64,000 nt of DNA from Verrucomicrobiota bacterium (GCA_016716505.1 JADJWF010000002.1:602434-666433); one strand, 5' to 3'. Positions 1-64,000 are shown, numbered from the stretch's first letter. Notes: generated by a model from the letters alone, not told the origin. Program-made: numbers and translations.

Positions 1-954
1 CAACGCATGCGCTTCCGGTATCAGCTCGACGGGCATGACCGCGACTGGCGCGATGATGAGGACAACCGGCGGACGGCGATCTACACCGGTCTGCACCCCG
101 GCAGGTACACCTTTCGCGTCACGGCCTGCAACAACCACGGCATCTGGAACGAACAACCCGCGGAGTTTTCTTTCACCCTCGCCCCGCAGTTCTGGCAGAC
201 ATGGTGGTTTTATGTTCTCGCCGCGATGGGCTTGCTGGCCTTGGGCGGCGCGATCCAAGCCTACCGCCTCCGTTGGCAACGGCGTCTGCTCCAGACAGAA
301 CAACGCCAGGCGCTGGCGGACGAACGCTCGCGCATCGCCCGCGATTTGCACGATGACCTGGGCGCCGCGCTCACCGGGCTGGCTCTGCAAGTGGACGTGT
401 TGCGTCGGGCCGCACACGCCAGCCCGGCCCTGAAAGAGCGTCTGGCCGACACCGCTGGACGTATTCGCGCGCTCGCGCGGCACATGCGCGAGGTGGTATG
501 GACCGTGAACCCGAGTTGCGACACCGTGTCCAGCTTCGCCAGTTTCCTGGAACAGCAAGCCGGGCAGTTCGACAAGGCGGTGGATCTGCGCTGCCGGCTC
601 GAATTCCCAGAGGACATCCCGGAGCTGCCACTGGACGGCCAGACACGGCACGAACTGGCCCTTGCCGTGCGAGAAGCGATCACGAACGTCGTACGCCACG
701 CGGCCGCGAGCGAAATTGTATTGGGCCTTGAAATCGCGGCTGATCAGCTTCGCGTGCGGATTGCGGACAATGGGCGGGGCTTCCTCGTCAACGACGCCGA
801 GCCTTCTGGGCACGGGTTGGCCAACATGTGCGCCCGTTTGCAACGGGTCGCCGGGCGTTGCGAATACCGCTCCGCTCCCGGCGCCGGAACGACCATCGAG
901 TTGTGCGTGCCGCTCAACCGATCCAGCCATGCCGGAAGGCCAACCACACCATGA
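1..954 (+). CDS. Sensor histidine kinase, C-terminal part (5' end outside window), HisKA_3/NarL-partner type
   Basis: The frame is open to the window edge. It shows the end of a Y_Y_Y-like periplasmic repeat (YTFRVTACNNHGIWNE), a TM helix (WWFYVLAAMGLLALGG), the H-box RSRIARDLHDDLGAAL, and HATPase_c boxes (EAITNVVRHA, DNGRGF, GHGLANM). Confidence 0.85.
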   Translation, partial: QRMRFRYQLDGHDRDWRDDEDNRRTAIYTGLHPGRYTFRVTACNNHGIWNEQPAEFSFTLAPQFWQTWWFYVLAAMGLLALGGAIQAYRLRWQRRLLQTEQRQALADERSRIARDLHDDLGAALTGLALQVDVLRRAAHASPALKERLADTAGRIRALARHMREVVWTVNPSCDTVSSFASFLEQQAGQFDKAVDLRCRLEFPEDIPELPLDGQTRHELALAVREAITNVVRHAAASEIVLGLEIAADQLRVRIADNGRGFLVNDAEPSGHGLANMCARLQRVAGRCEYRSAPGAGTTIELCVPLNRSSHAGRPTTP

Positions 955-1577
955 GCATTCGCGTGGGCATCGTGGAGGACGACCGCAGCTTCCGGGAAAA
1001 CTTGGCGGCGTGGATTGATCAAACGCCCGGCTTCTCCTGCGTGGCTGCGTGCGCCAGCGCCGAGGAAGCCTTGAAGCGTCTGCCGAACTCCGCTCCCGAC
1101 GTCGTGCTGATGGACATTCACCTGCCCGGCCAATCTGGAATCACCTGCGTCCTCCGGCTGCGGCGCGTGCTGCCGCAAACCCAGGTCATCATGCTGACGG
1201 TCGAAGAGGACAGCGAACAGGTGTTTGAGTCCTTGAAGGCCGGGGCCACTGGCTACTTGGTCAAGCACGTCACGCCGGAAGAAATCCTGGAAGCGGTCGC
1301 GGAGGTGCATCGGGGCGGCGCGCCGATGTCCAGCCACGTCGCGCGCCGGGTGGTGGCAGCCTTCCAGCAACCGGCGCGAACCGACGCCGCGGCAGTTCAA
1401 CTCTCGTCGCGGGAGGAGGAGATTGTCCGCCTGCTGGCCAAGGGAGCTCGTTCGAAAGAAATCGCCGACCGGCTTGGCATCAGCTTCGGCACCGTCAACA
1501 CCCATGTGCGGCATATCTACGAGAAGCTGCACGTTCGCTCGCGGGCGGAGGCGGTCGCGCGGCTCGGGGGCAAGTGA
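951..1577 (+). CDS. NarL/FixJ-family response regulator (REC + LuxR-type HTH)
   Basis: MSIRVGIVEDD...VVLMDIHLPG receiver domain; C-terminal LSSREEEIVRLLAKGARSKEIADRLGISFGTVNTHVRHIYEKLHV. The ATG at 951 overlaps the kinase stop (ATGA). Confidence 0.9.
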   Translation: MSIRVGIVEDDRSFRENLAAWIDQTPGFSCVAACASAEEALKRLPNSAPDVVLMDIHLPGQSGITCVLRLRRVLPQTQVIMLTVEEDSEQVFESLKAGATGYLVKHVTPEEILEAVAEVHRGGAPMSSHVARRVVAAFQQPARTDAAAVQLSSREEEIVRLLAKGARSKEIADRLGISFGTVNTHVRHIYEKLHVRSRAEAVARLGGK

Positions 1578-1902
1578 CTACTTCCAATCAGTAACGGTGA
1601 GCCAAGGCCCCGAAAACGGCTTTGAATTGGGCGGGCGTTGTCGCGTCCGGCAACCGTCCTTATTCTCACGCCGCAAGAGACCCGGCTTCAACTCGAGGTC
1701 GTCGCCAACACCGACCACTCGATCCACGCCGCACTCGTCGCCGTCGAGTGCCCTCGTCCGCCGTTTCGCCCGATCACCCTGTCAACTCCATCGCCCTCTT
1801 CGTGGTTGAGTTGTCCCCAGTTCTGGTGACTTTTCGGATGGATCGAAACCACTACCCTGAAGTGCGTTGTTTCTGCGCGTCCGTTCTCAGCGCGCAGTGT
1901 GT

Positions 1903-1939
1903 GAAAGGGCCGGACCTGTTTGTCCGGCCTTTCTCTTTT
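1903..1939 (+). terminator. Rho-independent terminator
   Basis: GAAAGGGCCGGAC-CTGTTT-GTCCGGCCTTTC (about 12 bp GC-rich stem, one bulge) followed by TCTTTT. A T-tract is present only in the + orientation. Confidence 0.6.
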
Positions 1940-2113
1940 GATCCGTGGCGTTCCCGCGTTCGACGGCCGGCCGCCACCGGCTGACATTGAGGTTTCCCAA
2001 ACGATTTGCCGGCGGGGGCTTCCGCCTGCGGCGCCCAAACGCGCGCTGATTGCCGGTTGCTATTCACGCTCGCCGGCGCATTCTTGGAGGGCGCTTGGGC
2101 GCGGTGCGACATT

Positions 2114-2284
2114 ATGGAGATTCTTTACCTCATTGGTCTGGTCGGGCTGTGGATTGTCCTCATGAAGTGGGTGTTGCCGAGGTTCAAGGTCAGCGGCTGC
2201 CGATCGGCCACCTGCACCGGGGTGCCGAAGCGAAAGTCGGGACCGGAGGTGAATTCGCAGTGCGGTTGCGGTCACGACCACTGA
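2114..2284 (+). CDS. Small membrane protein with Cys-rich tail (56 aa), resembles FeoB-associated Cys-rich membrane proteins
   Basis: ATG at 2114 inside ORF 2006..2284: MEILYLIGLVGLWIVLMKWVLPRF (TM helix), then SGCRSATC...QCGCGHDH. Local GC is lower than the surroundings. There is no other support. Confidence 0.35.
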   Translation: MEILYLIGLVGLWIVLMKWVLPRFKVSGCRSATCTGVPKRKSGPEVNSQCGCGHDH

Positions 2285-2357
2285 ACCAGGCAGCCGGCCG
2301 CTTGTGGAGTCTGTTCGCGGTCTGACGCGATGGGAGGTAGGTTGAATTTTGTTTTTC

Positions 2358-3125
2358 ATGAGAATTGCCTTGTGCCAGTTCGACATCGCGTGGCTCGACC
2401 GGCCGAAGAACTACGCGACCGTCCGCCATTTGGTGGAGTCCCGAAAGCCGGCTGAGGGTTCGCTGCTCGTTCTGCCTGAGATGTTCTCGACCGGCTTTTC
2501 GCTCGACACGTTGGAAACCCGGGAATGGCCGGGCGGTGACACCGAAAACTTTCTCTCGGATCTCGCGCAGGATTTCGGCCTGTATGTCCTCGCCGGATTG
2601 GTGCGGGCGGCCTCGGCGGGCGCGGCGCGCAACGAAGCCACCCTGGTCGGTCCCCGCGGGCGCGAACTGGGCCGCTACGGCAAGCTTCACCTGTTTTCGG
2701 CCGCCGGTGAGGATCGCGCGCACTCCCCCGGCGACGGGGTGGAGACGTTCCCGGTGGAAAACACCATCGTGGCGCCGTTTGTCTGTTATGACCTGCGGTT
2801 TCCCGAGATCTTCCGGATGGCGGTCCAGAAGCGGGCGGAGGTGCTCGTGGTGATCGCCAACTGGCCGACGGTCCGGGTGGATCACTGGGTGACGCTCTTG
2901 CGGGCCCGCGCGATCGAGAACCTCGCCTACGTGATCGGCGTGAATCGGATCGGTCGGGATCCCGAACGCGAATACCCCGGGCGCAGCCTCGTGGTGGACC
3001 CGCGGGGCGAGGTGGTCATGGACGCCGGGGATCGCGCAGGCGTGTTTGAAGTGGAGCTGGACCTCGCGGGTTTGCGCGCGTGGCGCGAGGAGTTCCCGGC
3101 CCTCCGCGACGCGCGCTACTTCTGA
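2358..3125 (+). CDS. Carbon-nitrogen hydrolase family protein (YafV/omega-amidase-like)
   Basis: MRIALCQFDIAW..., LVLPEMFSTGF (catalytic Glu region), FVCYDLRFPE (catalytic Cys), ANWP...RARAIEN. Collinear with E. coli YafV. The ATG at 2358 is preferred over the TTG at 2349. Confidence 0.85.
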   Translation: MRIALCQFDIAWLDRPKNYATVRHLVESRKPAEGSLLVLPEMFSTGFSLDTLETREWPGGDTENFLSDLAQDFGLYVLAGLVRAASAGAARNEATLVGPRGRELGRYGKLHLFSAAGEDRAHSPGDGVETFPVENTIVAPFVCYDLRFPEIFRMAVQKRAEVLVVIANWPTVRVDHWVTLLRARAIENLAYVIGVNRIGRDPEREYPGRSLVVDPRGEVVMDAGDRAGVFEVELDLAGLRAWREEFPALRDARYF

Positions 3126-3130
3126 CCCGC

Positions 3131-3688
3131 ATGACCCGCGCGGAAGCCTGGCAGTTGCTGACGGAGTACACGACGTCGGAGTCGCTGCGCAAACACGGCC
3201 TCGCGGTGGAGGCGGCCATGCGTCACTACGCTCCACGCCTGGGCGGGAACCCCGACGTCTGGGGACTCACCGGCCTGCTGCACGACTTCGATTACGAGCG
3301 CTGGCCCAACCCGCCAGATCACACTCGTGAAGGCGCACGGATCCTCCGCGAGCGCGGCGTGGACGAAGAAATCGTCGGCGCCATCCTCGCCCACGCGGAG
3401 TGGAATCAAGCCGACTACCCCCTCGACCGGCCGATCCGCCGGGCGCTGTTCGCCGTGGACGAACTGTGCGGCTTCGTAACGGCGGTGGCCTACGTCCGTC
3501 CCGACCGCCTCGCGGGCATGACCGCCAGCAGTGTGCGCAAGAAGATGAAACAGCGCTCGTTCGCGGCGGCGGTGAAGCGGGAGGACATCGAAAAAGGCGC
3601 AGCGCTGTTGGAGCTCCCGCTCGACGAACACATCGGCCACGTCATTGCCGCGATGCAGGGGAGCGCGCCCGCCTTGGGGCTGGCTTGA
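3131..3688 (+). CDS. HD-domain metal-dependent phosphohydrolase
   Basis: SLRKHGLAVEAAMRHYA...TGLLHDFDYE (H..HD motif). ATG at 3131, 6 nt after the upstream stop. Confidence 0.8.
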   Translation: MTRAEAWQLLTEYTTSESLRKHGLAVEAAMRHYAPRLGGNPDVWGLTGLLHDFDYERWPNPPDHTREGARILRERGVDEEIVGAILAHAEWNQADYPLDRPIRRALFAVDELCGFVTAVAYVRPDRLAGMTASSVRKKMKQRSFAAAVKREDIEKGAALLELPLDEHIGHVIAAMQGSAPALGLA

Positions 3689-3711
3689 GGCCGGCCTGAC
3701 GCGGGACCGGC

Positions 3712-5055
3712 TCAGCGCTGGCCCCAGATGAAGCTGGCCGCGAACAAGGCGGCGATGCCGTAAAGCCAGGGCGACACCTGGCGGGCTCGGCCCGTACACA
3801 CCCGCACGAGCACCAGCGAAATGAAGCCCACGCCAATCCCGGTGGCGATGCTTTGCGTCAGCGGGATCACCAGCAACGTGAGGAAGGCGGGCAGGCCATC
3901 GTCGGCGGAGATGACGTCCATCTCCTTGACCACGGCCATCATCAGGAACCCGACCACCACCAGCGCCGGGGCGGTGGCGACGGCAGGCACGGCGCTCACG
4001 ATCGGCGCCAAAAACATCGCGAGCAAAAAGCCCGCCGCCACCACCACGGCGGTCAGTCCCGTCCGCCCACCGGCGCTCACGCCCGCCGCGCTCTCGATAT
4101 ACGTGGTCACGGAGCTGCAGCCACATAGGCCACCCCAGATTGCGCCGATCGAGTCCACGAGCAGCACGCGATTGAGTCGCGGCAACCGACCGTGCGCGTC
4201 CAAGAAACCGCCCTGACCGCCGATGCCGATCACCGTTCCCATCGTGTCGAAGAAGTCGGTGATCAGGAACGCGAAGATCACGCCGAACAACGCCGGCTTG
4301 AGCGCGGCGAGGATCTTCGCCTCCCCCAACAGCGAGAAGTCCGGCTTCGAGAACACAGCCGCCGGGGGGAGGAACAGCCGAACGTCTTCTTTGAAGACCA
4401 GGTCGGCGGCTGCGGCCAGCAGTGCCGCGCCCGCAATCCCAATCAGGATGGCGCCCCGCACCCGCCAGGCCAACAACGCCATCAGGAGCACCAGTCCACC
4501 CGCGGACACCAGCGCCGCTTTCGCCGTGAAGGACCCGTGGGTCAGCAGCGCCCCGCCGTCGCCGCGCGCCACCCAACCCATGTTTTGGAGGCCGAGGAAC
4601 GCGATGAACAACCCGATGCCCACACCGATCGCCCGTTTCAGATTCAGCGGAATGGCGTTCATGACGTGCTCGCGCACCCCGCTGAGCACCAGCAGCGTGA
4701 CGAGCCCTCCTTCCACCACGATCACGCCCATCATGGTCTGCCAATCCATCCCGGGTTGCGTTGCGCCGACCACCACGGCGGCGTTCAATCCCATCCCGCT
4801 GGCCAGCGCCAGCGGATAGTTTGCCCACAGGCCCATCAGGAGCGTCGGCACGATCGCGCCCAGACAGGTCATCGCCACCACGGGTTCCTTGGGCATGCCC
4901 GCTCCGGAAAGGATCAGCGGGTTCAGGAAGACGATGTAGGCCATCGTCATGAAGGTGGTGACGCCGGCCGCCAGCTCGCGCCGGAGAGTGGAGCCCGCTT
5001 CAGTCACGCCGAATCGCGAATCCAGGAAGCGGAAGGCCGGTTTGGTAACAGACAT
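3712..5055 (-). CDS. NCS2/AzgA-family purine (adenine/guanine/hypoxanthine) permease
   Basis: FGVTEAGSTLRRELAAGVTTFMTMAYIVFLNP, GMGLNA, SSVTTYIESAAGVSAGGRTGLT. Collinear with PbuG/GhxP. Start taken at MSVTKPAFRF; an alternative ATG lies at 5094. Confidence 0.9.
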   Translation of the reverse strand: MSVTKPAFRFLDSRFGVTEAGSTLRRELAAGVTTFMTMAYIVFLNPLILSGAGMPKEPVVAMTCLGAIVPTLLMGLWANYPLALASGMGLNAAVVVGATQPGMDWQTMMGVIVVEGGLVTLLVLSGVREHVMNAIPLNLKRAIGVGIGLFIAFLGLQNMGWVARGDGGALLTHGSFTAKAALVSAGGLVLLMALLAWRVRGAILIGIAGAALLAAAADLVFKEDVRLFLPPAAVFSKPDFSLLGEAKILAALKPALFGVIFAFLITDFFDTMGTVIGIGGQGGFLDAHGRLPRLNRVLLVDSIGAIWGGLCGCSSVTTYIESAAGVSAGGRTGLTAVVVAAGFLLAMFLAPIVSAVPAVATAPALVVVGFLMMAVVKEMDVISADDGLPAFLTLLVIPLTQSIATGIGVGFISLVLVRVCTGRARQVSPWLYGIAALFAASFIWGQR

Positions 5056-5292
5056 GGAGTACGCCTGCGTCTTGGGTTTCCTCCGGCGACTCATAGCAGG
5101 CCGGCGGCCGTTGGCAATCCCGGCCGACGTCAAACGCGCGGTCGCGGCCGGGCAAAATCCGTGCTCGCCAGTGGCCGTGCCGAGACGTTACCGTCTCGAG
5201 GAAAGCCCGCGGGTATTGGACCGCGGACGATGGGTTGCAAACGCTCTCGTGCGGGCAACCTCACTGCCTGATCTTGCAGGCACCGGGTCTGA

Positions 5293-7365
5293 ATGTCGCA
5301 GTTTAGCCATCCGTCAGTCAGCACAGTTATGACACCATCCTGGCTTCGCATGGTGGGGCGGACGCTTGCGTGGATGCTGGTGAGCGCGCTGGTGGTCTCG
5401 TGCGTGCGTCGCGAGGAACCCTCGGACATGCCGGCACCGCAACCGACCAAGACCAAGGCCAAGAAGCCTCCCGCCCAGACGGCGCCGTCCGCCGGAAAGG
5501 GGGAAAAACCGCCCGTCATCAAGTACAGCGCCATGCACGATGAGGAGATCAAGACGATCTTCGATCTCGCTGCCAAAGGTCGCTGGGAGGAGGCGGAAGC
5601 CCGGGTCAATGGCTTGTGGGCCCGGGATCCCCAGGATCCATCAGTCGAGCGCCTGCGAAAATGGGTGAACGACGAGCGGGAGCAACAGCGGGCGCAGGCG
5701 CTGGAAGACCGGATTCGCGAGGTCGAGGCAAAGAACTCCGTCTTCAATCCCACCATCAAGGACATCTTCACCGAGAACAAGGATCGCGGCCTGCCGCCGC
5801 GGAAGGACGTGCGGGACGCCGTCAACGCCATCGAGTCCACGCCCTACATCCCGCCCAACTATGGGAAGACCAACACCGCGCGGGGGCTGCTCTTCGACTT
5901 CGAATCCCGGCAGGGCCGCATGGCCAAGGTGCTCGAGCGCGAGATCTCCGTGGCGCTCGACAACGCCACCCTCGAATCCATCATCTTCAAGATCGGCCAG
6001 GAGGAGGGCATCAACTTCGTGGCCGACAAATCGCTCGAAGCCTTCCAGAAGAAGCTCAGCGTCAATATGGGCCGGGTGAAGCTGGCCAACTTCCTCCGCT
6101 ACGTCTCGCGCAACTTGGATCTCCAATTTCAGGTGGGCGACGACCTCATCTGGGTCGTGGACGGCAAGGATCCGAAGAAGGCCATGGAAGAGACCCGATT
6201 CTACCGGCTCAAGAAAGGCTTTATCCTGCCGGCCGAGTTCGGGCCACCCGAGGTGGTGACGACCCGGACCATTCAGAACAACGTCCAGACCATCACGGAG
6301 CAGCAGAAGATCAACAAGTTCGTCAACGACCTCGTCCCGAACTACCCGGCGATCGAGCGGGCGGTGACCAATTTCTTCACCGGCTCGAAATTCTTCATTG
6401 ATTACGAGCGCAACCTGATCGTCGCGCGCGGCAAGCCGGACGAACTCGAGGTGGTGGAGCGGATCATCGAGGAGTTCGACCGCCCGCTGCAACAAGTGCT
6501 CATCGAAGCCAAGTTCGTGACCATCAGCGAGGCGGCCTTCCTCCGGCTGGGCGCCGTCTGGGGGGCGGGCCGGCCCCCGATCGCGGGCGGGGCTGAGGCG
6601 GGAACAGACCAAACGGGCCTGGCCTTTCTCGGCGTGGCGCCGGGCTTCAATTACACCATCACCAACGTTTTCGGACTTTCCGATCTGTACACGACCCTGA
6701 CCGCGACGGAACAAACCGGCGAGAGCCAGGTGTTGAGCGCGCCCCGGCTGACCGTCATCAACAATCGGCCGGCGACGATCAGCGACGGCAAGGTGCAGTA
6801 CTACTACGAGGAGTACCAGGTGAAGAGCACGATCCTTGAGCAACGCTCCTCCTCGGCCCTGGTGCCCAGCGGCCGGCCCACCAAGATCACCTCGGGCGCG
6901 GAACTGGACGTGCTGGCCAGCATCGGCGGCGACGGGCGGACGATCTTCCTGGCGTTGAACCCGCGGGTGAACTCGGATGTGAAACTCGCCCCGTTCGCCA
7001 CGATCACCGACTACAACTCCGCGGGCAACCCCGTCAGCACCTTCGACATCAAACTGCCGGAGTATCGCACCCAGGAACTGGCCACGCGCGTGGCGATCCG
7101 GTCGGGCGAGACCGTCGTCATGGGCGGCGTGCTGGAGCGCACCCAGGTGAAGTACGTGGAATCCGTCCCGGTGCTGGGCAACATTCCCATCTTGGGGGCA
7201 GCTTTCCGCCGCCGCACTGAGCTGGACCGGCCGCGCTACCTGCTCATCTTCGTCACCGCGACCGTGCTGGACGAGGATGGCAGCTTCATCCAGTACGAAC
7301 CGCCGATCGTCGGCTCGCGCAGCGGTGCGACCGGTGATTCTGCGGCCTTGGGCACCGGCCAGTAA
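5293..7365 (+). CDS. Secretin (type II/IV secretion outer-membrane channel), probable lipoprotein
   Basis: Lipobox-like ALVVSC; STN/N0-like segment (ISVALDNATLESIIFKIGQEEGINFVAD); C-terminal secretin domain (LSAPRLTVINNRPATI..., VPVLGNIPILGAAFRRRTELDRPRYLLIFVTATVL). Confidence 0.85.
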   Translation: MSQFSHPSVSTVMTPSWLRMVGRTLAWMLVSALVVSCVRREEPSDMPAPQPTKTKAKKPPAQTAPSAGKGEKPPVIKYSAMHDEEIKTIFDLAAKGRWEEAEARVNGLWARDPQDPSVERLRKWVNDEREQQRAQALEDRIREVEAKNSVFNPTIKDIFTENKDRGLPPRKDVRDAVNAIESTPYIPPNYGKTNTARGLLFDFESRQGRMAKVLEREISVALDNATLESIIFKIGQEEGINFVADKSLEAFQKKLSVNMGRVKLANFLRYVSRNLDLQFQVGDDLIWVVDGKDPKKAMEETRFYRLKKGFILPAEFGPPEVVTTRTIQNNVQTITEQQKINKFVNDLVPNYPAIERAVTNFFTGSKFFIDYERNLIVARGKPDELEVVERIIEEFDRPLQQVLIEAKFVTISEAAFLRLGAVWGAGRPPIAGGAEAGTDQTGLAFLGVAPGFNYTITNVFGLSDLYTTLTATEQTGESQVLSAPRLTVINNRPATISDGKVQYYYEEYQVKSTILEQRSSSALVPSGRPTKITSGAELDVLASIGGDGRTIFLALNPRVNSDVKLAPFATITDYNSAGNPVSTFDIKLPEYRTQELATRVAIRSGETVVMGGVLERTQVKYVESVPVLGNIPILGAAFRRRTELDRPRYLLIFVTATVLDEDGSFIQYEPPIVGSRSGATGDSAALGTGQ

Positions 7366-7376
7366 GCACCCCGGCG

Positions 7377-9227
7377 ATGGCCAGTCTCTCCCCGCCCCGC
7401 CTTCAAAGAGTGCTGCCCTTGTTGTCCCGGCGGGTGGTGGCGGTGGATCCCGGCAGCCGCTGCCTGAAGATCGTCGTCGCGGACACCACTCTGGGGCAGT
7501 TTCGCATCGCCCGGCGGGAAGTGGTGGACCTGGCGGCCGAGTCGCTGGTGACGCCGGAGGAGATTCAGGAACACCTGTCGGCCAGCTTTCCAGATCTGGC
7601 CGGTCTGCCATTGGCACTGGTCCTGGGGCAGAACCGCTGCATCAACCAGGTGGTGGATGTGCCGGAGGTCCGGCGAGAGGATCTCCGCGACGTCCTGCGC
7701 GAGGAAGCCGCCCGGGTGAGCGGGCTGCCAGCGGACTCTTTGAGTTGCGAGGCGGTCCGGCTGCCGCCTTTCGGCCAGTACCAGCGTCCCCGCTGGCTGA
7801 CGCTGTGCAAAACGCGGGAGGTGGACGCGCTGATCGAGCGATACGGACCGCCCTTCGCCGAACCCGGCGCGGAAGCCAGCCCCCCGCAACTGGTGGATGT
7901 GGTCACCACGGCGCACGCCCTTCTGGCGGCCGCCCACCGCCGGCGCCTGGGCGGCGACCATGCGGTGTTCGTGGACTTGGGCGCAAATACCACCACGGTG
8001 GTGCTTCAAGTTCGGGGCCACGGGGTCTTTGCCACCAGCCTGCCAAGGGGGACAGCATCATTCGCCGCCGCCCTCGCCAAAGCCACCGGGCTGTCCCCGG
8101 AGGAAGCGGACCTGCGGCGTCGCACCACAAACCTTTTTGTAGGGGAGAACGCCGATCCTGGTGTCGCCAAGGCGGTCGAAGCCTGGGCGGTGGAGTTGCG
8201 GCTCGCCGTGAGCGAATGGCTGGAAGACCACGCCGCCCTGGGGCTGCATCCGGCGAGTCTGCCGGCTTATCTCTGCGGCGGTGGCGCGAGCCAACCCGGG
8301 TTGCTCGCGCAGGTGAACAGCCTGGCGGGACTCCGCCTGCAACTCTGGCCGGTGGACGATGACGCCGAGGCGCCACCGGAAAGGCTGGCGTTCGTGGTCG
8401 CCGAAGGCGCGGCCCTGCACGCCTTCGGGCATGTGCGACACCGGGTTTCCCTGCTGCCTCCGGAGTTCCGGATGGGCGTCCACCGGCAGTTCGCCTGGGA
8501 GATTGTTCAGACCCTGGTGGTGGCGCTGCTGGTGGGTCTCGCGGGCGCGCTGGGCTACGGCATCTGGCAGCAGGCCAGCCTGCTGGCGGCGAAGCAGGCG
8601 TTTACTGAATCCGCCGCCGCCTCCCTGGCCCATGCGCGGCGGCTGGACGAACTGTTCATCCGGGTCAACTCACAGTTCGAGCGCCTGCGCCCGGTCTTCC
8701 AACGTCAGCGCGAGACCGTCCGCCTGCTTGAAGCGCTCGGCGCGGTGGGGCGTTCCCGGACCAACGACAGCTTCTGGTATGTGCTCTTCGCGGATGCCTC
8801 GAGCTACGCCAGCGGCTCGGTGGTTCCGGCCGCGAATACGAACGGCCCCCTCGCAACGGTGAACGGGCCGGCACCGAACCCGGGCACCTTTCGCCGGGAG
8901 TTCATCGCCGAGATCTGCATCCCCGCCGAGGGGGAGGCCATGCGCGCCACGCTCAGCCAGGTGCTGACCGAGTTGAAGGCCAGCGAGGTGTTCCACTGGG
9001 TGGACGCCCTGCCGCCGGAGCGGCGGCGGTTTGACCTCGTGGATCCGCGGGTCGTGATCTCCAACCGCTGGTTCGGGGTGAGCATGGAGATCCTGGAGGA
9101 CGACCTGCCCGAACCGCTGCGCGTCCAGCGCGAGGGCCGCCCGCAGTCCACCGCGACCAACGTCACCAGCGCCCGCCGGGCGGGCACGGGCGCCCCGCCC
9201 ACCAACGCGGCGCGTTTGAAGCGATGA
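7377..9227 (+). CDS. PilM-like actin-fold assembly protein fused to a TM segment and a PilN/GspL-like periplasmic domain
   Basis: VVAVDPGSRCLKIVVAD (PilM N-terminus), later LLPPEFRMGVHRQFAWEIVQTLVVALLVGLAGALGYGIW (PilN-type TM). Sits between the secretin and the ATPase. Confidence 0.6.
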   Translation: MASLSPPRLQRVLPLLSRRVVAVDPGSRCLKIVVADTTLGQFRIARREVVDLAAESLVTPEEIQEHLSASFPDLAGLPLALVLGQNRCINQVVDVPEVRREDLRDVLREEAARVSGLPADSLSCEAVRLPPFGQYQRPRWLTLCKTREVDALIERYGPPFAEPGAEASPPQLVDVVTTAHALLAAAHRRRLGGDHAVFVDLGANTTTVVLQVRGHGVFATSLPRGTASFAAALAKATGLSPEEADLRRRTTNLFVGENADPGVAKAVEAWAVELRLAVSEWLEDHAALGLHPASLPAYLCGGGASQPGLLAQVNSLAGLRLQLWPVDDDAEAPPERLAFVVAEGAALHAFGHVRHRVSLLPPEFRMGVHRQFAWEIVQTLVVALLVGLAGALGYGIWQQASLLAAKQAFTESAAASLAHARRLDELFIRVNSQFERLRPVFQRQRETVRLLEALGAVGRSRTNDSFWYVLFADASSYASGSVVPAANTNGPLATVNGPAPNPGTFRREFIAEICIPAEGEAMRATLSQVLTELKASEVFHWVDALPPERRRFDLVDPRVVISNRWFGVSMEILEDDLPEPLRVQREGRPQSTATNVTSARRAGTGAPPTNAARLKR

Positions 9228-10111
9228 CCTCCCCCCGCCGCGGCCGCTATTTACCCTCGGTCACCCTGGTGCTTTCCCTTGCGCTGGTGGGGATCTACTT
9301 CGGCGTGTTCCTGCCACTGCGCGAACGCGCCCGTGGGGCGGACACCCCCTTGAGACGGGTCTGGGACGAATTCGCGGCCGCCTACGCCGCGAGCGAAGCC
9401 TGCATCGGCGTGCCCCGCGAAAAGCTCGATGCCCGGGCCCGGTCGCTGGAGTCCACGGCGCAGGACCTCGAGCGCCTGGGGGCGATGGTCGGGAGCCGGT
9501 TGACGTGGCCCACCCAGATCCAGGCGCTCCTGCGGCAGCCCTTCCAGTACGGCGAGTTCCAGAACGAATGCCAGCGTGCCGCCGAGGCCCTGCACAACCT
9601 GGCCCGGGAACGCAAGGTGCCGTTCGAAGGCGCGCTGACCAACCGCCTCGCGGATGCCCTTGGACTGGCGGCCTATTCCGCGGACCTGCCGGACCCCACA
9701 CTCTTGTGGCCGCGCCTGCTCGCCAGTCAGCACGTGGTGCTCGCGGCCATTGAGAGCAAGGTGTCCGCGATCCGGGTCGTGCAGCAACTGCCCTCCATCA
9801 CTTACGAGTCGGTGAACGGCCGCCGGAAGCTGCTGGAGGAACTTCCTCTCCGCCTCGAGGTGGCGGGGGCCCTGCCGCACATCAGCCGGCTCATTGCCGC
9901 GTTGCCGCTGCACGGTTCGGAGGTCGCGCTGGTGGGTTTTGGCGGAGAACTGACCAACAAGCCGGTGCTCTTCCTCGGCCAGACGCTGCTACGCAAGAGC
10001 GCTCCGGCGAAGGAGGGCGAGGCCCCGCGTCCGGGTGAAGTGCTGTTGGAGATCAACATCAGCGCGCTGGTGCCCGCGCCGCCCGAAAGCATTGCGGAAC
10101 CATCGGACTGA
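9224..10111 (+). CDS. Hypothetical bitopic membrane protein, PilO/GspM-like by architecture and position
   Basis: N-terminal TM (VTLVLSLALVGIYFGVFLPL), then a helical region and a C-terminal domain. ATGA overlap with the upstream gene. Assignment rests on context only. Confidence 0.4.
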   Translation: MTSPRRGRYLPSVTLVLSLALVGIYFGVFLPLRERARGADTPLRRVWDEFAAAYAASEACIGVPREKLDARARSLESTAQDLERLGAMVGSRLTWPTQIQALLRQPFQYGEFQNECQRAAEALHNLARERKVPFEGALTNRLADALGLAAYSADLPDPTLLWPRLLASQHVVLAAIESKVSAIRVVQQLPSITYESVNGRRKLLEELPLRLEVAGALPHISRLIAALPLHGSEVALVGFGGELTNKPVLFLGQTLLRKSAPAKEGEAPRPGEVLLEINISALVPAPPESIAEPSD

Positions 10112-10117
10112 GCGTTC

Positions 10118-10618
10118 ATGCGATTCCTGGAGCGCAATCTGTGGAGTTCCTTGCTGGTGCTGGCCGTGCTGGCGGCGACGCTGCTGGCGGTGGCGCTGCG
10201 CCTGGGCGGCGGGATGCCGGCGTTGAAGCCCTACCTGCGCGAGGGAGAACCTCTGCGCGACTGGCCCTTGCCGGACCGCCTGGCGGGCTGGTTCTCGACC
10301 AACGCGCTGCTGGCGGCGCTGCCCACCAACGCCAACGTCAACCCCTTTTTCACCCTGCATTTCCAACCGCCCGGCCCGCCGCCCACCCGGCGGGTGGAAC
10401 TCCTCTACATGGGCAACTACACGTCGTCGCGGTCGAACGTCTTCGCCTACCTCCAACTGGGCGACAAGCTGCTGGTGCTCACCAACGGCGCGGTGGTGGT
10501 GGCCGATCACGCGATCCAACAAATCACGCTCAAGGAGGTCGTGTTGACCAACGCCGCGGGAGTCACCAACGTGCTGCCGTTCAACGTGAAGAAACCCCTC
10601 GAAGTCCCGGCGAGGTGA
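10118..10618 (+). CDS. Hypothetical bitopic membrane protein, PilP/GspC-like by architecture and position
   Basis: N-terminal TM (LWSSLLVLAVLAATLLAVAL). The C-terminal beta-rich segment (LLYMGNYTSSRSNVFAYLQLGDKLLVLTNGAVV...ITLKEVVL) resembles the PilP/GspC HR-domain pattern. Confidence 0.4.
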   Translation: MRFLERNLWSSLLVLAVLAATLLAVALRLGGGMPALKPYLREGEPLRDWPLPDRLAGWFSTNALLAALPTNANVNPFFTLHFQPPGPPPTRRVELLYMGNYTSSRSNVFAYLQLGDKLLVLTNGAVVVADHAIQQITLKEVVLTNAAGVTNVLPFNVKKPLEVPAR

Positions 10619-10619
10619 G

Positions 10620-12341
10620 ATGGACACGCCCGAAACCAAACGCGAGGTGGTGGACGTGCTGCTCGAGGCCGGCCGGCTGACGGTCGAACAAGCCGAAACC
10701 GTTCGCCGACTGCAGCGCAAGCTGGCCCGCCCCCAGCACGCGATTCTTCTCGACCACAACTTCGTCTCCGAAGAGGACGTGTTCCGCGCCGTCGCGTCGC
10801 TGCACAACCTGCCGTTCGAGGACCTGACGAACTTCGAGTTCCCCGAAGGCCTGCTCGATCAGGTGCCGGTTTCGGTGATGCTGAACCACCGGGTGCTCCC
10901 GCTCGCCGTCGCGGGCGAGACCCTGACGCTGGCGTTCGCCGAGCCGCCGCGGCAGTCCGAATTAAGCAACCTGCGGCTGCTGTTGAATCGTCCCATCGAG
11001 GTTCGCCTCACGACGCCCAGTTGCATCCGCGCCGTGGTCAAAAAGCACTTCGGGCTCGGCGCTGAAACCATCCAGCGGCTCCGGAATGATCGTGCGACGG
11101 CGGACGCCTCGCAGGACCTGGTGTTCGACGTGCCCGCCACCGAAGGCGAACAGGCCGTCGAGGCCACGATCAGCCGGTTCGTGGACCAGTTGCTGTCGGA
11201 AGCCCTGCGGCTGCAGGCCACCGACATCCACATCGAGCCTTACTTCGACAAGATCAACCTCCGCTACCGCATTGATGGGCTGCTCGAGAGCGTCCCTGCG
11301 CCGCGCGGCCTGCGGGAGGTCTATCCAGCCCTGGTCTCGCGCTTGAAGATCATGGCAGGCCTCAACATCGCGGAGAAACGCCTGCCCCACGACGGCCGCA
11401 TCACCACGAAGTCCGGCGAGGAAGACTACGACCTCCGCGTTTCGATCATCCCCACCAAGCATGGGGAGGCCATTTGTCTGCGCATCCTGGGCCGTCGGGC
11501 TCTGGCGCTGGAGTTCCGCGACCTCGGTCTGGAGCCCGCCCAGGCGGAATTGATGGCCGAGCTGGCGCGGCTTCCCCAAGGGCTGATCCTGATTACCGGT
11601 CCGACCGGCAGCGGGAAGACGACCACGCTCTACACGGTGCTCAACCAGGCCAACGACGGCCGGCGCAAAATCATCACCATCGAAGATCCGATCGAATACC
11701 AACTCGAGGGCGTGCTGCAAATCCAGACGCGCGACGAGGTGGGACTGACTTTTGCCGCCGGACTCCGGGCCGTGCTACGCCACGATCCCGACGTGGTGCT
11801 CATCGGCGAGATTCGCGACAACCTGACCGCCGAGATCGCGGTGCGGGCGGCCCAGACGGGGCACCTGGTGTTCTCGACCCTGCACACCAACGACAGCGTC
11901 AGCGCCATCACCCGCCTGCTCGACATGCAGGTGGATCCGTTTCTCATCGGCTCCTCGCTGGTCTGCAGCCTCGCCCAGCGACTCGCCCAGCGCATTTGCC
12001 GACACTGCGTCGAGCCCGCGCCACATATCCCGGACGCGATCCGCGACGAAATGGCCGCGGCCTTGGGAATGCCGCCGGCGGCTGTCCGGGCGTTTCAAGG
12101 ACGCGGGTGTGTGGAGTGCGGCCAAAAGGGCTGTCGCGGCCGCGTGGCGATTTACGAGTATTTCCTGATGAACGACGAGGTCGCGGACCTGCTCGGCGCC
12201 AGCGTCAAGACTTCGGAACTGCGCGCCGCCGCCCGCCGTCATGGCTGGCGCTCGCTGCGGGAGGAAGGCTGGCGCAAGGTTCAGGAAGGCCTCGTGCCCT
12301 TGTCCGAGATTCAGCGGCTCACCCGGCGGCTGGCGCGTTGA
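10620..12341 (+). CDS. GspE/PilB-family type II/IV secretion ATPase
   Basis: T2SSE_N region, Walker A GPTGSGKTTTLY, Asp box, Walker B DPDVVLIGEIRD, His box TGHLVFSTLHTND, tetra-Cys (CRHC...CVECG). Confidence 0.92.
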   Translation: MDTPETKREVVDVLLEAGRLTVEQAETVRRLQRKLARPQHAILLDHNFVSEEDVFRAVASLHNLPFEDLTNFEFPEGLLDQVPVSVMLNHRVLPLAVAGETLTLAFAEPPRQSELSNLRLLLNRPIEVRLTTPSCIRAVVKKHFGLGAETIQRLRNDRATADASQDLVFDVPATEGEQAVEATISRFVDQLLSEALRLQATDIHIEPYFDKINLRYRIDGLLESVPAPRGLREVYPALVSRLKIMAGLNIAEKRLPHDGRITTKSGEEDYDLRVSIIPTKHGEAICLRILGRRALALEFRDLGLEPAQAELMAELARLPQGLILITGPTGSGKTTTLYTVLNQANDGRRKIITIEDPIEYQLEGVLQIQTRDEVGLTFAAGLRAVLRHDPDVVLIGEIRDNLTAEIAVRAAQTGHLVFSTLHTNDSVSAITRLLDMQVDPFLIGSSLVCSLAQRLAQRICRHCVEPAPHIPDAIRDEMAAALGMPPAAVRAFQGRGCVECGQKGCRGRVAIYEYFLMNDEVADLLGASVKTSELRAAARRHGWRSLREEGWRKVQEGLVPLSEIQRLTRRLAR

Positions 12342-12392
12342 TTCCCGCCCTTGCCGTCCCGGGCCGGGGTGCCCCGCCCATCAGCGACAGCT

Positions 12393-12962
12393 TCAGGACC
12401 GCCAGGGGCGATCTCGTTTCACGTGCCGGAGCACCTCACAGGCGGCACGGACGTCTTCGGCGACTTCGAAATCGAACATCCCCACCGCGACGAAGTCCGC
12501 GCCATTTTCGAACGCATACTTGAATCCACTTTTCGGCGGAATCGCCCCCGCGGCCAGCACCTTGAAAGCGATCCAAGGCACCGGCTTGTCCTGCATGTAC
12601 TCGATGGTCGGCTCGGGGTCTATGCAGAAGATGTTGTCGTGAAACTCGTTGTGGTCGAGATAGCGCGGGCCGTCCACACAAAAGCGCTTGCGCCGGTCCT
12701 TCGGCGTCGCCGACCAGTATTGGTCGTGGTGGAAGGTCTTGAAGTAGTAGTCGGGCTGGAAGCCGGCCGCGTCGCACGCCTCCGGCACCTCGAGGGCATG
12801 ACTGCCCAGCCGGCCGCGTGGCAGCTCCGGGAGGGGCGGTGCCGTGGAGGCAGGCTTCGCCTGCCCTCCGAGCTCCCCAGCCGTGAGAACGTCCTTGGTG
12901 CCGGCGCCCATCGCGACGGCGGAACCGAGGAAACGGCGACGCGACAACGCAGGAGAGTTCAT
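12393..12962 (-). CDS. Hypothetical exported protein with twin-arginine signal
   Basis: MNSPALSRRRFLGSAVAMGAG. No family recognised for the rest. Confidence 0.55.
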   Translation of the reverse strand: MNSPALSRRRFLGSAVAMGAGTKDVLTAGELGGQAKPASTAPPLPELPRGRLGSHALEVPEACDAAGFQPDYYFKTFHHDQYWSATPKDRRKRFCVDGPRYLDHNEFHDNIFCIDPEPTIEYMQDKPVPWIAFKVLAAGAIPPKSGFKYAFENGADFVAVGMFDFEVAEDVRAACEVLRHVKRDRPWRS

Positions 12963-13015
12963 GACGGAAGCGTGGCAACGCCCCACCGAAAGTCACGTCG
13001 GATCGAATCCGGCGA

Positions 13016-13411
13016 TCATCCGTTGCGAAACGTGATGGTGAGTTGGAGCACGGTCGCGATCGAGACCCACGTCAGGTAGGGCAGTTGCAACAGAGCCAGC
13101 CACCAGTACGGCTTCCAGACCGCCGCGATCATCCACACGATGCTGCCCCAAACGATCAAGATGTCCACCGAAGCGAGCGGCAGGTTGCGCAGGCCAAACT
13201 GGATGGGCGTGAAGATCAGATTCGCCACGAGATTGACGAGGAACGGCCAGAGCGCAGTTCGCGGCAGTTTGCCGCGCACCACCTGCACCACGACGAAGAC
13301 CAGACTGAACAGGATGATCGGGTAAAGAATCCGCCAAATCAGCCCAATGGTCGCCGGAGCAGGCGTCCATGCAGGCTTGTCGAGCGCGTTGTACCAGTCG
13401 GACCAGGACAT
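13016..13411 (-). CDS. tspO: TspO/MBR (tryptophan-rich sensory protein) family, short form
   Basis: WYNALDKPAWTPAPATIGLIWRILY, NLIFTPIQFG, LLQLPYLTWVSIATVL. Start at the ATG (MSWSDWY); a GTG lies 42 nt upstream (13453). Confidence 0.8.
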   Translation of the reverse strand: MSWSDWYNALDKPAWTPAPATIGLIWRILYPIILFSLVFVVVQVVRGKLPRTALWPFLVNLVANLIFTPIQFGLRNLPLASVDILIVWGSIVWMIAAVWKPYWWLALLQLPYLTWVSIATVLQLTITFRNG

Positions 13412-13565
13412 AAATCGCCAGGGGCGGTGCTTGGGGAACCACCGTGCCGGCACCGTTCCCGCGAATCAAGCCGCGAGCAACCGAGGTCCCGCTCCAAGGC
13501 AGGGCCCCCTCCCTTTGGTCACGTGGAAGCGGGACAAGGCGGGAACCACGCGCTACCCTCCCATC

Positions 13566-14927
13566 ATGGATCGCAACCGAATCGCGGAGGTGATTCGATC
13601 TCTGATCACTGCTTCCGCGCTGACGACCGCCGATGCCGCCGATTGGCCAGGCTTCCTGGGACCACATGGCAACGGCACCTCGTCGGAAACAAATCTCCTC
13701 GAGCAATTCCCCGCCGGCGGGCCGCGCGTCCTCTGGTCGCGGGACCTCGGGACGGGCTACGCCGCGCCCTCGGTAATCGGTTCCCGGCTGGTGGTCTTCC
13801 ATCGGGAGGGTGAGGAGGAGATCGTCGAGTGTCTCGACGCCGCCACGGGAAACTCCCGCTGGCGACACGCCTATCCGAGCCGGTTCGAGGATCCCTACGG
13901 CTACAACAACGGCCCGCGCAGCGCTCCCCTGCTGACTACCAATCGCTGCTTCACCTTCGGAGCGGAAGGACGCCTCTCCTGCCTCGACCTAGAGACTGGC
14001 AGGCCTCTCTGGCACCGCGACACGGCCAAGGATTGGCAGGTGCCGGAGGCCTTCTTCGGCGTGGGCTCATCACCGGTGCTCGCCGGGGACCGGCTGTTGG
14101 TGATGGTGGGGGGGCAACCCGATGCCGGGATGGCGGCCTTCGACGCGGCGACCGGCCGGACGCTTTGGGAATCCGTGGGTCAGAAAACGTGGACCGGTCA
14201 GCCCATGCTCGGCTGGCCGGGGCAACGGACCGTGGTGTGGCGCGCGAACGACAAGCAGGCCAGTTACGCGACTCCGGTGCTGGCGACCGTTCATGGTCGG
14301 CCGACGGCGTTCTGCCTGATGCGCCAGGGGCTGGTATCGCTGAACCCCGCGACCGGTGAGGTGAACTTCGTCCGCTGGTTTCGGGCCCAGGTCGAGGAGT
14401 CGGTGAACGCGGCCAATCCCGTGGTCGTGGATGACCTGGTGCTCATCTCCGCCGCCTATTATCGCTTGGGCAGCGTGCTGCTGCGGGTGCAACCCGACGG
14501 CCACAGCTTCGAGGAAGTGTGGAAGAGCACGGCCATCGAGGCCCACTGGAGCACTCCCGTTCATGCCGACGGCTATCTGTACGCGTTCAGCGGTCGCAAC
14601 GAACCCGATGCGCGGTTCCGCTGCGTGGAATTGCGCACGGGCCGCATCCGTTGGGAACGCGACGAAAGCTGGGGACGACGCAGCACGCGGCAACCGCCAA
14701 CATACGGTCGCGGTTCCTGCATCCTGGCGGACAACAAACTCATCGTTTTCGGCGAGGGCGGGCTGCTGGGTTTATTCCGCGTCAACCCCGAGCGGCCCGA
14801 GGAACTGGCCCGCTGGCAGGTCCCTTCGCTGGAATACCCAACCTGGGCCGGGCCGGTGCTCTCGAACCGACGCCTTTTCCTGCGCGGCGAACAACGGCTC
14901 GTGTGCCTCGACTTGAAACGGGAGTGA
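13566..14927 (+). CDS. PQQ-like/BamB-like beta-propeller repeat protein, secreted
   Basis: DWPGFLGPHGNGTS..., repeated G..YA.PVV / L.CLD..TG...W motifs typical of PQQ_2/PQQ_3 propellers. Confidence 0.75.
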   Translation: MDRNRIAEVIRSLITASALTTADAADWPGFLGPHGNGTSSETNLLEQFPAGGPRVLWSRDLGTGYAAPSVIGSRLVVFHREGEEEIVECLDAATGNSRWRHAYPSRFEDPYGYNNGPRSAPLLTTNRCFTFGAEGRLSCLDLETGRPLWHRDTAKDWQVPEAFFGVGSSPVLAGDRLLVMVGGQPDAGMAAFDAATGRTLWESVGQKTWTGQPMLGWPGQRTVVWRANDKQASYATPVLATVHGRPTAFCLMRQGLVSLNPATGEVNFVRWFRAQVEESVNAANPVVVDDLVLISAAYYRLGSVLLRVQPDGHSFEEVWKSTAIEAHWSTPVHADGYLYAFSGRNEPDARFRCVELRTGRIRWERDESWGRRSTRQPPTYGRGSCILADNKLIVFGEGGLLGLFRVNPERPEELARWQVPSLEYPTWAGPVLSNRRLFLRGEQRLVCLDLKRE

Positions 14928-15069
14928 ACCCCGTTCACGCACCACGCCATTGCCGCACTTGACCCGGGCTGCGGGTTTTTGCAACCGTCCAAGCGTCCAC
15001 CGAGGGGCGGGTCAAGCCGTGGCCTCACCTGCTCCGGGCGGGATGAGCAATCGGTTCGCTGCAACGATC

Positions 15070-15894
15070 ATGAAACGCCAACGTCAACCAAGTCGCAGGA
15101 GTCTCGGTTTCACCTTGATCGAACTCCTGGTCGTCATCGCGATCATCGGCATCCTCGCGAGCATGTTGCTGCCAGCGCTGGCCAAGGCCAAGGCCAAGGC
15201 GCACCAAATCAAGTGCCTCAACAACACCAAAATGCTCACGCTCTCCACCTTCATGTACCTCTCGGACTACGGGAAACCGGTGCCCTACAACGGCGCCGCC
15301 ACTGCCACGATGGACAACGCGCTCTGGGTGACCGTGCTGGCGACCAACTACGGCGGCATCAACGAAGCGCGCATCTGCCCGGCGGCACCCCCCGCGCCCA
15401 CCAAGGCCAAGCGCCGCCATCCCGCCAGCGGGTCGGTCAATCAAACCTGGCTCTGGACCAGCTCCAAGAACATTGATTACCAGGGGAGTTATTGCTTCAA
15501 CGGCTGGTTTTACGGAGACGACGATCCTTACTTCAGCACCGCCGAGCACAAACCCAAGAAGTACCGCAGTGACGATGACTGTCCGCGACCGGCCACCACA
15601 CCCGTCATCGCTGACAGCAACTGGATTGACACCTGGCCCCAGCCCCACGACCCCCCGGCACGCAATCTCTTCACGGGCGACGACTTCAACGGCCCCATGG
15701 TGCGGCTGACCCTCCCGCGGCACGGCAACGCGAACTGGAAGAAGAACCAGATTCACAACCCGAAGGAGGACCTCCCCGGCGCCATCAACATCGGCTTCGT
15801 GGACGGTCACTCAGAACTGGTACGCCTCGAGAAGCTCTGGGGTCTTGACTGGCACAAGGGCTGGATCACTCCGGCCAAGCGGCCGGGCAAGTAG
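15070..15894 (+). CDS. Prepilin-type N-terminal cleavage/methylation domain protein, H-X9-DG (DUF1559-like) family
   Basis: MKRQRQPSRRSL-GFTLIELLVVIAIIGILASMLLPALAKAKAKAHQIKCLNN...; C-terminal RHGNAN...GAINIGFVDGHSELV. Confidence 0.85.
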   Translation: MKRQRQPSRRSLGFTLIELLVVIAIIGILASMLLPALAKAKAKAHQIKCLNNTKMLTLSTFMYLSDYGKPVPYNGAATATMDNALWVTVLATNYGGINEARICPAAPPAPTKAKRRHPASGSVNQTWLWTSSKNIDYQGSYCFNGWFYGDDDPYFSTAEHKPKKYRSDDDCPRPATTPVIADSNWIDTWPQPHDPPARNLFTGDDFNGPMVRLTLPRHGNANWKKNQIHNPKEDLPGAINIGFVDGHSELVRLEKLWGLDWHKGWITPAKRPGK

Positions 15895-15988
15895 GGGCAA
15901 GCCGGTACCACGCCCGCAGGTCGGTGATCCTTGGGTAGGAGCGCGGTTGCGCTTGGCAGCGGTCGCCGAGCGCGACACGCTCAGCCGC

Positions 15989-16657
15989 ATGTTCAGCACC
16001 ACTGAATTCCGCAATTTCGGGTTCGTCTGCGTGGCGTGCATGCTGGCAGTGGCCGGCGAGGAGGTCGTCTTCCAGGATGACTTCCGCGAGGGGTTGGCGC
16101 CGGGATGGTCCTGGATACGGGAGGAACCGTCCGCCTGGCGCATTCGAGACGGTGCACTCGAACTGCGCGTCCTGCCGGGCAATCTCTGGGGCAAGGCCAA
16201 TAGCGCCAAAAACGTCCTCGTCCGCGACGCGCCCAGCCTCGACGGTGGCGAACTGGAGATCACCGTGAAATTCGAGAGTCAACCGACGGGCCAGTACGAG
16301 CAGGTCAACCTCGCCTGGTACTACGATGACAGCCACATGGTGAAGCTGGGCCGCGAAATCGTGGATGGCCCCGTGTGCGTCGTCATGGGCCGCGAGGAGC
16401 GCGACCAAACCCGGACGGTGGCGCGGCCGCCGGTGCCGGGCGCCTAGTATCGCCTGCGCTTGATCGTCGCGGGCCACCAGATTCGCGGACAGTACTGGGC
16501 CGAGGGGGCCGGTGACTGGACGGACGCCGGAGTCTGCGAACTGCCGACGCCGGCGGAGGGCAGGCCAAAACTCTCGCTCCACGCGTACAACGGCTTCGCC
16601 GACCGGGAGCATTGGGCGCGAATCACGGAGTTCAAGGTTGTCCGGCGCACGAAGTGA
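15989..16657 (+). pseudogene. Concanavalin-A-like/DUF1349-like secreted protein interrupted by an in-frame TAG (16445-16447)
   Basis: ORFs 15845..16447 and 16460..16657 share one frame, and the domain reads straight through: ...RPPVPGA*YRLRLIVAGHQIRGQYWAEG...ITEFKVVRRTK. Confidence 0.65.
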
Positions 16658-16698
16658 TCCCCGCTCGCCCGCGCTGGGTTTTCGACTAGCTTCGCCAC

Positions 16699-17802
16699 AT
16701 GACGAAGTGGGTGCTTCACGACTTTCACGCCGGTCACGGAGGCGTTTTCGGAGAGGTGAACGGCGCGGCCGTCGTCCGGAATTACGGCGACCCGGCCGCA
16801 GAGTATGCGGCGCTCCGCGGCGCGGCGGCGGTCTTTGATCTCTCGTTTCGCAGCCGGGTCTGCGTCCTCGGCACCGACGCGGAGCGTTTCCTCCACGGTC
16901 AGGTGACTAACGACATCAAAGCCCTGCATCCGGGCGAGGGCTGTTACACGGCGTTGGTCAACGCCAAGGCTCGAATCGAGAGCGACCTGAACGTGTACCG
17001 TCTGGCAGACGAGTTTCTGCTCGACTTCGAGCCGGGGCTGACCGCTGCCGTGACCCAGCGGTTTGATCGGTTCATCATCGCGGACGATGTGCGGGTGGTG
17101 GACGCCGCCCCGCACTATGGGCTGTTGAGCGTCCAGGGCCCGCGCGCGGCGCAAGCCGTGGCCGCGTTGGATTTGGGGGTAGCGTGCCCCGATCGGGAAA
17201 TGGCAGTGGCGCTGGCGAAGCACGCGACCTTCGGTGATGTCTATGTGGCGAACCAACCACGAGTTGGCCTGCCGGGCTTCGATCTGTTTGTACCCGTTGC
17301 CGCGTTACCGGCGATGGCGGCGGCATTGACCGAGGTCGTGTTGGGTCTCGGCGGGCGTCTGGCCGGCTGGGAGGCTCTTGAGCTGGCGCGAATCGAGGCC
17401 GGGGTTCCCCGCTTTGGGCAGGACATGGACGCCACGAATCTCGCGCCGGAAGCGGGAATCGAAGCGCGGGCGATCAGCTACACCAAGGGCTGCTACATCG
17501 GGCAGGAAATTATTGCCCGTCTCCGCACCTACGGGCAGGTGGCCAAGGCCCTGCGCGGTCTGCGACTGGCCGGCGAGTGCCGGTCACTGCCCGCGCGCGG
17601 CGACAAGCTGGTCCGCGAGGGCAAAGAGGTCGGCTACCTCACCAGCGCGGCCGTGTCGCCTCGCGTTGGCGGGACCATCGCCCTCGCGTATGTCCGGCGC
17701 GAATGCAACGCAGTCGGCACAGACTTGGTGGTGGCGGGGCCCGCAGGAAACACACCGGCGGTGATTGTTCCCCTGCCCTTCGTGTCCGCCGCCGGGGTCT
17801 AA
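16699..17802 (+). CDS. ygfZ: Folate-binding YgfZ/GcvT-like protein (Fe-S cluster repair / aminomethyltransferase fold)
   Basis: GcvT-like N-terminus (AVFDLSFRSRVCVLGTDAERFLHGQVTNDI) and the YgfZ signature YTKGCYIGQEIIARL. Confidence 0.8.
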   Translation: MTKWVLHDFHAGHGGVFGEVNGAAVVRNYGDPAAEYAALRGAAAVFDLSFRSRVCVLGTDAERFLHGQVTNDIKALHPGEGCYTALVNAKARIESDLNVYRLADEFLLDFEPGLTAAVTQRFDRFIIADDVRVVDAAPHYGLLSVQGPRAAQAVAALDLGVACPDREMAVALAKHATFGDVYVANQPRVGLPGFDLFVPVAALPAMAAALTEVVLGLGGRLAGWEALELARIEAGVPRFGQDMDATNLAPEAGIEARAISYTKGCYIGQEIIARLRTYGQVAKALRGLRLAGECRSLPARGDKLVREGKEVGYLTSAAVSPRVGGTIALAYVRRECNAVGTDLVVAGPAGNTPAVIVPLPFVSAAGV

Positions 17803-17907
17803 GCGCGCCCAAGCGGTGGCAGCCCCACGGCGGCGCTCGTTGGGCCCTGCGGCCAGCCGGAGTCCGCGCTTGCGCGAACGCCGGGCGGGTCCCGAACATC
17901 CCGCCGC

Positions 17908-18705
17908 ATGAATCGCATCGAGGAACGCTTCGCCCGGCTGCGGGAGCGTCAGCAAAAGGGCCTGATCATCTACATCGGCGCTGGCGATCCCGATCTGGAG
18001 GCCACGCGGCAACTGGCCCTCGCCTTTGACCGCGTGGGCGTGGACGTCCTCGAGCTGGGCGTGCCATTCAGCGATCCGCTGGCGGACGGGTTGGTGAACC
18101 AACTCGCCGCCCAGCGCGGCCTCGACGCCGGCGCCACCCCGCCGCGCGTCTTGGAAACCGTGGCGGCCATCCGGCGCGAGTCGCACATCCCGATCGTGCT
18201 GTACGTGTATTTCAACCTGCTGCATCGCCGTGGCGTGCGGGAGTTCATTGCCGAAGCGGCCCGCGCCGGCGTGGATGGTTTGCTGGTATTGGACCTGCCC
18301 CCCGAAGAAGCAGGCCCCTACGAGGCGCTGATGTCCGAGGCGGGTTTGTGCCCCATCTGGCTGATCGCGCCCACGACACCCGAGGAGCGGATCGAACAGA
18401 TTGCCCGACACGCCCGCGGCTTCATCTACTACGTCTCGCGCGAAGGCGTCACCGGCATGCAATCCTGGGTGAGCGACACGATTGCCGCCATGACCGCCAA
18501 GATTCGCGCCCACTCGTCCGTGCCGATAGCGGTAGGTTTCGGCATCTCGAATGCCGACCAGGCCCGCGCTGTGGCGCAACACGCCGAGGCCATCGTCGTC
18601 GGCAGCGCCGTGGTGAATCAAATTGCCGAGCGCGGCCGGTCGCGCGACCTGGTGCCGGCCGTCGCGGCGTTTGTGGAGACGCTGGCCCGGGCCATCAAGT
18701 CGTAG
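17908..18705 (+). CDS. trpA: Tryptophan synthase alpha chain
   Basis: LIIYIGAGDPD, VDVLELGVPFSDPLADG, GFIYYVSREGVTG, VGFGIS. Confidence 0.93.
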   Translation: MNRIEERFARLRERQQKGLIIYIGAGDPDLEATRQLALAFDRVGVDVLELGVPFSDPLADGLVNQLAAQRGLDAGATPPRVLETVAAIRRESHIPIVLYVYFNLLHRRGVREFIAEAARAGVDGLLVLDLPPEEAGPYEALMSEAGLCPIWLIAPTTPEERIEQIARHARGFIYYVSREGVTGMQSWVSDTIAAMTAKIRAHSSVPIAVGFGISNADQARAVAQHAEAIVVGSAVVNQIAERGRSRDLVPAVAAFVETLARAIKS

Positions 18706-18900
18706 CTGCTGGCCAAACGCCGGCACCCGCAATCGCGCGGGAATGGCCCCTCAACAAAAGGACTCGTGCCAGCGTCGAGTCCGATCCACACCGGCCCACG
18801 CGCAATCCTGCGGGCACGAGTTCAGCCGACGGCTGTTGAAAATTGAACTGGCGAACCCGGGCCGAGTGATGAAGGTTGCGCACGAAGAAAGGACTCTTCC

Positions 18901-20703
18901 ATGATCCCTGACCTGATTCGTCTTGTTCGGACTTCGGCCGGTGCTTCTCGCCTCCTTAAACGGCTGGACCTACTTGCCCTGGCGGGCTGCCTCGCCGCTG
19001 CCATTGCGCCCACGGCCCTTTCCCAGGGTGTACCGACGGTCACGTCGGTCACCCCGGCCAACGGCGCCACGGGTGTCCCGGTCACCTCGACGTTGGTGTT
19101 CCGGTTCAGTCAGGACATGAATACGGAGGTGCCGCTGGTCCCGTCGGTGCCCCCGTTTTTAGTGGGCAACTTCGAGATCACCCCCGAAGCCGCGCAGATC
19201 TTCGATTTTGAGTGGAGCGCGGACAAACGAACCTTGACGGGCACGCCCAGCGGCGACCTGCCCGCAAACACCACCATCACCTGGCGACTCAACCCGGCCG
19301 GCTCCTTACTGCCCCTCACCAGCGTGGGTGGCACGCCGCTGGCGACGACGTCCGGCAGTTTCACCACCGGTGCCGGCGGGGGCGGAGGCGGCGGCGACGA
19401 GCCGGAGTTGCTCTTCGTTTCCCCCGCCGAAGGCGCGATGGGAGTGCCGCTGAATGCCAACGTCGTCTTCGTCTTTGACCGGCCGATGAAGAAGATCACC
19501 AACCCGGGCCCAGCCATCCGCTGGATTGGGGTCGAGGCGGCGAAGTTCACTTACGCCTGGAGCGGGGATGGCGCCACGTTGACCTGCGATTACGCGGGCG
19601 AATTTCCGCCGTTGACGACCATCGCTTGGGTGCTGAATCCCGAGGGGGCGGCTGTGCCGCTCGAGAGCGCGGACGGGGTACCGCTGCCGGAGGAAACCTA
19701 CAGCGGCGGGTTTATGACGACGGCCGGCGGCGGTGGCGGAGGCTGCGATCCCGATGGGATCCCGGACGCCTGGGGCGGCTATGGCATTTCCAAGCTGGGC
19801 AACTACGTCCAGACCTCGGCCGCCGATCCCGTTCCCACCTCGCCCGACCCGTTCGTGTTTTCCGCGATGGTCCTGAGCCCCGACGCCGGCCCGAATGTCA
19901 CGGCCGCGTCCGTGACGCTTCCCGGTGGGGGCCAGCGGGTGCTGGAGGCCATACCGTTCGCCAGCGGATTCATGTACGCCGACGAATCCCCGGCCACGGC
20001 AGCAGCCTTGGACACCGCCTACCCGGCCGGCAACTACACCCTGCGCTTCAATCAAACCGGCCAGCCCGAACGGGTCATTGCCATGAACATGCCCGTCGGC
20101 AACCCGCCCATACCCAAGATTGCCAACTATACGGAAGCCCAAACCATCAATGCCTCCCAAGACTTCACGCTCCGCTGGGGTGCTTTCACGGGCGCCACGG
20201 CCACGGATTACCTCTCGCTGGTCATCCACGACAACATGGGCCACATCTTATTCATGGCGCCGGACGCCTGCGTTCCCCGCCCGCTGCCGGTGACCGCGAC
20301 CTCGGTGGTCCTTCCGGCCAACACCCTGCAGTCCGGCAAGACCTACGAGGGCGAACTCACCTTCTCCCGGCTGTTCTATTTCTCGACCAACGCCGTCGCG
20401 AACATGTCCGGCAGCGGCAGTCTGACCCGGACGACGCGCTTCACGATCAGCACGGGCGGCGGAACCTCAGGTGCGGCTGCCCGCTTCACCGCCTTCCGCC
20501 TGCTGCCCAACGGCAACCCGGAGCTGACCCTGACGGGCACGGCCGGACGGAGCTACACCATTCAACGCACGGGCAGTTTGACGGCTCCCCGGGCGTGGGC
20601 CAACGCCGGCACCGTGACGATGAACGCGGCTGGCACTGCCGTGTTTGAGGATGTCCAGCCGGGCAAAGTCCTGCCCCTGTACTATCGCGCGGTCACTCAA
20701 TAG
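18901..20703 (+). CDS. Secreted protein with two tandem SbsA/Big_5-type Ig-like domains
   Basis: Signal peptide. VTSVTPANGATGVPVTSTLVFRFSQDM and a second copy FVSPAEGAMGVPLNANVVFVFDRPM, each followed by a poly-Gly linker. Confidence 0.7.
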   Translation: MIPDLIRLVRTSAGASRLLKRLDLLALAGCLAAAIAPTALSQGVPTVTSVTPANGATGVPVTSTLVFRFSQDMNTEVPLVPSVPPFLVGNFEITPEAAQIFDFEWSADKRTLTGTPSGDLPANTTITWRLNPAGSLLPLTSVGGTPLATTSGSFTTGAGGGGGGGDEPELLFVSPAEGAMGVPLNANVVFVFDRPMKKITNPGPAIRWIGVEAAKFTYAWSGDGATLTCDYAGEFPPLTTIAWVLNPEGAAVPLESADGVPLPEETYSGGFMTTAGGGGGGCDPDGIPDAWGGYGISKLGNYVQTSAADPVPTSPDPFVFSAMVLSPDAGPNVTAASVTLPGGGQRVLEAIPFASGFMYADESPATAAALDTAYPAGNYTLRFNQTGQPERVIAMNMPVGNPPIPKIANYTEAQTINASQDFTLRWGAFTGATATDYLSLVIHDNMGHILFMAPDACVPRPLPVTATSVVLPANTLQSGKTYEGELTFSRLFYFSTNAVANMSGSGSLTRTTRFTISTGGGTSGAAARFTAFRLLPNGNPELTLTGTAGRSYTIQRTGSLTAPRAWANAGTVTMNAAGTAVFEDVQPGKVLPLYYRAVTQ

Positions 20704-20766
20704 CCGCGCGCACCGTCGCCGCCCGTGCATTGACCCAAGCCGCCCGAACCGGTAGGCAGGGGCCGG

Positions 20767-21603
20767 ATGATTGACACTTCTGCCTTCTCCGGTCGCGTTG
20801 AGTTTGCGCCGGGTTTCGCGCCGCGTCGCGGCATCAGTCACGTTTTGTTCGATTTCGACGGCACGCTCTCGCTGATCCGGCAGGGCTGGCCGGACGTCAT
20901 GGTGCCGATGTTTGCCGAGCTGCTGCCGCCGCTGCCCGGGGAGACAGTCGAGGACCGCCGCCGGCTGGCGTTTGAGGACATCATGCGCCTCAACGGCAAA
21001 CAGACCATCTACCAGATGATTCAACTGGCGGATCGCATCCGGGAGCGCGGCGGCACGCCCGGAGATCCGCTCGCCTACAAGCACGAGTACCTCCGGCGGC
21101 TGGACCTCCGCATCGCCGACCGGGTAAACGGCCTGAAGACCGGCCGGCTTCGGCCAGACGACTTGCTCGTGTATCAAAGCCGGTCGCTGCTGGAGGAACT
21201 GCAGCGGCGCGGCCTGCGCCTCTACCTCGCCAGCGGGACGGACGAAGCCTACGTGAAGCAGGAGGCGGCGTTGCTGGACATCCAGCGCTATTTCGGTCCG
21301 CACATCTACGGCGCGCTGGATGACTACAAACAGTTCTCCAAGAAGATGGTGATCGAGCGAATCCTCCGCGAAAACGCCATCCCCGGCGCGGCGCTGCTCT
21401 CCTTCGGCGACGGCTACGTGGAGATTCAAAACACCAAGGAGGTCGGCGGCCTGGCGGTGGCGGTGGCCAGCGACGAAGCTCACAATGGTTCCGGCCGGAT
21501 GGACGAATGGAAACGCCAGCGCCTGCTGGGCGTCGGCGCGGACGTGGTCATTCCCGACTTCCGCGACGCGCTCCCGTTGCTGCGATGCCTGTTGGGTGAG
21601 TGA
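20767..21603 (+). CDS. HAD-superfamily hydrolase
   Basis: Motif I VLFDFDGTLS, motif III/IV region LLSFGDGYVEI. Confidence 0.8.
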   Translation: MIDTSAFSGRVEFAPGFAPRRGISHVLFDFDGTLSLIRQGWPDVMVPMFAELLPPLPGETVEDRRRLAFEDIMRLNGKQTIYQMIQLADRIRERGGTPGDPLAYKHEYLRRLDLRIADRVNGLKTGRLRPDDLLVYQSRSLLEELQRRGLRLYLASGTDEAYVKQEAALLDIQRYFGPHIYGALDDYKQFSKKMVIERILRENAIPGAALLSFGDGYVEIQNTKEVGGLAVAVASDEAHNGSGRMDEWKRQRLLGVGADVVIPDFRDALPLLRCLLGE

Positions 21604-21627
21604 CCGTCGGGCAGCGGCCACCCGCTT

Positions 21628-23799
21628 TCATTCGTTCAGCCGTTGCTCCAACGCCGGGTCCACCGCCAGCAGTCCGGAAACGAACGCCTCCCGCAGACGC
21701 GGATGAATCTCCCCCAGTTCGCGGGCGCGCTCCGCGAGGCTGAACGGCGTTTGTTCGCCAGCCTCGCGAACATACCGGGCCACGAGGGCGTGGTGATACT
21801 CCGTCAGTTCCGATTTCAACTCGGCGAGCGCGTCCGACAGCCGGCGCAGCGGGATCATCAAATCGTCGCGATCATACCGGGGCTTGGGTGAGTTCGGCTC
21901 GATGGCCTTGATGGCCTCCGCGAAGTACGAACGACGGGCGGCGTCGGTCTCCGCCAACGCCTGCCGCAGAGCGGGCAGCGCGGCGGCTGCCGCCGGCCCC
22001 AGCTCCTGCAGCGCCAAGGCCGCCTCCCAGCCGACTTCGGGATTGGACAGCCCAGCCGCGAGCTCGGCAATGGTGGCCGTGTCGTCGCGCATCTTGGAGC
22101 GCAACGCCTCGGCCTCCGCGCGGACCCGGAGGAGTTGATCCACCTCGGGCAGATCCGCTCGCGATTCCGGGTCCAGCGTGGCCAGCACTTCCACCAGTTG
22201 CCGCTGGAGCGCCCCCTGCCCTCGGCGCTCCGCCTCGGCCAACCGCGCCCGCAAGTCCCGGGCAACTTCCGCGGTCACGGCGCCGGGGTGGACTTCCTTG
22301 AGCGAATCGAGCGCGTCCAGGTGGAGCCGCGGGTCGTCGAGCGCGGCAAGGATGAGGGGAACCAGCGGCTGCGTGGGCTCGTTCTGGTCCGTCGCCAGCA
22401 CACACGCCGCCACAAACCGTCGGTCATCGGTCTCGTTCAGCCAGGACGCCAGCAACTCCCGGGCGGAATCTCGATGCTGGCGGTAAGCAGAGCGCCAGAA
22501 GCGGAGCGTCCTCCTCGCCACGGCAGGATTATCGGCCACGGCTGCGGCCACGGCCGGCAGGCAGTCCGGGGGCGTTTGCAGGTGGAGGAGCACGTCGGCC
22601 GCGTGCGACCACAACGCCTCACCCTCCGCCGAGCGCAGCACATCGGCCAGAGCAGCAATCGCGTCGGGCACGACTGCCAGCGCGGCGTCGCCCAACAACC
22701 ACAGGCCCCAGATCGCCCGTTCGCGCGCCGGCTGAGGGGCGCGGGAATCGCGCAACACCTCGACGAGTACCGCGAGGGTCGCGTCGGGGTAACCGGCCAG
22801 GGCGGTCACACACAGGCGCAAATCCGAAGGCGGCCAACTGTGGTCCGGGACCGGCGAGTTCAGAATCCGCCGCAGGTCGTCGAGCAGCGCGTCGCGTCCC
22901 ATCACGGCATCCGTCCTCGGCACGATTGAAAGGACCCGGACGCCGGGAATCGAACCAACCACCGAACGCGCTTGAGGCACAAGCTCTCCGGGTCCACCGA
23001 CGTGGCGCGAGACGGAGACCTCGTTGGAGAACGTAGTGAGTCGCCACAGCGTGACCGAACCGACGATCAAGGCCCCGGTGACGACCAACATGGCCGGCCT
23101 CGGCCGTGAAAGCGCTGCCCATTCGGCCAACCGATCGGCGAAGGAAAGCGGCGCTGGCGTGACGCGGAGTTTGCGCGCCGCCTCCCGAATGACGACCGGG
23201 AGTGCCGGCGGCGCTGGCGGTGCGGCGTGTTGCTCCAACCAGGCGCCCAGAGCGGCAGGGCCGACGGGCGCGCCTGCCCGAGCGAGCTGGACCCGCAGCC
23301 GTTCCAGGGCGCGGGTGACACGCATCCGCGCCGCGTCCGCGCTGATGCCGATTTGGTGCCCCACGTCCCGCAACGGGAGGCGGCGGAAGAAGCGAAGCAG
23401 CAGCAACTGGCGGTCGGCTTTGCCCAGTCGGTCCAGCGCTTCATCCAGAAGGGGCGCGACGTCGGTCCAGGGGGCGGGGTCAGCGGAAGTGTCCTGGGGC
23501 ATGGCGGCAGCCTCCTGTTCATGGACACGACGCCGGCGCTCGGCTCGCAGCCACTCCGCCGCCTTGAAGCACGCGGCGCGATGGAGCCAGCCGGTCAGGT
23601 CGGTCGCGGCCTGAAGTGGTCGGCCCTTGCGCAGCAACAGACAAAAGACGGCCTGACTGATGTCGGCCGCCGCGTGGGCGTCGCCTGTCCGGCGTTGGGC
23701 GGTGGCGTGGACCAGCCCCAGGTGGCGTTCGACCAACTCGGCGAAAGCCCGCTCATCGCCCGCTTCCCGGTACCGTCGCAGCAACTCGCCGTCATTCAT
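21628..23799 (-). CDS. ECF sigma-70 factor fused to a TM helix and a long HEAT/ARM-repeat C-terminal domain
   Basis: Region 2 (FAELVERHLGLVHATAQRR), region 4 (LLLLRFFRRLPLRDVGHQIGISADAARMRVTRALERLR), TM (AMLVVTGALIVGSVTLW), then about 470 aa of repeated helical LGD.A..AVP.L..AL units. Start at MNDGELL. Confidence 0.8.
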   Translation of the reverse strand: MNDGELLRRYREAGDERAFAELVERHLGLVHATAQRRTGDAHAAADISQAVFCLLLRKGRPLQAATDLTGWLHRAACFKAAEWLRAERRRRVHEQEAAAMPQDTSADPAPWTDVAPLLDEALDRLGKADRQLLLLRFFRRLPLRDVGHQIGISADAARMRVTRALERLRVQLARAGAPVGPAALGAWLEQHAAPPAPPALPVVIREAARKLRVTPAPLSFADRLAEWAALSRPRPAMLVVTGALIVGSVTLWRLTTFSNEVSVSRHVGGPGELVPQARSVVGSIPGVRVLSIVPRTDAVMGRDALLDDLRRILNSPVPDHSWPPSDLRLCVTALAGYPDATLAVLVEVLRDSRAPQPARERAIWGLWLLGDAALAVVPDAIAALADVLRSAEGEALWSHAADVLLHLQTPPDCLPAVAAAVADNPAVARRTLRFWRSAYRQHRDSARELLASWLNETDDRRFVAACVLATDQNEPTQPLVPLILAALDDPRLHLDALDSLKEVHPGAVTAEVARDLRARLAEAERRGQGALQRQLVEVLATLDPESRADLPEVDQLLRVRAEAEALRSKMRDDTATIAELAAGLSNPEVGWEAALALQELGPAAAAALPALRQALAETDAARRSYFAEAIKAIEPNSPKPRYDRDDLMIPLRRLSDALAELKSELTEYHHALVARYVREAGEQTPFSLAERARELGEIHPRLREAFVSGLLAVDPALEQRLNE

Positions 23800-23959
23800 A
23801 CTCACGGCTTGAATGGCCGGCGGCGGCGAAAGCGAACACAAAAGCTGCGGGACCGCCTAAGCTCAGTGGCCCCTCCGAGGGCAGTGCCTTCCCGGCAATT
23901 GCACGGCGATGGCCGGAAGCGCCACCGACCAAGGTGGGGCCAAGCGTGTCTGATCCAGT

Positions 23960-24208
23960 TCAATCCCCTCCGTCTCCGCCGCCACCATTCGAATCCTGCC
24001 AGTCTTCGGCTGCACCGCGGTGTGAATGAGAACTTGCGCCTTCATGGCTGCCACCACTCGCCCCGACATTGGGCGCGTCGCCACCCTCCCCGCCACGCCC
24101 GCCACCGCCGGCAAACCAACTGATGATAATCGCTCGAAAGCAAAACGCCGTTGCAGCGGTGACCCCAATGATCCCGAGCACGAGGATGGCGATCTCCTGA
24201 ACTGTCAT
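23960..24208 (-). CDS. Possible small membrane protein with Gly-rich tail (82 aa)
   Basis: ATG at 24208: MTVQEIAILVLGIIGVTAATAFCFRAIIISWF, then a G-rich tail. Fills the gap between the GH172-like gene and the sigma factor. Support is weak. Confidence 0.3.
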   Translation of the reverse strand: MTVQEIAILVLGIIGVTAATAFCFRAIIISWFAGGGGRGGEGGDAPNVGASGGSHEGASSHSHRGAAEDWQDSNGGGGDGGD

Positions 24209-24260
24209 GCGCGCCACGTCGCCAACGGATCGGCCCACGCCGGCACTCGCCTCCGCCGGC

Positions 24261-26284
24261 CTAGGGCATTGGCTCGAGCCGCAGGTAATCCAGGCCAAAC
24301 ATGTAGCTCTTCACCGCGCGGTCGTTGGCGCCCACGATTTCCACGCCCAGCCGGTGCTCGCCGGCGGCCAGGTCGTGCGCTCCCAGATCCAATTCACCGG
24401 TGGACACCACGCCATTGTTGAAGAGGTCAATCGTGGTCAGATCCCGGCCATCCAGGGTCAGTTTGACGATGCCGTAATCCACCGCCTTGGTCAGGGCGGC
24501 GAGAAGCTTGTAGCGGCCCGCTTTTTCGACCGGCAGCGCCAGTTCGAGCTTGTCGCCCGGTTTGGCCTCGATCCACCACAGGTGCGCGTCCCCGCTCCAG
24601 CGGCCTTCAAACAGCGTCAGATCCTGCTCGTGCGGGTTGCCGCCGGTCTTGGCGAGAATCTTCAGCCGTTCCCCCTCGATTGCGCCTTTCACGCGGTGGA
24701 TCTGAATGACGGCGTCATCCCAATAGCCCACGCGCTCGGCCAGCGGCTGCGGGGGATACGGATCCCGGCCGCCGGGGGCGAGGTACCAATAGACCGTGCT
24801 CGCGTAGAGCGTGGGCCGGGAGTTGGGAAAGTACTTCTCGATGGCCGCCTCGAAGGACCGCTGGAACGGCACGTTGTCCATGATGTGCCAGCGGTTCACG
24901 CAGACGTGGCCCTTGTTGTTCATCGAGATGGTCTGGTTGTGGTAGGCGTTTTGGAAGAGCGTCGGATTGCACCAGGCGTAGCCGAAGTAGTCCTCCGAGC
25001 CGGTGCCGATGGTCGAAGGGAACCTCTCGCCGTCCACCCAGAACTTCTCGTCGCCTTCACCCCACCACGAACCGCGCGGGTTCCACACGTGCAGCATCAC
25101 GCCGAGGAAGCGGCCGCGGCCCTCTGTCTTGAGCAGGGTCCAGTCAATCGCCCGGCGCGCGGGGTCCTCGGGCAGGAGCGCGTCGCGATGCCACTTGGCG
25201 TGGAATCGAGCGTATCGCTCCACTGGCTCGCGCAACGGCACGGTGACGACTTCGAGGGCAACTGAGCGGCTCTTTTGGCCGTCGTTCACCAGCGTGATGA
25301 CCGCGTCCTTTGCGTACGGCATGAACCAGTGCGAGTACCAGACCCCGTCCTCGGTCAGGCCGCTGGGCAGGGAACGATAGGGATTCGCGCCGGCCGTGGT
25401 GCCGAAGAAATCGGCGAAGGGCGCCCAGACGCCCGGCTGCGCCTCACCATCGAACTGAATCTGGATCGTCCATTCGCGGACGGCGACGCGATCGTCCTTG
25501 GTGAAGGGCGGGTCCACGCGGACGCGCAGGGTCTTGATGGCGCGCGGACCAGCCGGGGCGGCAACGGTGCGCTTGGCGCCGGCGGCGGAACTAACCTGCG
25601 CTTCCAGCACCTCCTCGCCGGGAGTGGTCGGCAGGTTCGGGCCGGGCTGGGCAAGCCGCGCGTTTGCGGCATCCAAGGCGGCGCTCTCCTCCGCAGTGAG
25701 CTGGCGCGAAAAAGTCGGCACCCGCGTTCCTGTGGGGAAGGTGGAGTAAGTGAACTGGTAGTAGGCGCCCCAGCCGGGTCGGCGACGATCTTGCAGGACT
25801 TCTGGTAAGGGATGGGCGTGTAGTTGTTCCAGCCCATTGCCACCGTGTGAACGAGGGCGCTCCGGTTGAAGGGCGCGTGCTGCCCGTCGAAGTAGCCCCG
25901 GAACGGCAGGTCCACCGCCGGCTCGGTCGCGCCGTCCAGGTAAATGCGCACGTGGCCGGTCTTGGGCGTGGCCGACCAGATGCGCCAGATGCAACCGGGG
26001 CCGGTCATCTCAGCCAGCACCTGCCGGTCACCCTCCTTGCGGATGATCCCGTGGCCGTCGCCGTTGGCGTCCCAACCCAGGTACTTGCCTGAGGCGGCGT
26101 CGTAGCGGCTGGCGCGGTCGTAGCTGGACCACTGCGCGCACCGCTCGCCGGGGTCGGGGAGCAAGGCGAGCCGTTGCAAATCGGTGAGGCGTTGGATGAG
26201 GTCCGGGTAGGCAAGTTGTTCGCCAGCCGTTAGCGAAACAGCGAGGGCCAGCGCCGCGAGACTGGAACAGAGGTGAATCTTCAT
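24261..26284 (-). pseudogene. DUF2961 (GH172) family protein with C-terminal carbohydrate-binding-like domain; frame broken near 25773-25778
   Basis: The N-terminus is in ORF 25355..26284 (signal peptide, SSYDR, GPGCIWRIW, NNYTPIPYQKSCKIVADP). It continues in ORF 24261..25994 from GWGAYYQFTYSTFP. The junction needs one extra nucleotide in the run GACCCGGCTGG. Confidence 0.75.
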
Positions 26285-26400
26285 GGCGACGGATTTGCCA
26301 CAACGCGTGGCCGAAGCCAGTCAAAAAGGGGGCAAATACTGCTTGCGCGGCTTTTCCGGCGATTGCTACTTTCCGCCCTCTTTTTTACGGACGGCAGATT

Positions 26401-26682
26401 ATGTCTCGACGTTGTGAACTCACCGGCAAGGCTCCGCGCAAGGGGAGCATCATTTGGCGGAGCGGCAAGGCGAAGAAGGCCGGCGGCATCGGCACGCACG
26501 TGACCGCCATCACGAAGCGCAAGTTTTACCCGAACCTCCAGCGCGTGAAGGCGCTGGTGGACGGACAGGTCCGCTACATCCGGGTGTGCGCCAAGGCCAT
26601 CAAAAAAGGCCTAGTGGTCAAGCCACCCAAGCGGACGTGGAAGAAGCCCGAGGGCGGGGCGGTGGCTCCGGCAAAGGCCTAG
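26401..26682 (+). CDS. rpmB: 50S ribosomal protein L28
   Basis: MSRRCELTGKAPRKG...KRKFYPNLQRV...IRVCAKAIKKG. Confidence 0.9.
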   Translation: MSRRCELTGKAPRKGSIIWRSGKAKKAGGIGTHVTAITKRKFYPNLQRVKALVDGQVRYIRVCAKAIKKGLVVKPPKRTWKKPEGGAVAPAKA

Positions 26683-26737
26683 TTACCGACAGCCTGGCGA
26701 CCGACCAACGCAACTCGGCGTCATCCACTTGAATTCG

Positions 26738-26772
26738 CAGGGCGAGGTCAGCCACCTCGCCCTGACTGTTTT
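26738..26772 (+). terminator. Weak intrinsic terminator after rpmB
   Basis: 11 bp stem CAGGGCGAGGT/ACCTCGCCCTG with a 5 nt loop, then ACTGTTTTC. The T-tract is short. Confidence 0.35.
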
Positions 26773-26784
26773 CGGGGACGGCGG

Positions 26785-27660
26785 TCAGCGAACGATTTCG
26801 GTCCGGTTGCCGGCGTCCGTGAAGATTTCGAGCAGCACGGAGTGCGGCACGCGCCCATCCACAAACGACACCTTGTCCACGCCCGCGAGAATCGCCGCCA
26901 CCGCGCTGTCCACCTTGGGGATCATTCCTTTGTCCACCACGCCGGCCCGCTTGAGATCCTCGATGTCGGCAGTCTTGACCTGCGGCATGACCGAAGACGG
27001 ATCCGCCGCGTCGCGCAAAAGGCCGGGCACGTCGCTCATGAACACCAAGCGCTTGGCCTTGAGAGCAATGGCGGTCATGGCGGCAGCGACATCGGCGTTG
27101 CAGTTGTAGAGCGCGCCGTCGAAGCCGCGGGCGGTGGGGCTGATCACCGGCGTGATCCCCCGGGCAATACAGTCTTCCAACGGGCCGGTGTTCACTTCCA
27201 CCACCTCTCCTACAAAGCCGAGGTCCAATTCCGCGCCGTCCTCGCCCTTGACGGACAGTTTGCGGCAGCGGAACACCTCCGGCCCGGCGATGCCCTTGGC
27301 CAGCCCGCCCAGCTTGTTGATCGTGGCCACAATCTCGGGGTTGATTTCGTGCGAGAGGACCGAATGGACAATCTCCACCGTCGCCTGGTCGGTCACGCGC
27401 TGGCCCTGGACAAACCGTGGCTTCAGCCCGGCCTTCTCCATCGCCCGGGTGATCGCCTTGCCGCCTCCGTGGACCACCACCGGATTGATCTCGACCGCCT
27501 CGAGAAAAACGATGTCGCGCGCCACGCCGGTCCGCACTGCCGGGTCCGGCGAGTCCATGAACGAACCCCCGTACTTGACGACGAACGTGCGCCCGGCGAA
27601 CCGCTGAATGTAGGGCAGCGCTTCAAGCAGCGTCTCGGCCTTGGAGATGAGATCCTGCAT
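26785..27660 (-). CDS. argB: Acetylglutamate kinase
   Basis: ALPYIQRFAGRTFVVKYGGSFM, VVVHGGG, NCNADVAA. Start at MQDLISKAE. Confidence 0.93.
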   Translation of the reverse strand: MQDLISKAETLLEALPYIQRFAGRTFVVKYGGSFMDSPDPAVRTGVARDIVFLEAVEINPVVVHGGGKAITRAMEKAGLKPRFVQGQRVTDQATVEIVHSVLSHEINPEIVATINKLGGLAKGIAGPEVFRCRKLSVKGEDGAELDLGFVGEVVEVNTGPLEDCIARGITPVISPTARGFDGALYNCNADVAAAMTAIALKAKRLVFMSDVPGLLRDAADPSSVMPQVKTADIEDLKRAGVVDKGMIPKVDSAVAAILAGVDKVSFVDGRVPHSVLLEIFTDAGNRTEIVR

Positions 27661-27740
27661 GGGCGGGGATTCAATCCGAACCGGTGCCGCTGGCAAGGCG
27701 CGAGCAGGCAGACGCCGGGGCGACGACCGGGACGCCCGGA

Positions 27741-29078
27741 TCAGCCTCCGAGCGACGCCGGATCGCTCACGTCGCCCTTGTTGAACTCGACGTACTCTTC
27801 GGTGAGGTCCGCCGCGTAAATCACCGCCCGGCCCCGGCCGAGGTTCAAGCGGATGTGCAAGTCGAACTCGTTTGCCGCGACGGCGGCACACAGCGCCTCG
27901 AAGGTGGCCCGCGTCGGCTGCCCGCGCCGCAGACTCCAGAGAATTCGGCGGCTTCCCGGCGCGCTGTAACCGATGTCCACCCGGTCTTCATTTACAGCGG
28001 CCGTGCTGTAGCCGAGAGCGTCAATGATCCGGCCCCAGTTGGGGTCGCCGCCAAACCAACTGGTCTTCACGAGCGCGCTGTTGGCCACCGCCCGCGCCGC
28101 GGCGTCAGCGTCGGCGTCGTTCTCGGCGCCCTCAACTCGAACCGTCACGAAGCGGGTCACGCCCTCGCCATCGCGGACGATCATTTGGGCCAGATCCAGA
28201 CAGACGCGATTCAGCGCCGCTTGAAACACCTGCGCGTCGCGGCTGGCCCTCGATCGCAACCGGGCGGCCGAATTTCCGGCGAGGCCGTTGGCCAGGATCA
28301 GCACCGTGTCGTTGGTGCTCATGTCGCCGTCCACCGTGATGCGATTGAAACTCTGCGCCGTCGCCTCCTGCAGCGCTGCCTGAAGCGCCGGCGCGCCAAT
28401 CGCGGCATCGGTCGTGAGGAAGCACAGCATCGTGGCGTGCAACGGCCGGGCCGCCGGCCGCCGGCCGGTTTCGCTCATGCCAGGTTGAATCATCCCGGCC
28501 CCCTTGGCGATGCCCCCGATGCGGACGCGTTGACCGTCGAGCATGAACTCGAGCGCGACCTGTTTGGGACGGGTGTCACTGGTCATGATCGCCTCCGCTG
28601 CCTCGGCGGCGTGTTCCGGGGCATTCCCCAGCAGAGCAGCGGCCCGGCGGATTCCCTCGCGGACATTCGCCATCGGCATCCGGACGCCGATTCGCCCGGT
28701 GGAGGCCACCAACACTTCCGTCCTCGGCAGGTGCAGCGCCGCAGCCGTCGCCGCCGCCATCGCGCGGGCGTCGGCCAGTCCCGGGCGGCCGGTGCAGGCA
28801 TTGGCGTTGCCCGAGTTGACCACGATCGCCTGGCCACGCCGGCCGGCGCGCAGGTGTTCGAGACACACCTTCACCGGAGCCGCGCAGACCTGGTTCGTCG
28901 TGAACATCCCGGCCGCCGTGGCGGGGACTTCGGACACGATCAGCGCCAGGTCACGCTTGGGTCCCTTGTCCGAACCCTTGCCGGTACCGAGGCGCTTGAT
29001 GTCGCAAAAAACGCCGCTGGCGAGGAAGCCCTGCGGCGCCACGACTGATCCGGTCACCTCCTTGAAAGCGTTTTTCAT
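27741..29078 (-). CDS. argJ: Bifunctional glutamate N-acetyltransferase / amino-acid acetyltransferase
   Basis: GVFCDIK, AAGMFTTNQVCAAPV, VVNSGNANACTG, GIAKGAGMIQPGM...ATMLCFLTTDA (autoprocessing site). Start at MKNAFKEV inside the 827-aa ORF. Confidence 0.93.
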   Translation of the reverse strand: MKNAFKEVTGSVVAPQGFLASGVFCDIKRLGTGKGSDKGPKRDLALIVSEVPATAAGMFTTNQVCAAPVKVCLEHLRAGRRGQAIVVNSGNANACTGRPGLADARAMAAATAAALHLPRTEVLVASTGRIGVRMPMANVREGIRRAAALLGNAPEHAAEAAEAIMTSDTRPKQVALEFMLDGQRVRIGGIAKGAGMIQPGMSETGRRPAARPLHATMLCFLTTDAAIGAPALQAALQEATAQSFNRITVDGDMSTNDTVLILANGLAGNSAARLRSRASRDAQVFQAALNRVCLDLAQMIVRDGEGVTRFVTVRVEGAENDADADAAARAVANSALVKTSWFGGDPNWGRIIDALGYSTAAVNEDRVDIGYSAPGSRRILWSLRRGQPTRATFEALCAAVAANEFDLHIRLNLGRGRAVIYAADLTEEYVEFNKGDVSDPASLGG

Positions 29079-29110
29079 TCGCCGGCAGGGTACCGGGACT
29101 GCCTCCGAGT

Positions 29111-29903
29111 TCAACGCCGCACCGCTTCGATCTCCAGCCGCACGATGTCCACGAGCACGTTGCCACTTCCGTCCGGCGGCTGCCTGGCCACGTAGCGCGC
29201 CACCACCTCGGCGATGAACGCTTCCCGCCGGTCCACCGGCACCCGTTGCGTGTAGGGAAGCCAGGTGGTGCGCAGCCACGCGGCCAGGCCGGCCGGGCCA
29301 GCGTAGGCCACCCGGCCGGGCACCAAGGCGACGTGGATCTCGTGGAAGCCCGCCTCCATCAGCCAGCGCCGATACACCTCGGGCTCGTGAAAAAAGTACG
29401 GCACCGACAGTCGGCGAAACCACGCGCGCCAAGGCGCCTGCCGCATCACCGAACGCAGAGCGGCGAATACCTCCGCCGCGTTTCTTTCCGCCCGCGGCCA
29501 GCACGAGGCGTCCACCCGGCTTCAAGGCAGCCGCCGCCCCGCGCAGGAACGCGCGCTGATCGTCCACCCAGTGCAGAACGGCGTTTGAAAACACGACGTC
29601 GAACCTTGCCGGCCACGCCAGGCACCGCGCATCCATCGCGTGAAACTCGAGGTGAGACGGCCCGCCAGGCGATTGAACCTGCTTCGCATGACGGATCATT
29701 TCGGCGGAGGCGTCCACGCCAACCACCCGGCCGCGCGGGACGCGCCGCGCCAGCTCGGCGGTGACGCGACCATCACCGCAACCCACATCCAGGATGTGCT
29801 CGTCGCCGCGCAGGTGCAGGCGGTCCATGAGCTCCCGGGCGCATGCCTCCTGGGCGGAGGAGTTCGCCGCGTAGTCGGAGGGGTTCCAACGGATGTCGGT
29901 CAT
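29111..29903 (-). pseudogene. Class I SAM-dependent methyltransferase (Tam-like); frame broken at 29481-29487
   Basis: The N-terminus is in frame with ORF 27741..30224 (ILDVGCGDGRVTAELA, LKPGGRLVLAAGG). The C-terminus is in ORF 29111..29515 (NAAEVFAALRSV...RLEIEAVRR). The switch lies in GGAAAGAAAC and is consistent with a 1-nt insertion in an A-run. Confidence 0.7.
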
Positions 29904-30145
29904 CGAGAGCGTCCGGGGCATGAGCTCGAACTGGCTCGCAAGGGAGCCACAGCCGGCGGACGACCGCAAGCAGGGGAGCAATGCATCGAGGGCGTCAGGG
30001 GCCGGGCGCCCCGGTTCGACCCGTCGCGAACTCCCGTTCACCAGCCCGCGACGGCCGTCATGAGCGGCCGGTTGATCCGCCCCCTCGCTCGCGCAGCTCG
30101 GGCCATTTACCTTGCCCGCAAGCGCGGGCTTACTAGGCTGCTGGC

Positions 30146-33100
30146 ATGGCAAGATTTTCAAGGTTCCGGCCCTGCCGCGCCTGGCGGACGGGGGCGTGGC
30201 TGGCGGGTTTGACGCTCTGGGCATTGACCAGCGCCTGTGGGCGCTCCGGGCTTTCGGCCGAGGACGAGTTCATCAAGGCGATGAACTCGGGAAAAAACTA
30301 CCTCGACCAGGGACAGGCGGAGAAGGCCCTGCCCCTGTTTCAACGAGCCGTTGAGCTGCAGCCAAGCCGGCCCGATGCACTGCTGAACCTCGCCAATACG
30401 CATCTGCTCGGCAATGACCCCACCAACGCGATCCGGTTTGCCAAAGAGGCGCTCAACTTCGATCGCAATTCTGCCGCCGCCTACTACGTGGCCGGGTGCG
30501 GTTATTTGCGCCTCCGGCAGTTCGAGGAGGCCCTGCAATTCCTCCAACCGGCGCGCGACCTGGACCCGACCGTGGCCGCCGTCAGCTACCAGATCGCCCG
30601 CGCCCACGCCGAACTCGGCCAGGCGGACGCCGCCATGGCCGCGTATCAGGAAACCATCGCCCTCGAACCGGAACACCCGGTGGCCCACTACGCGTTGGGC
30701 CAGCTCCTCATTCGCTCCGGCCAGCAGGACGAGGGCATGGAGGCCATCCAGCGGCACGAAGCCATCCGGGCCAAAGGCACCGGCGCGCCGGCCACCCCCG
30801 AGCAGTTCGAGAAGTGCAAACACACCGCCGCCCGCGCCCCGCTCCAGATCCTAAAGCCGGACAAGAACGGCATTCCGGTGACTTTTGCCGACGCCACCGC
30901 AGCCGCGTTTGGCGCCGGGGCCGGCAAATACGCCGCGCCGCTCGGCGTGATTGACTACAACCACGACGATCGCAACAGCCTCTTTGTGTTCGAGCCGGGC
31001 TCAGGTTTTCGGGTGCTGGACAACCAGCGCGGCACCTTCAAGCCGCTGGGGGAGGCCCTGCCGACGCCCGCCGACGCCGCCTTTCGCCGGATCGTGGTGG
31101 GCGATTTCAACAACGACCGGATTGAGGACGTGCTCGCCGCGGGCGAGTCCGGCTCGCAGATCTTCCGGTTTGCCACCAATGGCGCGGCGCGGGATTTCAC
31201 GACGGCGTCGAACCTGCGCAACTTGAAGCTCCTGGCGCTCGACGCCGTGGCGCTCGACCTCGATTTCACCGGCAAACTGGACATCGTCGCGGTCCTGCCC
31301 GGCGGGAGCGGCCTGCGCGTGTTGCGCAACCTGGGCAACATGTATTTCAAGGACATCACGGCGACCTCCGGAGTGCCGACCGAGGTCAACGGGGTGCGTC
31401 AGCTTGCCGTGGATGATTGGAACAATGATGACCTGCTGGACCTGCTCGTTGGCCAGGAGTCCCGACCTCCCCTGTATCTCGAAAAAGTGCGGGGCGCGCC
31501 GCTCATGCCCACCAACCTGCCGCCCGGTCAGCTCGACGGCGCGGTCATCGCCATCGGGGACGTGAACGGCGACCTCCGGGTGGACCTGCTGGCCGGCTCT
31601 CCCCAACACGTGGACGTGCTGCTCGGCGGAGTCAACCGCTTCTTGCGACTGCCGATCGCGCAGCCCGGGCTCGAGTCGCTGCGGCTCGTGGATTTCGATA
31701 ACGACGGCTGGCTCGACATACTCGCCGTTGGGGACGGCTTGCAACTCTGGCGGAACATCGGCGACGGCCAGTTCGTGAACGTCACCGCAGCCACGAAGCT
31801 CGATCAGGTGCCTGCCACCAGGATTCGCGACGTGGCCCTGGCCGACTTCGATCAGGACGGCGACACCGATTTCGTGCTCGCGCTGGCAGACGGGGGCCTG
31901 CGCTTCTACCGCAACGACGGCGGCAACGCCAATCTCCAGCTCAAGCTCCGGCTGCTTGGCAAACGGTCAAACGCCAGCGGCCTCGGCATTCGCGTCGAAA
32001 TCGCTGCCGGTGCCTTCCGAGTGCATCGCACCTTGCAGACCCTGCCGCTGGAAATCGGCGTCGCCCGCAATGACAAGCTCGACTCCGTGACGGCACGGTG
32101 GTTCGACCTGTCGTTCAATCAGGTGGATGTGAAGCCCGATCCCAAGGCCTCGATCGTGGTGTTTGAACCCGAGCTGCCGGTCGGCTCCTGCCCGTACGTG
32201 TACGTTTGGGACGGCGAGAAATTCCGCTTCGTGTCGGACATCCTCGGCTCGGCGCCTGTCGGGCTGCGGCTGACGGACTCGGTCTTCATTGACGCTGACC
32301 CATTCGAGTACGTCCTTTTGGGCACCGACCGGGACGTGGCGCCGCGAAACGGACGCTATGCCCTCGAAATCACCGAGGAACTTCGCGAGGTGCTTTACCT
32401 CGATGAGGCCAAACTGGTGGTCGTGGACCACCCGGAGGGGACCGAGGTTCACACCACGGACAAGCTGCGTCCAGCCAAGCCCTTCCCGCGCGGTGAACTC
32501 TGGACGCTTGCCTCGCGGAAGCCCCTGCAAAAGGCCACCACCCTTGACGGCGCCGATGTCACGGATGCTCTCCAGGAGAACGACGGCCACAAAGTCTCCC
32601 CGGCGCGCCTGCGCATCCCGCAGTTGCGCGGCCTGGCCGAACCGCACGGGGTGATCCTCGACTTCGGCCCGCTCGACCACGGCCGGCCGCTCGTGCTGGC
32701 ACTCACCGGCTGGCTGCGCTTCGGGGGAGGGATGGCGAACGTGGGCGCCTCGCACGATCCCGAGTTGCCGTTCCCGTTCCCAACGCTGGAGGTGGAAACG
32801 GAAGCGGCAGGGTGGACCCCGGTGGCTGTCACCGTCGGCGCGCCTTCGGGCAAAACCAAGACCATCCTGGTGGACCTGGCGGGCCAGCTCCCTGCGGGCA
32901 GCCGGCGGCTGAAGTTGAGCGCGGCGTTTGAGCTGCACTGGGATCGGATTGCGTTGTTCGAACGCGCCCCTGGAGCGAGCACACGGATCCTGCCGCTCAC
33001 GCCGGACCGGGCTGATCTGTATTGGCGCGGATTCAGCGAGTTCGCAGACCTGCCGTGGACCTTTCCCCTCACGCCGGTGTTTGACCGGGTCTTCCAAAAT

Positions 33101-33472
33101 CCGCATTGGGCGATCACGCCAACAGGCTGGTGTACGCGGTACGGACCAGTTGGGGAATTGATCGCGGAGGCGGACAACGGGCTCGCGATTCTCAACGGCG
33201 GGGATGCGTTGCGACTGGAATTCGACAGCTTGCGAGTCCCCGCCAAGCCAGCCGGCTACCAACGCAGCTTCTTCCTCTACAGTGTGGGCTGGGACAAGGA
33301 TGCGGACTTCCATGTGGAACTGGGATGGCAGGTCGAGCCGCTGCCCTGGCACGGGATGGACGACCAGGCCTACGGCCGCGAAGCGCGCCCACCCTTTGCC
33401 AGCGATGCCCTCAACGGCAAGTACAACACCCGCTGGGTCCCCCAACCCACCCTGAAACGGGCCGCGAAGTGA
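30146..33472 (+). CDS. Lipoprotein with N-terminal TPR repeats, FG-GAP/VCBS repeats and ASPIC/UnbV-like C-terminal domain (CRTAC1-type)
   Basis: Lipobox LTSAC, TPR units (AAYYVAGCGYLRLRQFEEALQFLQPA...), repeated DFNNDRIEDVL / DDWNNDDLLDLL / DFDNDGWLDIL / DFDQDGDTDFV motifs, and GLGIRVEI. Confidence 0.8.
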   Translation: MARFSRFRPCRAWRTGAWLAGLTLWALTSACGRSGLSAEDEFIKAMNSGKNYLDQGQAEKALPLFQRAVELQPSRPDALLNLANTHLLGNDPTNAIRFAKEALNFDRNSAAAYYVAGCGYLRLRQFEEALQFLQPARDLDPTVAAVSYQIARAHAELGQADAAMAAYQETIALEPEHPVAHYALGQLLIRSGQQDEGMEAIQRHEAIRAKGTGAPATPEQFEKCKHTAARAPLQILKPDKNGIPVTFADATAAAFGAGAGKYAAPLGVIDYNHDDRNSLFVFEPGSGFRVLDNQRGTFKPLGEALPTPADAAFRRIVVGDFNNDRIEDVLAAGESGSQIFRFATNGAARDFTTASNLRNLKLLALDAVALDLDFTGKLDIVAVLPGGSGLRVLRNLGNMYFKDITATSGVPTEVNGVRQLAVDDWNNDDLLDLLVGQESRPPLYLEKVRGAPLMPTNLPPGQLDGAVIAIGDVNGDLRVDLLAGSPQHVDVLLGGVNRFLRLPIAQPGLESLRLVDFDNDGWLDILAVGDGLQLWRNIGDGQFVNVTAATKLDQVPATRIRDVALADFDQDGDTDFVLALADGGLRFYRNDGGNANLQLKLRLLGKRSNASGLGIRVEIAAGAFRVHRTLQTLPLEIGVARNDKLDSVTARWFDLSFNQVDVKPDPKASIVVFEPELPVGSCPYVYVWDGEKFRFVSDILGSAPVGLRLTDSVFIDADPFEYVLLGTDRDVAPRNGRYALEITEELREVLYLDEAKLVVVDHPEGTEVHTTDKLRPAKPFPRGELWTLASRKPLQKATTLDGADVTDALQENDGHKVSPARLRIPQLRGLAEPHGVILDFGPLDHGRPLVLALTGWLRFGGGMANVGASHDPELPFPFPTLEVETEAAGWTPVAVTVGAPSGKTKTILVDLAGQLPAGSRRLKLSAAFELHWDRIALFERAPGASTRILPLTPDRADLYWRGFSEFADLPWTFPLTPVFDRVFQNPHWAITPTGWCTRYGPVGELIAEADNGLAILNGGDALRLEFDSLRVPAKPAGYQRSFFLYSVGWDKDADFHVELGWQVEPLPWHGMDDQAYGREARPPFASDALNGKYNTRWVPQPTLKRAAK

Positions 33473-33505
33473 TCGCTCCTGCCGGTAATTGCCGGAAACT
33501 ACCTG

Positions 33506-33533
33506 TTGACTTGAAGGGGTTGTTTGTTAGCGT
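33506..33533 (+). promoter_or_regulatory. Possible sigma-70-type promoter of rplM-rpsI
   Basis: TTGACT (33506-33511), 16 nt spacer, TAGCGT (33528-33533), about 25 nt upstream of the GAGGGA RBS and the ATG at 33559. Based on pattern match only. Confidence 0.3.
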
Positions 33534-33558
33534 CCCCGGCCTTTGATTTCGAGGGAAA

Positions 33559-33993
33559 ATGAAGACCCATCTCCCCAAAGTGGACCTGAATGCCCGCAAG
33601 TGGCATGTCGTGGATGCGGACGGCAAGGTGCTCGGGCGCCTGGCAGTGCAGATCGCGGACATCCTGCGCGGCAAGGACAAGCCGGTGTACACGCCGCATC
33701 TGGATGCGGGCGATTTCGTCGTGGTGATCAATGCGGAAAAGGTGCGCGTCACCGGCAAGAAGGAAACCGATAAACGCTACATGACCTACTCCGGCTGGAA
33801 GGGCGGCGAAAAGTACCGCACCGTGGCGGAGGTCCGCCAGCGCCATCCCGAGAGGCTGATCATGCACGCGGTCAAGGGCATGATCCCCAAGAACCGGTTG
33901 GGCGATCGTCTGCTCACCAAGCTGAAGGTGTACAAGGGCCCGGATCATCCCCACGCCGCCCAGCAACCCGTCCCGCTGACTTCCATCGCTTAA
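33559..33993 (+). CDS. rplM: 50S ribosomal protein L13
   Basis: [50 protein letters not shown]. Confidence 0.95.
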
Positions 33994-33999
33994 ACCAAC

Positions 34000-34395
34000 A
34001 TGGCGCAGACCAACGAATTCCTCGGCACCGGACGCCGGAAGACTTCCGTCGCCCGCGTGCGTCTCGCTCCGGGCACCGGCAAGATCACGGTGAATGGCCG
34101 GACCCTCGACGTTTATTTCCGCCTCGACAACCAGCGGATGCTCGTGACGCAGCCCCTGCAGTTGACGGAGACTGCCGGCAAGTATGATGTTCGCGTGAAC
34201 GTGAAGGGCGGCGGCCCAAGCGGCCAGGCTGGTGCCATCCGCCACGGCATTGCCCGCGCGCTGATCGAGGCCGATGCCAACCTGCGGCCCACCCTCAAGT
34301 CCAATGGCCTGCTGACCCGCGACCCGCGAATGCGGGAGCGCAAGAAGTACGGCCAGCCAGGCGCTCGCAAACGCTTCCAGTTCAGCAAACGCTAA
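34000..34395 (+). CDS. rpsI: 30S ribosomal protein S9
   Basis: [14 protein letters not shown]..., [44 protein letters not shown]. Confidence 0.95.
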
Positions 34396-34418
34396 ACGAA
34401 GCCCTTCCCCTTTGTCCG

Positions 34419-34456
34419 CACCCCGGCGTCGGCGACGGCGTCGGGGTGTTTCGTTT
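34419..34456 (+). terminator. Rho-independent terminator after rpsI
   Basis: About 12 bp GC-rich stem (CACCCCGGCGTC...GACGGCGTCGGGGTG, with wobble pairs) followed by TTTCGTTT. Confidence 0.6.
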
Positions 34457-34552
34457 GGGGGGCAATCGGGTGAAGAACTCCGGCGAGGGTGGAGCCCGCT
34501 CGCCCGCTCCAAGCAGGTTCAGCGAAACGGGGGCAGAGATTCCGAAACCAGA

Positions 34553-35305
34553 CTACTCGGGCTTGGCGAAGGCGTTGGCCGGCAGCACCACGTTTTGGCG
34601 GACCTCGGTGACCTTCATTTCGAACTCCAGGACACCCTGGTCCGGCGGTTCGATCTTCATCTGAACCGCGTGCGGTTGCTGAACCCCGTTCACCGGCCGG
34701 TAGTCCTCAAACTTCAGGAAGTTCTTCATACGGCCGGCGCTAGTGTCGTGCTCTGACTCCCGTTGCGCGAGCAGGCCGGTTTCGCTGCTAAACCAGAACT
34801 TCTCCACCGCGCCACCTGGCAAGCGGGCCGCCAAAACTTCCAGTTTCTTGCCGCCGACGGTCTCCGTCCCGGCGTACGTCAACGGCGCGAAGAGCTGCTT
34901 CATCTGCAGCGGTTGATGGAAGACCGCATCCCGGGCCAATTTGGCCAGCTCCTCCCCCGTTCGTTCCGTTATGCCCTGGAAAGGGTTGGCCGCCCAAGCC
35001 TTCCGACCATCGTACACCTCCCGCATCGTGCCCATGCCCGGGATTTCGACCCGGGAGGCCTGGGAGGAAGGGGCGGCCCGGGTGATTTCAACCTGAATCT
35101 CGGTTCCGTTGACGGTCGAAACCGCCTTCGCGACGCTGTTGGTAATCTTCTCGATGGCGGCCCGGCCGCCCAGCGCCTCGATGTACTTCGCCAGAATCGC
35201 GTCCACCTTGGAGGCACCCGCGGCGGGGGCATCGGCGGCGGAAGCCAGTGACAGAACGCTGGCGGCTGCGAGCATCAGAACCCGGACTGTTAAGGAAGCT
35301 TTCAT
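34553..35305 (-). CDS. Secreted hypothetical protein (LolA-like/outer-membrane-lipoprotein-sorting-like, tentative)
   Basis: Signal peptide MKASLTVRVLMLAAASVLSLASA. Family assignment is tentative. Confidence 0.55.
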   Translation of the reverse strand: MKASLTVRVLMLAAASVLSLASAADAPAAGASKVDAILAKYIEALGGRAAIEKITNSVAKAVSTVNGTEIQVEITRAAPSSQASRVEIPGMGTMREVYDGRKAWAANPFQGITERTGEELAKLARDAVFHQPLQMKQLFAPLTYAGTETVGGKKLEVLAARLPGGAVEKFWFSSETGLLAQRESEHDTSAGRMKNFLKFEDYRPVNGVQQPHAVQMKIEPPDQGVLEFEMKVTEVRQNVVLPANAFAKPE

Positions 35306-35410
35306 GATTGAATTGAGCCACCGCATGTCGCCTCGCCGGGCCGGGTTTGTCAACCGCTGCTTGCCGGATCCCGCGCGCCTCGGGCTCAAACGAAACCCCG
35401 GCACCCGGAT

Positions 35411-36574
35411 TCAGGCCCTGGCCCGAATCGTATTCCGCCGCCCTGACCGATGGGCGCCGATGATGGCGACCAGAGTCTGCTGAAGGAGCAGTTGTTCGTC
35501 CAGACCGCTGGAGACCAATTGCACGTTGCCGACCAGCAGCCGCTCCAGCGCCGCGACCAGTTCTTCGCGCGAGTAGTTGGCCGCCTGCGGCAGCGCCTTG
35601 AACAGGATGTAGGCGTTGATGGCGGCCGGGTTGTATCGCTTGTCTTCGGGCAACTGCTCCTTCGGGAGGCGCTCGAGCTGGGACTTGAACCGCTGGTAAT
35701 CGCCGACTGGTTGCACCAGTCCTCGCCCGATCAGCTCCTTCAGGAGGAGTAGCTGTCGCACTTTTCCAATCAGGCCATACAGCACGCCAATGCTCGACTT
35801 GTCGCGGTCCACGCGGTTGCGGATGGCCCAGAACTCCTCGTCCAACCGGCGCAGGGCACGTGGCAGATCACGATCCCCCAGCGCTTCCGCCAGCCCAAAC
35901 GACCGGGTCTGCTTGTGCCGCGACGTCAACAGCGCCACGTCCCCGACCGTAATCTCCGGCCGCTCGGCGGCATACAGCGCCAGCTTCTCCACTTCATTGG
36001 CCAGCTCGCGCAGATTCGGACCGACGGCGGAGACAAACTCGTTCATCGCCTCGTCGCTCATCCGCTTGTCCCGCGCCCGCAGTTGGTCCCGGACAAACAA
36101 CTCGGCCTGTGCAACCCAGTCCTTGTCCGAAACACTGAGGGGCTCGTAGGTTTCGACTGCGGCGATTTTCTCGAGCGCCTTCAGGAAGGCCTTCCGCCGG
36201 TCCACCTTGCCGGCACTGATCAACACCCGGAGCTTCTCGCCCGGCAACCGTCTCAGATCTTCGAGTACGCCCGCGAGGCGCTCGGTCACCGCCCGGCTGC
36301 TCGATACCCTGTCCTCGGCCAGAAAGTTGCAGTCCCGGAACCAGACCAGCTTGGAGCTGCCGAAAAACGGCAAAGTCTGAAGCGCCTCGGTCAGCCGACT
36401 CATGCTGCGCCCGGCCTCGTCCGAGTTGGAAGCGCTGGCATCCACGATCTCCACGTCGGCATCCGGTGCCGCGCGACGCCAGCCCTCGAACACCGCCCGC
36501 GCCCGCTCCTTGACCGTAAAATCATCCTCGCCGCAAATCAGCACCAAGGGCGCGGTGGAGACGGCGGAGGGCAT
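35411..36574 (-). CDS. holA: DNA polymerase III delta subunit
   Basis: Length and pattern fit: LVLICGEDDF..., ...LFGSSKLVWFRD, C-terminal helical domain. Confidence 0.75.
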   Translation of the reverse strand: MPSAVSTAPLVLICGEDDFTVKERARAVFEGWRRAAPDADVEIVDASASNSDEAGRSMSRLTEALQTLPFFGSSKLVWFRDCNFLAEDRVSSSRAVTERLAGVLEDLRRLPGEKLRVLISAGKVDRRKAFLKALEKIAAVETYEPLSVSDKDWVAQAELFVRDQLRARDKRMSDEAMNEFVSAVGPNLRELANEVEKLALYAAERPEITVGDVALLTSRHKQTRSFGLAEALGDRDLPRALRRLDEEFWAIRNRVDRDKSSIGVLYGLIGKVRQLLLLKELIGRGLVQPVGDYQRFKSQLERLPKEQLPEDKRYNPAAINAYILFKALPQAANYSREELVAALERLLVGNVQLVSSGLDEQLLLQQTLVAIIGAHRSGRRNTIRARA

Positions 36575-36616
36575 GGGCTAGTGGGGGGGGGACAGCCAGC
36601 GCGGCGATTGCCACGC

Positions 36617-37075
36617 TTACGCCTGCTCCGCATCCGAACTGGATTCACTGAGGCGCGTCAGCGCCTCGGACATGTCCTCGACCTGATCAAACAGCCGCCG
36701 GGTCACGTAGATCGGCTTCTTCTGCGCAATGGCCAGCGCGATCGAGTCGCTCGGCCGGGCGTCCACCTCCAGCAGTTTCCGCCCCAGCTCGTTCTCCTGC
36801 TGAAGAATGATCCGGGCGTAGTACGTCGCGTTGCGCAGTTCGGTGATCACGACGCGTTCCACGGTCACGCCCAACCCCTGCAGGATCATCAGCAGCAGAT
36901 CGTGGGTGAGCGGGCGCTCCTTGGTCTCGCTGCGCATGAAGTTGCTGATCACCATGCCCACGTTGTGGTCCACCTGGATCACGAACACTTTCTCGTCGTT
37001 GCCCACGAAGATCGCGCATCCGTTGTTCACCGGCAGCAGGCCGCGGATCTCCACTTGCACGACATCGTTCTTCAT
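36617..37075 (-). CDS. Bifunctional nuclease (BFN/DUF151) family protein
   Basis: VQVEIRGLLPVNNGCAIFVG..., ERPLTHDLL, ARPSDSIALAIAQKKPIYV. Confidence 0.85.
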   Translation of the reverse strand: MKNDVVQVEIRGLLPVNNGCAIFVGNDEKVFVIQVDHNVGMVISNFMRSETKERPLTHDLLLMILQGLGVTVERVVITELRNATYYARIILQQENELGRKLLEVDARPSDSIALAIAQKKPIYVTRRLFDQVEDMSEALTRLSESSSDAEQA

Positions 37076-37558
37076 GCCCCAAGTCTAGGGTTTGGGCGGG
37101 CGAAACACAAGTTGCTGGGAACCCACCCGCGCGCCTTGACGCGCCCCACGCCGGACGACGCCCCAGCAGGGAACGCTGCGCCAACCGCAGTTACACACTT
37201 CGGGGGAGGTGGGAGATTCTTCGGTTCTTCACGGAATTCCGGAGGCGGAAAATGGAGATCAGCGGCGAGCCGGGCCGTCTGGCCGTGAGAAAAGGGAACG
37301 GAGGGCCGACCAGCCGCCACCAGATTGACCCGAACTGACCTTGCCGGTCTGCCCGAGAATGGGAGCTGCGGTCAGTCCGGCACGGCCGGGCGATGGCCCG
37401 TGGACCCGCAGCCACTTGAGGGAGGTCGGGCTGGAGTTGGCGCCCTGCCCGCCTTGATCTGCGGTCCCCCAAATCACGTGGCCGAACACGACCACACGTC
37501 GCGCTCCCGCCATTTTCTAACTGAAATTCCCCCCGTCCGTTCGTAGCTTCCCGGCCTG

Positions 37559-38758
37559 ATGAGGCCGATGTTCGACGGCATAGACGCGCTGGTGGCCGAC
37601 ATCCGCGCGGGCCGGATGGTGATTCTGGTGGACGACGCCGACCGCGAAAACGAGGGCGACCTCGTGATGGCGGCCGATCACGTCACGCCGGAGGCCATCA
37701 ATTTCATGGCCCGGTTCGGGCGGGGGTTGATCTGCGTGCCGACGACCTCCGAGCGCCTGCAGCAACTGGGCATCGAGCGGATGGTTTCCCACAACCGCGA
37801 GAGCTTCAAAACAGACTTCCAAGTCAGCGTGGACGCGGCCACCGGCATCACCACCGGGATCAGCGCCGCCGACCGGGCCCGCACCATCCAGGTGATGGCC
37901 GACCCCGCGGCCACGCCGTCCGACCTCGTTCAACCGGGCCACGTCTTTCCTTTGCGGGCCAAACAGGGCGGCGTGCTGCAGCGCGCCGGACACACGGAGG
38001 CGGCGGTGGACCTTGCCACGCTCGCCGGCTGCCGGCCGATGGCCGTGATTTGCGAGATCATGAGCGACGACGGGACCATGGCGCGGTTGCCGGAACTGCG
38101 TCGCTTCGCCCGCAAGCACCGCCTGAAGCTCGGCACCATCGAGGATCTCATCAAATACCGCCGGGCCAGCGAGCGTCTGGTGGAGCGCGTGGAAACCATT
38201 CATCTGCCCACGGACTACGGCGATTTCCTGCTGCATCTCTACCGGTCGAAACTCGACGGCCAGCATCACCTCGCACTCGTCTGCGGCGAGGTGGCCGGCC
38301 GGAAGAACGTCCTTGTGCGCGTCCACAGCGAATGCCTAACCGGCGACGTCTTCGGCTCGAAGCGGTGCGACTGCGGCCCGCAACTGCATCAAGCCATGAA
38401 GATGGTCGCCCGCGAGGGTGCCGGCGTGATCGTGTACATGCGCCAGGAGGGCCGGGGGATTGGCCTCGGTCCGAAGATCCAGGCGTACAAACTGCAAGAG
38501 CGCGGCCTCGACACGGTGGAGGCCAATCTGAAGCTGGGCTACGGCATGGACCTGCGCGAGTACGGCCTGGGCGCGCAAATCCTCGCCGACCTCGGGCTCA
38601 AAACCATTCGTCTGCTGACCAACAATCCGAAGAAGCTGGTGGGGCTCGAAGGCTACGGTCTGGAGATCGTTGAGCAGGTCCCCATCCGGGTCGCCCCCAA
38701 CCCGCACAACGCAAAGTATCTAAAGACCAAGAAGGAAAAGATGGGGCATCTGATCTGA
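37559..38758 (+). CDS. ribBA: Bifunctional 3,4-dihydroxy-2-butanone-4-phosphate synthase / GTP cyclohydrolase II
   Basis: VDDADRENEGDLV, GHTEAAVDL, VRVHSECLTGDVFGSKRCDCG, RQEGRGIGL. Confidence 0.95.
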   Translation: MRPMFDGIDALVADIRAGRMVILVDDADRENEGDLVMAADHVTPEAINFMARFGRGLICVPTTSERLQQLGIERMVSHNRESFKTDFQVSVDAATGITTGISAADRARTIQVMADPAATPSDLVQPGHVFPLRAKQGGVLQRAGHTEAAVDLATLAGCRPMAVICEIMSDDGTMARLPELRRFARKHRLKLGTIEDLIKYRRASERLVERVETIHLPTDYGDFLLHLYRSKLDGQHHLALVCGEVAGRKNVLVRVHSECLTGDVFGSKRCDCGPQLHQAMKMVAREGAGVIVYMRQEGRGIGLGPKIQAYKLQERGLDTVEANLKLGYGMDLREYGLGAQILADLGLKTIRLLTNNPKKLVGLEGYGLEIVEQVPIRVAPNPHNAKYLKTKKEKMGHLI

Positions 38759-38825
38759 AGCGCGCCGGATGGCTGCCGGATGGCCGCGCCCCCTGCACGA
38801 AACGAAATACCCTCCCCCGACTCCC

Positions 38826-39326
38826 ATGCTGCAACCCGTTACCCGCCACCCACGCCGGGCGTCCGGCGGACGATTCGCCATCGTGGCTTCCGAGTACAAC
38901 GGCCGCTATGTCGGCGCGATGCTCCGGGCCGCCCGGGCCGAACTCCTCGCCGCCGAGGTCGCGGAGTTGAAGATCATCCGCGTGCCGGGGGCGTTCGAAA
39001 TTCCCGCCGTGGCCGCACGACTGGCCCGGCTGACTTCGCCCGGCTTCGACGCGATCATCTGTCTGGGCGTGATCCTTCGCGGCCAGACCACGCACGCGGA
39101 GCATATCGGCACCGGTGTAACCAACGCGTTGATCCAGCTTCAGGTGGAGACCGGGAAACCCCTGATTCACGAAGTGTTGTTGCTGGAGAATGAAGAACAG
39201 GCCCGGGCGCGCTGCCTCAGCAAGGAACACAATCGCGGCGCGGAGGCGGCGCAGACTGCGTTGGCCATGGCGGCCGTGATGCGCCGCCTGCCACGGGAGC
39301 CGAGCGACAACGAAGTGCCCTTCTGA
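38826..39326 (+). CDS. ribH: 6,7-dimethyl-8-ribityllumazine synthase
   Basis: RFAIVASEYNGRYV, VPGAFEIP, DAIICLGVILRGQTTHAEHI. Confidence 0.93.
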   Translation: MLQPVTRHPRRASGGRFAIVASEYNGRYVGAMLRAARAELLAAEVAELKIIRVPGAFEIPAVAARLARLTSPGFDAIICLGVILRGQTTHAEHIGTGVTNALIQLQVETGKPLIHEVLLLENEEQARARCLSKEHNRGAEAAQTALAMAAVMRRLPREPSDNEVPF

Positions 39327-39328
39327 CC

Positions 39329-39862
39329 ATGCCCGACGGCCACGCCCATGCCATCCGCCCGGCCACGCGGGACGATGTGCCGGCGATCCTCGCCATTTAC
39401 AACCACGCTGTTCTCCACACCACCGCAACGTACGATTACGAACCGCGCACGCTGGAACAGCGGCTGGCTTGGTACGAGGAGCATGTTCGCGACGGGCTGC
39501 CCGTCTTCGTCGCGGTGGACGCGGCGGGCATCGTGGCTGGTTGGAGCTCGTTGAGCCGCTACCACGCCAAGCCGGGGTATCAGTTCACAGCGGAGAACTC
39601 CGTGTATGTGGCGGAGGCACATCGCGGACAGGGGCTGGGCGCCCGGCTCCTGGCGCCGCTGATCGAAGCCGCGCAGCGGCGGGGGCTGCGCGCGATCATC
39701 GCCGTGATTGACTCCGGCAACGAAGCCAGCTTGCGGCTTCATGCCCGCTTTGGTTTTGAACAAGTCGGATACTTCCGACAGATCGGTTACAAGTTCGGTC
39801 GCTGGCTGGACGTGGTGTACTTGGAGCGTCTGCTCGAGCCTTCCGCCAGCCCCGCCGGCTGA
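39329..39862 (+). CDS. GNAT N-acetyltransferase (phosphinothricin/methionine-sulfoximine acetyltransferase-like)
   Basis: IRPATRDDVPAILAIYNHAVLHTTATYDYEP, ENSVYVAEAHRGQGLGARLL. Starts 2 nt after the ribH stop. Confidence 0.85.
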   Translation: MPDGHAHAIRPATRDDVPAILAIYNHAVLHTTATYDYEPRTLEQRLAWYEEHVRDGLPVFVAVDAAGIVAGWSSLSRYHAKPGYQFTAENSVYVAEAHRGQGLGARLLAPLIEAAQRRGLRAIIAVIDSGNEASLRLHARFGFEQVGYFRQIGYKFGRWLDVVYLERLLEPSASPAG

Positions 39863-39868
39863 CGCGCC

Positions 39869-40642
39869 TCACCAGTTCTTCCACGGCGCGCGGCCGCTGT
39901 CCCAGAGCTGGTTCAGGTCCTGCCACTCGCGGAACGTGTCCATGCACTGCCAGAAGTCGAGATGCGCAAAAGCCTCGACCTGTCCTTCGCCGGACAACCG
40001 TTTGAGCGGCTCCTGTTCCAAGATCGAACCGTCGCCTTCCAGGTATTCGCCGATGCGCCGATGCAGCACGAAAAAGCCGCCGTTGATGAACTGGAGTTGC
40101 TGCTTGGGCTTCTCCTTGAACCCCACCACGGACGTACCGGCCAGGGTCAGATCGCCGAAGCGGCCCGGCGGCTTCACGGCGGTCAAGGTGACAATCTTGC
40201 CGTGGCGCTGGTGAAAAGCGATGGACGCGTTGATGTCGCTGTTGGTCAATCCATCACCGTAGGTGAACAGGAAGTTGTCCTCGCGCACGTGGGCGAGGGC
40301 GCGCTTCAGGCGGCCGCCGGTTTGGGTGTTCAGACCCGTATCCAGCAGGGTGACCGTCCAGTCCTCCTCGTCGTGGTGGTTGTGATAGATGATCTTGGGC
40401 TGGCGGCCGAGACGCAGGGTGACATCACTCGTGTTCCACAGGTAGTTGCGAAAGTAATCCTTGATCATCTCGCCCTTGTAGCCCAGGCAGAGGATGAAGT
40501 CCTTGTGCCCGTGACTGGCGTAGAGCTTCATGATGTGCCAGAGAATCGGCCGGCCGCCGATGGGCACCATTGGTTTGGGGCGATACTCCGTTTCCTCGCG
40601 CAAACGGGTCCCCTGACCACCGCAAAGAATCACCACCTGCAT
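39869..40642 (-). CDS. rfbF: Glucose-1-phosphate cytidylyltransferase
   Basis: MQVVILCGGQGTRLREETEYRPKPMVPIGGRPILWHIMK..., GGFFVL. Its stop lies only 6 nt from the convergent GNAT stop. Confidence 0.92.
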   Translation of the reverse strand: MQVVILCGGQGTRLREETEYRPKPMVPIGGRPILWHIMKLYASHGHKDFILCLGYKGEMIKDYFRNYLWNTSDVTLRLGRQPKIIYHNHHDEEDWTVTLLDTGLNTQTGGRLKRALAHVREDNFLFTYGDGLTNSDINASIAFHQRHGKIVTLTAVKPPGRFGDLTLAGTSVVGFKEKPKQQLQFINGGFFVLHRRIGEYLEGDGSILEQEPLKRLSGEGQVEAFAHLDFWQCMDTFREWQDLNQLWDSGRAPWKNW

Positions 40643-40715
40643 AACGGTTTGGGTTCCGAGTTTCGCGACACTGTGGCGAACGACCGAATCGGGTGTCAAC
40701 GGCGCTCCCGTCCGA

Positions 40716-42623
40716 TCACAACGAGAGCAGGTACTCGATCAGGTCGGCAATCTGGTCCGCGGTCAGGTCGGAGGTCCGGCCGTGTTGATCGGCCGGATTC
40801 CGCGTCGTCAGCACCTCCCTCAGCGTCGCCGCCGAGCCGTCGTGCAGGTACGGTGCGGTGCGCCACAACTCGACCAGCGTCGGCGTGTCAAAGCGGTCGT
40901 CCGGCCGGTCGAATGGTCCGCGAGTGCCAACGTCGTGGGACTCAAGGTCCGTGAACAGCGGCGCCGGGTGGCAGGCGGCGCAGTTGGCGCGCTGGAAGAT
41001 TTCCCGGCCGCGCACCGCCGCCGCCGAAAGTTCCCCCTCAACCAACTGCGGGCTGGGCACGGGCTCGAGGGCCTTGAGATACTCATCCATTGCCTCCGCC
41101 ACCGCCTCCGGCTGGACCGTGAAGAGGATGTGGCGCAGGCCGGCGCGCACCGCCATCTCGGCCGTCTCGCGCACCCCGATGCTCATGGCTGGCGGGGTCC
41201 GGTGCGACAGCAGCAGGCTCTTGTTGTTTTTCGGATTGCCGATGCCGTCGTTGAGCAGGTCCCAGTTCAGCGCGTCCACCCGACCATCACCCGGATGGCA
41301 GGACGCGCAGCTCTGCCAGCCTTGAAAACAAATCGTGGCATCATGGAAATAGACCTCGCCGCGGCGAACGATGCTCATCGCAGGTCGCGGCCCCAAGGGC
41401 ACCGATTCCCACCTCGGATGCGCGGCTGCGACGTCCACGGTGGCCAGCGTGTCGGAGAAATAGTTGGCCACCCAGGCGCGCGACCCGATCATCACGACCG
41501 CGCGCGGTCCGCGGTCGGCTGGCGGAAGACCGAAGCGCTGCCGGACGCCGACGAGGAAGGCGAGGTCGTTGGGAACATCTGCCCGGGTTCGGGAGGCCCC
41601 GACGTATTCCGGGCCCGGCCCGGTCGGAGGTGCCGCAGGAACCTTGCCCAGCTTCGCCAGCAGTTCTGGGAACCGCACCACGCTCAGTTCGTGAGTGCCG
41701 GCGTGGGTGACCACCAGCACGCCGCCATCTGCCGACCAGGCGCAGCCCCACGGGTTGGCCGCTCCCCGGTCGGGGCTGTCGAGCAGCACCGTGTTCACGA
41801 TCTCCAGCCGACCGAGGTGGAGGATCGTCTTCGCGTTGGAGTTCATCCAGCCGCGCTCAAGCTGCGTGGTGGGCAGGTGGTGTCGCCCCAGCAGATGGGT
41901 CACCACCGCGTGCTGCCCGTCCGGCGAAATCCGCAAGTCTTGGAGGACCCCGCTGCCATTCGGCAAAAGCAATTCCTTCACGACCTCGCCCCGCGTCGTG
42001 TCAATGACGCTGATGACGGCGGCAACGTAATCCGCGTCGGCCCGCCCGTCGTGCAGATGGTTGGCCACCAGGAGGAAGCGGCCGTCCGGGGTCACGTCGG
42101 CGGCAATCGGCTCGCGTCGGACCTTCACACGTCGCCGCTCACGCCCGCTGGCAGTGTCGAGGAAACTCACGTCGTTATTGAACCGGTTGCACACGTAGAG
42201 CGTGTAGTTGTCGGGGCTCAGAACCGGCGCTCCGGCGGTATGGCCCGCGGAGAACTGGTTCAGGATCGCGTTCTTGGATAAATCCACGACCGCCACCACG
42301 CTCCTTGGCCGCGCGCAGGTCACAAACAGGCGCGACCCATCGGCGGCGAGCGCGAGCCCGGTCGGCGGCGCGGGAAGCGGCACGGAGGCGACCACCGATC
42401 GGGAAGCGACATCGAAGCTCAGCAGTCGCTCGCCCGTCGCGCAGGCGATGTACAACCGTGCGCCATCCGGGCTCGCCACCAGCGCGTTGGGGGAAAGCGG
42501 TGGCCCGGCTACCGTCGCGGGCTCTCCGCCTGCCGCCGTCCAGGACGCGACGGCGAGAGCGACGAAAGACGCGAGGGCAAATCGAGTCCACGCCAGCGCG
42601 AGAAGGATGGAGGGAGGCGGCAT
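40716..42623 (-). CDS. YVTN-type beta-propeller fused to di-haem cytochrome c peroxidase-like domain
   Basis: Propeller repeats (SPDGARLYIAC, AADGSRLFVTC, SPDNYTLYVCN, TPDGRFLLVAN, SPDGQHAVVTH). Two CXXCH sites (CASCH, CAACH). Start at the ATG MPPPSILL. Confidence 0.8.
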   Translation of the reverse strand: MPPPSILLALAWTRFALASFVALAVASWTAAGGEPATVAGPPLSPNALVASPDGARLYIACATGERLLSFDVASRSVVASVPLPAPPTGLALAADGSRLFVTCARPRSVVAVVDLSKNAILNQFSAGHTAGAPVLSPDNYTLYVCNRFNNDVSFLDTASGRERRRVKVRREPIAADVTPDGRFLLVANHLHDGRADADYVAAVISVIDTTRGEVVKELLLPNGSGVLQDLRISPDGQHAVVTHLLGRHHLPTTQLERGWMNSNAKTILHLGRLEIVNTVLLDSPDRGAANPWGCAWSADGGVLVVTHAGTHELSVVRFPELLAKLGKVPAAPPTGPGPEYVGASRTRADVPNDLAFLVGVRQRFGLPPADRGPRAVVMIGSRAWVANYFSDTLATVDVAAAHPRWESVPLGPRPAMSIVRRGEVYFHDATICFQGWQSCASCHPGDGRVDALNWDLLNDGIGNPKNNKSLLLSHRTPPAMSIGVRETAEMAVRAGLRHILFTVQPEAVAEAMDEYLKALEPVPSPQLVEGELSAAAVRGREIFQRANCAACHPAPLFTDLESHDVGTRGPFDRPDDRFDTPTLVELWRTAPYLHDGSAATLREVLTTRNPADQHGRTSDLTADQIADLIEYLLSL

Positions 42624-42760
42624 GACGACCGGAAGTTTGGCCGTACTGCGCGGCACGGACAATCAGAAAGCCCGCCGCGAATCGTTTGCCCCTCTGGAGG
42701 CGGGGTTACGCTACCCGATGGCCTCGCCACCGCTGCGCGGTTCAGGTAGGCTTGGACCCA

Positions 42761-43396
42761 ATGAGCGCGACGCAGCAGACCGCCCCGGCTGGGGCGGAAC
42801 CCGGGTCACCCCATCCACCGCCCGCCCGGCTTGGCCTGTTCGGCGGCTCGTTTGATCCGGTCCACCTGGGGCACCTGCTGGTGGCACAGGCGGCGCAGGA
42901 GGAGTTCGGGCTGGATCGCGTTTATTTCATCCCGGCGGCCCAATCGCCTTTCAAGCCCGCCTCGCCGCCAGCGCCAGCGCCGCAACGGCTACGGTTGCTC
43001 CGACTGGCACTGGCCGGTCGGCCGGCTTGGGAAGTGGATGACCGGGAGATCCGCCGCGCCGGGGTTTCCTTCACCATCGAGACCGCCCGGGAATACGCCG
43101 CGCAGCACCCCGGCGCCCGGCTGTTCTACTTGATTGGCGCCGACCACGTGCCCTCGTTGCCCCAATGGCGCGAAGCCGAAGCCCTGGCCCACTTGGTGGA
43201 GTTTCTGGTCATTCCGCGCCCGGGGGAATCGCCGGCGCCGTTGCCGGCTCCGTTCCAACTGCGGACCCTGCGCGGTTTTCCCCTCGGTGTGTCGTCATCC
43301 GAAATCCGCGCCCGCGTGCGCGCGGGGCGCCCCATTGACCTGCTGGTGCCGGGTCCGGTGGCGGAGGCGATCCGCAATAATCGGCTTTATCTCTGA
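42761..43396 (+). CDS. nadD: Nicotinate-nucleotide adenylyltransferase
   Basis: LGLFGGSFDPVHLGHL, FIPAAQSPFKP, SSSEIR. Confidence 0.9.
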   Translation: MSATQQTAPAGAEPGSPHPPPARLGLFGGSFDPVHLGHLLVAQAAQEEFGLDRVYFIPAAQSPFKPASPPAPAPQRLRLLRLALAGRPAWEVDDREIRRAGVSFTIETAREYAAQHPGARLFYLIGADHVPSLPQWREAEALAHLVEFLVIPRPGESPAPLPAPFQLRTLRGFPLGVSSSEIRARVRAGRPIDLLVPGPVAEAIRNNRLYL

Positions 43397-43424
43397 ACGC
43401 GGCTGCCGCAAAATCCCGGCAACG

Positions 43425-43814
43425 ATGGATTCACGAAAGCTCGCCCTCCGATGCCGCGAACTCGCGGACGACAAGAAAGCGGAGAACCTCGTCATCCTCG
43501 ACCTGCGCAAGCTGTCCACCGTGGCCGATTACTTCGTCATTGCGAGCGGCACCAGCGAACCCCATTTGCGGGCGATCGTGGACGAAATCGAGGAAAAGAT
43601 TCGCGCCGAGGCGGGGCTCCGGCCGCGCGCCACCGATGGGACGGTGAAAACCAACTGGGTGGTGCTGGACTACTTTGACGTGGTGGTCCACGTAATGCGC
43701 CCGGATGTTCGGGAGTTCTACGATCTCGAGGGCTTGTGGAACGACGCGCCGCGCGTCCGCGGGCGACGAACGGCCGCAGCACCCCGCAAGAAGGTCCGCC
43801 CAGCCGCCGCCTGA
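43425..43814 (+). CDS. rsfS: Ribosome silencing factor
   Basis: KAENLVILDLRKLSTVADYFVIASGTSEPHLRAIVDEI, WVVLDYFDVVVHVMRPDVREFYDLEGLW. Conserved nadD-rsfS order. Confidence 0.9.
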   Translation: MDSRKLALRCRELADDKKAENLVILDLRKLSTVADYFVIASGTSEPHLRAIVDEIEEKIRAEAGLRPRATDGTVKTNWVVLDYFDVVVHVMRPDVREFYDLEGLWNDAPRVRGRRTAAAPRKKVRPAAA

Positions 43815-43827
43815 TCGGTCAGGGAAA

Positions 43828-44124
43828 CTACACCGCTGCCGGCGCCGGGCTTTCCTCGCGCGCTCGGAGGGCGATGGCTTCCAAAGCCTCGCCAAATTCC
43901 CTCAAACCCGGTGCGGGAACAATGATGGCGTCACGACGCCCGCCGACATCTTCTGTAATCCGGAGGAAACGGCCGCGGGAATTCTCGCGCAGCGAAAAGA
44001 CGAAGACCTTGCGTTCAATCTGAATCTTCTCCGTGTGGAGAATCCGCTCCTCGCTGTGAGGCCGTCCAGCCAGCGGTGTTCCCGGGTCGGGAGCGCTGGC
44101 GTCGCGGTATTCGTGATCGGTCAT
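43828..44124 (-). CDS. PUR-alpha-like (DUF3276) nucleic-acid-binding protein, tentative
   Basis: ILHTEKIQIERKVFVFSLRENSRGRFLRITEDVGGRRDAIIVPAPGLREFGEAL fits the PUR-repeat pattern (beta-strands plus helix). Confidence 0.55.
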   Translation of the reverse strand: MTDHEYRDASAPDPGTPLAGRPHSEERILHTEKIQIERKVFVFSLRENSRGRFLRITEDVGGRRDAIIVPAPGLREFGEALEAIALRAREESPAPAAV

Positions 44125-44380
44125 AAGTCGCTCTCGCTTTGGTGACTGGCCAAGGGCCTGAAATTACTGGTTTGCCAGAAACTGCGGCTTGTCAAAGGAC
44201 ATTTTGTGATCGCCGCTCTCCGCAATCCCGCGCCGTGCAAGTCGCCACGGCGGCGAAAAAAAACGCGACACGAGTCGCGACCACGCTGGTCCAATGATTC
44301 GTGAGTTACAAACCGCGGGAATTCTCCCTGACAGCAACGGCAGCGAAGAGTATCAGCGTCGTGCCTGTCGCTTACCGATC

Positions 44381-46072
44381 ATGAAAACCACTCGAGCCCT
44401 GTTTCCCCTGACCCAAGCCCTTGGCTGCGGCGCTTTGATGGCGCTCGCGCAGGAGGCTGCCCCGCAAGCCCTCCTTGCGTCCGCCGAGCCCACCGTGTTT
44501 CGCGAGGTCACGGCGAAACTCGACGCCGGGGGCAGTCTCTATGCCTACCTCTCGACGGACCAGTTCCTCGGCAACCTCAGCGAAAAAGTCGGGGCGCTTC
44601 GGGAATTTGTCCTGAGCCTGCCCGACCTCGGCGTGGAAGAACGGCAGAGAGTTGACCACGCGTTCGCCGCCATCCAAAACCTCGCGCGGCGCAGCGGCGT
44701 GGAGGGGGTCTCCGGAATCGGATTCAGCGGCATCGCCCTGGAAAAGGGCTTCTACCGCACGCGCGTCGTGGCCCAACGGGCGGCCGGCGCGGAGGGTTAC
44801 CTGTGGCAGTGGTTCGGCACCAAGCCCCATCCGCTCGCTGCGCTGGACATTCTCCCGGCGGACACGGCGTGGGCGGGCTTTGGCGACCTGGATCTGAAGG
44901 CCGTCTGGGATGCGTTCCTGCGGCTGGCGGATGACGCCCAGCTCGCTCCCCTGGCCGAGGGCCTGCGGGAGCTCTCGTCCAACATCCGCCAGGCCTCGGG
45001 GCGTTCGCTCGAGGAACACTTGTCTTCGTACGGCGGCGAACTGGGCATCGCCCTGACGCTGGACGCGAGGCGGAAGTTCAGTTTCGAGGCGGATGGGCTC
45101 GAGTTGCAGGACCTGCCGGAGCCGGCGTTGCTGATCGCCCTGAAGGTCCGGGACGACACACTGTACGACTGGCTGGACGCGGCCATCAGTCAGAATCCCC
45201 AATCCACCAGTGGCCGGACCGACACGGCCCGCTGGCGCTCGCTCAACGTGCCGGCGCCGGTACCGTTCGCCGTGCGGCCGACGGTGGCGCGCGTGGGTGA
45301 GTATCTGTTGGTCGCCTTGAACGATCAACTGATCGAGCGGGCGGACCAGGTTCGGAGCGGCAAGCAACCCGGTCTCAAGTCCTCGGCCGAGTGGCAGCGC
45401 CTGGCCAAAGGCCTGCCGGCCGAAGGAAACAGCTTCAGCTTTGTGAGCGCGCGTTTTGGGGAAACGCTCCTGCAGGTACAGCAGGCGGTGTTGAGACAGG
45501 CCGCAGCCCAGAGCGGCGGGCCGGTGCCCGATTTCGCGGGTCTGCAGAAAGTCTTTGGCTGGTCCACCACGGCGGCTTCTTACGCGGTGGGCTGGACGGA
45601 TGCCACGGGTTCGCAAGTGGTCAGTCAGGGGACCCAGGAGCCGGCCGCGGTGTTGGTCAGCTCGGCAGTCGTGGCCCCCACCGCCGTCATGGCCGGCATG
45701 CTTCTGCCCGCGCTCAGCAAAGCCAGGGAGCGCGCCCAGCAGATCAACTGCATGAACCACCTCAAGCAGATCGCTCTGGGCATGCACATTTACGCCAACG
45801 ATCACGATGACACGCTGCCGAACGACTTCGCCGCCCTGAAACCGTATCTCGGCGATGATGCCCGCATCCTCGTCTGCCCGCTGGACACCGCGAAACAGGG
45901 GCTGCGTCTCTCCTGGGACGACGTGGCAGCCGGCCGCACCAGCTACGAATTCCTCAAGCCGGGATTGAAGATGGCGGACGAATCCAATCCGGCGCAGACC
46001 GTGATCGTGCGCTGCCGTCTTCATCCGCAGGCGGCCTTTCTGGACGGTCACGTGGAACGTGAGGCGCGCTGA
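44381..46072 (+). CDS. Secreted protein: about 430-aa N-terminal domain of unknown function fused to a pseudopilin-like (H-X9-DG/DUF1559-type) C-terminal module lacking the prepilin cleavage motif
   Basis: Signal peptide MKTTRALFPLTQALGCGALMALA. C-terminus AVVAPTAVMAGMLLPALSKARERAQQINCMNHLKQIALGMHIYANDHDD...AAFLDGHVE parallels 15070..15894 except that GFTLIE is absent. Confidence 0.65.
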   Translation: MKTTRALFPLTQALGCGALMALAQEAAPQALLASAEPTVFREVTAKLDAGGSLYAYLSTDQFLGNLSEKVGALREFVLSLPDLGVEERQRVDHAFAAIQNLARRSGVEGVSGIGFSGIALEKGFYRTRVVAQRAAGAEGYLWQWFGTKPHPLAALDILPADTAWAGFGDLDLKAVWDAFLRLADDAQLAPLAEGLRELSSNIRQASGRSLEEHLSSYGGELGIALTLDARRKFSFEADGLELQDLPEPALLIALKVRDDTLYDWLDAAISQNPQSTSGRTDTARWRSLNVPAPVPFAVRPTVARVGEYLLVALNDQLIERADQVRSGKQPGLKSSAEWQRLAKGLPAEGNSFSFVSARFGETLLQVQQAVLRQAAAQSGGPVPDFAGLQKVFGWSTTAASYAVGWTDATGSQVVSQGTQEPAAVLVSSAVVAPTAVMAGMLLPALSKARERAQQINCMNHLKQIALGMHIYANDHDDTLPNDFAALKPYLGDDARILVCPLDTAKQGLRLSWDDVAAGRTSYEFLKPGLKMADESNPAQTVIVRCRLHPQAAFLDGHVEREAR

Positions 46073-46594
46073 GTTCGTTCGAGCCTTGAGCGAAATCGCG
46101 GGAGCGGAGGCACCCGGGAACCACACCCGCGCGGGCCGTTGGCTCGACGGGGTAGCTTCTATTTCGGGCGGTCTCGCCGAGGCGGCTGGCACCCGACACC
46201 TTGGCGATCTGCCGGTCGCGGTTTCCACCGAGACGAACCGATGGACTGCCGTCTGAAGCCCCTCGGCGCAGTGGAAAAACTTGACGCTACCGCCACCGCG
46301 TCCCGGTTGTTCCGCCACGCCTATCCCAGTCGAGCTTGGCCGATTCGCGGCCGCGCCTGCGCAAGTGTTGCGCGCAGCAATCTGCCAGCAAGACGGAGAT
46401 TTTGCATACCGGCCGCCACCTCTTGTGCAGCCGGCCGTTGGGAAAGGCAGATGGGCAGGATGCGAGCGCGAAATGCTTCGTCCGCGCCGAATTGCGATGT
46501 AACTTGTCCAGCGGCTGGCTCGTCTCTGTTGACCGTGGCCCGGAGTGGGTCATTCGCAGTTACGATAGAACAACATCCAACACACAGAGACAAA

Positions 46595-47152
46595 ATGAGA
46601 CTCAACATTCGAACGGGAGTGCTGGCTTTGACGCTGGCAGGATTCATGGCGAGCACCGGCCTGGCGCTGGCGCAACAGGGCGGCGGTCCGGGCGGCCAGG
46701 GCCAGCGCGGCCAACGCGGGAACTTCGATCCCGCTCAGATGCAGCAACGCATGATGGAGCGGTATCGCGAACAACTCGGAATCACGAATGAAGACGAGTG
46801 GAAGGCCATCGAGCCGTTGATCGCCAAGGTCAATGAAGCCCGTCGCGAGGTCGGTTTCGGCGCGATGGGCCGGGGCATGATGGGGCGGCCCGGCGGTCCG
46901 GGAGGTCCGGGTGGCGACCAAGCCCAAGGTGCCCGCCGTGCCTTCGGCGGTGAACCCATGCCGGAACTCGACGCTCTCCAGCGCGCGGTGGAATCCAACG
47001 CCTCCGCCGCCGACATCAAGGCCGCCCTCGCGAAGTACCGTGATGCGCGGAAAGCCAAGGAGGCGAACCTGGCCGCAGCGCAGGACAATCTACGAAAGGT
47101 CCTGACCGCGAAGCAGGAGGCCCAGGCGGTCCTCATGGGCCTGCTGAATTAG
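46595..47152 (+). CDS. Periplasmic low-complexity protein with LTXXQ motif (Spy/CpxP-like, tentative)
   Basis: Signal peptide MRLNIRTGVLALTLAGFMASTGLALA, G/Q/P-rich stretches, C-terminal KVLTAKQEAQAV. Lies 27 nt upstream of the ATPase gene. Confidence 0.55.
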   Translation: MRLNIRTGVLALTLAGFMASTGLALAQQGGGPGGQGQRGQRGNFDPAQMQQRMMERYREQLGITNEDEWKAIEPLIAKVNEARREVGFGAMGRGMMGRPGGPGGPGGDQAQGARRAFGGEPMPELDALQRAVESNASAADIKAALAKYRDARKAKEANLAAAQDNLRKVLTAKQEAQAVLMGLLN

Positions 47153-47179
47153 TCCGGCCGCCGGCCACCTCGAGCGATC

Positions 47180-48945
47180 ATGAAGGACCCCGCCGTGGCA
47201 GACGCGCCCCTCCCGGACCTGCTCCAGCGAATGCTTGCCGCCCGGCAGGTGTCGCTCGCGGATGCCCGGGCGCTGGCTCGTCGCGCGGAGACAACGGGCA
47301 CGCCGCTCCCCGAGACCGAGGAGGGTGTCCTCCGGTGGTTGGCTCAGGAATACAATGTTCCATTCACCTCCCTCGATGACGTGGAACCGGACCGGGAAGT
47401 GCTTTCGCTCTTTCCTGCCCGGCTGTTGTTGAAGGACGAGCTACTGCCCCTGCGCCGCGTTAACGGCAGCGTGGAAGTCGCCACGAGCCGCTTGTTCGCG
47501 ACGCAGGGGCTGGACGCTTTGCGCAGCCTCACGGGGCTGCGCTTGCGGCCCGTGCTGGCGCCCTCCGAAGCGATCCAGCGCGAGATGAAGAAGCGCCTCG
47601 GCGTGGGCGCGGACACCATTGACACGCTCGATGAAGAGGCGCCGCTCCAGGTGGTGGATGAGGACCGGGACGAGGGGGCCAACCTCGACGAGGCAGCCGA
47701 GGACGCTTCGATCATCCGGTTCGTGAACCAGGTTCTCCGCGACGCCATCGAGTTGCGCGCCTCGGACATCCATCTCGAGCCGTTTGAGGACGAGTTCCGC
47801 ATCCGCTACCGCATTGACGGTGTGCTGCAGGACGTGCCGGTGCCGGCGCAGTTGAAGCGGTTTCAGCCGGCGATCGTGTCGCGCGTCAAAATCCTCAGCC
47901 ATCTCAACATTGCAGAGAAACGGCTGCCGCAGGACGGGCGCATCAAGGTCCGCATTGACGACGCCGAGGTGGACATCCGCGTGTCCGTGATCCCCATGCT
48001 GCACGGGGAGGCCGTGGTGATGCGCTTGCTGCGGCAGAACGCCACCCTGCTGGGCATGCAGGAACTGGGGATGGACACCCGCGAGTTGAACTGTTTCCGG
48101 CGCGTGCTCCAGCTCCCGCACGGCATCATCCTCGTCACCGGCCCGACCGGCAGCGGCAAGACCTCGACGCTGTACACCGCGTTGCAGGAGATCAATGACT
48201 CCGACCGAAAGATCATCACCATCGAGGACCCGGTCGAGTACCAGCTCAAGGGCGTCAACCAGATTCAAGTCTCCGAGAAGGCGGGGCTGACCTTCGCGCG
48301 CGGTCTGCGGTCCATCCTGCGCCACGACCCGGATGTGATTCTCGTCGGTGAAATCCGCGACAAGGAGACCGCGCAGATCGCGGTGCAGGCTTCGCTCACC
48401 GGCCACCTCGTCTTCTCCACCCTGCACACCAACGACGCGCCGGGCGCGCTGACGCGGTTGGTGGACATGGGAGTGGAGCCTTACCTGGTCGCCTCCTCGC
48501 TGGAAGCGGTCCTCGCCCAACGGCTGGTGCGGACGCTGTGCGAACGGTGCAAGGCGGTGGACAACTCCCCACGGCGGCCGAGTTGAAACGTCAGCTCGGA
48601 ATTCCCGCCGATACGGTCATCTACCGTTCGGTCGGTTGTCGCGAGTGCCGGAATACCGGCTTTTACGGCCGACGCGCGATTTTTGAATGGATGGACAGCG
48701 ATCACGAAATCCGCCAGCTCGTGCTGCGGAACGGGTCCTCCGACCAGATTCGGGACGCGGCCCGGCGCGCCGGCATGAAGACCCTTGCTGAAGACGGCTG
48801 GCGCCTGGTGCGGTTGGGCGTAACCACCGTGGAGGAAGTGCTCAGCGTCACGACGGCCAAGGAGGTCTCGCTGTCCACCAACGGCAAGTCGGCGGCGAAC
48901 GGGGACGCCCCGTCGCCGGCCAGCCTCGTCTTGAATGAGGGCTGA
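47180..48945 (+). pseudogene. gspE: GspE-family type II secretion ATPase; frame broken at the C-run 48567-48570
   Basis: ORF 47180..48586 carries T2SSE_N, Walker A GPTGSGKTSTLY, DPDVILVGEIRD, TGHLVFSTLHTND and CERCK. ORF 48538..48945 carries the rest (PTAAELKRQLGIP...CRECRNTGFYGRRAIFEWM...TTVEEVLSVT). One extra C would restore ...KAVDNSPTAAELK... Confidence 0.85.
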
Positions 48946-48965
48946 GACTCCCGGGGGCTTCCCAG

Positions 48966-50246
48966 ATGGCTCGTTTTCGATACAGGGCGTTGCAGGCGGA
49001 CGGCGGAATCGCCGAGGGCGAACTGGAGGCGGGGGGCCGCCAGGAAGCGCTCCGGGCAATCGAAAGCCGCGGTCTGCGGCCGATCAGCCTCGCGGAAAAC
49101 GGCAGCGCCAAAGCCGGGCGGAATGGCAAGCCCTCCCCCGCCAAAGCGGCTGCCGGCGCCGCTACCGCCGCCGATCCCGGGGAGACTGCCGGCACTGCCA
49201 CCCGCGGCCGTATTACCGGCCGCATCCTGGAGGATTTCACGCGGTTGTTGTCCAGTCTGCTCGCCGCGGGCGTGCCGCTGAGCCGGGCCCTGGTCATCCT
49301 CACCCGCGAGGGCGCGAATCCCGCGGCGAAGGCGAAATGGAAGGAGATTCACGATTTGGTCGTGGACGGCATGTCCCTGGCCGACGCGATGGCACAGTCA
49401 CCGGACGTGTTCCCGCGCGTGTACGTCGCGATGGTGGAGGCGGGCGAGACCGGCGGGTTCCTGGATGTGGTGCTGGCTCAGATCGCGGACTTCCAAGCGC
49501 GCGAGAAAGAGATGCGGGCCAAGGTGCTGACCGCGCTGCTTTATCCGTCCATCCTCCTGGTGCTCGCGCTGTGCGTGCTGGTGTTCTTGCTGGTCTTCTT
49601 CATCCCCCGGTTCCAGGGGATCTTTGCCGGGTTCGGTGCGAAGCTCCCGATGCTGACCCAGTTGATCGTGGGGGCGAGTGACGTTCTCCGCTCGTATGGG
49701 TTGCTGGTGGCGCTGGCCGTCGGCGTCGGCTACCTGCTCGCGCGCAACTGGCTGCAGTCGCCGGCGGGACGGCGGGCGTGGGAGGATTTGGTGCTGCGGC
49801 TGCCAACGGTGGGCAATCTGGTGGCCCAGTATGCCATGGCGCGGTTTTGCCGGATGTTGGGAACCTTGCTCGGTGCGGGCGTGCCCTTGATCAACTGCCT
49901 CAACGTGGCGCGCCGCTCGATCGGCAATCAGATCCTCGTGGACGCCGTGGCCAACTCGATTGACCTCGTCAAGGAGGGCAAACCGCTGGGCAAGAGCCTG
50001 GCGGAGTGTCCCCGGCTTTTTTCCGGCTCCGTGCTCGAAATGATCTCGGTGGCGGAGGAGAGCGGGAAACTGGACACCGAACTGGTGCGAATCGCGAACG
50101 TAACCGAGGGCGACCTCGACCGCCGACTCAAGACCGCCGTGGCGATGGCGGAGCCGCTGCTGCTGTTCCTGATCGCCGGCTTTATCGGCACGATTTTCAT
50201 CGGCATGGTGATCCCCATTTTCACCTTGCAGGACTACATCAAGTGA
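48966..50246 (+). CDS. gspF: Type II secretion system platform protein GspF/PilC family
   Basis: Two T2SSF repeats (FTRLLSSLLAAGVPLSRAL..., FCRMLGTLLGAGVPLINCLN...) and three TM segments. Confidence 0.92.
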   Translation: MARFRYRALQADGGIAEGELEAGGRQEALRAIESRGLRPISLAENGSAKAGRNGKPSPAKAAAGAATAADPGETAGTATRGRITGRILEDFTRLLSSLLAAGVPLSRALVILTREGANPAAKAKWKEIHDLVVDGMSLADAMAQSPDVFPRVYVAMVEAGETGGFLDVVLAQIADFQAREKEMRAKVLTALLYPSILLVLALCVLVFLLVFFIPRFQGIFAGFGAKLPMLTQLIVGASDVLRSYGLLVALAVGVGYLLARNWLQSPAGRRAWEDLVLRLPTVGNLVAQYAMARFCRMLGTLLGAGVPLINCLNVARRSIGNQILVDAVANSIDLVKEGKPLGKSLAECPRLFSGSVLEMISVAEESGKLDTELVRIANVTEGDLDRRLKTAVAMAEPLLLFLIAGFIGTIFIGMVIPIFTLQDYIK

Positions 50247-50263
50247 ACTCCTTGAACACGATT

Positions 50264-50812
50264 ATGAATGCGCATCTGAAGACCGAAGTCCGCAGCGACC
50301 ATCCGACGTTGGAAACCCGGCCCCCCAGCCACCGAGCGCAGCGAGGGGCGCCGGCCTCCGGCCTGCGGGCCGCCACTTGCAAACAGCGGCGCTCGCGGGG
50401 CTTCACCCTCATCGAGTTGTTGCTGGTGCTGGTGATCCTGGGCGTGCTGGCGGCCATTGTGGTGCCCAAGTTCGCCGGCCGTACCGAGCAGGCCAAGATC
50501 ACCGCGGCGCAGACGCAGATCGCCACCTTCGGCACGGCCTTGGACGCCTTCGAGGTGGACAATGGCTACTACCCGAAAGGCAGCAACGGGCTGCAAGACC
50601 TCATCGAGCAGCCGCGCGATGCTCAAAACTGGCGCGGGCCGTACCTGCAGGCGAAAGGCGGCCTGCCCGTGGACCCGTGGGGCAACCCGTACATTTACAA
50701 CTGTCCGGGCAAGTTCAACACCACCGGCTACGACCTGAGCTCCATGGGACCGGATGGCCGCGAGGGCACCGACGACGACATCACCAACTGGAAATCCTCC
50801 GGCAGCCGCTGA
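50264..50812 (+). CDS. gspG: Type II secretion major pseudopilin GspG
   Basis: GFTLIELLLVLVILGVLAAIVVPKFAGRTEQAKITAAQTQIATFGTALDAFEVDNGYYP...QNWRGPYL...DPWGNPYIY...SMGPDGREGTDDDITNW. Unusually long leader if the ATG at 50264 is used. Confidence 0.9.
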   Translation: MNAHLKTEVRSDHPTLETRPPSHRAQRGAPASGLRAATCKQRRSRGFTLIELLLVLVILGVLAAIVVPKFAGRTEQAKITAAQTQIATFGTALDAFEVDNGYYPKGSNGLQDLIEQPRDAQNWRGPYLQAKGGLPVDPWGNPYIYNCPGKFNTTGYDLSSMGPDGREGTDDDITNWKSSGSR

Positions 50813-50821
50813 CCCGCCCAC

Positions 50822-51457
50822 ATGCGCTGGCGCCGGTCCATTCCGCTGAGCCTGAACGGCACGCCGCCTCCGCGCGCCGGCTTCACGCTCATCGAGCTGA
50901 TCCTTGTGATGGCGATGCTGTTGACGGTGCTGTCCCTCGCGGCGCCTTCGCTCGCGCGGTTCTTTCGGGGTCGCGGATTGGATGCCGAAGCCACCCGTTT
51001 CCTCGCCCTGATCCGCCATGCCCAAAGCCGCGCGGTGTCCGAGGGTGTACCCATGGTGGTATGGCTCGATCCCGAGAACCGGCTCTACGGCCTGGAGGCC
51101 GAGTCCAGTTACCTCGAGCACGATGATCAGGCGCTCGAGTTCCGCGTGGACGACAAGGTCGAGGTCGAGGCCGAGATCCCGCCGACGAGCAGCCTCCTCA
51201 CCGACCTGCTGGACCGCGCGGCAACGTTGCCGCCCGATCTTAACCTCACGCAGTACACGGAACGCACCACCGCCATCAAAAACCTGGTGTGGTTTCGTTT
51301 CAATCCGGATGGATTCATCACGGAAAACCTGCCCCGATGGGTCGAGTTTCGCGAGGGCCGGGACGACCGGACCGCCGCGCGGCTGTGGGTGGCGCAGAGT
51401 TTCAACCGGCTGAGCTATGAGATTTGGACGAACCCGCCAACCCTCCTCCGTCGCTAG
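50822..51457 (+). CDS. gspH: Minor pseudopilin, GspH/FimT-like
   Basis: RAGFTLIELILVMAMLLTVLSLAAPSLARFFRGRGLDAEATRFLALIRHAQSRAVSEG. Confidence 0.65.
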   Translation: MRWRRSIPLSLNGTPPPRAGFTLIELILVMAMLLTVLSLAAPSLARFFRGRGLDAEATRFLALIRHAQSRAVSEGVPMVVWLDPENRLYGLEAESSYLEHDDQALEFRVDDKVEVEAEIPPTSSLLTDLLDRAATLPPDLNLTQYTERTTAIKNLVWFRFNPDGFITENLPRWVEFREGRDDRTAARLWVAQSFNRLSYEIWTNPPTLLRR

Positions 51458-51878
51458 GTCCGCCCGCGCGGGCTTCACGCTGGCCGAGGTGCTGGCGGCG
51501 CTGGTCTTTATGGCGATTGTCATCCCGGTGGCGGTGCAGGGGCTCCAGATCGCCAGTCGCGCGGGACAGGTGGCGGAACGGAAGGCCGTGGCGGCGCGGA
51601 TCGCGGACCGGATGCTGAATGAGCTCATGGTCACCGGGCAATGGCAGTCGAGCAACCCGTCCGGAAACCTCTTCGAGGGCGTTCACGAGTACGTTTGGCG
51701 CGCCCAGAGCGAGCCGTGGGAGCTGGGCGTGCTCCGGGTGCTCCACGTGGACGTTTTCTTCCGCGTCCAGGGACAGGAATACGATGTTCGCCTGAGCACG
51801 CTGATGGACCCGTCGGCCGGGCTGACAACGCTGACCAACGCCCCCGCCACCACCACTGGGATGGAGGTGAGCCCGTGA
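51417..51878 (+). CDS. gspI: Minor pseudopilin, GspI-like
   Basis: RAGFTLAEVLAALVFMAIVIPVAVQGL... Small size and position fit. Overlaps the upstream gene by 41 nt. Confidence 0.6.
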   Translation: MRFGRTRQPSSVARSARAGFTLAEVLAALVFMAIVIPVAVQGLQIASRAGQVAERKAVAARIADRMLNELMVTGQWQSSNPSGNLFEGVHEYVWRAQSEPWELGVLRVLHVDVFFRVQGQEYDVRLSTLMDPSAGLTTLTNAPATTTGMEVSP

Positions 51879-52594
51879 ACGCGTCGTGCCCCATTTACCC
51901 CGGTTCCCCAAACTGCCGGCGCGGTTTCACGTTGATCGAGGTGTTGCTGGCGGTGGTGATCTTCGGGGTCGTGCTCATCGCCATGCACGCGGTCTTCCAC
52001 AGCGCGCTCCGCCTGCGCAACCGCACGGCGGCGAGTCTCGAGCGGGCGGTTCCCCTGCAGCAGACCCTCGCAATCATCCAACGCGACCTGGCCAACGTGG
52101 TCTTGCCGGGAGGCGTTCTGGCCGGGCACCTGCAAGCCATTCCCACCCAGCAAACTGAACCCGGCCAGGCGGGACCGTTCTGGTACACGTCCGTGGGAAT
52201 TCTTTCGCCGACGATGCCGTGGGCCACCGTCCAGCGCGTGGCCTATCGCCTGACCCAGCCCACGAACGACACGTTGGGACTCGACCTTTACCGGAGCGTC
52301 AGTCGCAACCTGCTCCCCGTCCTGACCGATCTGGCGGAAGACCAGTTCTTGATGAGCGGGGTCGAGGCACTGCTCTTCGAGTACTACGACGGCACGCAAT
52401 GGCGCGACTACTGGGATTCCACCGTCGAAACGAACTCCCTGCCCGCCGCCATCAAGCTGAAGCTCTACCTCGCCGCCGGTCAGACCAATCGCCTGCTGGA
52501 GCAGCCGATCGAATTGGTCGTGCCGGTGGTGGTCCAGCCGTCCGCGCAATCCACCACCAATCAGACCGCCGCCGCGGGTGGAGGCAACGCGTGA
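51875..52594 (+). CDS. gspJ: Minor pseudopilin, GspJ-like
   Basis: The GTG at 51875 overlaps the upstream stop (GTGA). RRGFTLIEVLLAVVIFGVVLIAMHAVFHSALRLRN... Confidence 0.65.
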   Translation: MNASCPIYPGSPNCRRGFTLIEVLLAVVIFGVVLIAMHAVFHSALRLRNRTAASLERAVPLQQTLAIIQRDLANVVLPGGVLAGHLQAIPTQQTEPGQAGPFWYTSVGILSPTMPWATVQRVAYRLTQPTNDTLGLDLYRSVSRNLLPVLTDLAEDQFLMSGVEALLFEYYDGTQWRDYWDSTVETNSLPAAIKLKLYLAAGQTNRLLEQPIELVVPVVVQPSAQSTTNQTAAAGGGNA

Positions 52595-54093
52595 GGGTCC
52601 AGCGCAACAGATCGGTGCCTGATTCGGCGAGCGAGGGCGCGCTGCCCCTCCGGCCGCGCCCCGGCCGCTGCGCCACCGGCTCCGTCCTGATCATCGTGCT
52701 CTGGATTTCGTTCGGGCTGGTCAGCCTGACTCTGTACTTCGCAGGGACGATGAACTTTGAGCTGCGCAGCGCGGATCATCGCGTGGCATCGCTTGAGGCG
52801 GCTCAGGCCATCGCCGGGACGGCCCGGTACGTGAGCAACATCCTCATGAACGTGGATGAGCCGGGCATGGTGCCGGAGGTCATCACCTACGAACCCGAGG
52901 CCTTGCCCGTCGGCGAGGCGACAGTGTGGTTCATCGGTCGCGATCCACAACAATCCCGGCCCGATGAACCCTACTTCGGCCTCGTGGATGAGGCGTCGAA
53001 ACTCAACCTCAACACCGCGACGGTCGCGATGCTGGAACTGCTGCCAGGCATGACGCCGCAGCTTGCCGCCGCCATCGTGGACTGGCGCGACGCCGACAGC
53101 GACGTGACGCCCAACGGCGCCGAGGACGAAACCTATCAACGGCTCAACCCGTCCTATCGGTGCAAGAACGCGCCGTTTGAGTCCGTGGAAGAACTGCGGA
53201 TGGTGTATGGCGCGGAACTGGCCCTGCTGATCGGAGAGGACACCAATCTCAATGGAGCGCTGGATCCCAACGAACGCGACGGTACGCGAACAATGCCGGA
53301 CGACAATCAGGACGGTGTGCTCGACGCCGGCCTGTTCGAGTATCTGACCGTGTACACTCGCGAACCCAACACCGCTCCCGATGGCAGTACGCGCGTGAAC
53401 CTGGCCGGCACCAACACCACCGAACTGGTCACCCTGCTGCAGGACTTCCTCGGTACGGACCGCGCCAATCAGGTCCTCGCGCAACTGGGCGCAGGCCCTG
53501 GGAGCGGGGGGGGCGGCCCCGGCGGAGGTGGTCCCGGCGGCGGTGCCGGCGGCACGACCCTGACCAACACGTTCTCGAGCGTCCTGGAGTTCTACATTCG
53601 CAGCGGCCTGACAGCGGACGAATTTGAGATGATCGAAGGCTACCTCACCGCTTCCACGAACTCGGTGGTCGAGGGGCTGGTGAACGTGAACACCGCCAGC
53701 GAGGCAGTGTTGGCCTGCATTCCGGGCATCGGCCCGGAAAATGCGCCGGCGCTCGTGGCCGCCCGGCAGAACCAACTCCGTTCCACCTCGGTGGGCTGGG
53801 TGAAGGACGTGCTGGACGAAGCGGCGGCCATCCAGGCCGGGCCTTACCTGACGGGCCGCAGCTATCAATTCACGGCGGACCTGGCGGCGGTGGGCCGTCA
53901 CGGCCGCGGCTACCAACGCGTGCGCTACGTGTTCGACACCTCGGAAGGCACCCCACGGGTCGCGGCCCGGCAGGACCTTACGCATTTGGGCTGGGCGCTG
54001 GGCAGGGAAGTTCGCGAAGTGATCTGGGCCGCGCGCCAGGCCGGCGTTCCGGCGTTCGGGAGTGTGGGAATGGGCCCGGCGCGTTGGAGATGA
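52591..54093 (+). CDS. gspK: Minor pseudopilin GspK-like
   Basis: GTG at 52591 (GTGA overlap). GSVLIIVLWISFGLVSLTL, GLVDEASKLNLNTA, C-terminal helix-hairpin-helix VNVNTASEAVLACIPGIGPENAPALVAAR. Confidence 0.75.
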   Translation: MRVQRNRSVPDSASEGALPLRPRPGRCATGSVLIIVLWISFGLVSLTLYFAGTMNFELRSADHRVASLEAAQAIAGTARYVSNILMNVDEPGMVPEVITYEPEALPVGEATVWFIGRDPQQSRPDEPYFGLVDEASKLNLNTATVAMLELLPGMTPQLAAAIVDWRDADSDVTPNGAEDETYQRLNPSYRCKNAPFESVEELRMVYGAELALLIGEDTNLNGALDPNERDGTRTMPDDNQDGVLDAGLFEYLTVYTREPNTAPDGSTRVNLAGTNTTELVTLLQDFLGTDRANQVLAQLGAGPGSGGGGPGGGGPGGGAGGTTLTNTFSSVLEFYIRSGLTADEFEMIEGYLTASTNSVVEGLVNVNTASEAVLACIPGIGPENAPALVAARQNQLRSTSVGWVKDVLDEAAAIQAGPYLTGRSYQFTADLAAVGRHGRGYQRVRYVFDTSEGTPRVAARQDLTHLGWALGREVREVIWAARQAGVPAFGSVGMGPARWR

Positions 54094-55586
54094 AGGGCAT
54101 GAAATGGTCTGAGTTCAACCCGGGAAGTCTGCTGATCCGCAAACGTCAGCCGGCGACGGCTTTGCTCGCGCTCTCGTTGGAGGGCTCCACCCTGGCCGGG
54201 GTGGAAGTCCGGCGCACCAACGGCTCCGTCGAGGTCAAGCACACCTTTTGTGCGCCGTTGTCGCTGGACCCCCTCACCGGCGAACCGGACCTGGTCGGCC
54301 GCGAGATTCGCAAACTTCTCGACGCGGAGGGCGTCCGGGAGCGCGCCTGTGTCCTGGGGCTGCCGGCGGCCTGGGCATTACAGGTCAACGTGAAGCTGCC
54401 CGAGCTTTCCGAGGCTGACCTGGCAAGCTTTCTCGACCTCGAGGCGGAGCGCGGTTTCCCCACCAACGTCGAAGGCTTGGTGGTGGCACAGTCCCGCTAC
54501 CGCACGCCGGGAGGGGACGCCTGGGCCACGCTGCTGGGGGTGTCGCGGCAAAACGTGGACCGGCTCGACGCGGTGCTGCGTGCGGCGCAATTACGTCCGC
54601 TCGGCTTTGGGCTGGGCATCGCGGCCCTCCCGCGGCATCCCGGCGGCGGCAACCCCGAAGGCGCTTCGGCCGCGCTCTTCGTGGCCGGTGAGGAAGTGAC
54701 CCTCCAGTTTGGTTGCGGTGCCGGCGTGGTCGCGTTGCGGATCATGGATGTGGCCGGTCATCCAGCTCACGACGCCGCGGAGGATCCCCTTGACCAACTG
54801 GCCCGGGACATCCGCATCTCACTGGGCCAGCTTCCGCAGGACCTGCGCGATGGGCTGCGAACGCTGTCGGTGATCGGTCGCGGTCGCGCGGCGGAAGAAC
54901 TTGCGGCCGGTTTGCGTTCGCGCCTGAGCGCGCTGGACCTCGCGATCGAGCACGAGGAACGTTACGCGGCGGGCGATCTGGCACTGCAAGTGACTCCCGG
55001 CTCCCGCATCACGCCGGAGTTGGGCCTGGCGGTGCAATACCTGGCCAACGGGAAGCTGGCCCTTGATTTTCTCCCGCCCAAGATCAGCAAGTGGCAGCAA
55101 CTTTCCGCCCGCTACAGCTCGCAAAAGCTGATGGTGGCGGGGGCCACGGCCGGGGCGGTGGCCGCGCTGGTATTGCTGGCCTTCGGCATCCAGCAGGCGC
55201 AACTCGCGTACTGGCGCGGCAAGTGGAACGGCATCAAGGCCCGCGTCACGGAGGTGGAGCGATTGAACCAGGAAAATCGCAAGTTGCGGCCGTGGTTCGA
55301 CGATTCGTTCCGCTCGCTGACCATCCTGCGCCGCCTCACGGAAGCGTTTCCCGAGGACGGGAGCGTCTCAGCCAAGACCGTCACCATCCGCGAACTCACC
55401 GGCCCGCAGGAAGGCACCACGGTGACGTGCAGCGGCACCGCGCGCAGCAACCAGGCACTGATCCAGACCATTGACCGGTTGCGCACGGCCAGCGGCGTCA
55501 AGGACCTGCTGCGCGGCCCGCTGCAGGGCGGCACGCCCCTGCAGTTCACCTTCAGCTTCCGCTGGGAGGAGAAAGGCGCCCGATGA
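54090..55586 (+). CDS. GspL-like / PilM-PilN-like assembly protein (cytoplasmic actin-fold domain, TM, periplasmic domain)
   Basis: ATG at 54090 overlaps the gspK stop (ATGA). LALSLEGSTLAGVEV..., TM LMVAGATAGAVAALVLLAFGI, then a ferredoxin-like C-terminus. Confidence 0.6.
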   Translation: MKGMKWSEFNPGSLLIRKRQPATALLALSLEGSTLAGVEVRRTNGSVEVKHTFCAPLSLDPLTGEPDLVGREIRKLLDAEGVRERACVLGLPAAWALQVNVKLPELSEADLASFLDLEAERGFPTNVEGLVVAQSRYRTPGGDAWATLLGVSRQNVDRLDAVLRAAQLRPLGFGLGIAALPRHPGGGNPEGASAALFVAGEEVTLQFGCGAGVVALRIMDVAGHPAHDAAEDPLDQLARDIRISLGQLPQDLRDGLRTLSVIGRGRAAEELAAGLRSRLSALDLAIEHEERYAAGDLALQVTPGSRITPELGLAVQYLANGKLALDFLPPKISKWQQLSARYSSQKLMVAGATAGAVAALVLLAFGIQQAQLAYWRGKWNGIKARVTEVERLNQENRKLRPWFDDSFRSLTILRRLTEAFPEDGSVSAKTVTIRELTGPQEGTTVTCSGTARSNQALIQTIDRLRTASGVKDLLRGPLQGGTPLQFTFSFRWEEKGAR

Positions 55587-56125
55587 AGTTCAAGAACCGA
55601 CAGCAGTTGCTCGGGATTCTGGCCATTGCCGTGGTGGTCGTATGGGTGGCGGACCGGATCGTGCTCCGGTGGTTGCTGGACACCTGGGACGCCCGGGCGG
55701 CGGAGATCGCCAAGCTCAAGCAAACTGTGGCCGCCGGGGAAACCTTGCTCCTGCGCGAGCGCTACATCCGGGAGGACTGGTCCCGCCAGCAGACGAATCT
55801 GCTGCCAGCCGAGCCGTCCGCCGCCGAAACACAACTCCTGAAAGCCTTCGAGCGGTGGTCCTCGGAAAGCCGGGTGGGCATCCGGGGCATCAAACCCCAG
55901 TGGAAACGCACCGCCGATGACCGTCCCCTGCTGGAATGCCGTGTGGACGCTTTTGGTAACCTTTCGGCGATCACACGCTTCTTGTACAACGTGGAACAGG
56001 ATCCGCTGGCCCTGCGGGTGGAGGCGCTGGATCTGACGGCCCGGGATGACAACGGTGAACAACTGACCTTGGGTTTGCAGGTGAGCGCACTGCTGGCCCT
56101 GCCCGCCGACGGCAAAGGCAAATGA
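55583..56125 (+). CDS. GspM/PilO-like bitopic membrane protein
   Basis: ATGA overlap. TM LLGILAIAVVVVWVA, coiled-coil, C-terminal domain. Assigned by architecture and position. Confidence 0.5.
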   Translation: MKFKNRQQLLGILAIAVVVVWVADRIVLRWLLDTWDARAAEIAKLKQTVAAGETLLLRERYIREDWSRQQTNLLPAEPSAAETQLLKAFERWSSESRVGIRGIKPQWKRTADDRPLLECRVDAFGNLSAITRFLYNVEQDPLALRVEALDLTARDDNGEQLTLGLQVSALLALPADGKGK

Positions 56126-56736
56126 AGGGAAACCGGTTCATGGGAATTGCGGGGGCGGCCGCGTTGGCCGCCGCGTTCGTCGCCGCTCGGGGCGCGGAGG
56201 CCACGAATGCCACGACCCGGGCGGATTACGCGTCCTTTCGCGTGGTGGTGGAACGGAATATATTCAACGCGAGTCGCTCAGGCCGTCAGCAGCCCCGGGA
56301 ACGGGAACCAGCCCGGCGGCCGGCACGCACCGACACCTTCGGGCTGGTCGGCACGATGACGTACGAGAAGGGACCGCTGGCGTTCTTTGACGGATCGAGT
56401 TCGGACTATCGCCAGGTGGTCAAACCGGGCGGGACCATCGCCGGGTTTCAGTTGGAGGCGATCCGGCCGGACGCAGTGACCTTGCGGCGCGACAGCAACA
56501 CGTTCGAGTTGTTCCTCGGCACGCAAATGAGGCGCGAAGACGGCGGCGAATGGAAAGTCGCGGGGCAGTTCGAAGCGGCGTCTTCGAGTAGCGGCGGCGG
56601 CGGTTCGAGTGGATCAGGTCGCGCCTCTTCCGGGGGGCCCGATGCTGGCGCCCCGGCCACTGCGGCCAGCGGCGGCGGAGATGTCAGTGAAGTCTTGCGA
56701 CGATTGATGGAAAAACGGGAAAGGGAATCACAATGA
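56122..56736 (+). CDS. GspC/PilP-like periplasmic protein
   Basis: ATGA overlap. Signal/TM, FGLVGTMTYEKGPLAFFDGSSSDYRQVVKPGGTIAGFQLEAIRPDAVTL (HR-domain-like), S/G-rich tail. Confidence 0.5.
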   Translation: MKGNRFMGIAGAAALAAAFVAARGAEATNATTRADYASFRVVVERNIFNASRSGRQQPREREPARRPARTDTFGLVGTMTYEKGPLAFFDGSSSDYRQVVKPGGTIAGFQLEAIRPDAVTLRRDSNTFELFLGTQMRREDGGEWKVAGQFEAASSSSGGGGSSGSGRASSGGPDAGAPATAASGGGDVSEVLRRLMEKRERESQ

Positions 56737-58475
56737 AGAAGCTCCTTGCCTTGATGACCTTGGCACTGCTCGGGTGGGCGGTGCCACCGACCCTCGGCGT
56801 GCCAGCCGATCCGCCGGAGGCGGAGCCCGCCGCTGGGCCCGACGTGGCGCATGAAGCCGAGGCAGACGAGGACGCCGCCGCTCACGCCGCTGACAGCGAC
56901 GAGCCGGCCGCGCCATCCGCGCCGCAAGCTGTCCTTCCAGCGCGACCTGAGGCGGCCACTCCGCCGCGTCCTTCCGGCACCGCTCCCACCTTTGTGCCCC
57001 GGTCACGAACGGGCGCGCCACGGCTGGCGGCCAACGCCCCGGAGGAACAGCCGGCGGGGGGCAACGGGGCGCCAGCCGCCGACCCGGTTCGCCCGGTAGC
57101 GGACGGCGAGAAGGGACTGCGATTGAACTTTCGCAACGCCCCCCTCGAGTTGGTGCTGAACTACCTGAGTGAAGCGGCGGGGTTCATCATCATCCTCGAA
57201 ACCGAAGTACGCGGGAGACTGGATGTCTGGAGCAATCAACCGCTCGACAAGGAGGAAGCCGTTGAACTCCTGAACAAGGTCCTCAACAAAAACGGCTTCG
57301 CCGCCATCCGCGACGGGCGGACGTTGACGATCGTCAGCCGTGACGAGGCGAAGCGACGCGACATCCCGGTGCGCGCGGGCAATGATCCGCAGCAGATTCC
57401 CAAGAGCGAGGCGATCATTACCCAGGTCATCCCGGTGCGGTTCATCAATGCGGTTCAGGTGGCCCGCGATTTGCAATCTTTGTTCCCGCCCTCGGCCACG
57501 ATCGCCGCGAACGAAGGCGGCAACGCCGTGGTGATCACCGACACCCAAACGAATATCCGGCGCATCGCGGAGATCATCCGCGCACTGGACACCTCGATCG
57601 CCAGCGTTTCCACCATCCGCGTCTTCCCCCTGCGCTACGCCGACGCCAAGGCGCTGGCCACGGTCGTCCGGGATCTGTTCGCGAGCACGGACAGCGGGCG
57701 CGGGAATCCGCAGCAACAGCAGCAATTCCGTGGGTTCCGGCCGCCCGGTTTTGGCGGCGACCAAGGAGGTCAGCAGCAGAACGCCGGCGGCAGCGCCCGG
57801 GTGGCCACGCCGCGCGTGGTGGCGGTGGCCGACGAACGTAGCAACTCGCTGGTGGTGAGCGCACCCGAGGATCAGATGACCCTCATCGCCGACATGGTCG
57901 CGGAGATAGACACCAACGTGGACGACATCACCGAGTTGCGCGTCTTCCGGCTCCAATTTGCCGACCCGCAAGAGACGGCGGATCTCATTCTCGGGCTCTT
58001 TCCCGACCCGAATCAGAGCGGCCAGGGCAACCGGGGCCAGGTACGGTTTGGCGGTCCCGGCGGATTCGGCGGCGGTCAGGCCGCCGCCAGCACGCCCAGC
58101 AGCCGCCTGCAGAAACAAAGCAAGGTTCTCGCGGTGCCCGATCTGCGAACGCGGTCCGTGGTGGTCAGCGCGGCGCGGGAGTTGATGGATCAAATCGCCA
58201 CCATGGTGGCCCAGTTGGATTCAGATCCCGCCAAGAAGCAGAAAGTCTTCGTGTACTCGGTGGAAAACACCGACCCGCAGGCGGTGGAGGAGATTCTGCG
58301 CGGGCTGTTCGAGGGCCAGAATGCGCGCAATCGCTCGTTGAACACGACGCGGAACAACCAGCGCCAGACGGGCAACCAGCTCAACAATCGGGCCAACAAC
58401 ACCTCGCGCAATCAGGGCACGCGCAACAGCAGTTTCGGCACCGGCAACACCGGCTTCGGCGGCACCGGCCGGTAA
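56733..58475 (+). CDS. gspD: Secretin N-terminal-domain protein (N0 plus ring-building N domains only, no beta-barrel domain)
   Basis: Signal peptide. N0-like LRLNFRNAPLELVLNYLSEAAGF. Three complete N domains (IPVRFINAVQV..., IRVFPLRYADAKAL..., LRVFRLQFADPQET...). Then half a domain (KVFVYSVENTDPQAVEEILRGLF) and an N/Q/G tail, stop TAA. Confidence 0.8.
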   Translation: MKKLLALMTLALLGWAVPPTLGVPADPPEAEPAAGPDVAHEAEADEDAAAHAADSDEPAAPSAPQAVLPARPEAATPPRPSGTAPTFVPRSRTGAPRLAANAPEEQPAGGNGAPAADPVRPVADGEKGLRLNFRNAPLELVLNYLSEAAGFIIILETEVRGRLDVWSNQPLDKEEAVELLNKVLNKNGFAAIRDGRTLTIVSRDEAKRRDIPVRAGNDPQQIPKSEAIITQVIPVRFINAVQVARDLQSLFPPSATIAANEGGNAVVITDTQTNIRRIAEIIRALDTSIASVSTIRVFPLRYADAKALATVVRDLFASTDSGRGNPQQQQQFRGFRPPGFGGDQGGQQQNAGGSARVATPRVVAVADERSNSLVVSAPEDQMTLIADMVAEIDTNVDDITELRVFRLQFADPQETADLILGLFPDPNQSGQGNRGQVRFGGPGGFGGGQAAASTPSSRLQKQSKVLAVPDLRTRSVVVSAARELMDQIATMVAQLDSDPAKKQKVFVYSVENTDPQAVEEILRGLFEGQNARNRSLNTTRNNQRQTGNQLNNRANNTSRNQGTRNSSFGTGNTGFGGTGR

Positions 58476-58500
58476 CAGCTCTGGGGTCGAAAGGAACACC

Positions 58501-59616
58501 ATGAAGAAAAACTGGTTCAAACGCGGCGTCTTCCTGGGCGCAGTGGCGGCCATCATCTGGGGGGTCTGTTCGCCGGGCATCGCCCAGCAGGCGCAACGTC
58601 GGACGACCAGCTCCTACGGATCGGCCACCGAGGTCGGCGAGGCGATGGTGACCTCGGACCCGGAGACGCGAAAACTGATTGTGGTGACGGACGACGAAAC
58701 CGCCCAGTACATCAGCCAGGTCATTACGAACCTGGACCGCGCCGCTCCGCAGGTGTTGATCAACGTGGTGTTCATGGAGGTCACCTATCGTGATGGCGTG
58801 GATATTGGCATCAACGGCACCTACACCTGGCAGGGCACCGACACCTCGGGAGGCGTGGTCCAGAACTTCAACGCCATGCCCGGCGGGCTCACTTCCGGCG
58901 GGACCACCGCCACCGTCATCGGGGACGATTTCACCGTCACCCTCCGCGCGCTGGCGGAGCAGGGCCGCCTGCAGGTGCTGTCGCGCCCCACGATCCTCGC
59001 CCGTAACAATCAGCAGGCAACCATCACCGTGGGACAGAGCGTGCCGCTGGTGACCGGCGTCGTGTTCGACAACTTCGGCAATCAACGCAACACCATCTCC
59101 TACCGCGACGTGGGCATCATCCTGACGGTCACGCCGTTCATCACGTCAGACGAGCTGGTCGAGATGATCGTCACCCCGGAGATCTCCAACCTGTCCGACC
59201 AGACGGTGCCGATTCTCACCGGCACCAACACCGTGGGAGCGCCGGTCATCAATCAGCGCGCGGCGGACACCGTGGTGGTAACCCCGAGCGGTCAGACGGT
59301 GGTGATCGGCGGCTTGATCCAGGACAACAAGACCAAGATCGAGAGCAAGACGCCGGTGCTGGGCGACATCCCCCTGCTCGGCGCGGCGTTCCGGCGGCGC
59401 GTGGAGCAGAACACCAAGACGGAATTGCTGATCTTCCTGACGCCGCGGATCGTCAAGCATCCCTCCGAGCTGGCGGCATTGACCACCAAAGAGCGCGGCA
59501 ACACGGTCATCATGCCCAAGTCCTTCAAACCCGAGGATCTGGACAAGATCCTCGAAGGCCAGGCGCCCCGGACCGATCCGCTGGCGGACAAGCGGAAAAA
59601 GAAGAAAGCCTCCTGA
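58501..59616 (+). CDS. gspD: Secretin C-domain protein (second half of an N domain plus the secretin beta-barrel domain)
   Basis: Own signal peptide MKKNWFKRGVFLGAVAAIIWGVCSPGIAQQ. AMVTSDPETRKLIVVTDDETAQYISQVITNLD. Secretin domain LQVLSRPTILARNNQQATI...TPVLGDIPLLGAAFRRRVEQNTKTELLIFLTPRIV. Confidence 0.85.
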   Translation: MKKNWFKRGVFLGAVAAIIWGVCSPGIAQQAQRRTTSSYGSATEVGEAMVTSDPETRKLIVVTDDETAQYISQVITNLDRAAPQVLINVVFMEVTYRDGVDIGINGTYTWQGTDTSGGVVQNFNAMPGGLTSGGTTATVIGDDFTVTLRALAEQGRLQVLSRPTILARNNQQATITVGQSVPLVTGVVFDNFGNQRNTISYRDVGIILTVTPFITSDELVEMIVTPEISNLSDQTVPILTGTNTVGAPVINQRAADTVVVTPSGQTVVIGGLIQDNKTKIESKTPVLGDIPLLGAAFRRRVEQNTKTELLIFLTPRIVKHPSELAALTTKERGNTVIMPKSFKPEDLDKILEGQAPRTDPLADKRKKKKAS

Positions 59617-59646
59617 GTCGCGGCCGGGCCTCCTCCTCCAGCGACC

Positions 59647-61203
59647 ATGACCCGGCAAACCCGACTGGTGTACGGCTCGTTACTGCTCGCGTGGCTCACC
59701 ATCGCCATCTGGCAGACCGCCGAGCACGCCCGGGTCCGGCGCATCGCCCGCGAAGCCCTCGTCAACCACGCCCGGGACGTGTCCACCACCGTCGGGCTCG
59801 TCATGCGCTCGCAGCGTCGTTTCGGCATTATCTCCAAGGAACGCATGGAATCCGCGCTGGCGGCCCTGGTGAAACCGGACGAACTCAACGCGATCGCGCT
59901 CCTGAACGACGCCGGCGAAGTGGTTGCCTCGGCTGGCGCGCCGATTGACTACGACGTCAAGGGCTTGGTCCCGCGGGGCGCCCATTGGGGCCGGGACACC
60001 GTCACGCTCGTGAACTTGGTGGACCTTGGCACCAACGTCACGGCGGAGGCCGAGGGACCACGGCCCACGCTGGTGTTACCGCGCGGCGCCTTTGGCACGA
60101 ATCGCCCCGGCCCGCCAGGCCCCCCGACCGAAGACCGGCCCAATGGCCCGCCGAATGCCGACGAAGCCCGTCCCCCGGGACCGCCCGCCGGTGATCAGCC
60201 CCCGACGCCCCCCGCCGACGCCAATGGGCCTCCGGCACCCAACCCCGCGTCCGACCGGCCCCGGTTCGGCCCGGGCGGCGGACGCCCGCCCTTCGGCAGG
60301 CCGTTTTGGATGAGCGAGGCCGAATACCGCGCCGCCATCGAGAAGCAGGGAGTTCACAGTTTCGTCGTCGTCCTGTCGGCCCGCCCGTACCGGGCCGCCA
60401 TCGGGGCGGATTTGTGGCTGCGGGGACTGGTGGGCTTGCTGGCGACCGTCGCGGTGGGCGGACTGGGGATGGCGTGGCGGGCCATGGTAAGATCGTCAGA
60501 GCTTGAAGTGCGCCTGGCCAGGGCAGCCGAGTTGAACGCCCGGCTCAAGGAGATGAACCTCGCAGCAGCGGGCCTCGCCCATGAGACGAAGAACCCGCTC
60601 AATATCATCCGCGGGCTCGCCCAGATGATCTCTCAACTCGACGCGGCACCCGCCGACGTCCGCGACAAATCGCGGTCCATCGTCCACGAAGCCGATCGCG
60701 TCACCGCGCAACTGAACGAATTCATCAATTACTCCCGGCCGCGCGAGGTCAGGCGCGCTGCGGTGTCCCTCTCGGCGGTGGTTCAGGAGGTGGTGCGGAC
60801 CCTCGCGTTCGACCTGGAGGAAAAGGAAGTTCAGCTCACCGTGCCGCCCGATTTGCCACGCGTCATCGCCGACGAACAGCTCCTTCGCCAGGCGTTGTTC
60901 AACCTCTTCCTGAACGCCATCCAGGCCCTCGAACGCGGCGGCGAAATCACCGTGGTGGCCGCGCGCGACCCCGCCCGCGGCGTCACCCTCGAGATCCGCG
61001 ACAACGGACCAGGCGTGCCCGCCGAGCACCGCCAGGACATCTTCAAGCCTTACTTCACCACCAACCAAAGAGGAACGGGCCTCGGTCTCGCGGTGGTGCA
61101 TCAGATTGTCCTCGCTCATGGCTGGGACATCGAATGCCTCGCCAACGAGCCCCGGGGCGCGGTCTTCCGCCTCTCCCAGATCCAACCGGCTCCGGCTGCC
61201 TGA
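59647..61203 (+). CDS. Sensor histidine kinase (HisKA + HATPase_c), two TM segments flanking a sensor domain with a Pro-rich insert
   Basis: H-box AAAGLAHETKNPLNIIRG, N box LFNLFLNAIQA, G boxes RDNGPGVP and GTGLGLAVV. Confidence 0.85.
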   Translation: MTRQTRLVYGSLLLAWLTIAIWQTAEHARVRRIAREALVNHARDVSTTVGLVMRSQRRFGIISKERMESALAALVKPDELNAIALLNDAGEVVASAGAPIDYDVKGLVPRGAHWGRDTVTLVNLVDLGTNVTAEAEGPRPTLVLPRGAFGTNRPGPPGPPTEDRPNGPPNADEARPPGPPAGDQPPTPPADANGPPAPNPASDRPRFGPGGGRPPFGRPFWMSEAEYRAAIEKQGVHSFVVVLSARPYRAAIGADLWLRGLVGLLATVAVGGLGMAWRAMVRSSELEVRLARAAELNARLKEMNLAAAGLAHETKNPLNIIRGLAQMISQLDAAPADVRDKSRSIVHEADRVTAQLNEFINYSRPREVRRAAVSLSAVVQEVVRTLAFDLEEKEVQLTVPPDLPRVIADEQLLRQALFNLFLNAIQALERGGEITVVAARDPARGVTLEIRDNGPGVPAEHRQDIFKPYFTTNQRGTGLGLAVVHQIVLAHGWDIECLANEPRGAVFRLSQIQPAPAA

Positions 61204-61207
61204 TCCG

Positions 61208-62587
61208 ATGTCCACCCCGCCCTCAAATGCCCTTGCCCCCGCTCGCATCCTGATCGTGGATGACGATCCCGGCCAGCGCAGTTTGCTGGATTCTTTCCTC
61301 CGCGGACAGGGCTTCGCGACCACGACCGTCGAATCCGGCGAGGCGGCTCTCGCCCGGCTCGCGGCGGAGCCCTTCGCGATGATGATCTCGGACGTGCGGA
61401 TGCCGGGAATGTCCGGCCTCGACACCCTGCGGCGCGCGCGCCAACAACGCCATGCGCTGCCCGTGCTGTTGGTCACGGCCTACGCCGACATCCGCGACGC
61501 GGTGAACGCCATGCGCGACGGCGCGGTGAATTACCTGGCCAAGCCGATTGATCTCGACGAACTGCTCGCCACCGTGCGGCGAGCAGTGGGTCTCGGCGCC
61601 ACCCCACCGCGCGGCGCGCCCGGCCAGCCCTTGCCCGCCAACCTGGTCGCCGTCAGCCCGTTGATGCAGTCCCTGATCCGCGATGCCGCGCTGGTCGCCG
61701 CGTCCGACAGCCGGGTGTTGATTTCCGGCGAAAGCGGCTCGGGGAAGGGAATGTTGGCGGAGCTGATTCATGCGTGGAGCCCGCGCGCGGGCGGACCGCT
61801 GATCAAGGTGAATTGCTCCGCGCTGACGGGACCGGAGCTGGAGACGGCGCTGTTTGGCCCGGCGGGCGAGGAGACACCCGGAGGAGCGTTCGCGGCGGCG
61901 GCCGGTGGCACGCTCGTGCTGGACGACGTGGACGGCTTGCCCGCTGCGCTGCAGGCCCGTCTGCTCCGCTGGGTGGAAGACGATGCGATCGCCCCACCAA
62001 AGGAGGCCGCTCGGCCCGCAGCGGCGGCGCGACTCATCGCGGTGACGCGCCTGGACCTCGAAGACGAGGTGACCGCCGGCCGGTTCCGCGAAGACCTCTT
62101 TTACCGGCTCAGCGTCGTCGAACTGAACGTGCCGCCGCTCCGGGAGCGGACCGCCGACATTCTGCCGCTGGCGACCATCCTCCTCGCCGAACTCACCGAT
62201 GGTCGGGCCCGCTTGTCCGCGTCGGTGAACGATCCGCTGACGCGCTATGCCTGGCCGGGGAACGTGCGGGAACTCCGCAACGCCCTCGAACGCGCCGCGT
62301 TGCTGTCGCGCGGGGAACTGATTCTGCCCGATCACCTCCCGGCGCGAGTTCGCGAAGCTGCGGCGCCCCCGGCCTCCGCCGAGCCGGGTCGCCTCGAGGA
62401 CATCGAGCGGCAAGCCATCCTCCAGGCCTTGGCCAGGCACGGGTTCAACCGCTCGGTGACCGCGCGGCACCTCGGCATCAGCCGGCGGGCGCTGCTGTAC
62501 AAGATCGCGCGGATGCGCGCCGAGGGATTGCCGGTGGATTTCCCCGGGGCGCGCGTTGAAGACCGTCCGGCGGGTGGCACTTTGTAA
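61208..62587 (+). CDS. NtrC-family response regulator (REC + AAA+ + Fis-type HTH) with a non-canonical GAFTGA region
   Basis: ILIVDDDPGQ...MISDVRMPG, Walker A GESGSGKG, GGTLVLDDVD, RFREDLFYRL, WPGNVRELRN, HTH NRSVTARHLGISRRALLYKI. Confidence 0.9.
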   Translation: MSTPPSNALAPARILIVDDDPGQRSLLDSFLRGQGFATTTVESGEAALARLAAEPFAMMISDVRMPGMSGLDTLRRARQQRHALPVLLVTAYADIRDAVNAMRDGAVNYLAKPIDLDELLATVRRAVGLGATPPRGAPGQPLPANLVAVSPLMQSLIRDAALVAASDSRVLISGESGSGKGMLAELIHAWSPRAGGPLIKVNCSALTGPELETALFGPAGEETPGGAFAAAAGGTLVLDDVDGLPAALQARLLRWVEDDAIAPPKEAARPAAAARLIAVTRLDLEDEVTAGRFREDLFYRLSVVELNVPPLRERTADILPLATILLAELTDGRARLSASVNDPLTRYAWPGNVRELRNALERAALLSRGELILPDHLPARVREAAAPPASAEPGRLEDIERQAILQALARHGFNRSVTARHLGISRRALLYKIARMRAEGLPVDFPGARVEDRPAGGTL

Positions 62588-62594
62588 GCCGAGA

Positions 62595-64000
62595 GTGCGC
62601 GCGGCTTCACACACCCAGGCGGACACCTCCCGACGGGAGGCGGTCGCGTTTCTTCGCGGCGGGCGGCAGTTTCTACGGGCTGCGGCCGGTCTGGGGTTGG
62701 CCCTTTCGCTCGCGGCGGCCGACCTGAAGTTGGCCCAACAGGATCTTCTCTCGGGGCGTTACCTGGAAGCCATCGCCGCGGCCGAGGTCGGCGTGAAGGG
62801 CGATGAGGGCCAGGAACAGTGGCACTTGGTCCGGCTCACGGGGCTGATGACCATCGGCAACTATCCCCAAGCGGGCGCGGCGTTGAGCAACGCCCTCGCC
62901 GCCGTGCCGCGCAGCATCCGCCTGCGCTGGTTGGGCCGGGACGTGCTGCGCTTCAATGGCCAATCCGAGGCCGCGAACCAGGCGGTCAAAGAGATCGTGG
63001 ATCTCGTGTCGGCGCGGAGTTGGGCTTACCGCGAAGCCGCCGATCTCGTCACCTTTGGCCGGGCGGCGCTCGCGCTGGGGGCCGACCCCAAGCAGGTTTT
63101 GGATCGCGTCTTCACCGCGGCGAAGCGCGCCGATCCCGCGTCCCGTGACGTGTTCCTCGCCAGCGGCGAACTGGCACTCGAGAAGGGCGATTTCGCGCTG
63201 GCTGCGCGCACCTTCCAGGAAGGCCTGAAACTCCTGCCGGAGGACGCGGACCTGCACTGGGGCCTGGCGCGGGCTTACGCGCCCAGCGACACCGAAGCCA
63301 TGGTGGCGGCGGTCGAGAATGCCCTGAAACACAACTCGAATCACCTCGGCAGCCTGCTCCTGCTGACCGATCAGCGCGTGGACGAGGAGAACTTCGCCGA
63401 AGCCGAGAAACTGCTGGAGCGCATCCGCGCCATCAACCCCTGGCACCCGGAGGCGTGGGCCTACGCGGCCGTCGTGGCGCACCTGCGCGAGCAGCCGGCG
63501 CGGGAGCGGGCCGCGCGGGAAATGGCGCTCCGTTTCTGGACCAACAACCCTCACGTGGACTTTCGGATCGGCGAGAAGCTGTCCCGCAACTATCGCTTCG
63601 CCGAGGGCGCGGCGGCGCAGCGGCGGGCGCTGGCGTTCGATCCCGCGTTTGTCCCCGCCAAGGCGCAGTTGGGCCAGGATCTGCTGCGCCTGGGTCAGGA
63701 CGAGGAAGGCTGGCGGCTGGTGGCCGAGGTGCAGCAGCGCGACGGCTACGACGTGACCGCCAACAATCTGATGAAGTTGCGGGACGTCATGGACCGCTTC
63801 ACCGCCGTGACCAACGAGCACTTCGTGGTGCGGATGAGCGCGAAGGAGGCGCCCCTTTACGGCGACCGCGTGCTGGCCCTGCTCGAACGGGCCCGCGAGC
63901 GCATCACCCAACGCTACGGCGTCACGCTCGACCGCCCGGTGCTGGTCGAGATCTTCCCCGAGCAGAAGGATTTTGCCGTGCGCACCTTTGGCCTGCCCGG
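62595..64000 (+). CDS. TPR-repeat protein, secreted, 3' end outside window
   Basis: My own translation of the + frame (not in the ORF track because no stop lies inside the window): ...LRAAAGLGLALSLAAADLKLAQQDLLSGRYLEAI..., TPR-like units (GDFALAARTFQEGLKLLPEDADLHWGLARAY; ENFAEAEKLLERIRAINPWHPEAWAY), ending ...VEIFPEQKDFAVRTFGLPG. The start (GTG at 62595) is tentative. Confidence 0.6.
   Translation, partial: MRAASHTQADTSRREAVAFLRGGRQFLRAAAGLGLALSLAAADLKLAQQDLLSGRYLEAIAAAEVGVKGDEGQEQWHLVRLTGLMTIGNYPQAGAALSNALAAVPRSIRLRWLGRDVLRFNGQSEAANQAVKEIVDLVSARSWAYREAADLVTFGRAALALGADPKQVLDRVFTAAKRADPASRDVFLASGELALEKGDFALAARTFQEGLKLLPEDADLHWGLARAYAPSDTEAMVAAVENALKHNSNHLGSLLLLTDQRVDEENFAEAEKLLERIRAINPWHPEAWAYAAVVAHLREQPARERAAREMALRFWTNNPHVDFRIGEKLSRNYRFAEGAAAQRRALAFDPAFVPAKAQLGQDLLRLGQDEEGWRLVAEVQQRDGYDVTANNLMKLRDVMDRFTAVTNEHFVVRMSAKEAPLYGDRVLALLERARERITQRYGVTLDRPVLVEIFPEQKDFAVRTFGLP

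What the first reader, a model, noticed from the sequence alone, without database searches (positions are those of the whole stretch)
56733..59616. Secretin of the type II secretion-like operon is split into two separately exported proteins, with the break inside its last ring-building domain
Known T2SS/T4P secretins (GspD/PilQ) are single polypeptides: periplasmic N0/N1-N3 domains followed by the beta-barrel secretin domain. Here ORF 56733-58475 has its own signal peptide. It carries an N0-like domain and three complete beta-alpha-beta-beta-alpha N domains, then only the first beta-alpha of a fourth (KVFVYSVENTDPQAVEEILRGLFEG). It ends in an N/Q/G-rich tail with a TAA stop. Twenty-five nt later, in a different frame and after a purine-rich GAAAGGAA, ORF 58501-59616 starts with a typical signal peptide (MKKNWFKRGVFLGAVAAIIWGVCSPGIAQQ). 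It then supplies exactly the missing beta-beta-alpha half (AMVTSDPETRKLIVVTDDETAQYISQVITNLD) followed by the complete secretin domain. The break falls at the position where the other N domains of the same protein carry long Q/G-rich loops. Because the second half has acquired its own start and export signal, this is not a simple nonsense or frameshift lesion. It implies reconstitution of a domain in trans in the periplasm, or a two-component secretin. I know of no described precedent, but I cannot search.
Basis: partly seen in the sequence, partly recalled or inferred. Interest (0 to 1): 0.78.

Follow-up and report, generated by a model that had tools for sequence, protein, structure and literature searches.

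The report
Conserved two-gene (split) T2SS secretin
The outer-membrane channel protein of a type II secretion-like machine is encoded here as two adjacent genes, each with its own export signal and cut in the middle of one small domain; the same cut occurs in about 80 related species, so it is an inherited two-piece channel and not a broken gene.

Summary
ORF1 (56733-58475) encodes a signal peptide, N0, three complete N domains and the first beta-alpha of a fourth. After a TAA stop and 25 nt, ORF2 (58501-59616) encodes a signal peptide, the missing beta-beta-alpha and a complete secretin domain.

It is not a lesion. All 80 non-redundant related loci have the same two genes, mostly Verrucomicrobiota plus Sumerlaeota and Lentisphaeria. 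Gaps are mostly 17-81 nt, all three relative frames occur, and 77 of 80 start with ATG followed by a signal-peptide-like N-terminus. dN/dS is about 0.1 for both genes. The split forms are one clade in a tree.

The nearest fused relatives are Planctomycetota GspD. They are colinear and carry a 40-100 aa low-complexity loop exactly where the cut lies.

Trans-completion of the domain in the periplasm is inferred, not shown. Joining the halves gives a full Pfam Secretin_N match. An AlphaFold chimera folds both halves at pLDDT above 90, while ORF1 alone leaves beta1 unformed.

Precedents exist: the rhizobial T3SS pair RhcC1/RhcC2, and the mitochondrial T2SS, where GspDN3 and GspDN2 are N-domain halves. 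I found no description of the bacterial T2SS case. It is a new variant of a known kind.

The parts
56733..58475 (+). ORF1: the periplasmic part of the secretin (580 aa). It has a signal peptide, a P/A/E-rich linker, N0, N1, N2, N3, the first half of a fourth N domain and a low-complexity tail.
   Evidence: ORF list. Pfam N0 plus three Secretin_N stretches, no PF00263. GspD profile positions 1-334. AlphaFold domain boundaries. All 120 closest homologues are 440-625 aa and have the same domains.
56733..56798 (+). ORF1 signal peptide, about residues 1-22 (MKKLLALMTLALLGWAVPPTLG).
   Evidence: Read from the sequence. The family consensus starts the same way. Heuristic only.
57123..57356 (+). N0 domain (residues 131-208).
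   Evidence: PF21305 at 49.7 bits. Aligns to N0 of solved GspD structures. AlphaFold pLDDT about 90.
57414..58217 (+). Three complete N domains: N1 (residues 228-290), N2 (294-392) and N3 (400-495). N2 and N3 each have a Q/G-rich loop of about 40 aa between alpha1 and beta2.
   Evidence: Pfam Secretin_N at 131 bits in three stretches. AlphaFold secondary structure and low-pLDDT loops at model residues 203-243 and 304-346.
58233..58322 (+). First half (beta1-alpha1) of the split last N domain, residues 501-530 (KKQKVFVYSVENTDPQAVEEILRGLFEGQN).
   Evidence: Secretin_N profile positions 1-25. Highly conserved in 120 homologues, with V505, N512, D514 and F526 invariant in 100 sequences. Strand plus helix at pLDDT about 94 in the chimera. 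No strand and pLDDT 71-78 when ORF1 is folded alone.
58323..58472 (+). N/Q/R/T/G-rich C-terminal tail (residues 531-580). It contains the nearly invariant motif RQTGNQLNNRA (residues 543-553; Q545, Q549, L550, N551 and R553 conserved; window 58365-58391).
   Evidence: C-termini of 120 homologues. Invariant and near-invariant columns. Helix propensity only, at low confidence.
58476..58500 (+). 25-nt spacer between the two genes, with the purine-rich GAAAGGAA at 58489-58496, 4 nt before the ATG.
   Evidence: Sequence. In 80 related loci the gap is mostly 17-81 nt with any relative frame.
58501..59616 (+). ORF2: the outer-membrane part of the secretin (371 aa). It has a signal peptide, a linker, the second half of the split N domain, the secretin C-domain and a C-terminal tail.
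   Evidence: ORF list. PF00263 at 163 bits. GspD profile positions 277-600. PDB GspD, XcpQ and PulD matches. The 120 closest homologues are nearly all 342-416 aa, apart from four N-terminally cut products and one 483-aa call.
58501..58584 (+). ORF2 signal peptide, residues 1-28 (MKKNWFKRGVFLGAVAAIIWGVCSPGIA | QQ).
   Evidence: Sequence. The same three-part N-terminus ending in AxA-Q occurs in nearly all full-length homologues although the sequence itself diverges. 78-79 of 80 loci pass the heuristic.
58639..58740 (+). Second half (beta2-beta3-alpha2) of the split N domain, residues 47-80 (EAMVTSDPETRKLIVVTDDETAQYISQVITNLDR). It is preceded by the conserved Y-x-x-x-T-E-V-G-E-A motif.
   Evidence: Secretin_N profile positions 32-69. 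Aligns to XcpQ N3 residues 289-321. Strands and helix at pLDDT 92 in the chimera.
58741..59460 (+). Secretin C-domain (beta-barrel and gate), residues 81-320, starting at PQVLINVVFMEVT.
   Evidence: PF00263. PDB sequence matches. Foldseek of the model against T2SS secretins gives E about 1e-24.
47180..56736 (+). Upstream genes of the same T2SS-like operon: GspE (47180-48945, frameshifted here), GspF (48966-50246), GspG (within 50006-50812), GspH-like (50822-51457), GspI (51417-51878), GspJ (to 52594), GspK (to 54093), a 500-aa L-like gene (54084-55586), a 180-aa M-like gene (55583-56125) and a 204-aa C-like gene (56122-56736).
   Evidence: Pfam. The same gene order occurs in L001, L003 and L005.
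59647..62587 (+). Downstream histidine kinase (59647-61203) and sigma-54 response regulator (61106-62587). This neighbourhood is conserved with the split secretin pair.
   Evidence: Pfam. Kinase next to the pair in L001, L003 and L005, with the sigma-54 regulator after it in L003.

Best explanation
This is a naturally split secretin of a type II secretion-like system. An ancestral PVC-type gspD underwent gene fission inside the long low-complexity loop between alpha1 and beta2 of the N domain that sits directly under the barrel.

Shown from sequence: the upstream gene gained a stop codon. The downstream gene gained a ribosome-binding region, an ATG and a Sec-type signal peptide.

Inferred: both products are exported separately. 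ORF2 reaches the outer membrane and oligomerises through its complete secretin C-domain. It exposes an incomplete N domain (beta2-beta3-alpha2) to the periplasm. ORF1 supplies the missing beta1-alpha1 from its C-terminus, so the domain is completed non-covalently. That docking tethers the N0-N3 rings of ORF1 to the pore, and N0 would contact the GspC-like protein of the inner-membrane platform. The functional protomer is therefore two chains, and the channel would be a ring of ORF1-ORF2 pairs.

The conserved motifs either side of the cut are probably remnants of the loop that stabilise the junction or bind a partner. These are QLNNR in the ORF1 tail and Y...TEVGEA at the mature ORF2 N-terminus.

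The selective advantage of the split is unknown.
For: - **Conservation of the two-gene form.** The top 120 homologues of each gene contain only their own part. All 80 non-redundant loci that hold both parts have a stop, a gap of mostly 17-81 nt, and an ATG (77 of 80) followed by a signal-peptide-like N-terminus (78-79 of 80). Relative frames 0, 1 and 2 occur 32, 25 and 23 times, and all three stop codons are used.
- **Selection.** dN/dS is 0.12 for ORF1 and 0.10 for ORF2 against an 84-88% identical relative.
- **Single origin.** 34 split representatives form one clade in a neighbour-joining tree, with no fused member.
- **Fission point.** Fused Planctomycetota GspD proteins are colinear with ORF1 plus ORF2. 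They have beta1-alpha1, a 40-100 aa low-complexity loop, then beta2-beta3-alpha2 and the barrel at the same place.
- **Complementarity of the halves.** The Pfam Secretin_N match is 14.1 bits (positions 1-25) for one half and 19.8 bits (positions 32-69) for the other. Joined, they give 35.9 bits over positions 1-69.
- **Structure prediction.** The AlphaFold chimera folds beta1 and the start of alpha1 at pLDDT about 94 and beta2-beta3-alpha2 at 92, with the tails between them disordered. The model matches solved T2SS secretins over about 540 alignment columns. ORF1 alone does not form beta1 and its confidence drops to 71-78.
- **Residue conservation.** Core residues of both halves and the tail motif are invariant or nearly so.
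Against: - No experiment or multimer prediction shows that the two chains bind.
- The chimera's alignment included fused homologues covering both halves, so its confidence partly reflects homology.
- Docking of the halves could not be inspected, because coordinates and PAE are not returned.
- Signal peptides were judged by heuristic only.
- In this particular genome the operon's GspE is frameshifted. The system may be inactive here, or the assembly may carry an indel error.
- A secretin C-domain alone can oligomerise (mitochondrial GspD, PMC8134430). ORF2 could therefore work without ORF1 attached.
Confidence: 0.75

Rival explanations
1. Two independent proteins without domain reconstitution. 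ORF2 would be a self-sufficient short secretin. ORF1 would be a separate periplasmic ring or adaptor, working like GspC or PilP. The half domains would be evolutionary leftovers.
For: ORF2 keeps the whole C-domain. Truncated mitochondrial GspD oligomerises on its own (PMC8134430). In the ORF1-only model the C-terminal beta1 is unstructured. In Rhc T3SS, RhcC1 is thought to act as a linker rather than as part of the same fold (PMC3459982).
Against: Leftover half domains should decay. Instead both are among the most conserved segments in more than 100 sequences, down to about 52-58% overall identity. The genes are always adjacent and in the same order. The joined halves give a full-length, above-threshold Secretin_N match and a confident domain in the chimera.
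Confidence: 0.15
2. A lesion or an artefact. The split would be a pseudogenising nonsense or frameshift mutation, or an assembly error, in a normally single gspD.
For: The same operon in this window has an apparent 1-nt frameshift in gspE, so indel errors or decay do occur in this sequence.
Against: The split is present in 80 of 80 independent related loci from many assemblies, including closed chromosomes. ORF2 has its own conserved signal peptide. dN/dS is about 0.1 for both genes. The close relative L005 has an intact gspE and still has the split secretin.
Confidence: 0.01
3. Recoding. Stop-codon readthrough or programmed frameshifting would join ORF1 and ORF2 into one polypeptide, at least part of the time.
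For: In 32 of 80 loci the two genes are in the same frame, separated by one stop codon.
Against: The other 48 loci are in the +1 or +2 frame. Gap lengths vary widely (mostly 17-81 nt, extremes from -74 to 262) and all three stop codons are used. No conserved spacer sequence was noted in the 12 spacers printed. A fused product would also carry a hydrophobic signal peptide in the middle of a periplasmic loop.
Confidence: 0.02

Closest known systems
Canonical T2SS secretin GspD (PulD, XcpQ, EpsD; e.g. PDB 5WQ7, 5WQ8, 5WLN, 6HCG), and the fused GspD of Planctomycetota as the nearest relatives
   Same: The domain set and order are the same: N0, Secretin_N repeats and the secretin C-domain. The operon context is the same, with GspE to GspK and C/L/M-like genes. 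The sequences are colinear. The fused PVC proteins already have a long low-complexity loop in the last N domain.
   Different: Here there are two polypeptides with two signal peptides, and the break lies inside the last N domain. There is one more N domain (N0 plus four) than in the closest Planctomycetota proteins (N0 plus three). Each half scores below the NCBIfam GspD cut-off (218 and 223 bits against 351).
Rhc-family (rhizobial and P. syringae T3SS-2) secretin encoded by rhcC1 (nolW) and rhcC2
   Same: Secretin function is divided between two genes. One encodes the N-terminal periplasmic part and the other the pore-forming secretin domain. The reason for the division is unknown (PMC3574062, PMC3973906, PMC3459982).
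   Different: It belongs to a T3SS, not a T2SS. The two genes have different origins: RhcC2 is a Tad-like secretin with a BON domain, acquired by partial homologous gene replacement. The genes are not adjacent and are differently regulated. The division is not inside a domain, so no fold complementation is implied.
Mitochondrial T2SS-derived system of jakobids, heteroloboseans and malawimonads: GspD, GspDL and GspDN1-3 (Horvathova et al. 2021, PMC8134430)
   Same: GspD is broken into several polypeptides. GspDN3 is the N-terminal half and GspDN2 the C-terminal half of an N domain. GspDN2 continues into the first barrel strand (DRPPQQLFLEFVFLEV, compare LDRPAPQVLIKVVFLEVT in the ORF2 family). 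The eukaryotic break therefore lies at the same structural position. A yeast two-hybrid assay suggested that GspD and GspDN1 interact.
   Different: The system is eukaryotic, nuclear-encoded and mitochondrially targeted. [quoted passage not shown] Whether it is related to the bacterial split or convergent is unresolved.
TadB/TadC fission of the inner-membrane platform protein in type IV filament systems (Denise et al. 2019, PMC6668835)
   Same: A core component of a type IV filament machine underwent an ancient gene fission. The result was two tandem genes that stayed together.
   Different: It is a different component, the fission falls between duplicated domains rather than inside one, and no new signal peptide was needed. 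That survey reports no secretin fission.

Membership tests
T2SS secretin GspD (TIGR02517; Pfam PF21305 + PF03958 + PF00263) | Secretin C-domain (PF00263) that forms the outer-membrane barrel and gate | tested here: met
   ORF2 scores 163.2 bits over profile positions 1-169 of 169. PDB GspD and XcpQ match at E 2e-35. Foldseek of the model against T2SS secretins gives E 1e-24.
T2SS secretin GspD (TIGR02517; Pfam PF21305 + PF03958 + PF00263) | N0 domain followed by repeated Secretin_N (N1-N3) domains | tested here: met
   ORF1 has N0 at 49.7 bits and Secretin_N at 131.4 bits in three stretches. The AlphaFold model shows N0, N1, N2 and N3.
T2SS secretin GspD (TIGR02517; Pfam PF21305 + PF03958 + PF00263) | All domains on one polypeptide with one signal peptide | tested here: not met
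   There is a TAA stop, a 25-nt gap, a frame change and a second signal peptide. The same holds in 80 of 80 related loci.
T2SS secretin GspD (TIGR02517; Pfam PF21305 + PF03958 + PF00263) | Score above the curated equivalog cut-off (351.35 bits) | tested here: not met
   ORF1 scores 217.9 bits and ORF2 223.0 bits. Each covers about half of the profile.
T2SS secretin GspD (TIGR02517; Pfam PF21305 + PF03958 + PF00263) | Encoded with the other T2SS core genes (GspE, F, G, minor pseudopilins H-K, and C/L/M) | tested here: met
   GspE, F, G, H, I, J and K are found by Pfam. The C-like gene is a weak match (T2SSC, E 0.0017). The L- and M-like genes are assigned by position, with a weak T2SSM_b hit in L001.
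T2SS secretin GspD (TIGR02517; Pfam PF21305 + PF03958 + PF00263) | Assembles into a channel of about 15 subunits that secretes folded proteins | not testable with these tools
   This needs biochemistry or cryo-EM. No multimer prediction was available.
Rhc-type two-gene T3SS secretin (RhcC1/RhcC2) | Part of a non-flagellar T3SS gene cluster | tested here: not met
   The surrounding genes are T2SS-type. No Sct or Rhc genes were found among the operon and flanking ORFs scanned with Pfam (44294-62587).
Rhc-type two-gene T3SS secretin (RhcC1/RhcC2) | The pore-forming gene is of Tad (RcpA/CpaC) type with a BON domain, and has a different origin from the N-terminal gene | tested here: not met
   ORF2 matches T2SS GspD best (TIGR02517 at 223 bits; RcpA of PDB 8odn only at E 1e-22 against 2e-35 for XcpQ). 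No BON domain was found. ORF1 plus ORF2 are colinear with a single fused PVC GspD.
Mitochondrial T2SS split GspD (GspD, GspDL, GspDN1-3) | An N domain divided into N-terminal and C-terminal halves on separate polypeptides | tested here: met
   Profile coordinates 1-25 and 32-69 fall on ORF1 and ORF2. The eukaryotic description is in PMC8134430.
Mitochondrial T2SS split GspD (GspD, GspDL, GspDN1-3) | [quoted passage not shown] | tested here: not met
   This is a bacterial operon with Sec signal peptides, a complete C-domain, N0 and a GspC-like gene.
Mitochondrial T2SS split GspD (GspD, GspDL, GspDN1-3) | Specific sequence relationship (common descent of the split) | tested here: inconclusive
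   The GspDN3 profile against the ORF1-family half domain gives hhalign probability 82.8% and score 23.4, reached by 0 of 150 column shuffles. That is higher than for other N-domain halves (9-16). GspDN2 shows no preference for the split family. HMMER scores are insignificant. No Gcp16 homologue is nearby. No comparators from outside the PVC group were available.

The most novel reading that the evidence does not exclude
The bacterial split secretin and the fragmented GspD of the mitochondrial T2SS may share descent. On this reading the bacterial donor of the eukaryotic system already had a secretin cut between alpha1 and beta2 of the last N domain. GspDN3 would correspond to the ORF1 C-terminal half and GspDN2 to the ORF2 N-terminal half plus the first barrel strand. 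That would point to a PVC-type lineage as the source of the mitochondrial T2SS, whose donor is currently unidentified (PMC8134430).

Three observations fit this reading. The break is at the same structural position. GspDN3 has a specific profile-profile match to the ORF1 half domain. The published Gcp16 family is shared only with PVC bacteria.

Three observations do not fit. GspDN2 is no closer to the split family than to fused PVC proteins. HMMER scores are insignificant. No Gcp16 homologue lies near the operon.

Convergence at a loop that tolerates a break is the simpler reading.
Probability: 0.07. Interest if true: 0.85.

Novelty: new variant of a known kind. Interest (0 to 1): 0.6.

Why it matters
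Secretins are treated as single-chain protomers, and the domain next to the barrel (N3) is regarded as part of the stable core needed for assembly. This is a large natural clade in which that domain is built from two separately exported chains.

- It would show that the secretin protomer tolerates, and can maintain over long evolutionary time, a non-covalent junction at that point.
- It gives a natural system for separating pore insertion from attachment of the periplasmic vestibule.
- It identifies a loop that tolerates a break, which could be used for engineering split or tagged secretins.
- It matters for annotation. Each half falls below the GspD equivalog cut-off and is often named 'hypothetical' or 'secretin N-terminal domain-containing protein'. 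Genome surveys may therefore score these T2SS loci as lacking a proper secretin.
- It provides the first bacterial counterpart, in the material searched, to the half-N-domain proteins of the mitochondrial T2SS.

Tried and rejected
1. **Paired chimeric alignment.** I built 17 ORF1-tail plus ORF2 pairs taken from the same contigs, for AlphaFold.
2. **Unpaired alignments around a chimera.** A3, A4 and A5 were mis-registered by MAFFT and were discarded. ORF2 homologues aligned onto the ORF1 part, or were shifted by one N domain because Planctomycetota GspD has one N domain fewer. Local MAFFT trials showed that either the ORF1 family or the ORF2 family aligns, never both. An alignment with fused homologues and ORF2 homologues (A6) was correct and was used.
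3. **Recoding hypothesis.** Rejected from the frame and gap statistics.
4. **dN/dS against the Limisphaera-like locus L001.** At about 58% identity synonymous sites are probably saturated (dS 0.9-1.2), so only the comparison with L005 is used.
5. **Link to the mitochondrial T2SS.** HMMER searches with GspDN2 and GspDN3 profiles gave no significant or specific result. A Gcp16 search of the window and 86 loci gave nothing. Only the hhalign result for GspDN3 stands out.
6. **Literature.** Seven full-text searches for a described split T2SS or T4P secretin in Verrucomicrobiota or PVC bacteria found none. They did turn up the Rhc and mitochondrial precedents. Subscription-only papers were not searched.
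7. **Long alpha1 helix in the chimera model.** The helix ran through the tail motif at pLDDT 77-89. It was not reproduced with the ORF1-family alignment (pLDDT below 50), so it is treated as helix propensity only.

Full report
**The observation**

The window holds two same-strand ORFs exactly as described. ORF1 is 56733-58475 (580 aa, TAA stop). ORF2 is 58501-59616 (371 aa). They are separated by 25 nt that contain GAAAGGAA, and they lie in different frames.

Pfam places an N0 domain and three Secretin_N stretches in ORF1, and no secretin domain. It places only the Secretin domain in ORF2. On the NCBIfam GspD model, ORF1 covers profile positions 1-334 and ORF2 covers 277-600. Each scores about 220 bits, below the 351-bit cut-off for a whole GspD.

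The C-terminal ORF1 fragment KKQKVFVYSVENTDPQAVEEILRGLF matches Secretin_N positions 1-25. The ORF2 fragment EAMVTSDPETRKLIVVTDDETAQYISQVITNLD matches positions 32-69. Joined artificially, they give a full-length match (positions 1-69, 35.9 bits, cut-off 28.2).

ORF2 residues 47-79 align with the second half of N3 of Pseudomonas XcpQ, immediately before the conserved start of the barrel.

Both proteins begin with a charged start, a hydrophobic stretch and a small-x-small cleavage motif. This is a heuristic reading, because no signal-peptide predictor was available.

**Surroundings**

The pair closes a T2SS-like operon. In order it holds GspE, GspF, GspG, GspH-like, GspI, GspJ, GspK, a 500-aa L-like gene, a 180-aa M-like gene and a weak GspC-like gene. 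Most of these overlap by a few bases. A histidine kinase and a sigma-54 response regulator follow.

**Is it a lesion?**

No. The 120 best database relatives of ORF2 run from 100% down to 53% identity. Nearly all are 342-416 aa, apart from four N-terminally cut products and one 483-aa call, and none carries an N0 domain. The 120 best relatives of ORF1 are 440-625 aa with N0 and Secretin_N and never a secretin domain.

In contigs that encode relatives, the two genes are adjacent and in the same order, within the same operon.

A scan of one genome per GTDB species returned 80 loci. Together with three loci found earlier, 80 non-redundant loci contain both parts, and every one is split.
- The gap is mostly 17-81 nt (median about 38), with four outliers (-74, 3, 155 and 262 nt).
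- The relative frame is 0, 1 or 2 in 32, 25 and 23 loci.
- TGA, TAA and TAG all occur as the ORF1 stop.
- 77 of 80 downstream genes start with ATG.
- 78-79 of 80 have a signal-peptide-like N-terminus.

These figures exclude an assembly artefact, a recent pseudogene and conserved recoding.

Against a relative that is 84-88% identical, dN/dS is 0.12 for ORF1 and 0.10 for ORF2.

The record titles are mostly Verrucomicrobiota: Limisphaerales, Pedosphaera, Chthoniobacterales, Opitutae. There are also four Sumerlaeota (BRC1) and one Lentisphaeria.

**Origin**

A search of cluster representatives shows short, split-type proteins down to about 44% identity. Fused proteins of 700-1000 aa appear from about 45% identity. 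In a neighbour-joining tree of the secretin domain, the 34 split representatives form one clade without fused members. This suggests a single ancient fission.

Fused relatives are colinear with ORF1 followed by ORF2. The sources name the closest fused family as Planctomycetota GspD.

At the junction these fused proteins read beta1-alpha1 (for example EEAVFVYRLKNADAANLEQILNDLF). A 40-100 aa low-complexity loop follows, then GQVYFVADEDTNSLLV...LDxPVPQVLIKV. The cut in the window therefore lies inside a loop that was already long and unstructured. It is the same kind of loop that N2 and N3 of ORF1 carry.

The split family has N0 plus four N domains, the last one divided. The nearest Planctomycetota proteins have N0 plus three.

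**Do the halves complement each other?**

This step is inferred. Both halves are among the best conserved segments of their proteins.
- In ORF1, V505, N512, D514 and F526 are invariant in 100 sequences.
- In ORF2, G46, A48, D53, T56, D64 and T67 are nearly invariant, and D79 is invariant.

Several MAFFT alignments were mis-registered and discarded.

The alignment finally used had three parts: a chimera of window sequence (ORF1 396-580 followed by mature ORF2), 45 fused Planctomycetota proteins and 40 ORF2 homologues. I checked it by eye.

The resulting model (mean pLDDT 77) gives the following:
- N3 folds as expected.
- beta1 (ORF1 504-509) and the start of alpha1 reach pLDDT about 94.
- The ORF1 tail and the ORF2 linker are disordered (pLDDT below 50).
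- beta2-beta3-alpha2 (ORF2 49-78) reaches pLDDT 92.
- The barrel follows.

Foldseek matches the model to solved T2SS secretins (ExeD, GspD, PulD, XcpQ) at E about 1e-24 over about 540 alignment columns.

When ORF1 is folded alone with 99 family members, N0 to N3 are confident. The beta1 segment is not a strand, and the half domain drops to pLDDT 71-78.

This pattern is what trans-completion predicts. The fused homologues in the chimera's alignment contribute to the confidence, however. Neither coordinates nor PAE could be inspected.

**Conserved motifs at the cut**

The ORF1 tail is low in complexity but holds a nearly invariant Q..QLN.R motif (RQTGNQLNNRA, window 58365-58391). The mature ORF2 N-terminus has a conserved Y-x-x-x-T-E-V-G-E-A just before beta2. 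Their role is unknown. They may stabilise the junction.

**Comparison with what is known**

Three precedents exist.
- **Rhc-family T3SS.** The secretin is encoded by rhcC1 and rhcC2. These genes have different origins, because RhcC2 is a Tad-like secretin acquired by partial homologous gene replacement. They are not adjacent, and no domain is divided (PMC3459982, PMC3574062, PMC3973906, PMC4311626).
- **Mitochondrial T2SS-derived system of some protists.** GspD is fragmented into GspD, GspDL and GspDN1-3. GspDN3 and GspDN2 are described as the N- and C-terminal halves of an N domain (PMC8134430).
- **Type IV filament systems.** The large evolutionary survey reports fission only for TadB/TadC and none for secretins (PMC6668835).

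Seven full-text searches found no description of a split T2SS-type secretin in bacteria. I therefore class this as a new variant of a known kind. It is a widespread, inherited, in-situ fission of a bacterial gspD inside its last N domain.

**A lead that was followed part of the way**

In the published eukaryotic sequences, GspDN2 continues into the first barrel strand (DRPPQQLFLEFVFLEV). The ORF2 family has LDRPAPQVLIKVVFLEVT at that point. The eukaryotic break is therefore at the same structural position.

A profile of the GspDN3 core aligns without gaps to the ORF1-family half domain.
- hhalign gives probability 82.8% and score 23.4.
- None of 150 column shuffles reaches that score.
- The scores against N1, N2 and N3 first halves of the same proteins are 9.1, 15.6 and 13.7.
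- The score against the equivalent half of Planctomycetota GspD is 9.7.

Other tests do not support a specific link. GspDN2 shows no preference for the split family. HMMER scores are insignificant. Pfam's general model does not detect either protein. No Gcp16 homologue lies in the window or the loci. No comparators from outside the PVC group were available.

Common descent of the two splits is possible but unproven. Convergence at a permissive loop is the simpler reading.

**Caveat for this genome**

The gspE gene of the operon is in two frames (47180-48586 and 48538-48945). A single base added in the C run near 48567-48571 would restore it. A close relative has an intact 588-aa GspE together with the same split secretin.

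The frameshift is either a sequencing indel or a recent lesion. It does not affect the conclusion about the secretin family.

**Verdict**

I put about 0.95 on a conserved functional two-gene secretin. I put about 0.7 on completion of the N domain in trans as the way the two chains are joined.

Noticed in passing
window 47180-48945 (break near 48567-48571): The GspE ATPase of the same operon is split over two frames. 47180-48586 matches T2SSE profile positions 1-287 and 48538-48945 matches 294-369. One extra base in the C run of 'aactccccacgg' would restore ...CKAVDNSPTAAELKRQLG.... The close relative L005 has an intact 588-aa GspE. This is either a sequencing indel or a recent inactivation.
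   Followed up: partly
proteins P0305, P0309, P0326, P0327, P0331, P0332, P0335, P0338, P0376 and others: About 23 cluster representatives are giant proteins of 1,400-4,900 aa whose last ~320 residues are a secretin domain 33-40% identical to ORF2. In the tree they group with the fused forms. Neither their N-terminal content nor their taxonomy was examined.
   Followed up: no
window 58365-58391 (ORF1 residues 545-553) and 58609-58638 (ORF2 residues 37-46): Short, nearly invariant motifs sit in otherwise low-complexity sequence on both sides of the cut. The ORF1 tail has Q..QLN.R (RQTGNQLNNRA). ORF2 has Y-x-x-x-T-E-V-G-E-A before beta2. AlphaFold suggests only weak helix propensity for the first. 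Their function is unknown.
   Followed up: partly
eukaryotic GspDN3 and GspDN2 (PMC8134430, supplementary file 3) compared with ORF1 residues 500-530 and ORF2 residues 44-100: The mitochondrial T2SS half-N-domain proteins break at the same structural position. The GspDN3 profile matches the ORF1-family half domain specifically (hhalign probability 82.8%, 0 of 150 shuffles reach the score). GspDN2 shows no such preference.
   Followed up: partly
window 59647-62587; L001, L003 and L005 downstream of the secretin pair: A histidine kinase directly follows the split secretin pair in all four places, and a sigma-54-dependent response regulator follows it in the window and in L003/L004. This suggests a linked regulatory module.
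   Followed up: no
window 44294-46072: A 592-aa ORF just upstream of the operon has a DUF1559 (SBP_bac_10) match at residues 476-509. This domain is common in PVC proteins that carry prepilin-like N-termini, so it may be a pseudopilin-like or substrate protein.
   Followed up: no
proteins P0266, P0273, P0284, P0287, P0295, P0299, P0317, P0350: Several relatives of 500-590 aa have only about 160-210 residues ahead of the region that matches ORF2. In the tree they fall among the fused forms. They could be short secretins with fewer N domains, or splits at other positions.
   Followed up: no
L042, L015, L023, L061, L045: Some loci with the split secretin come from MAGs labelled Cyanophyceae, Bifidobacterium, Klebsiella, Limnocylindria or Omnitrophota. 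These labels probably reflect mis-binning or mislabelling rather than true hosts.
   Followed up: no
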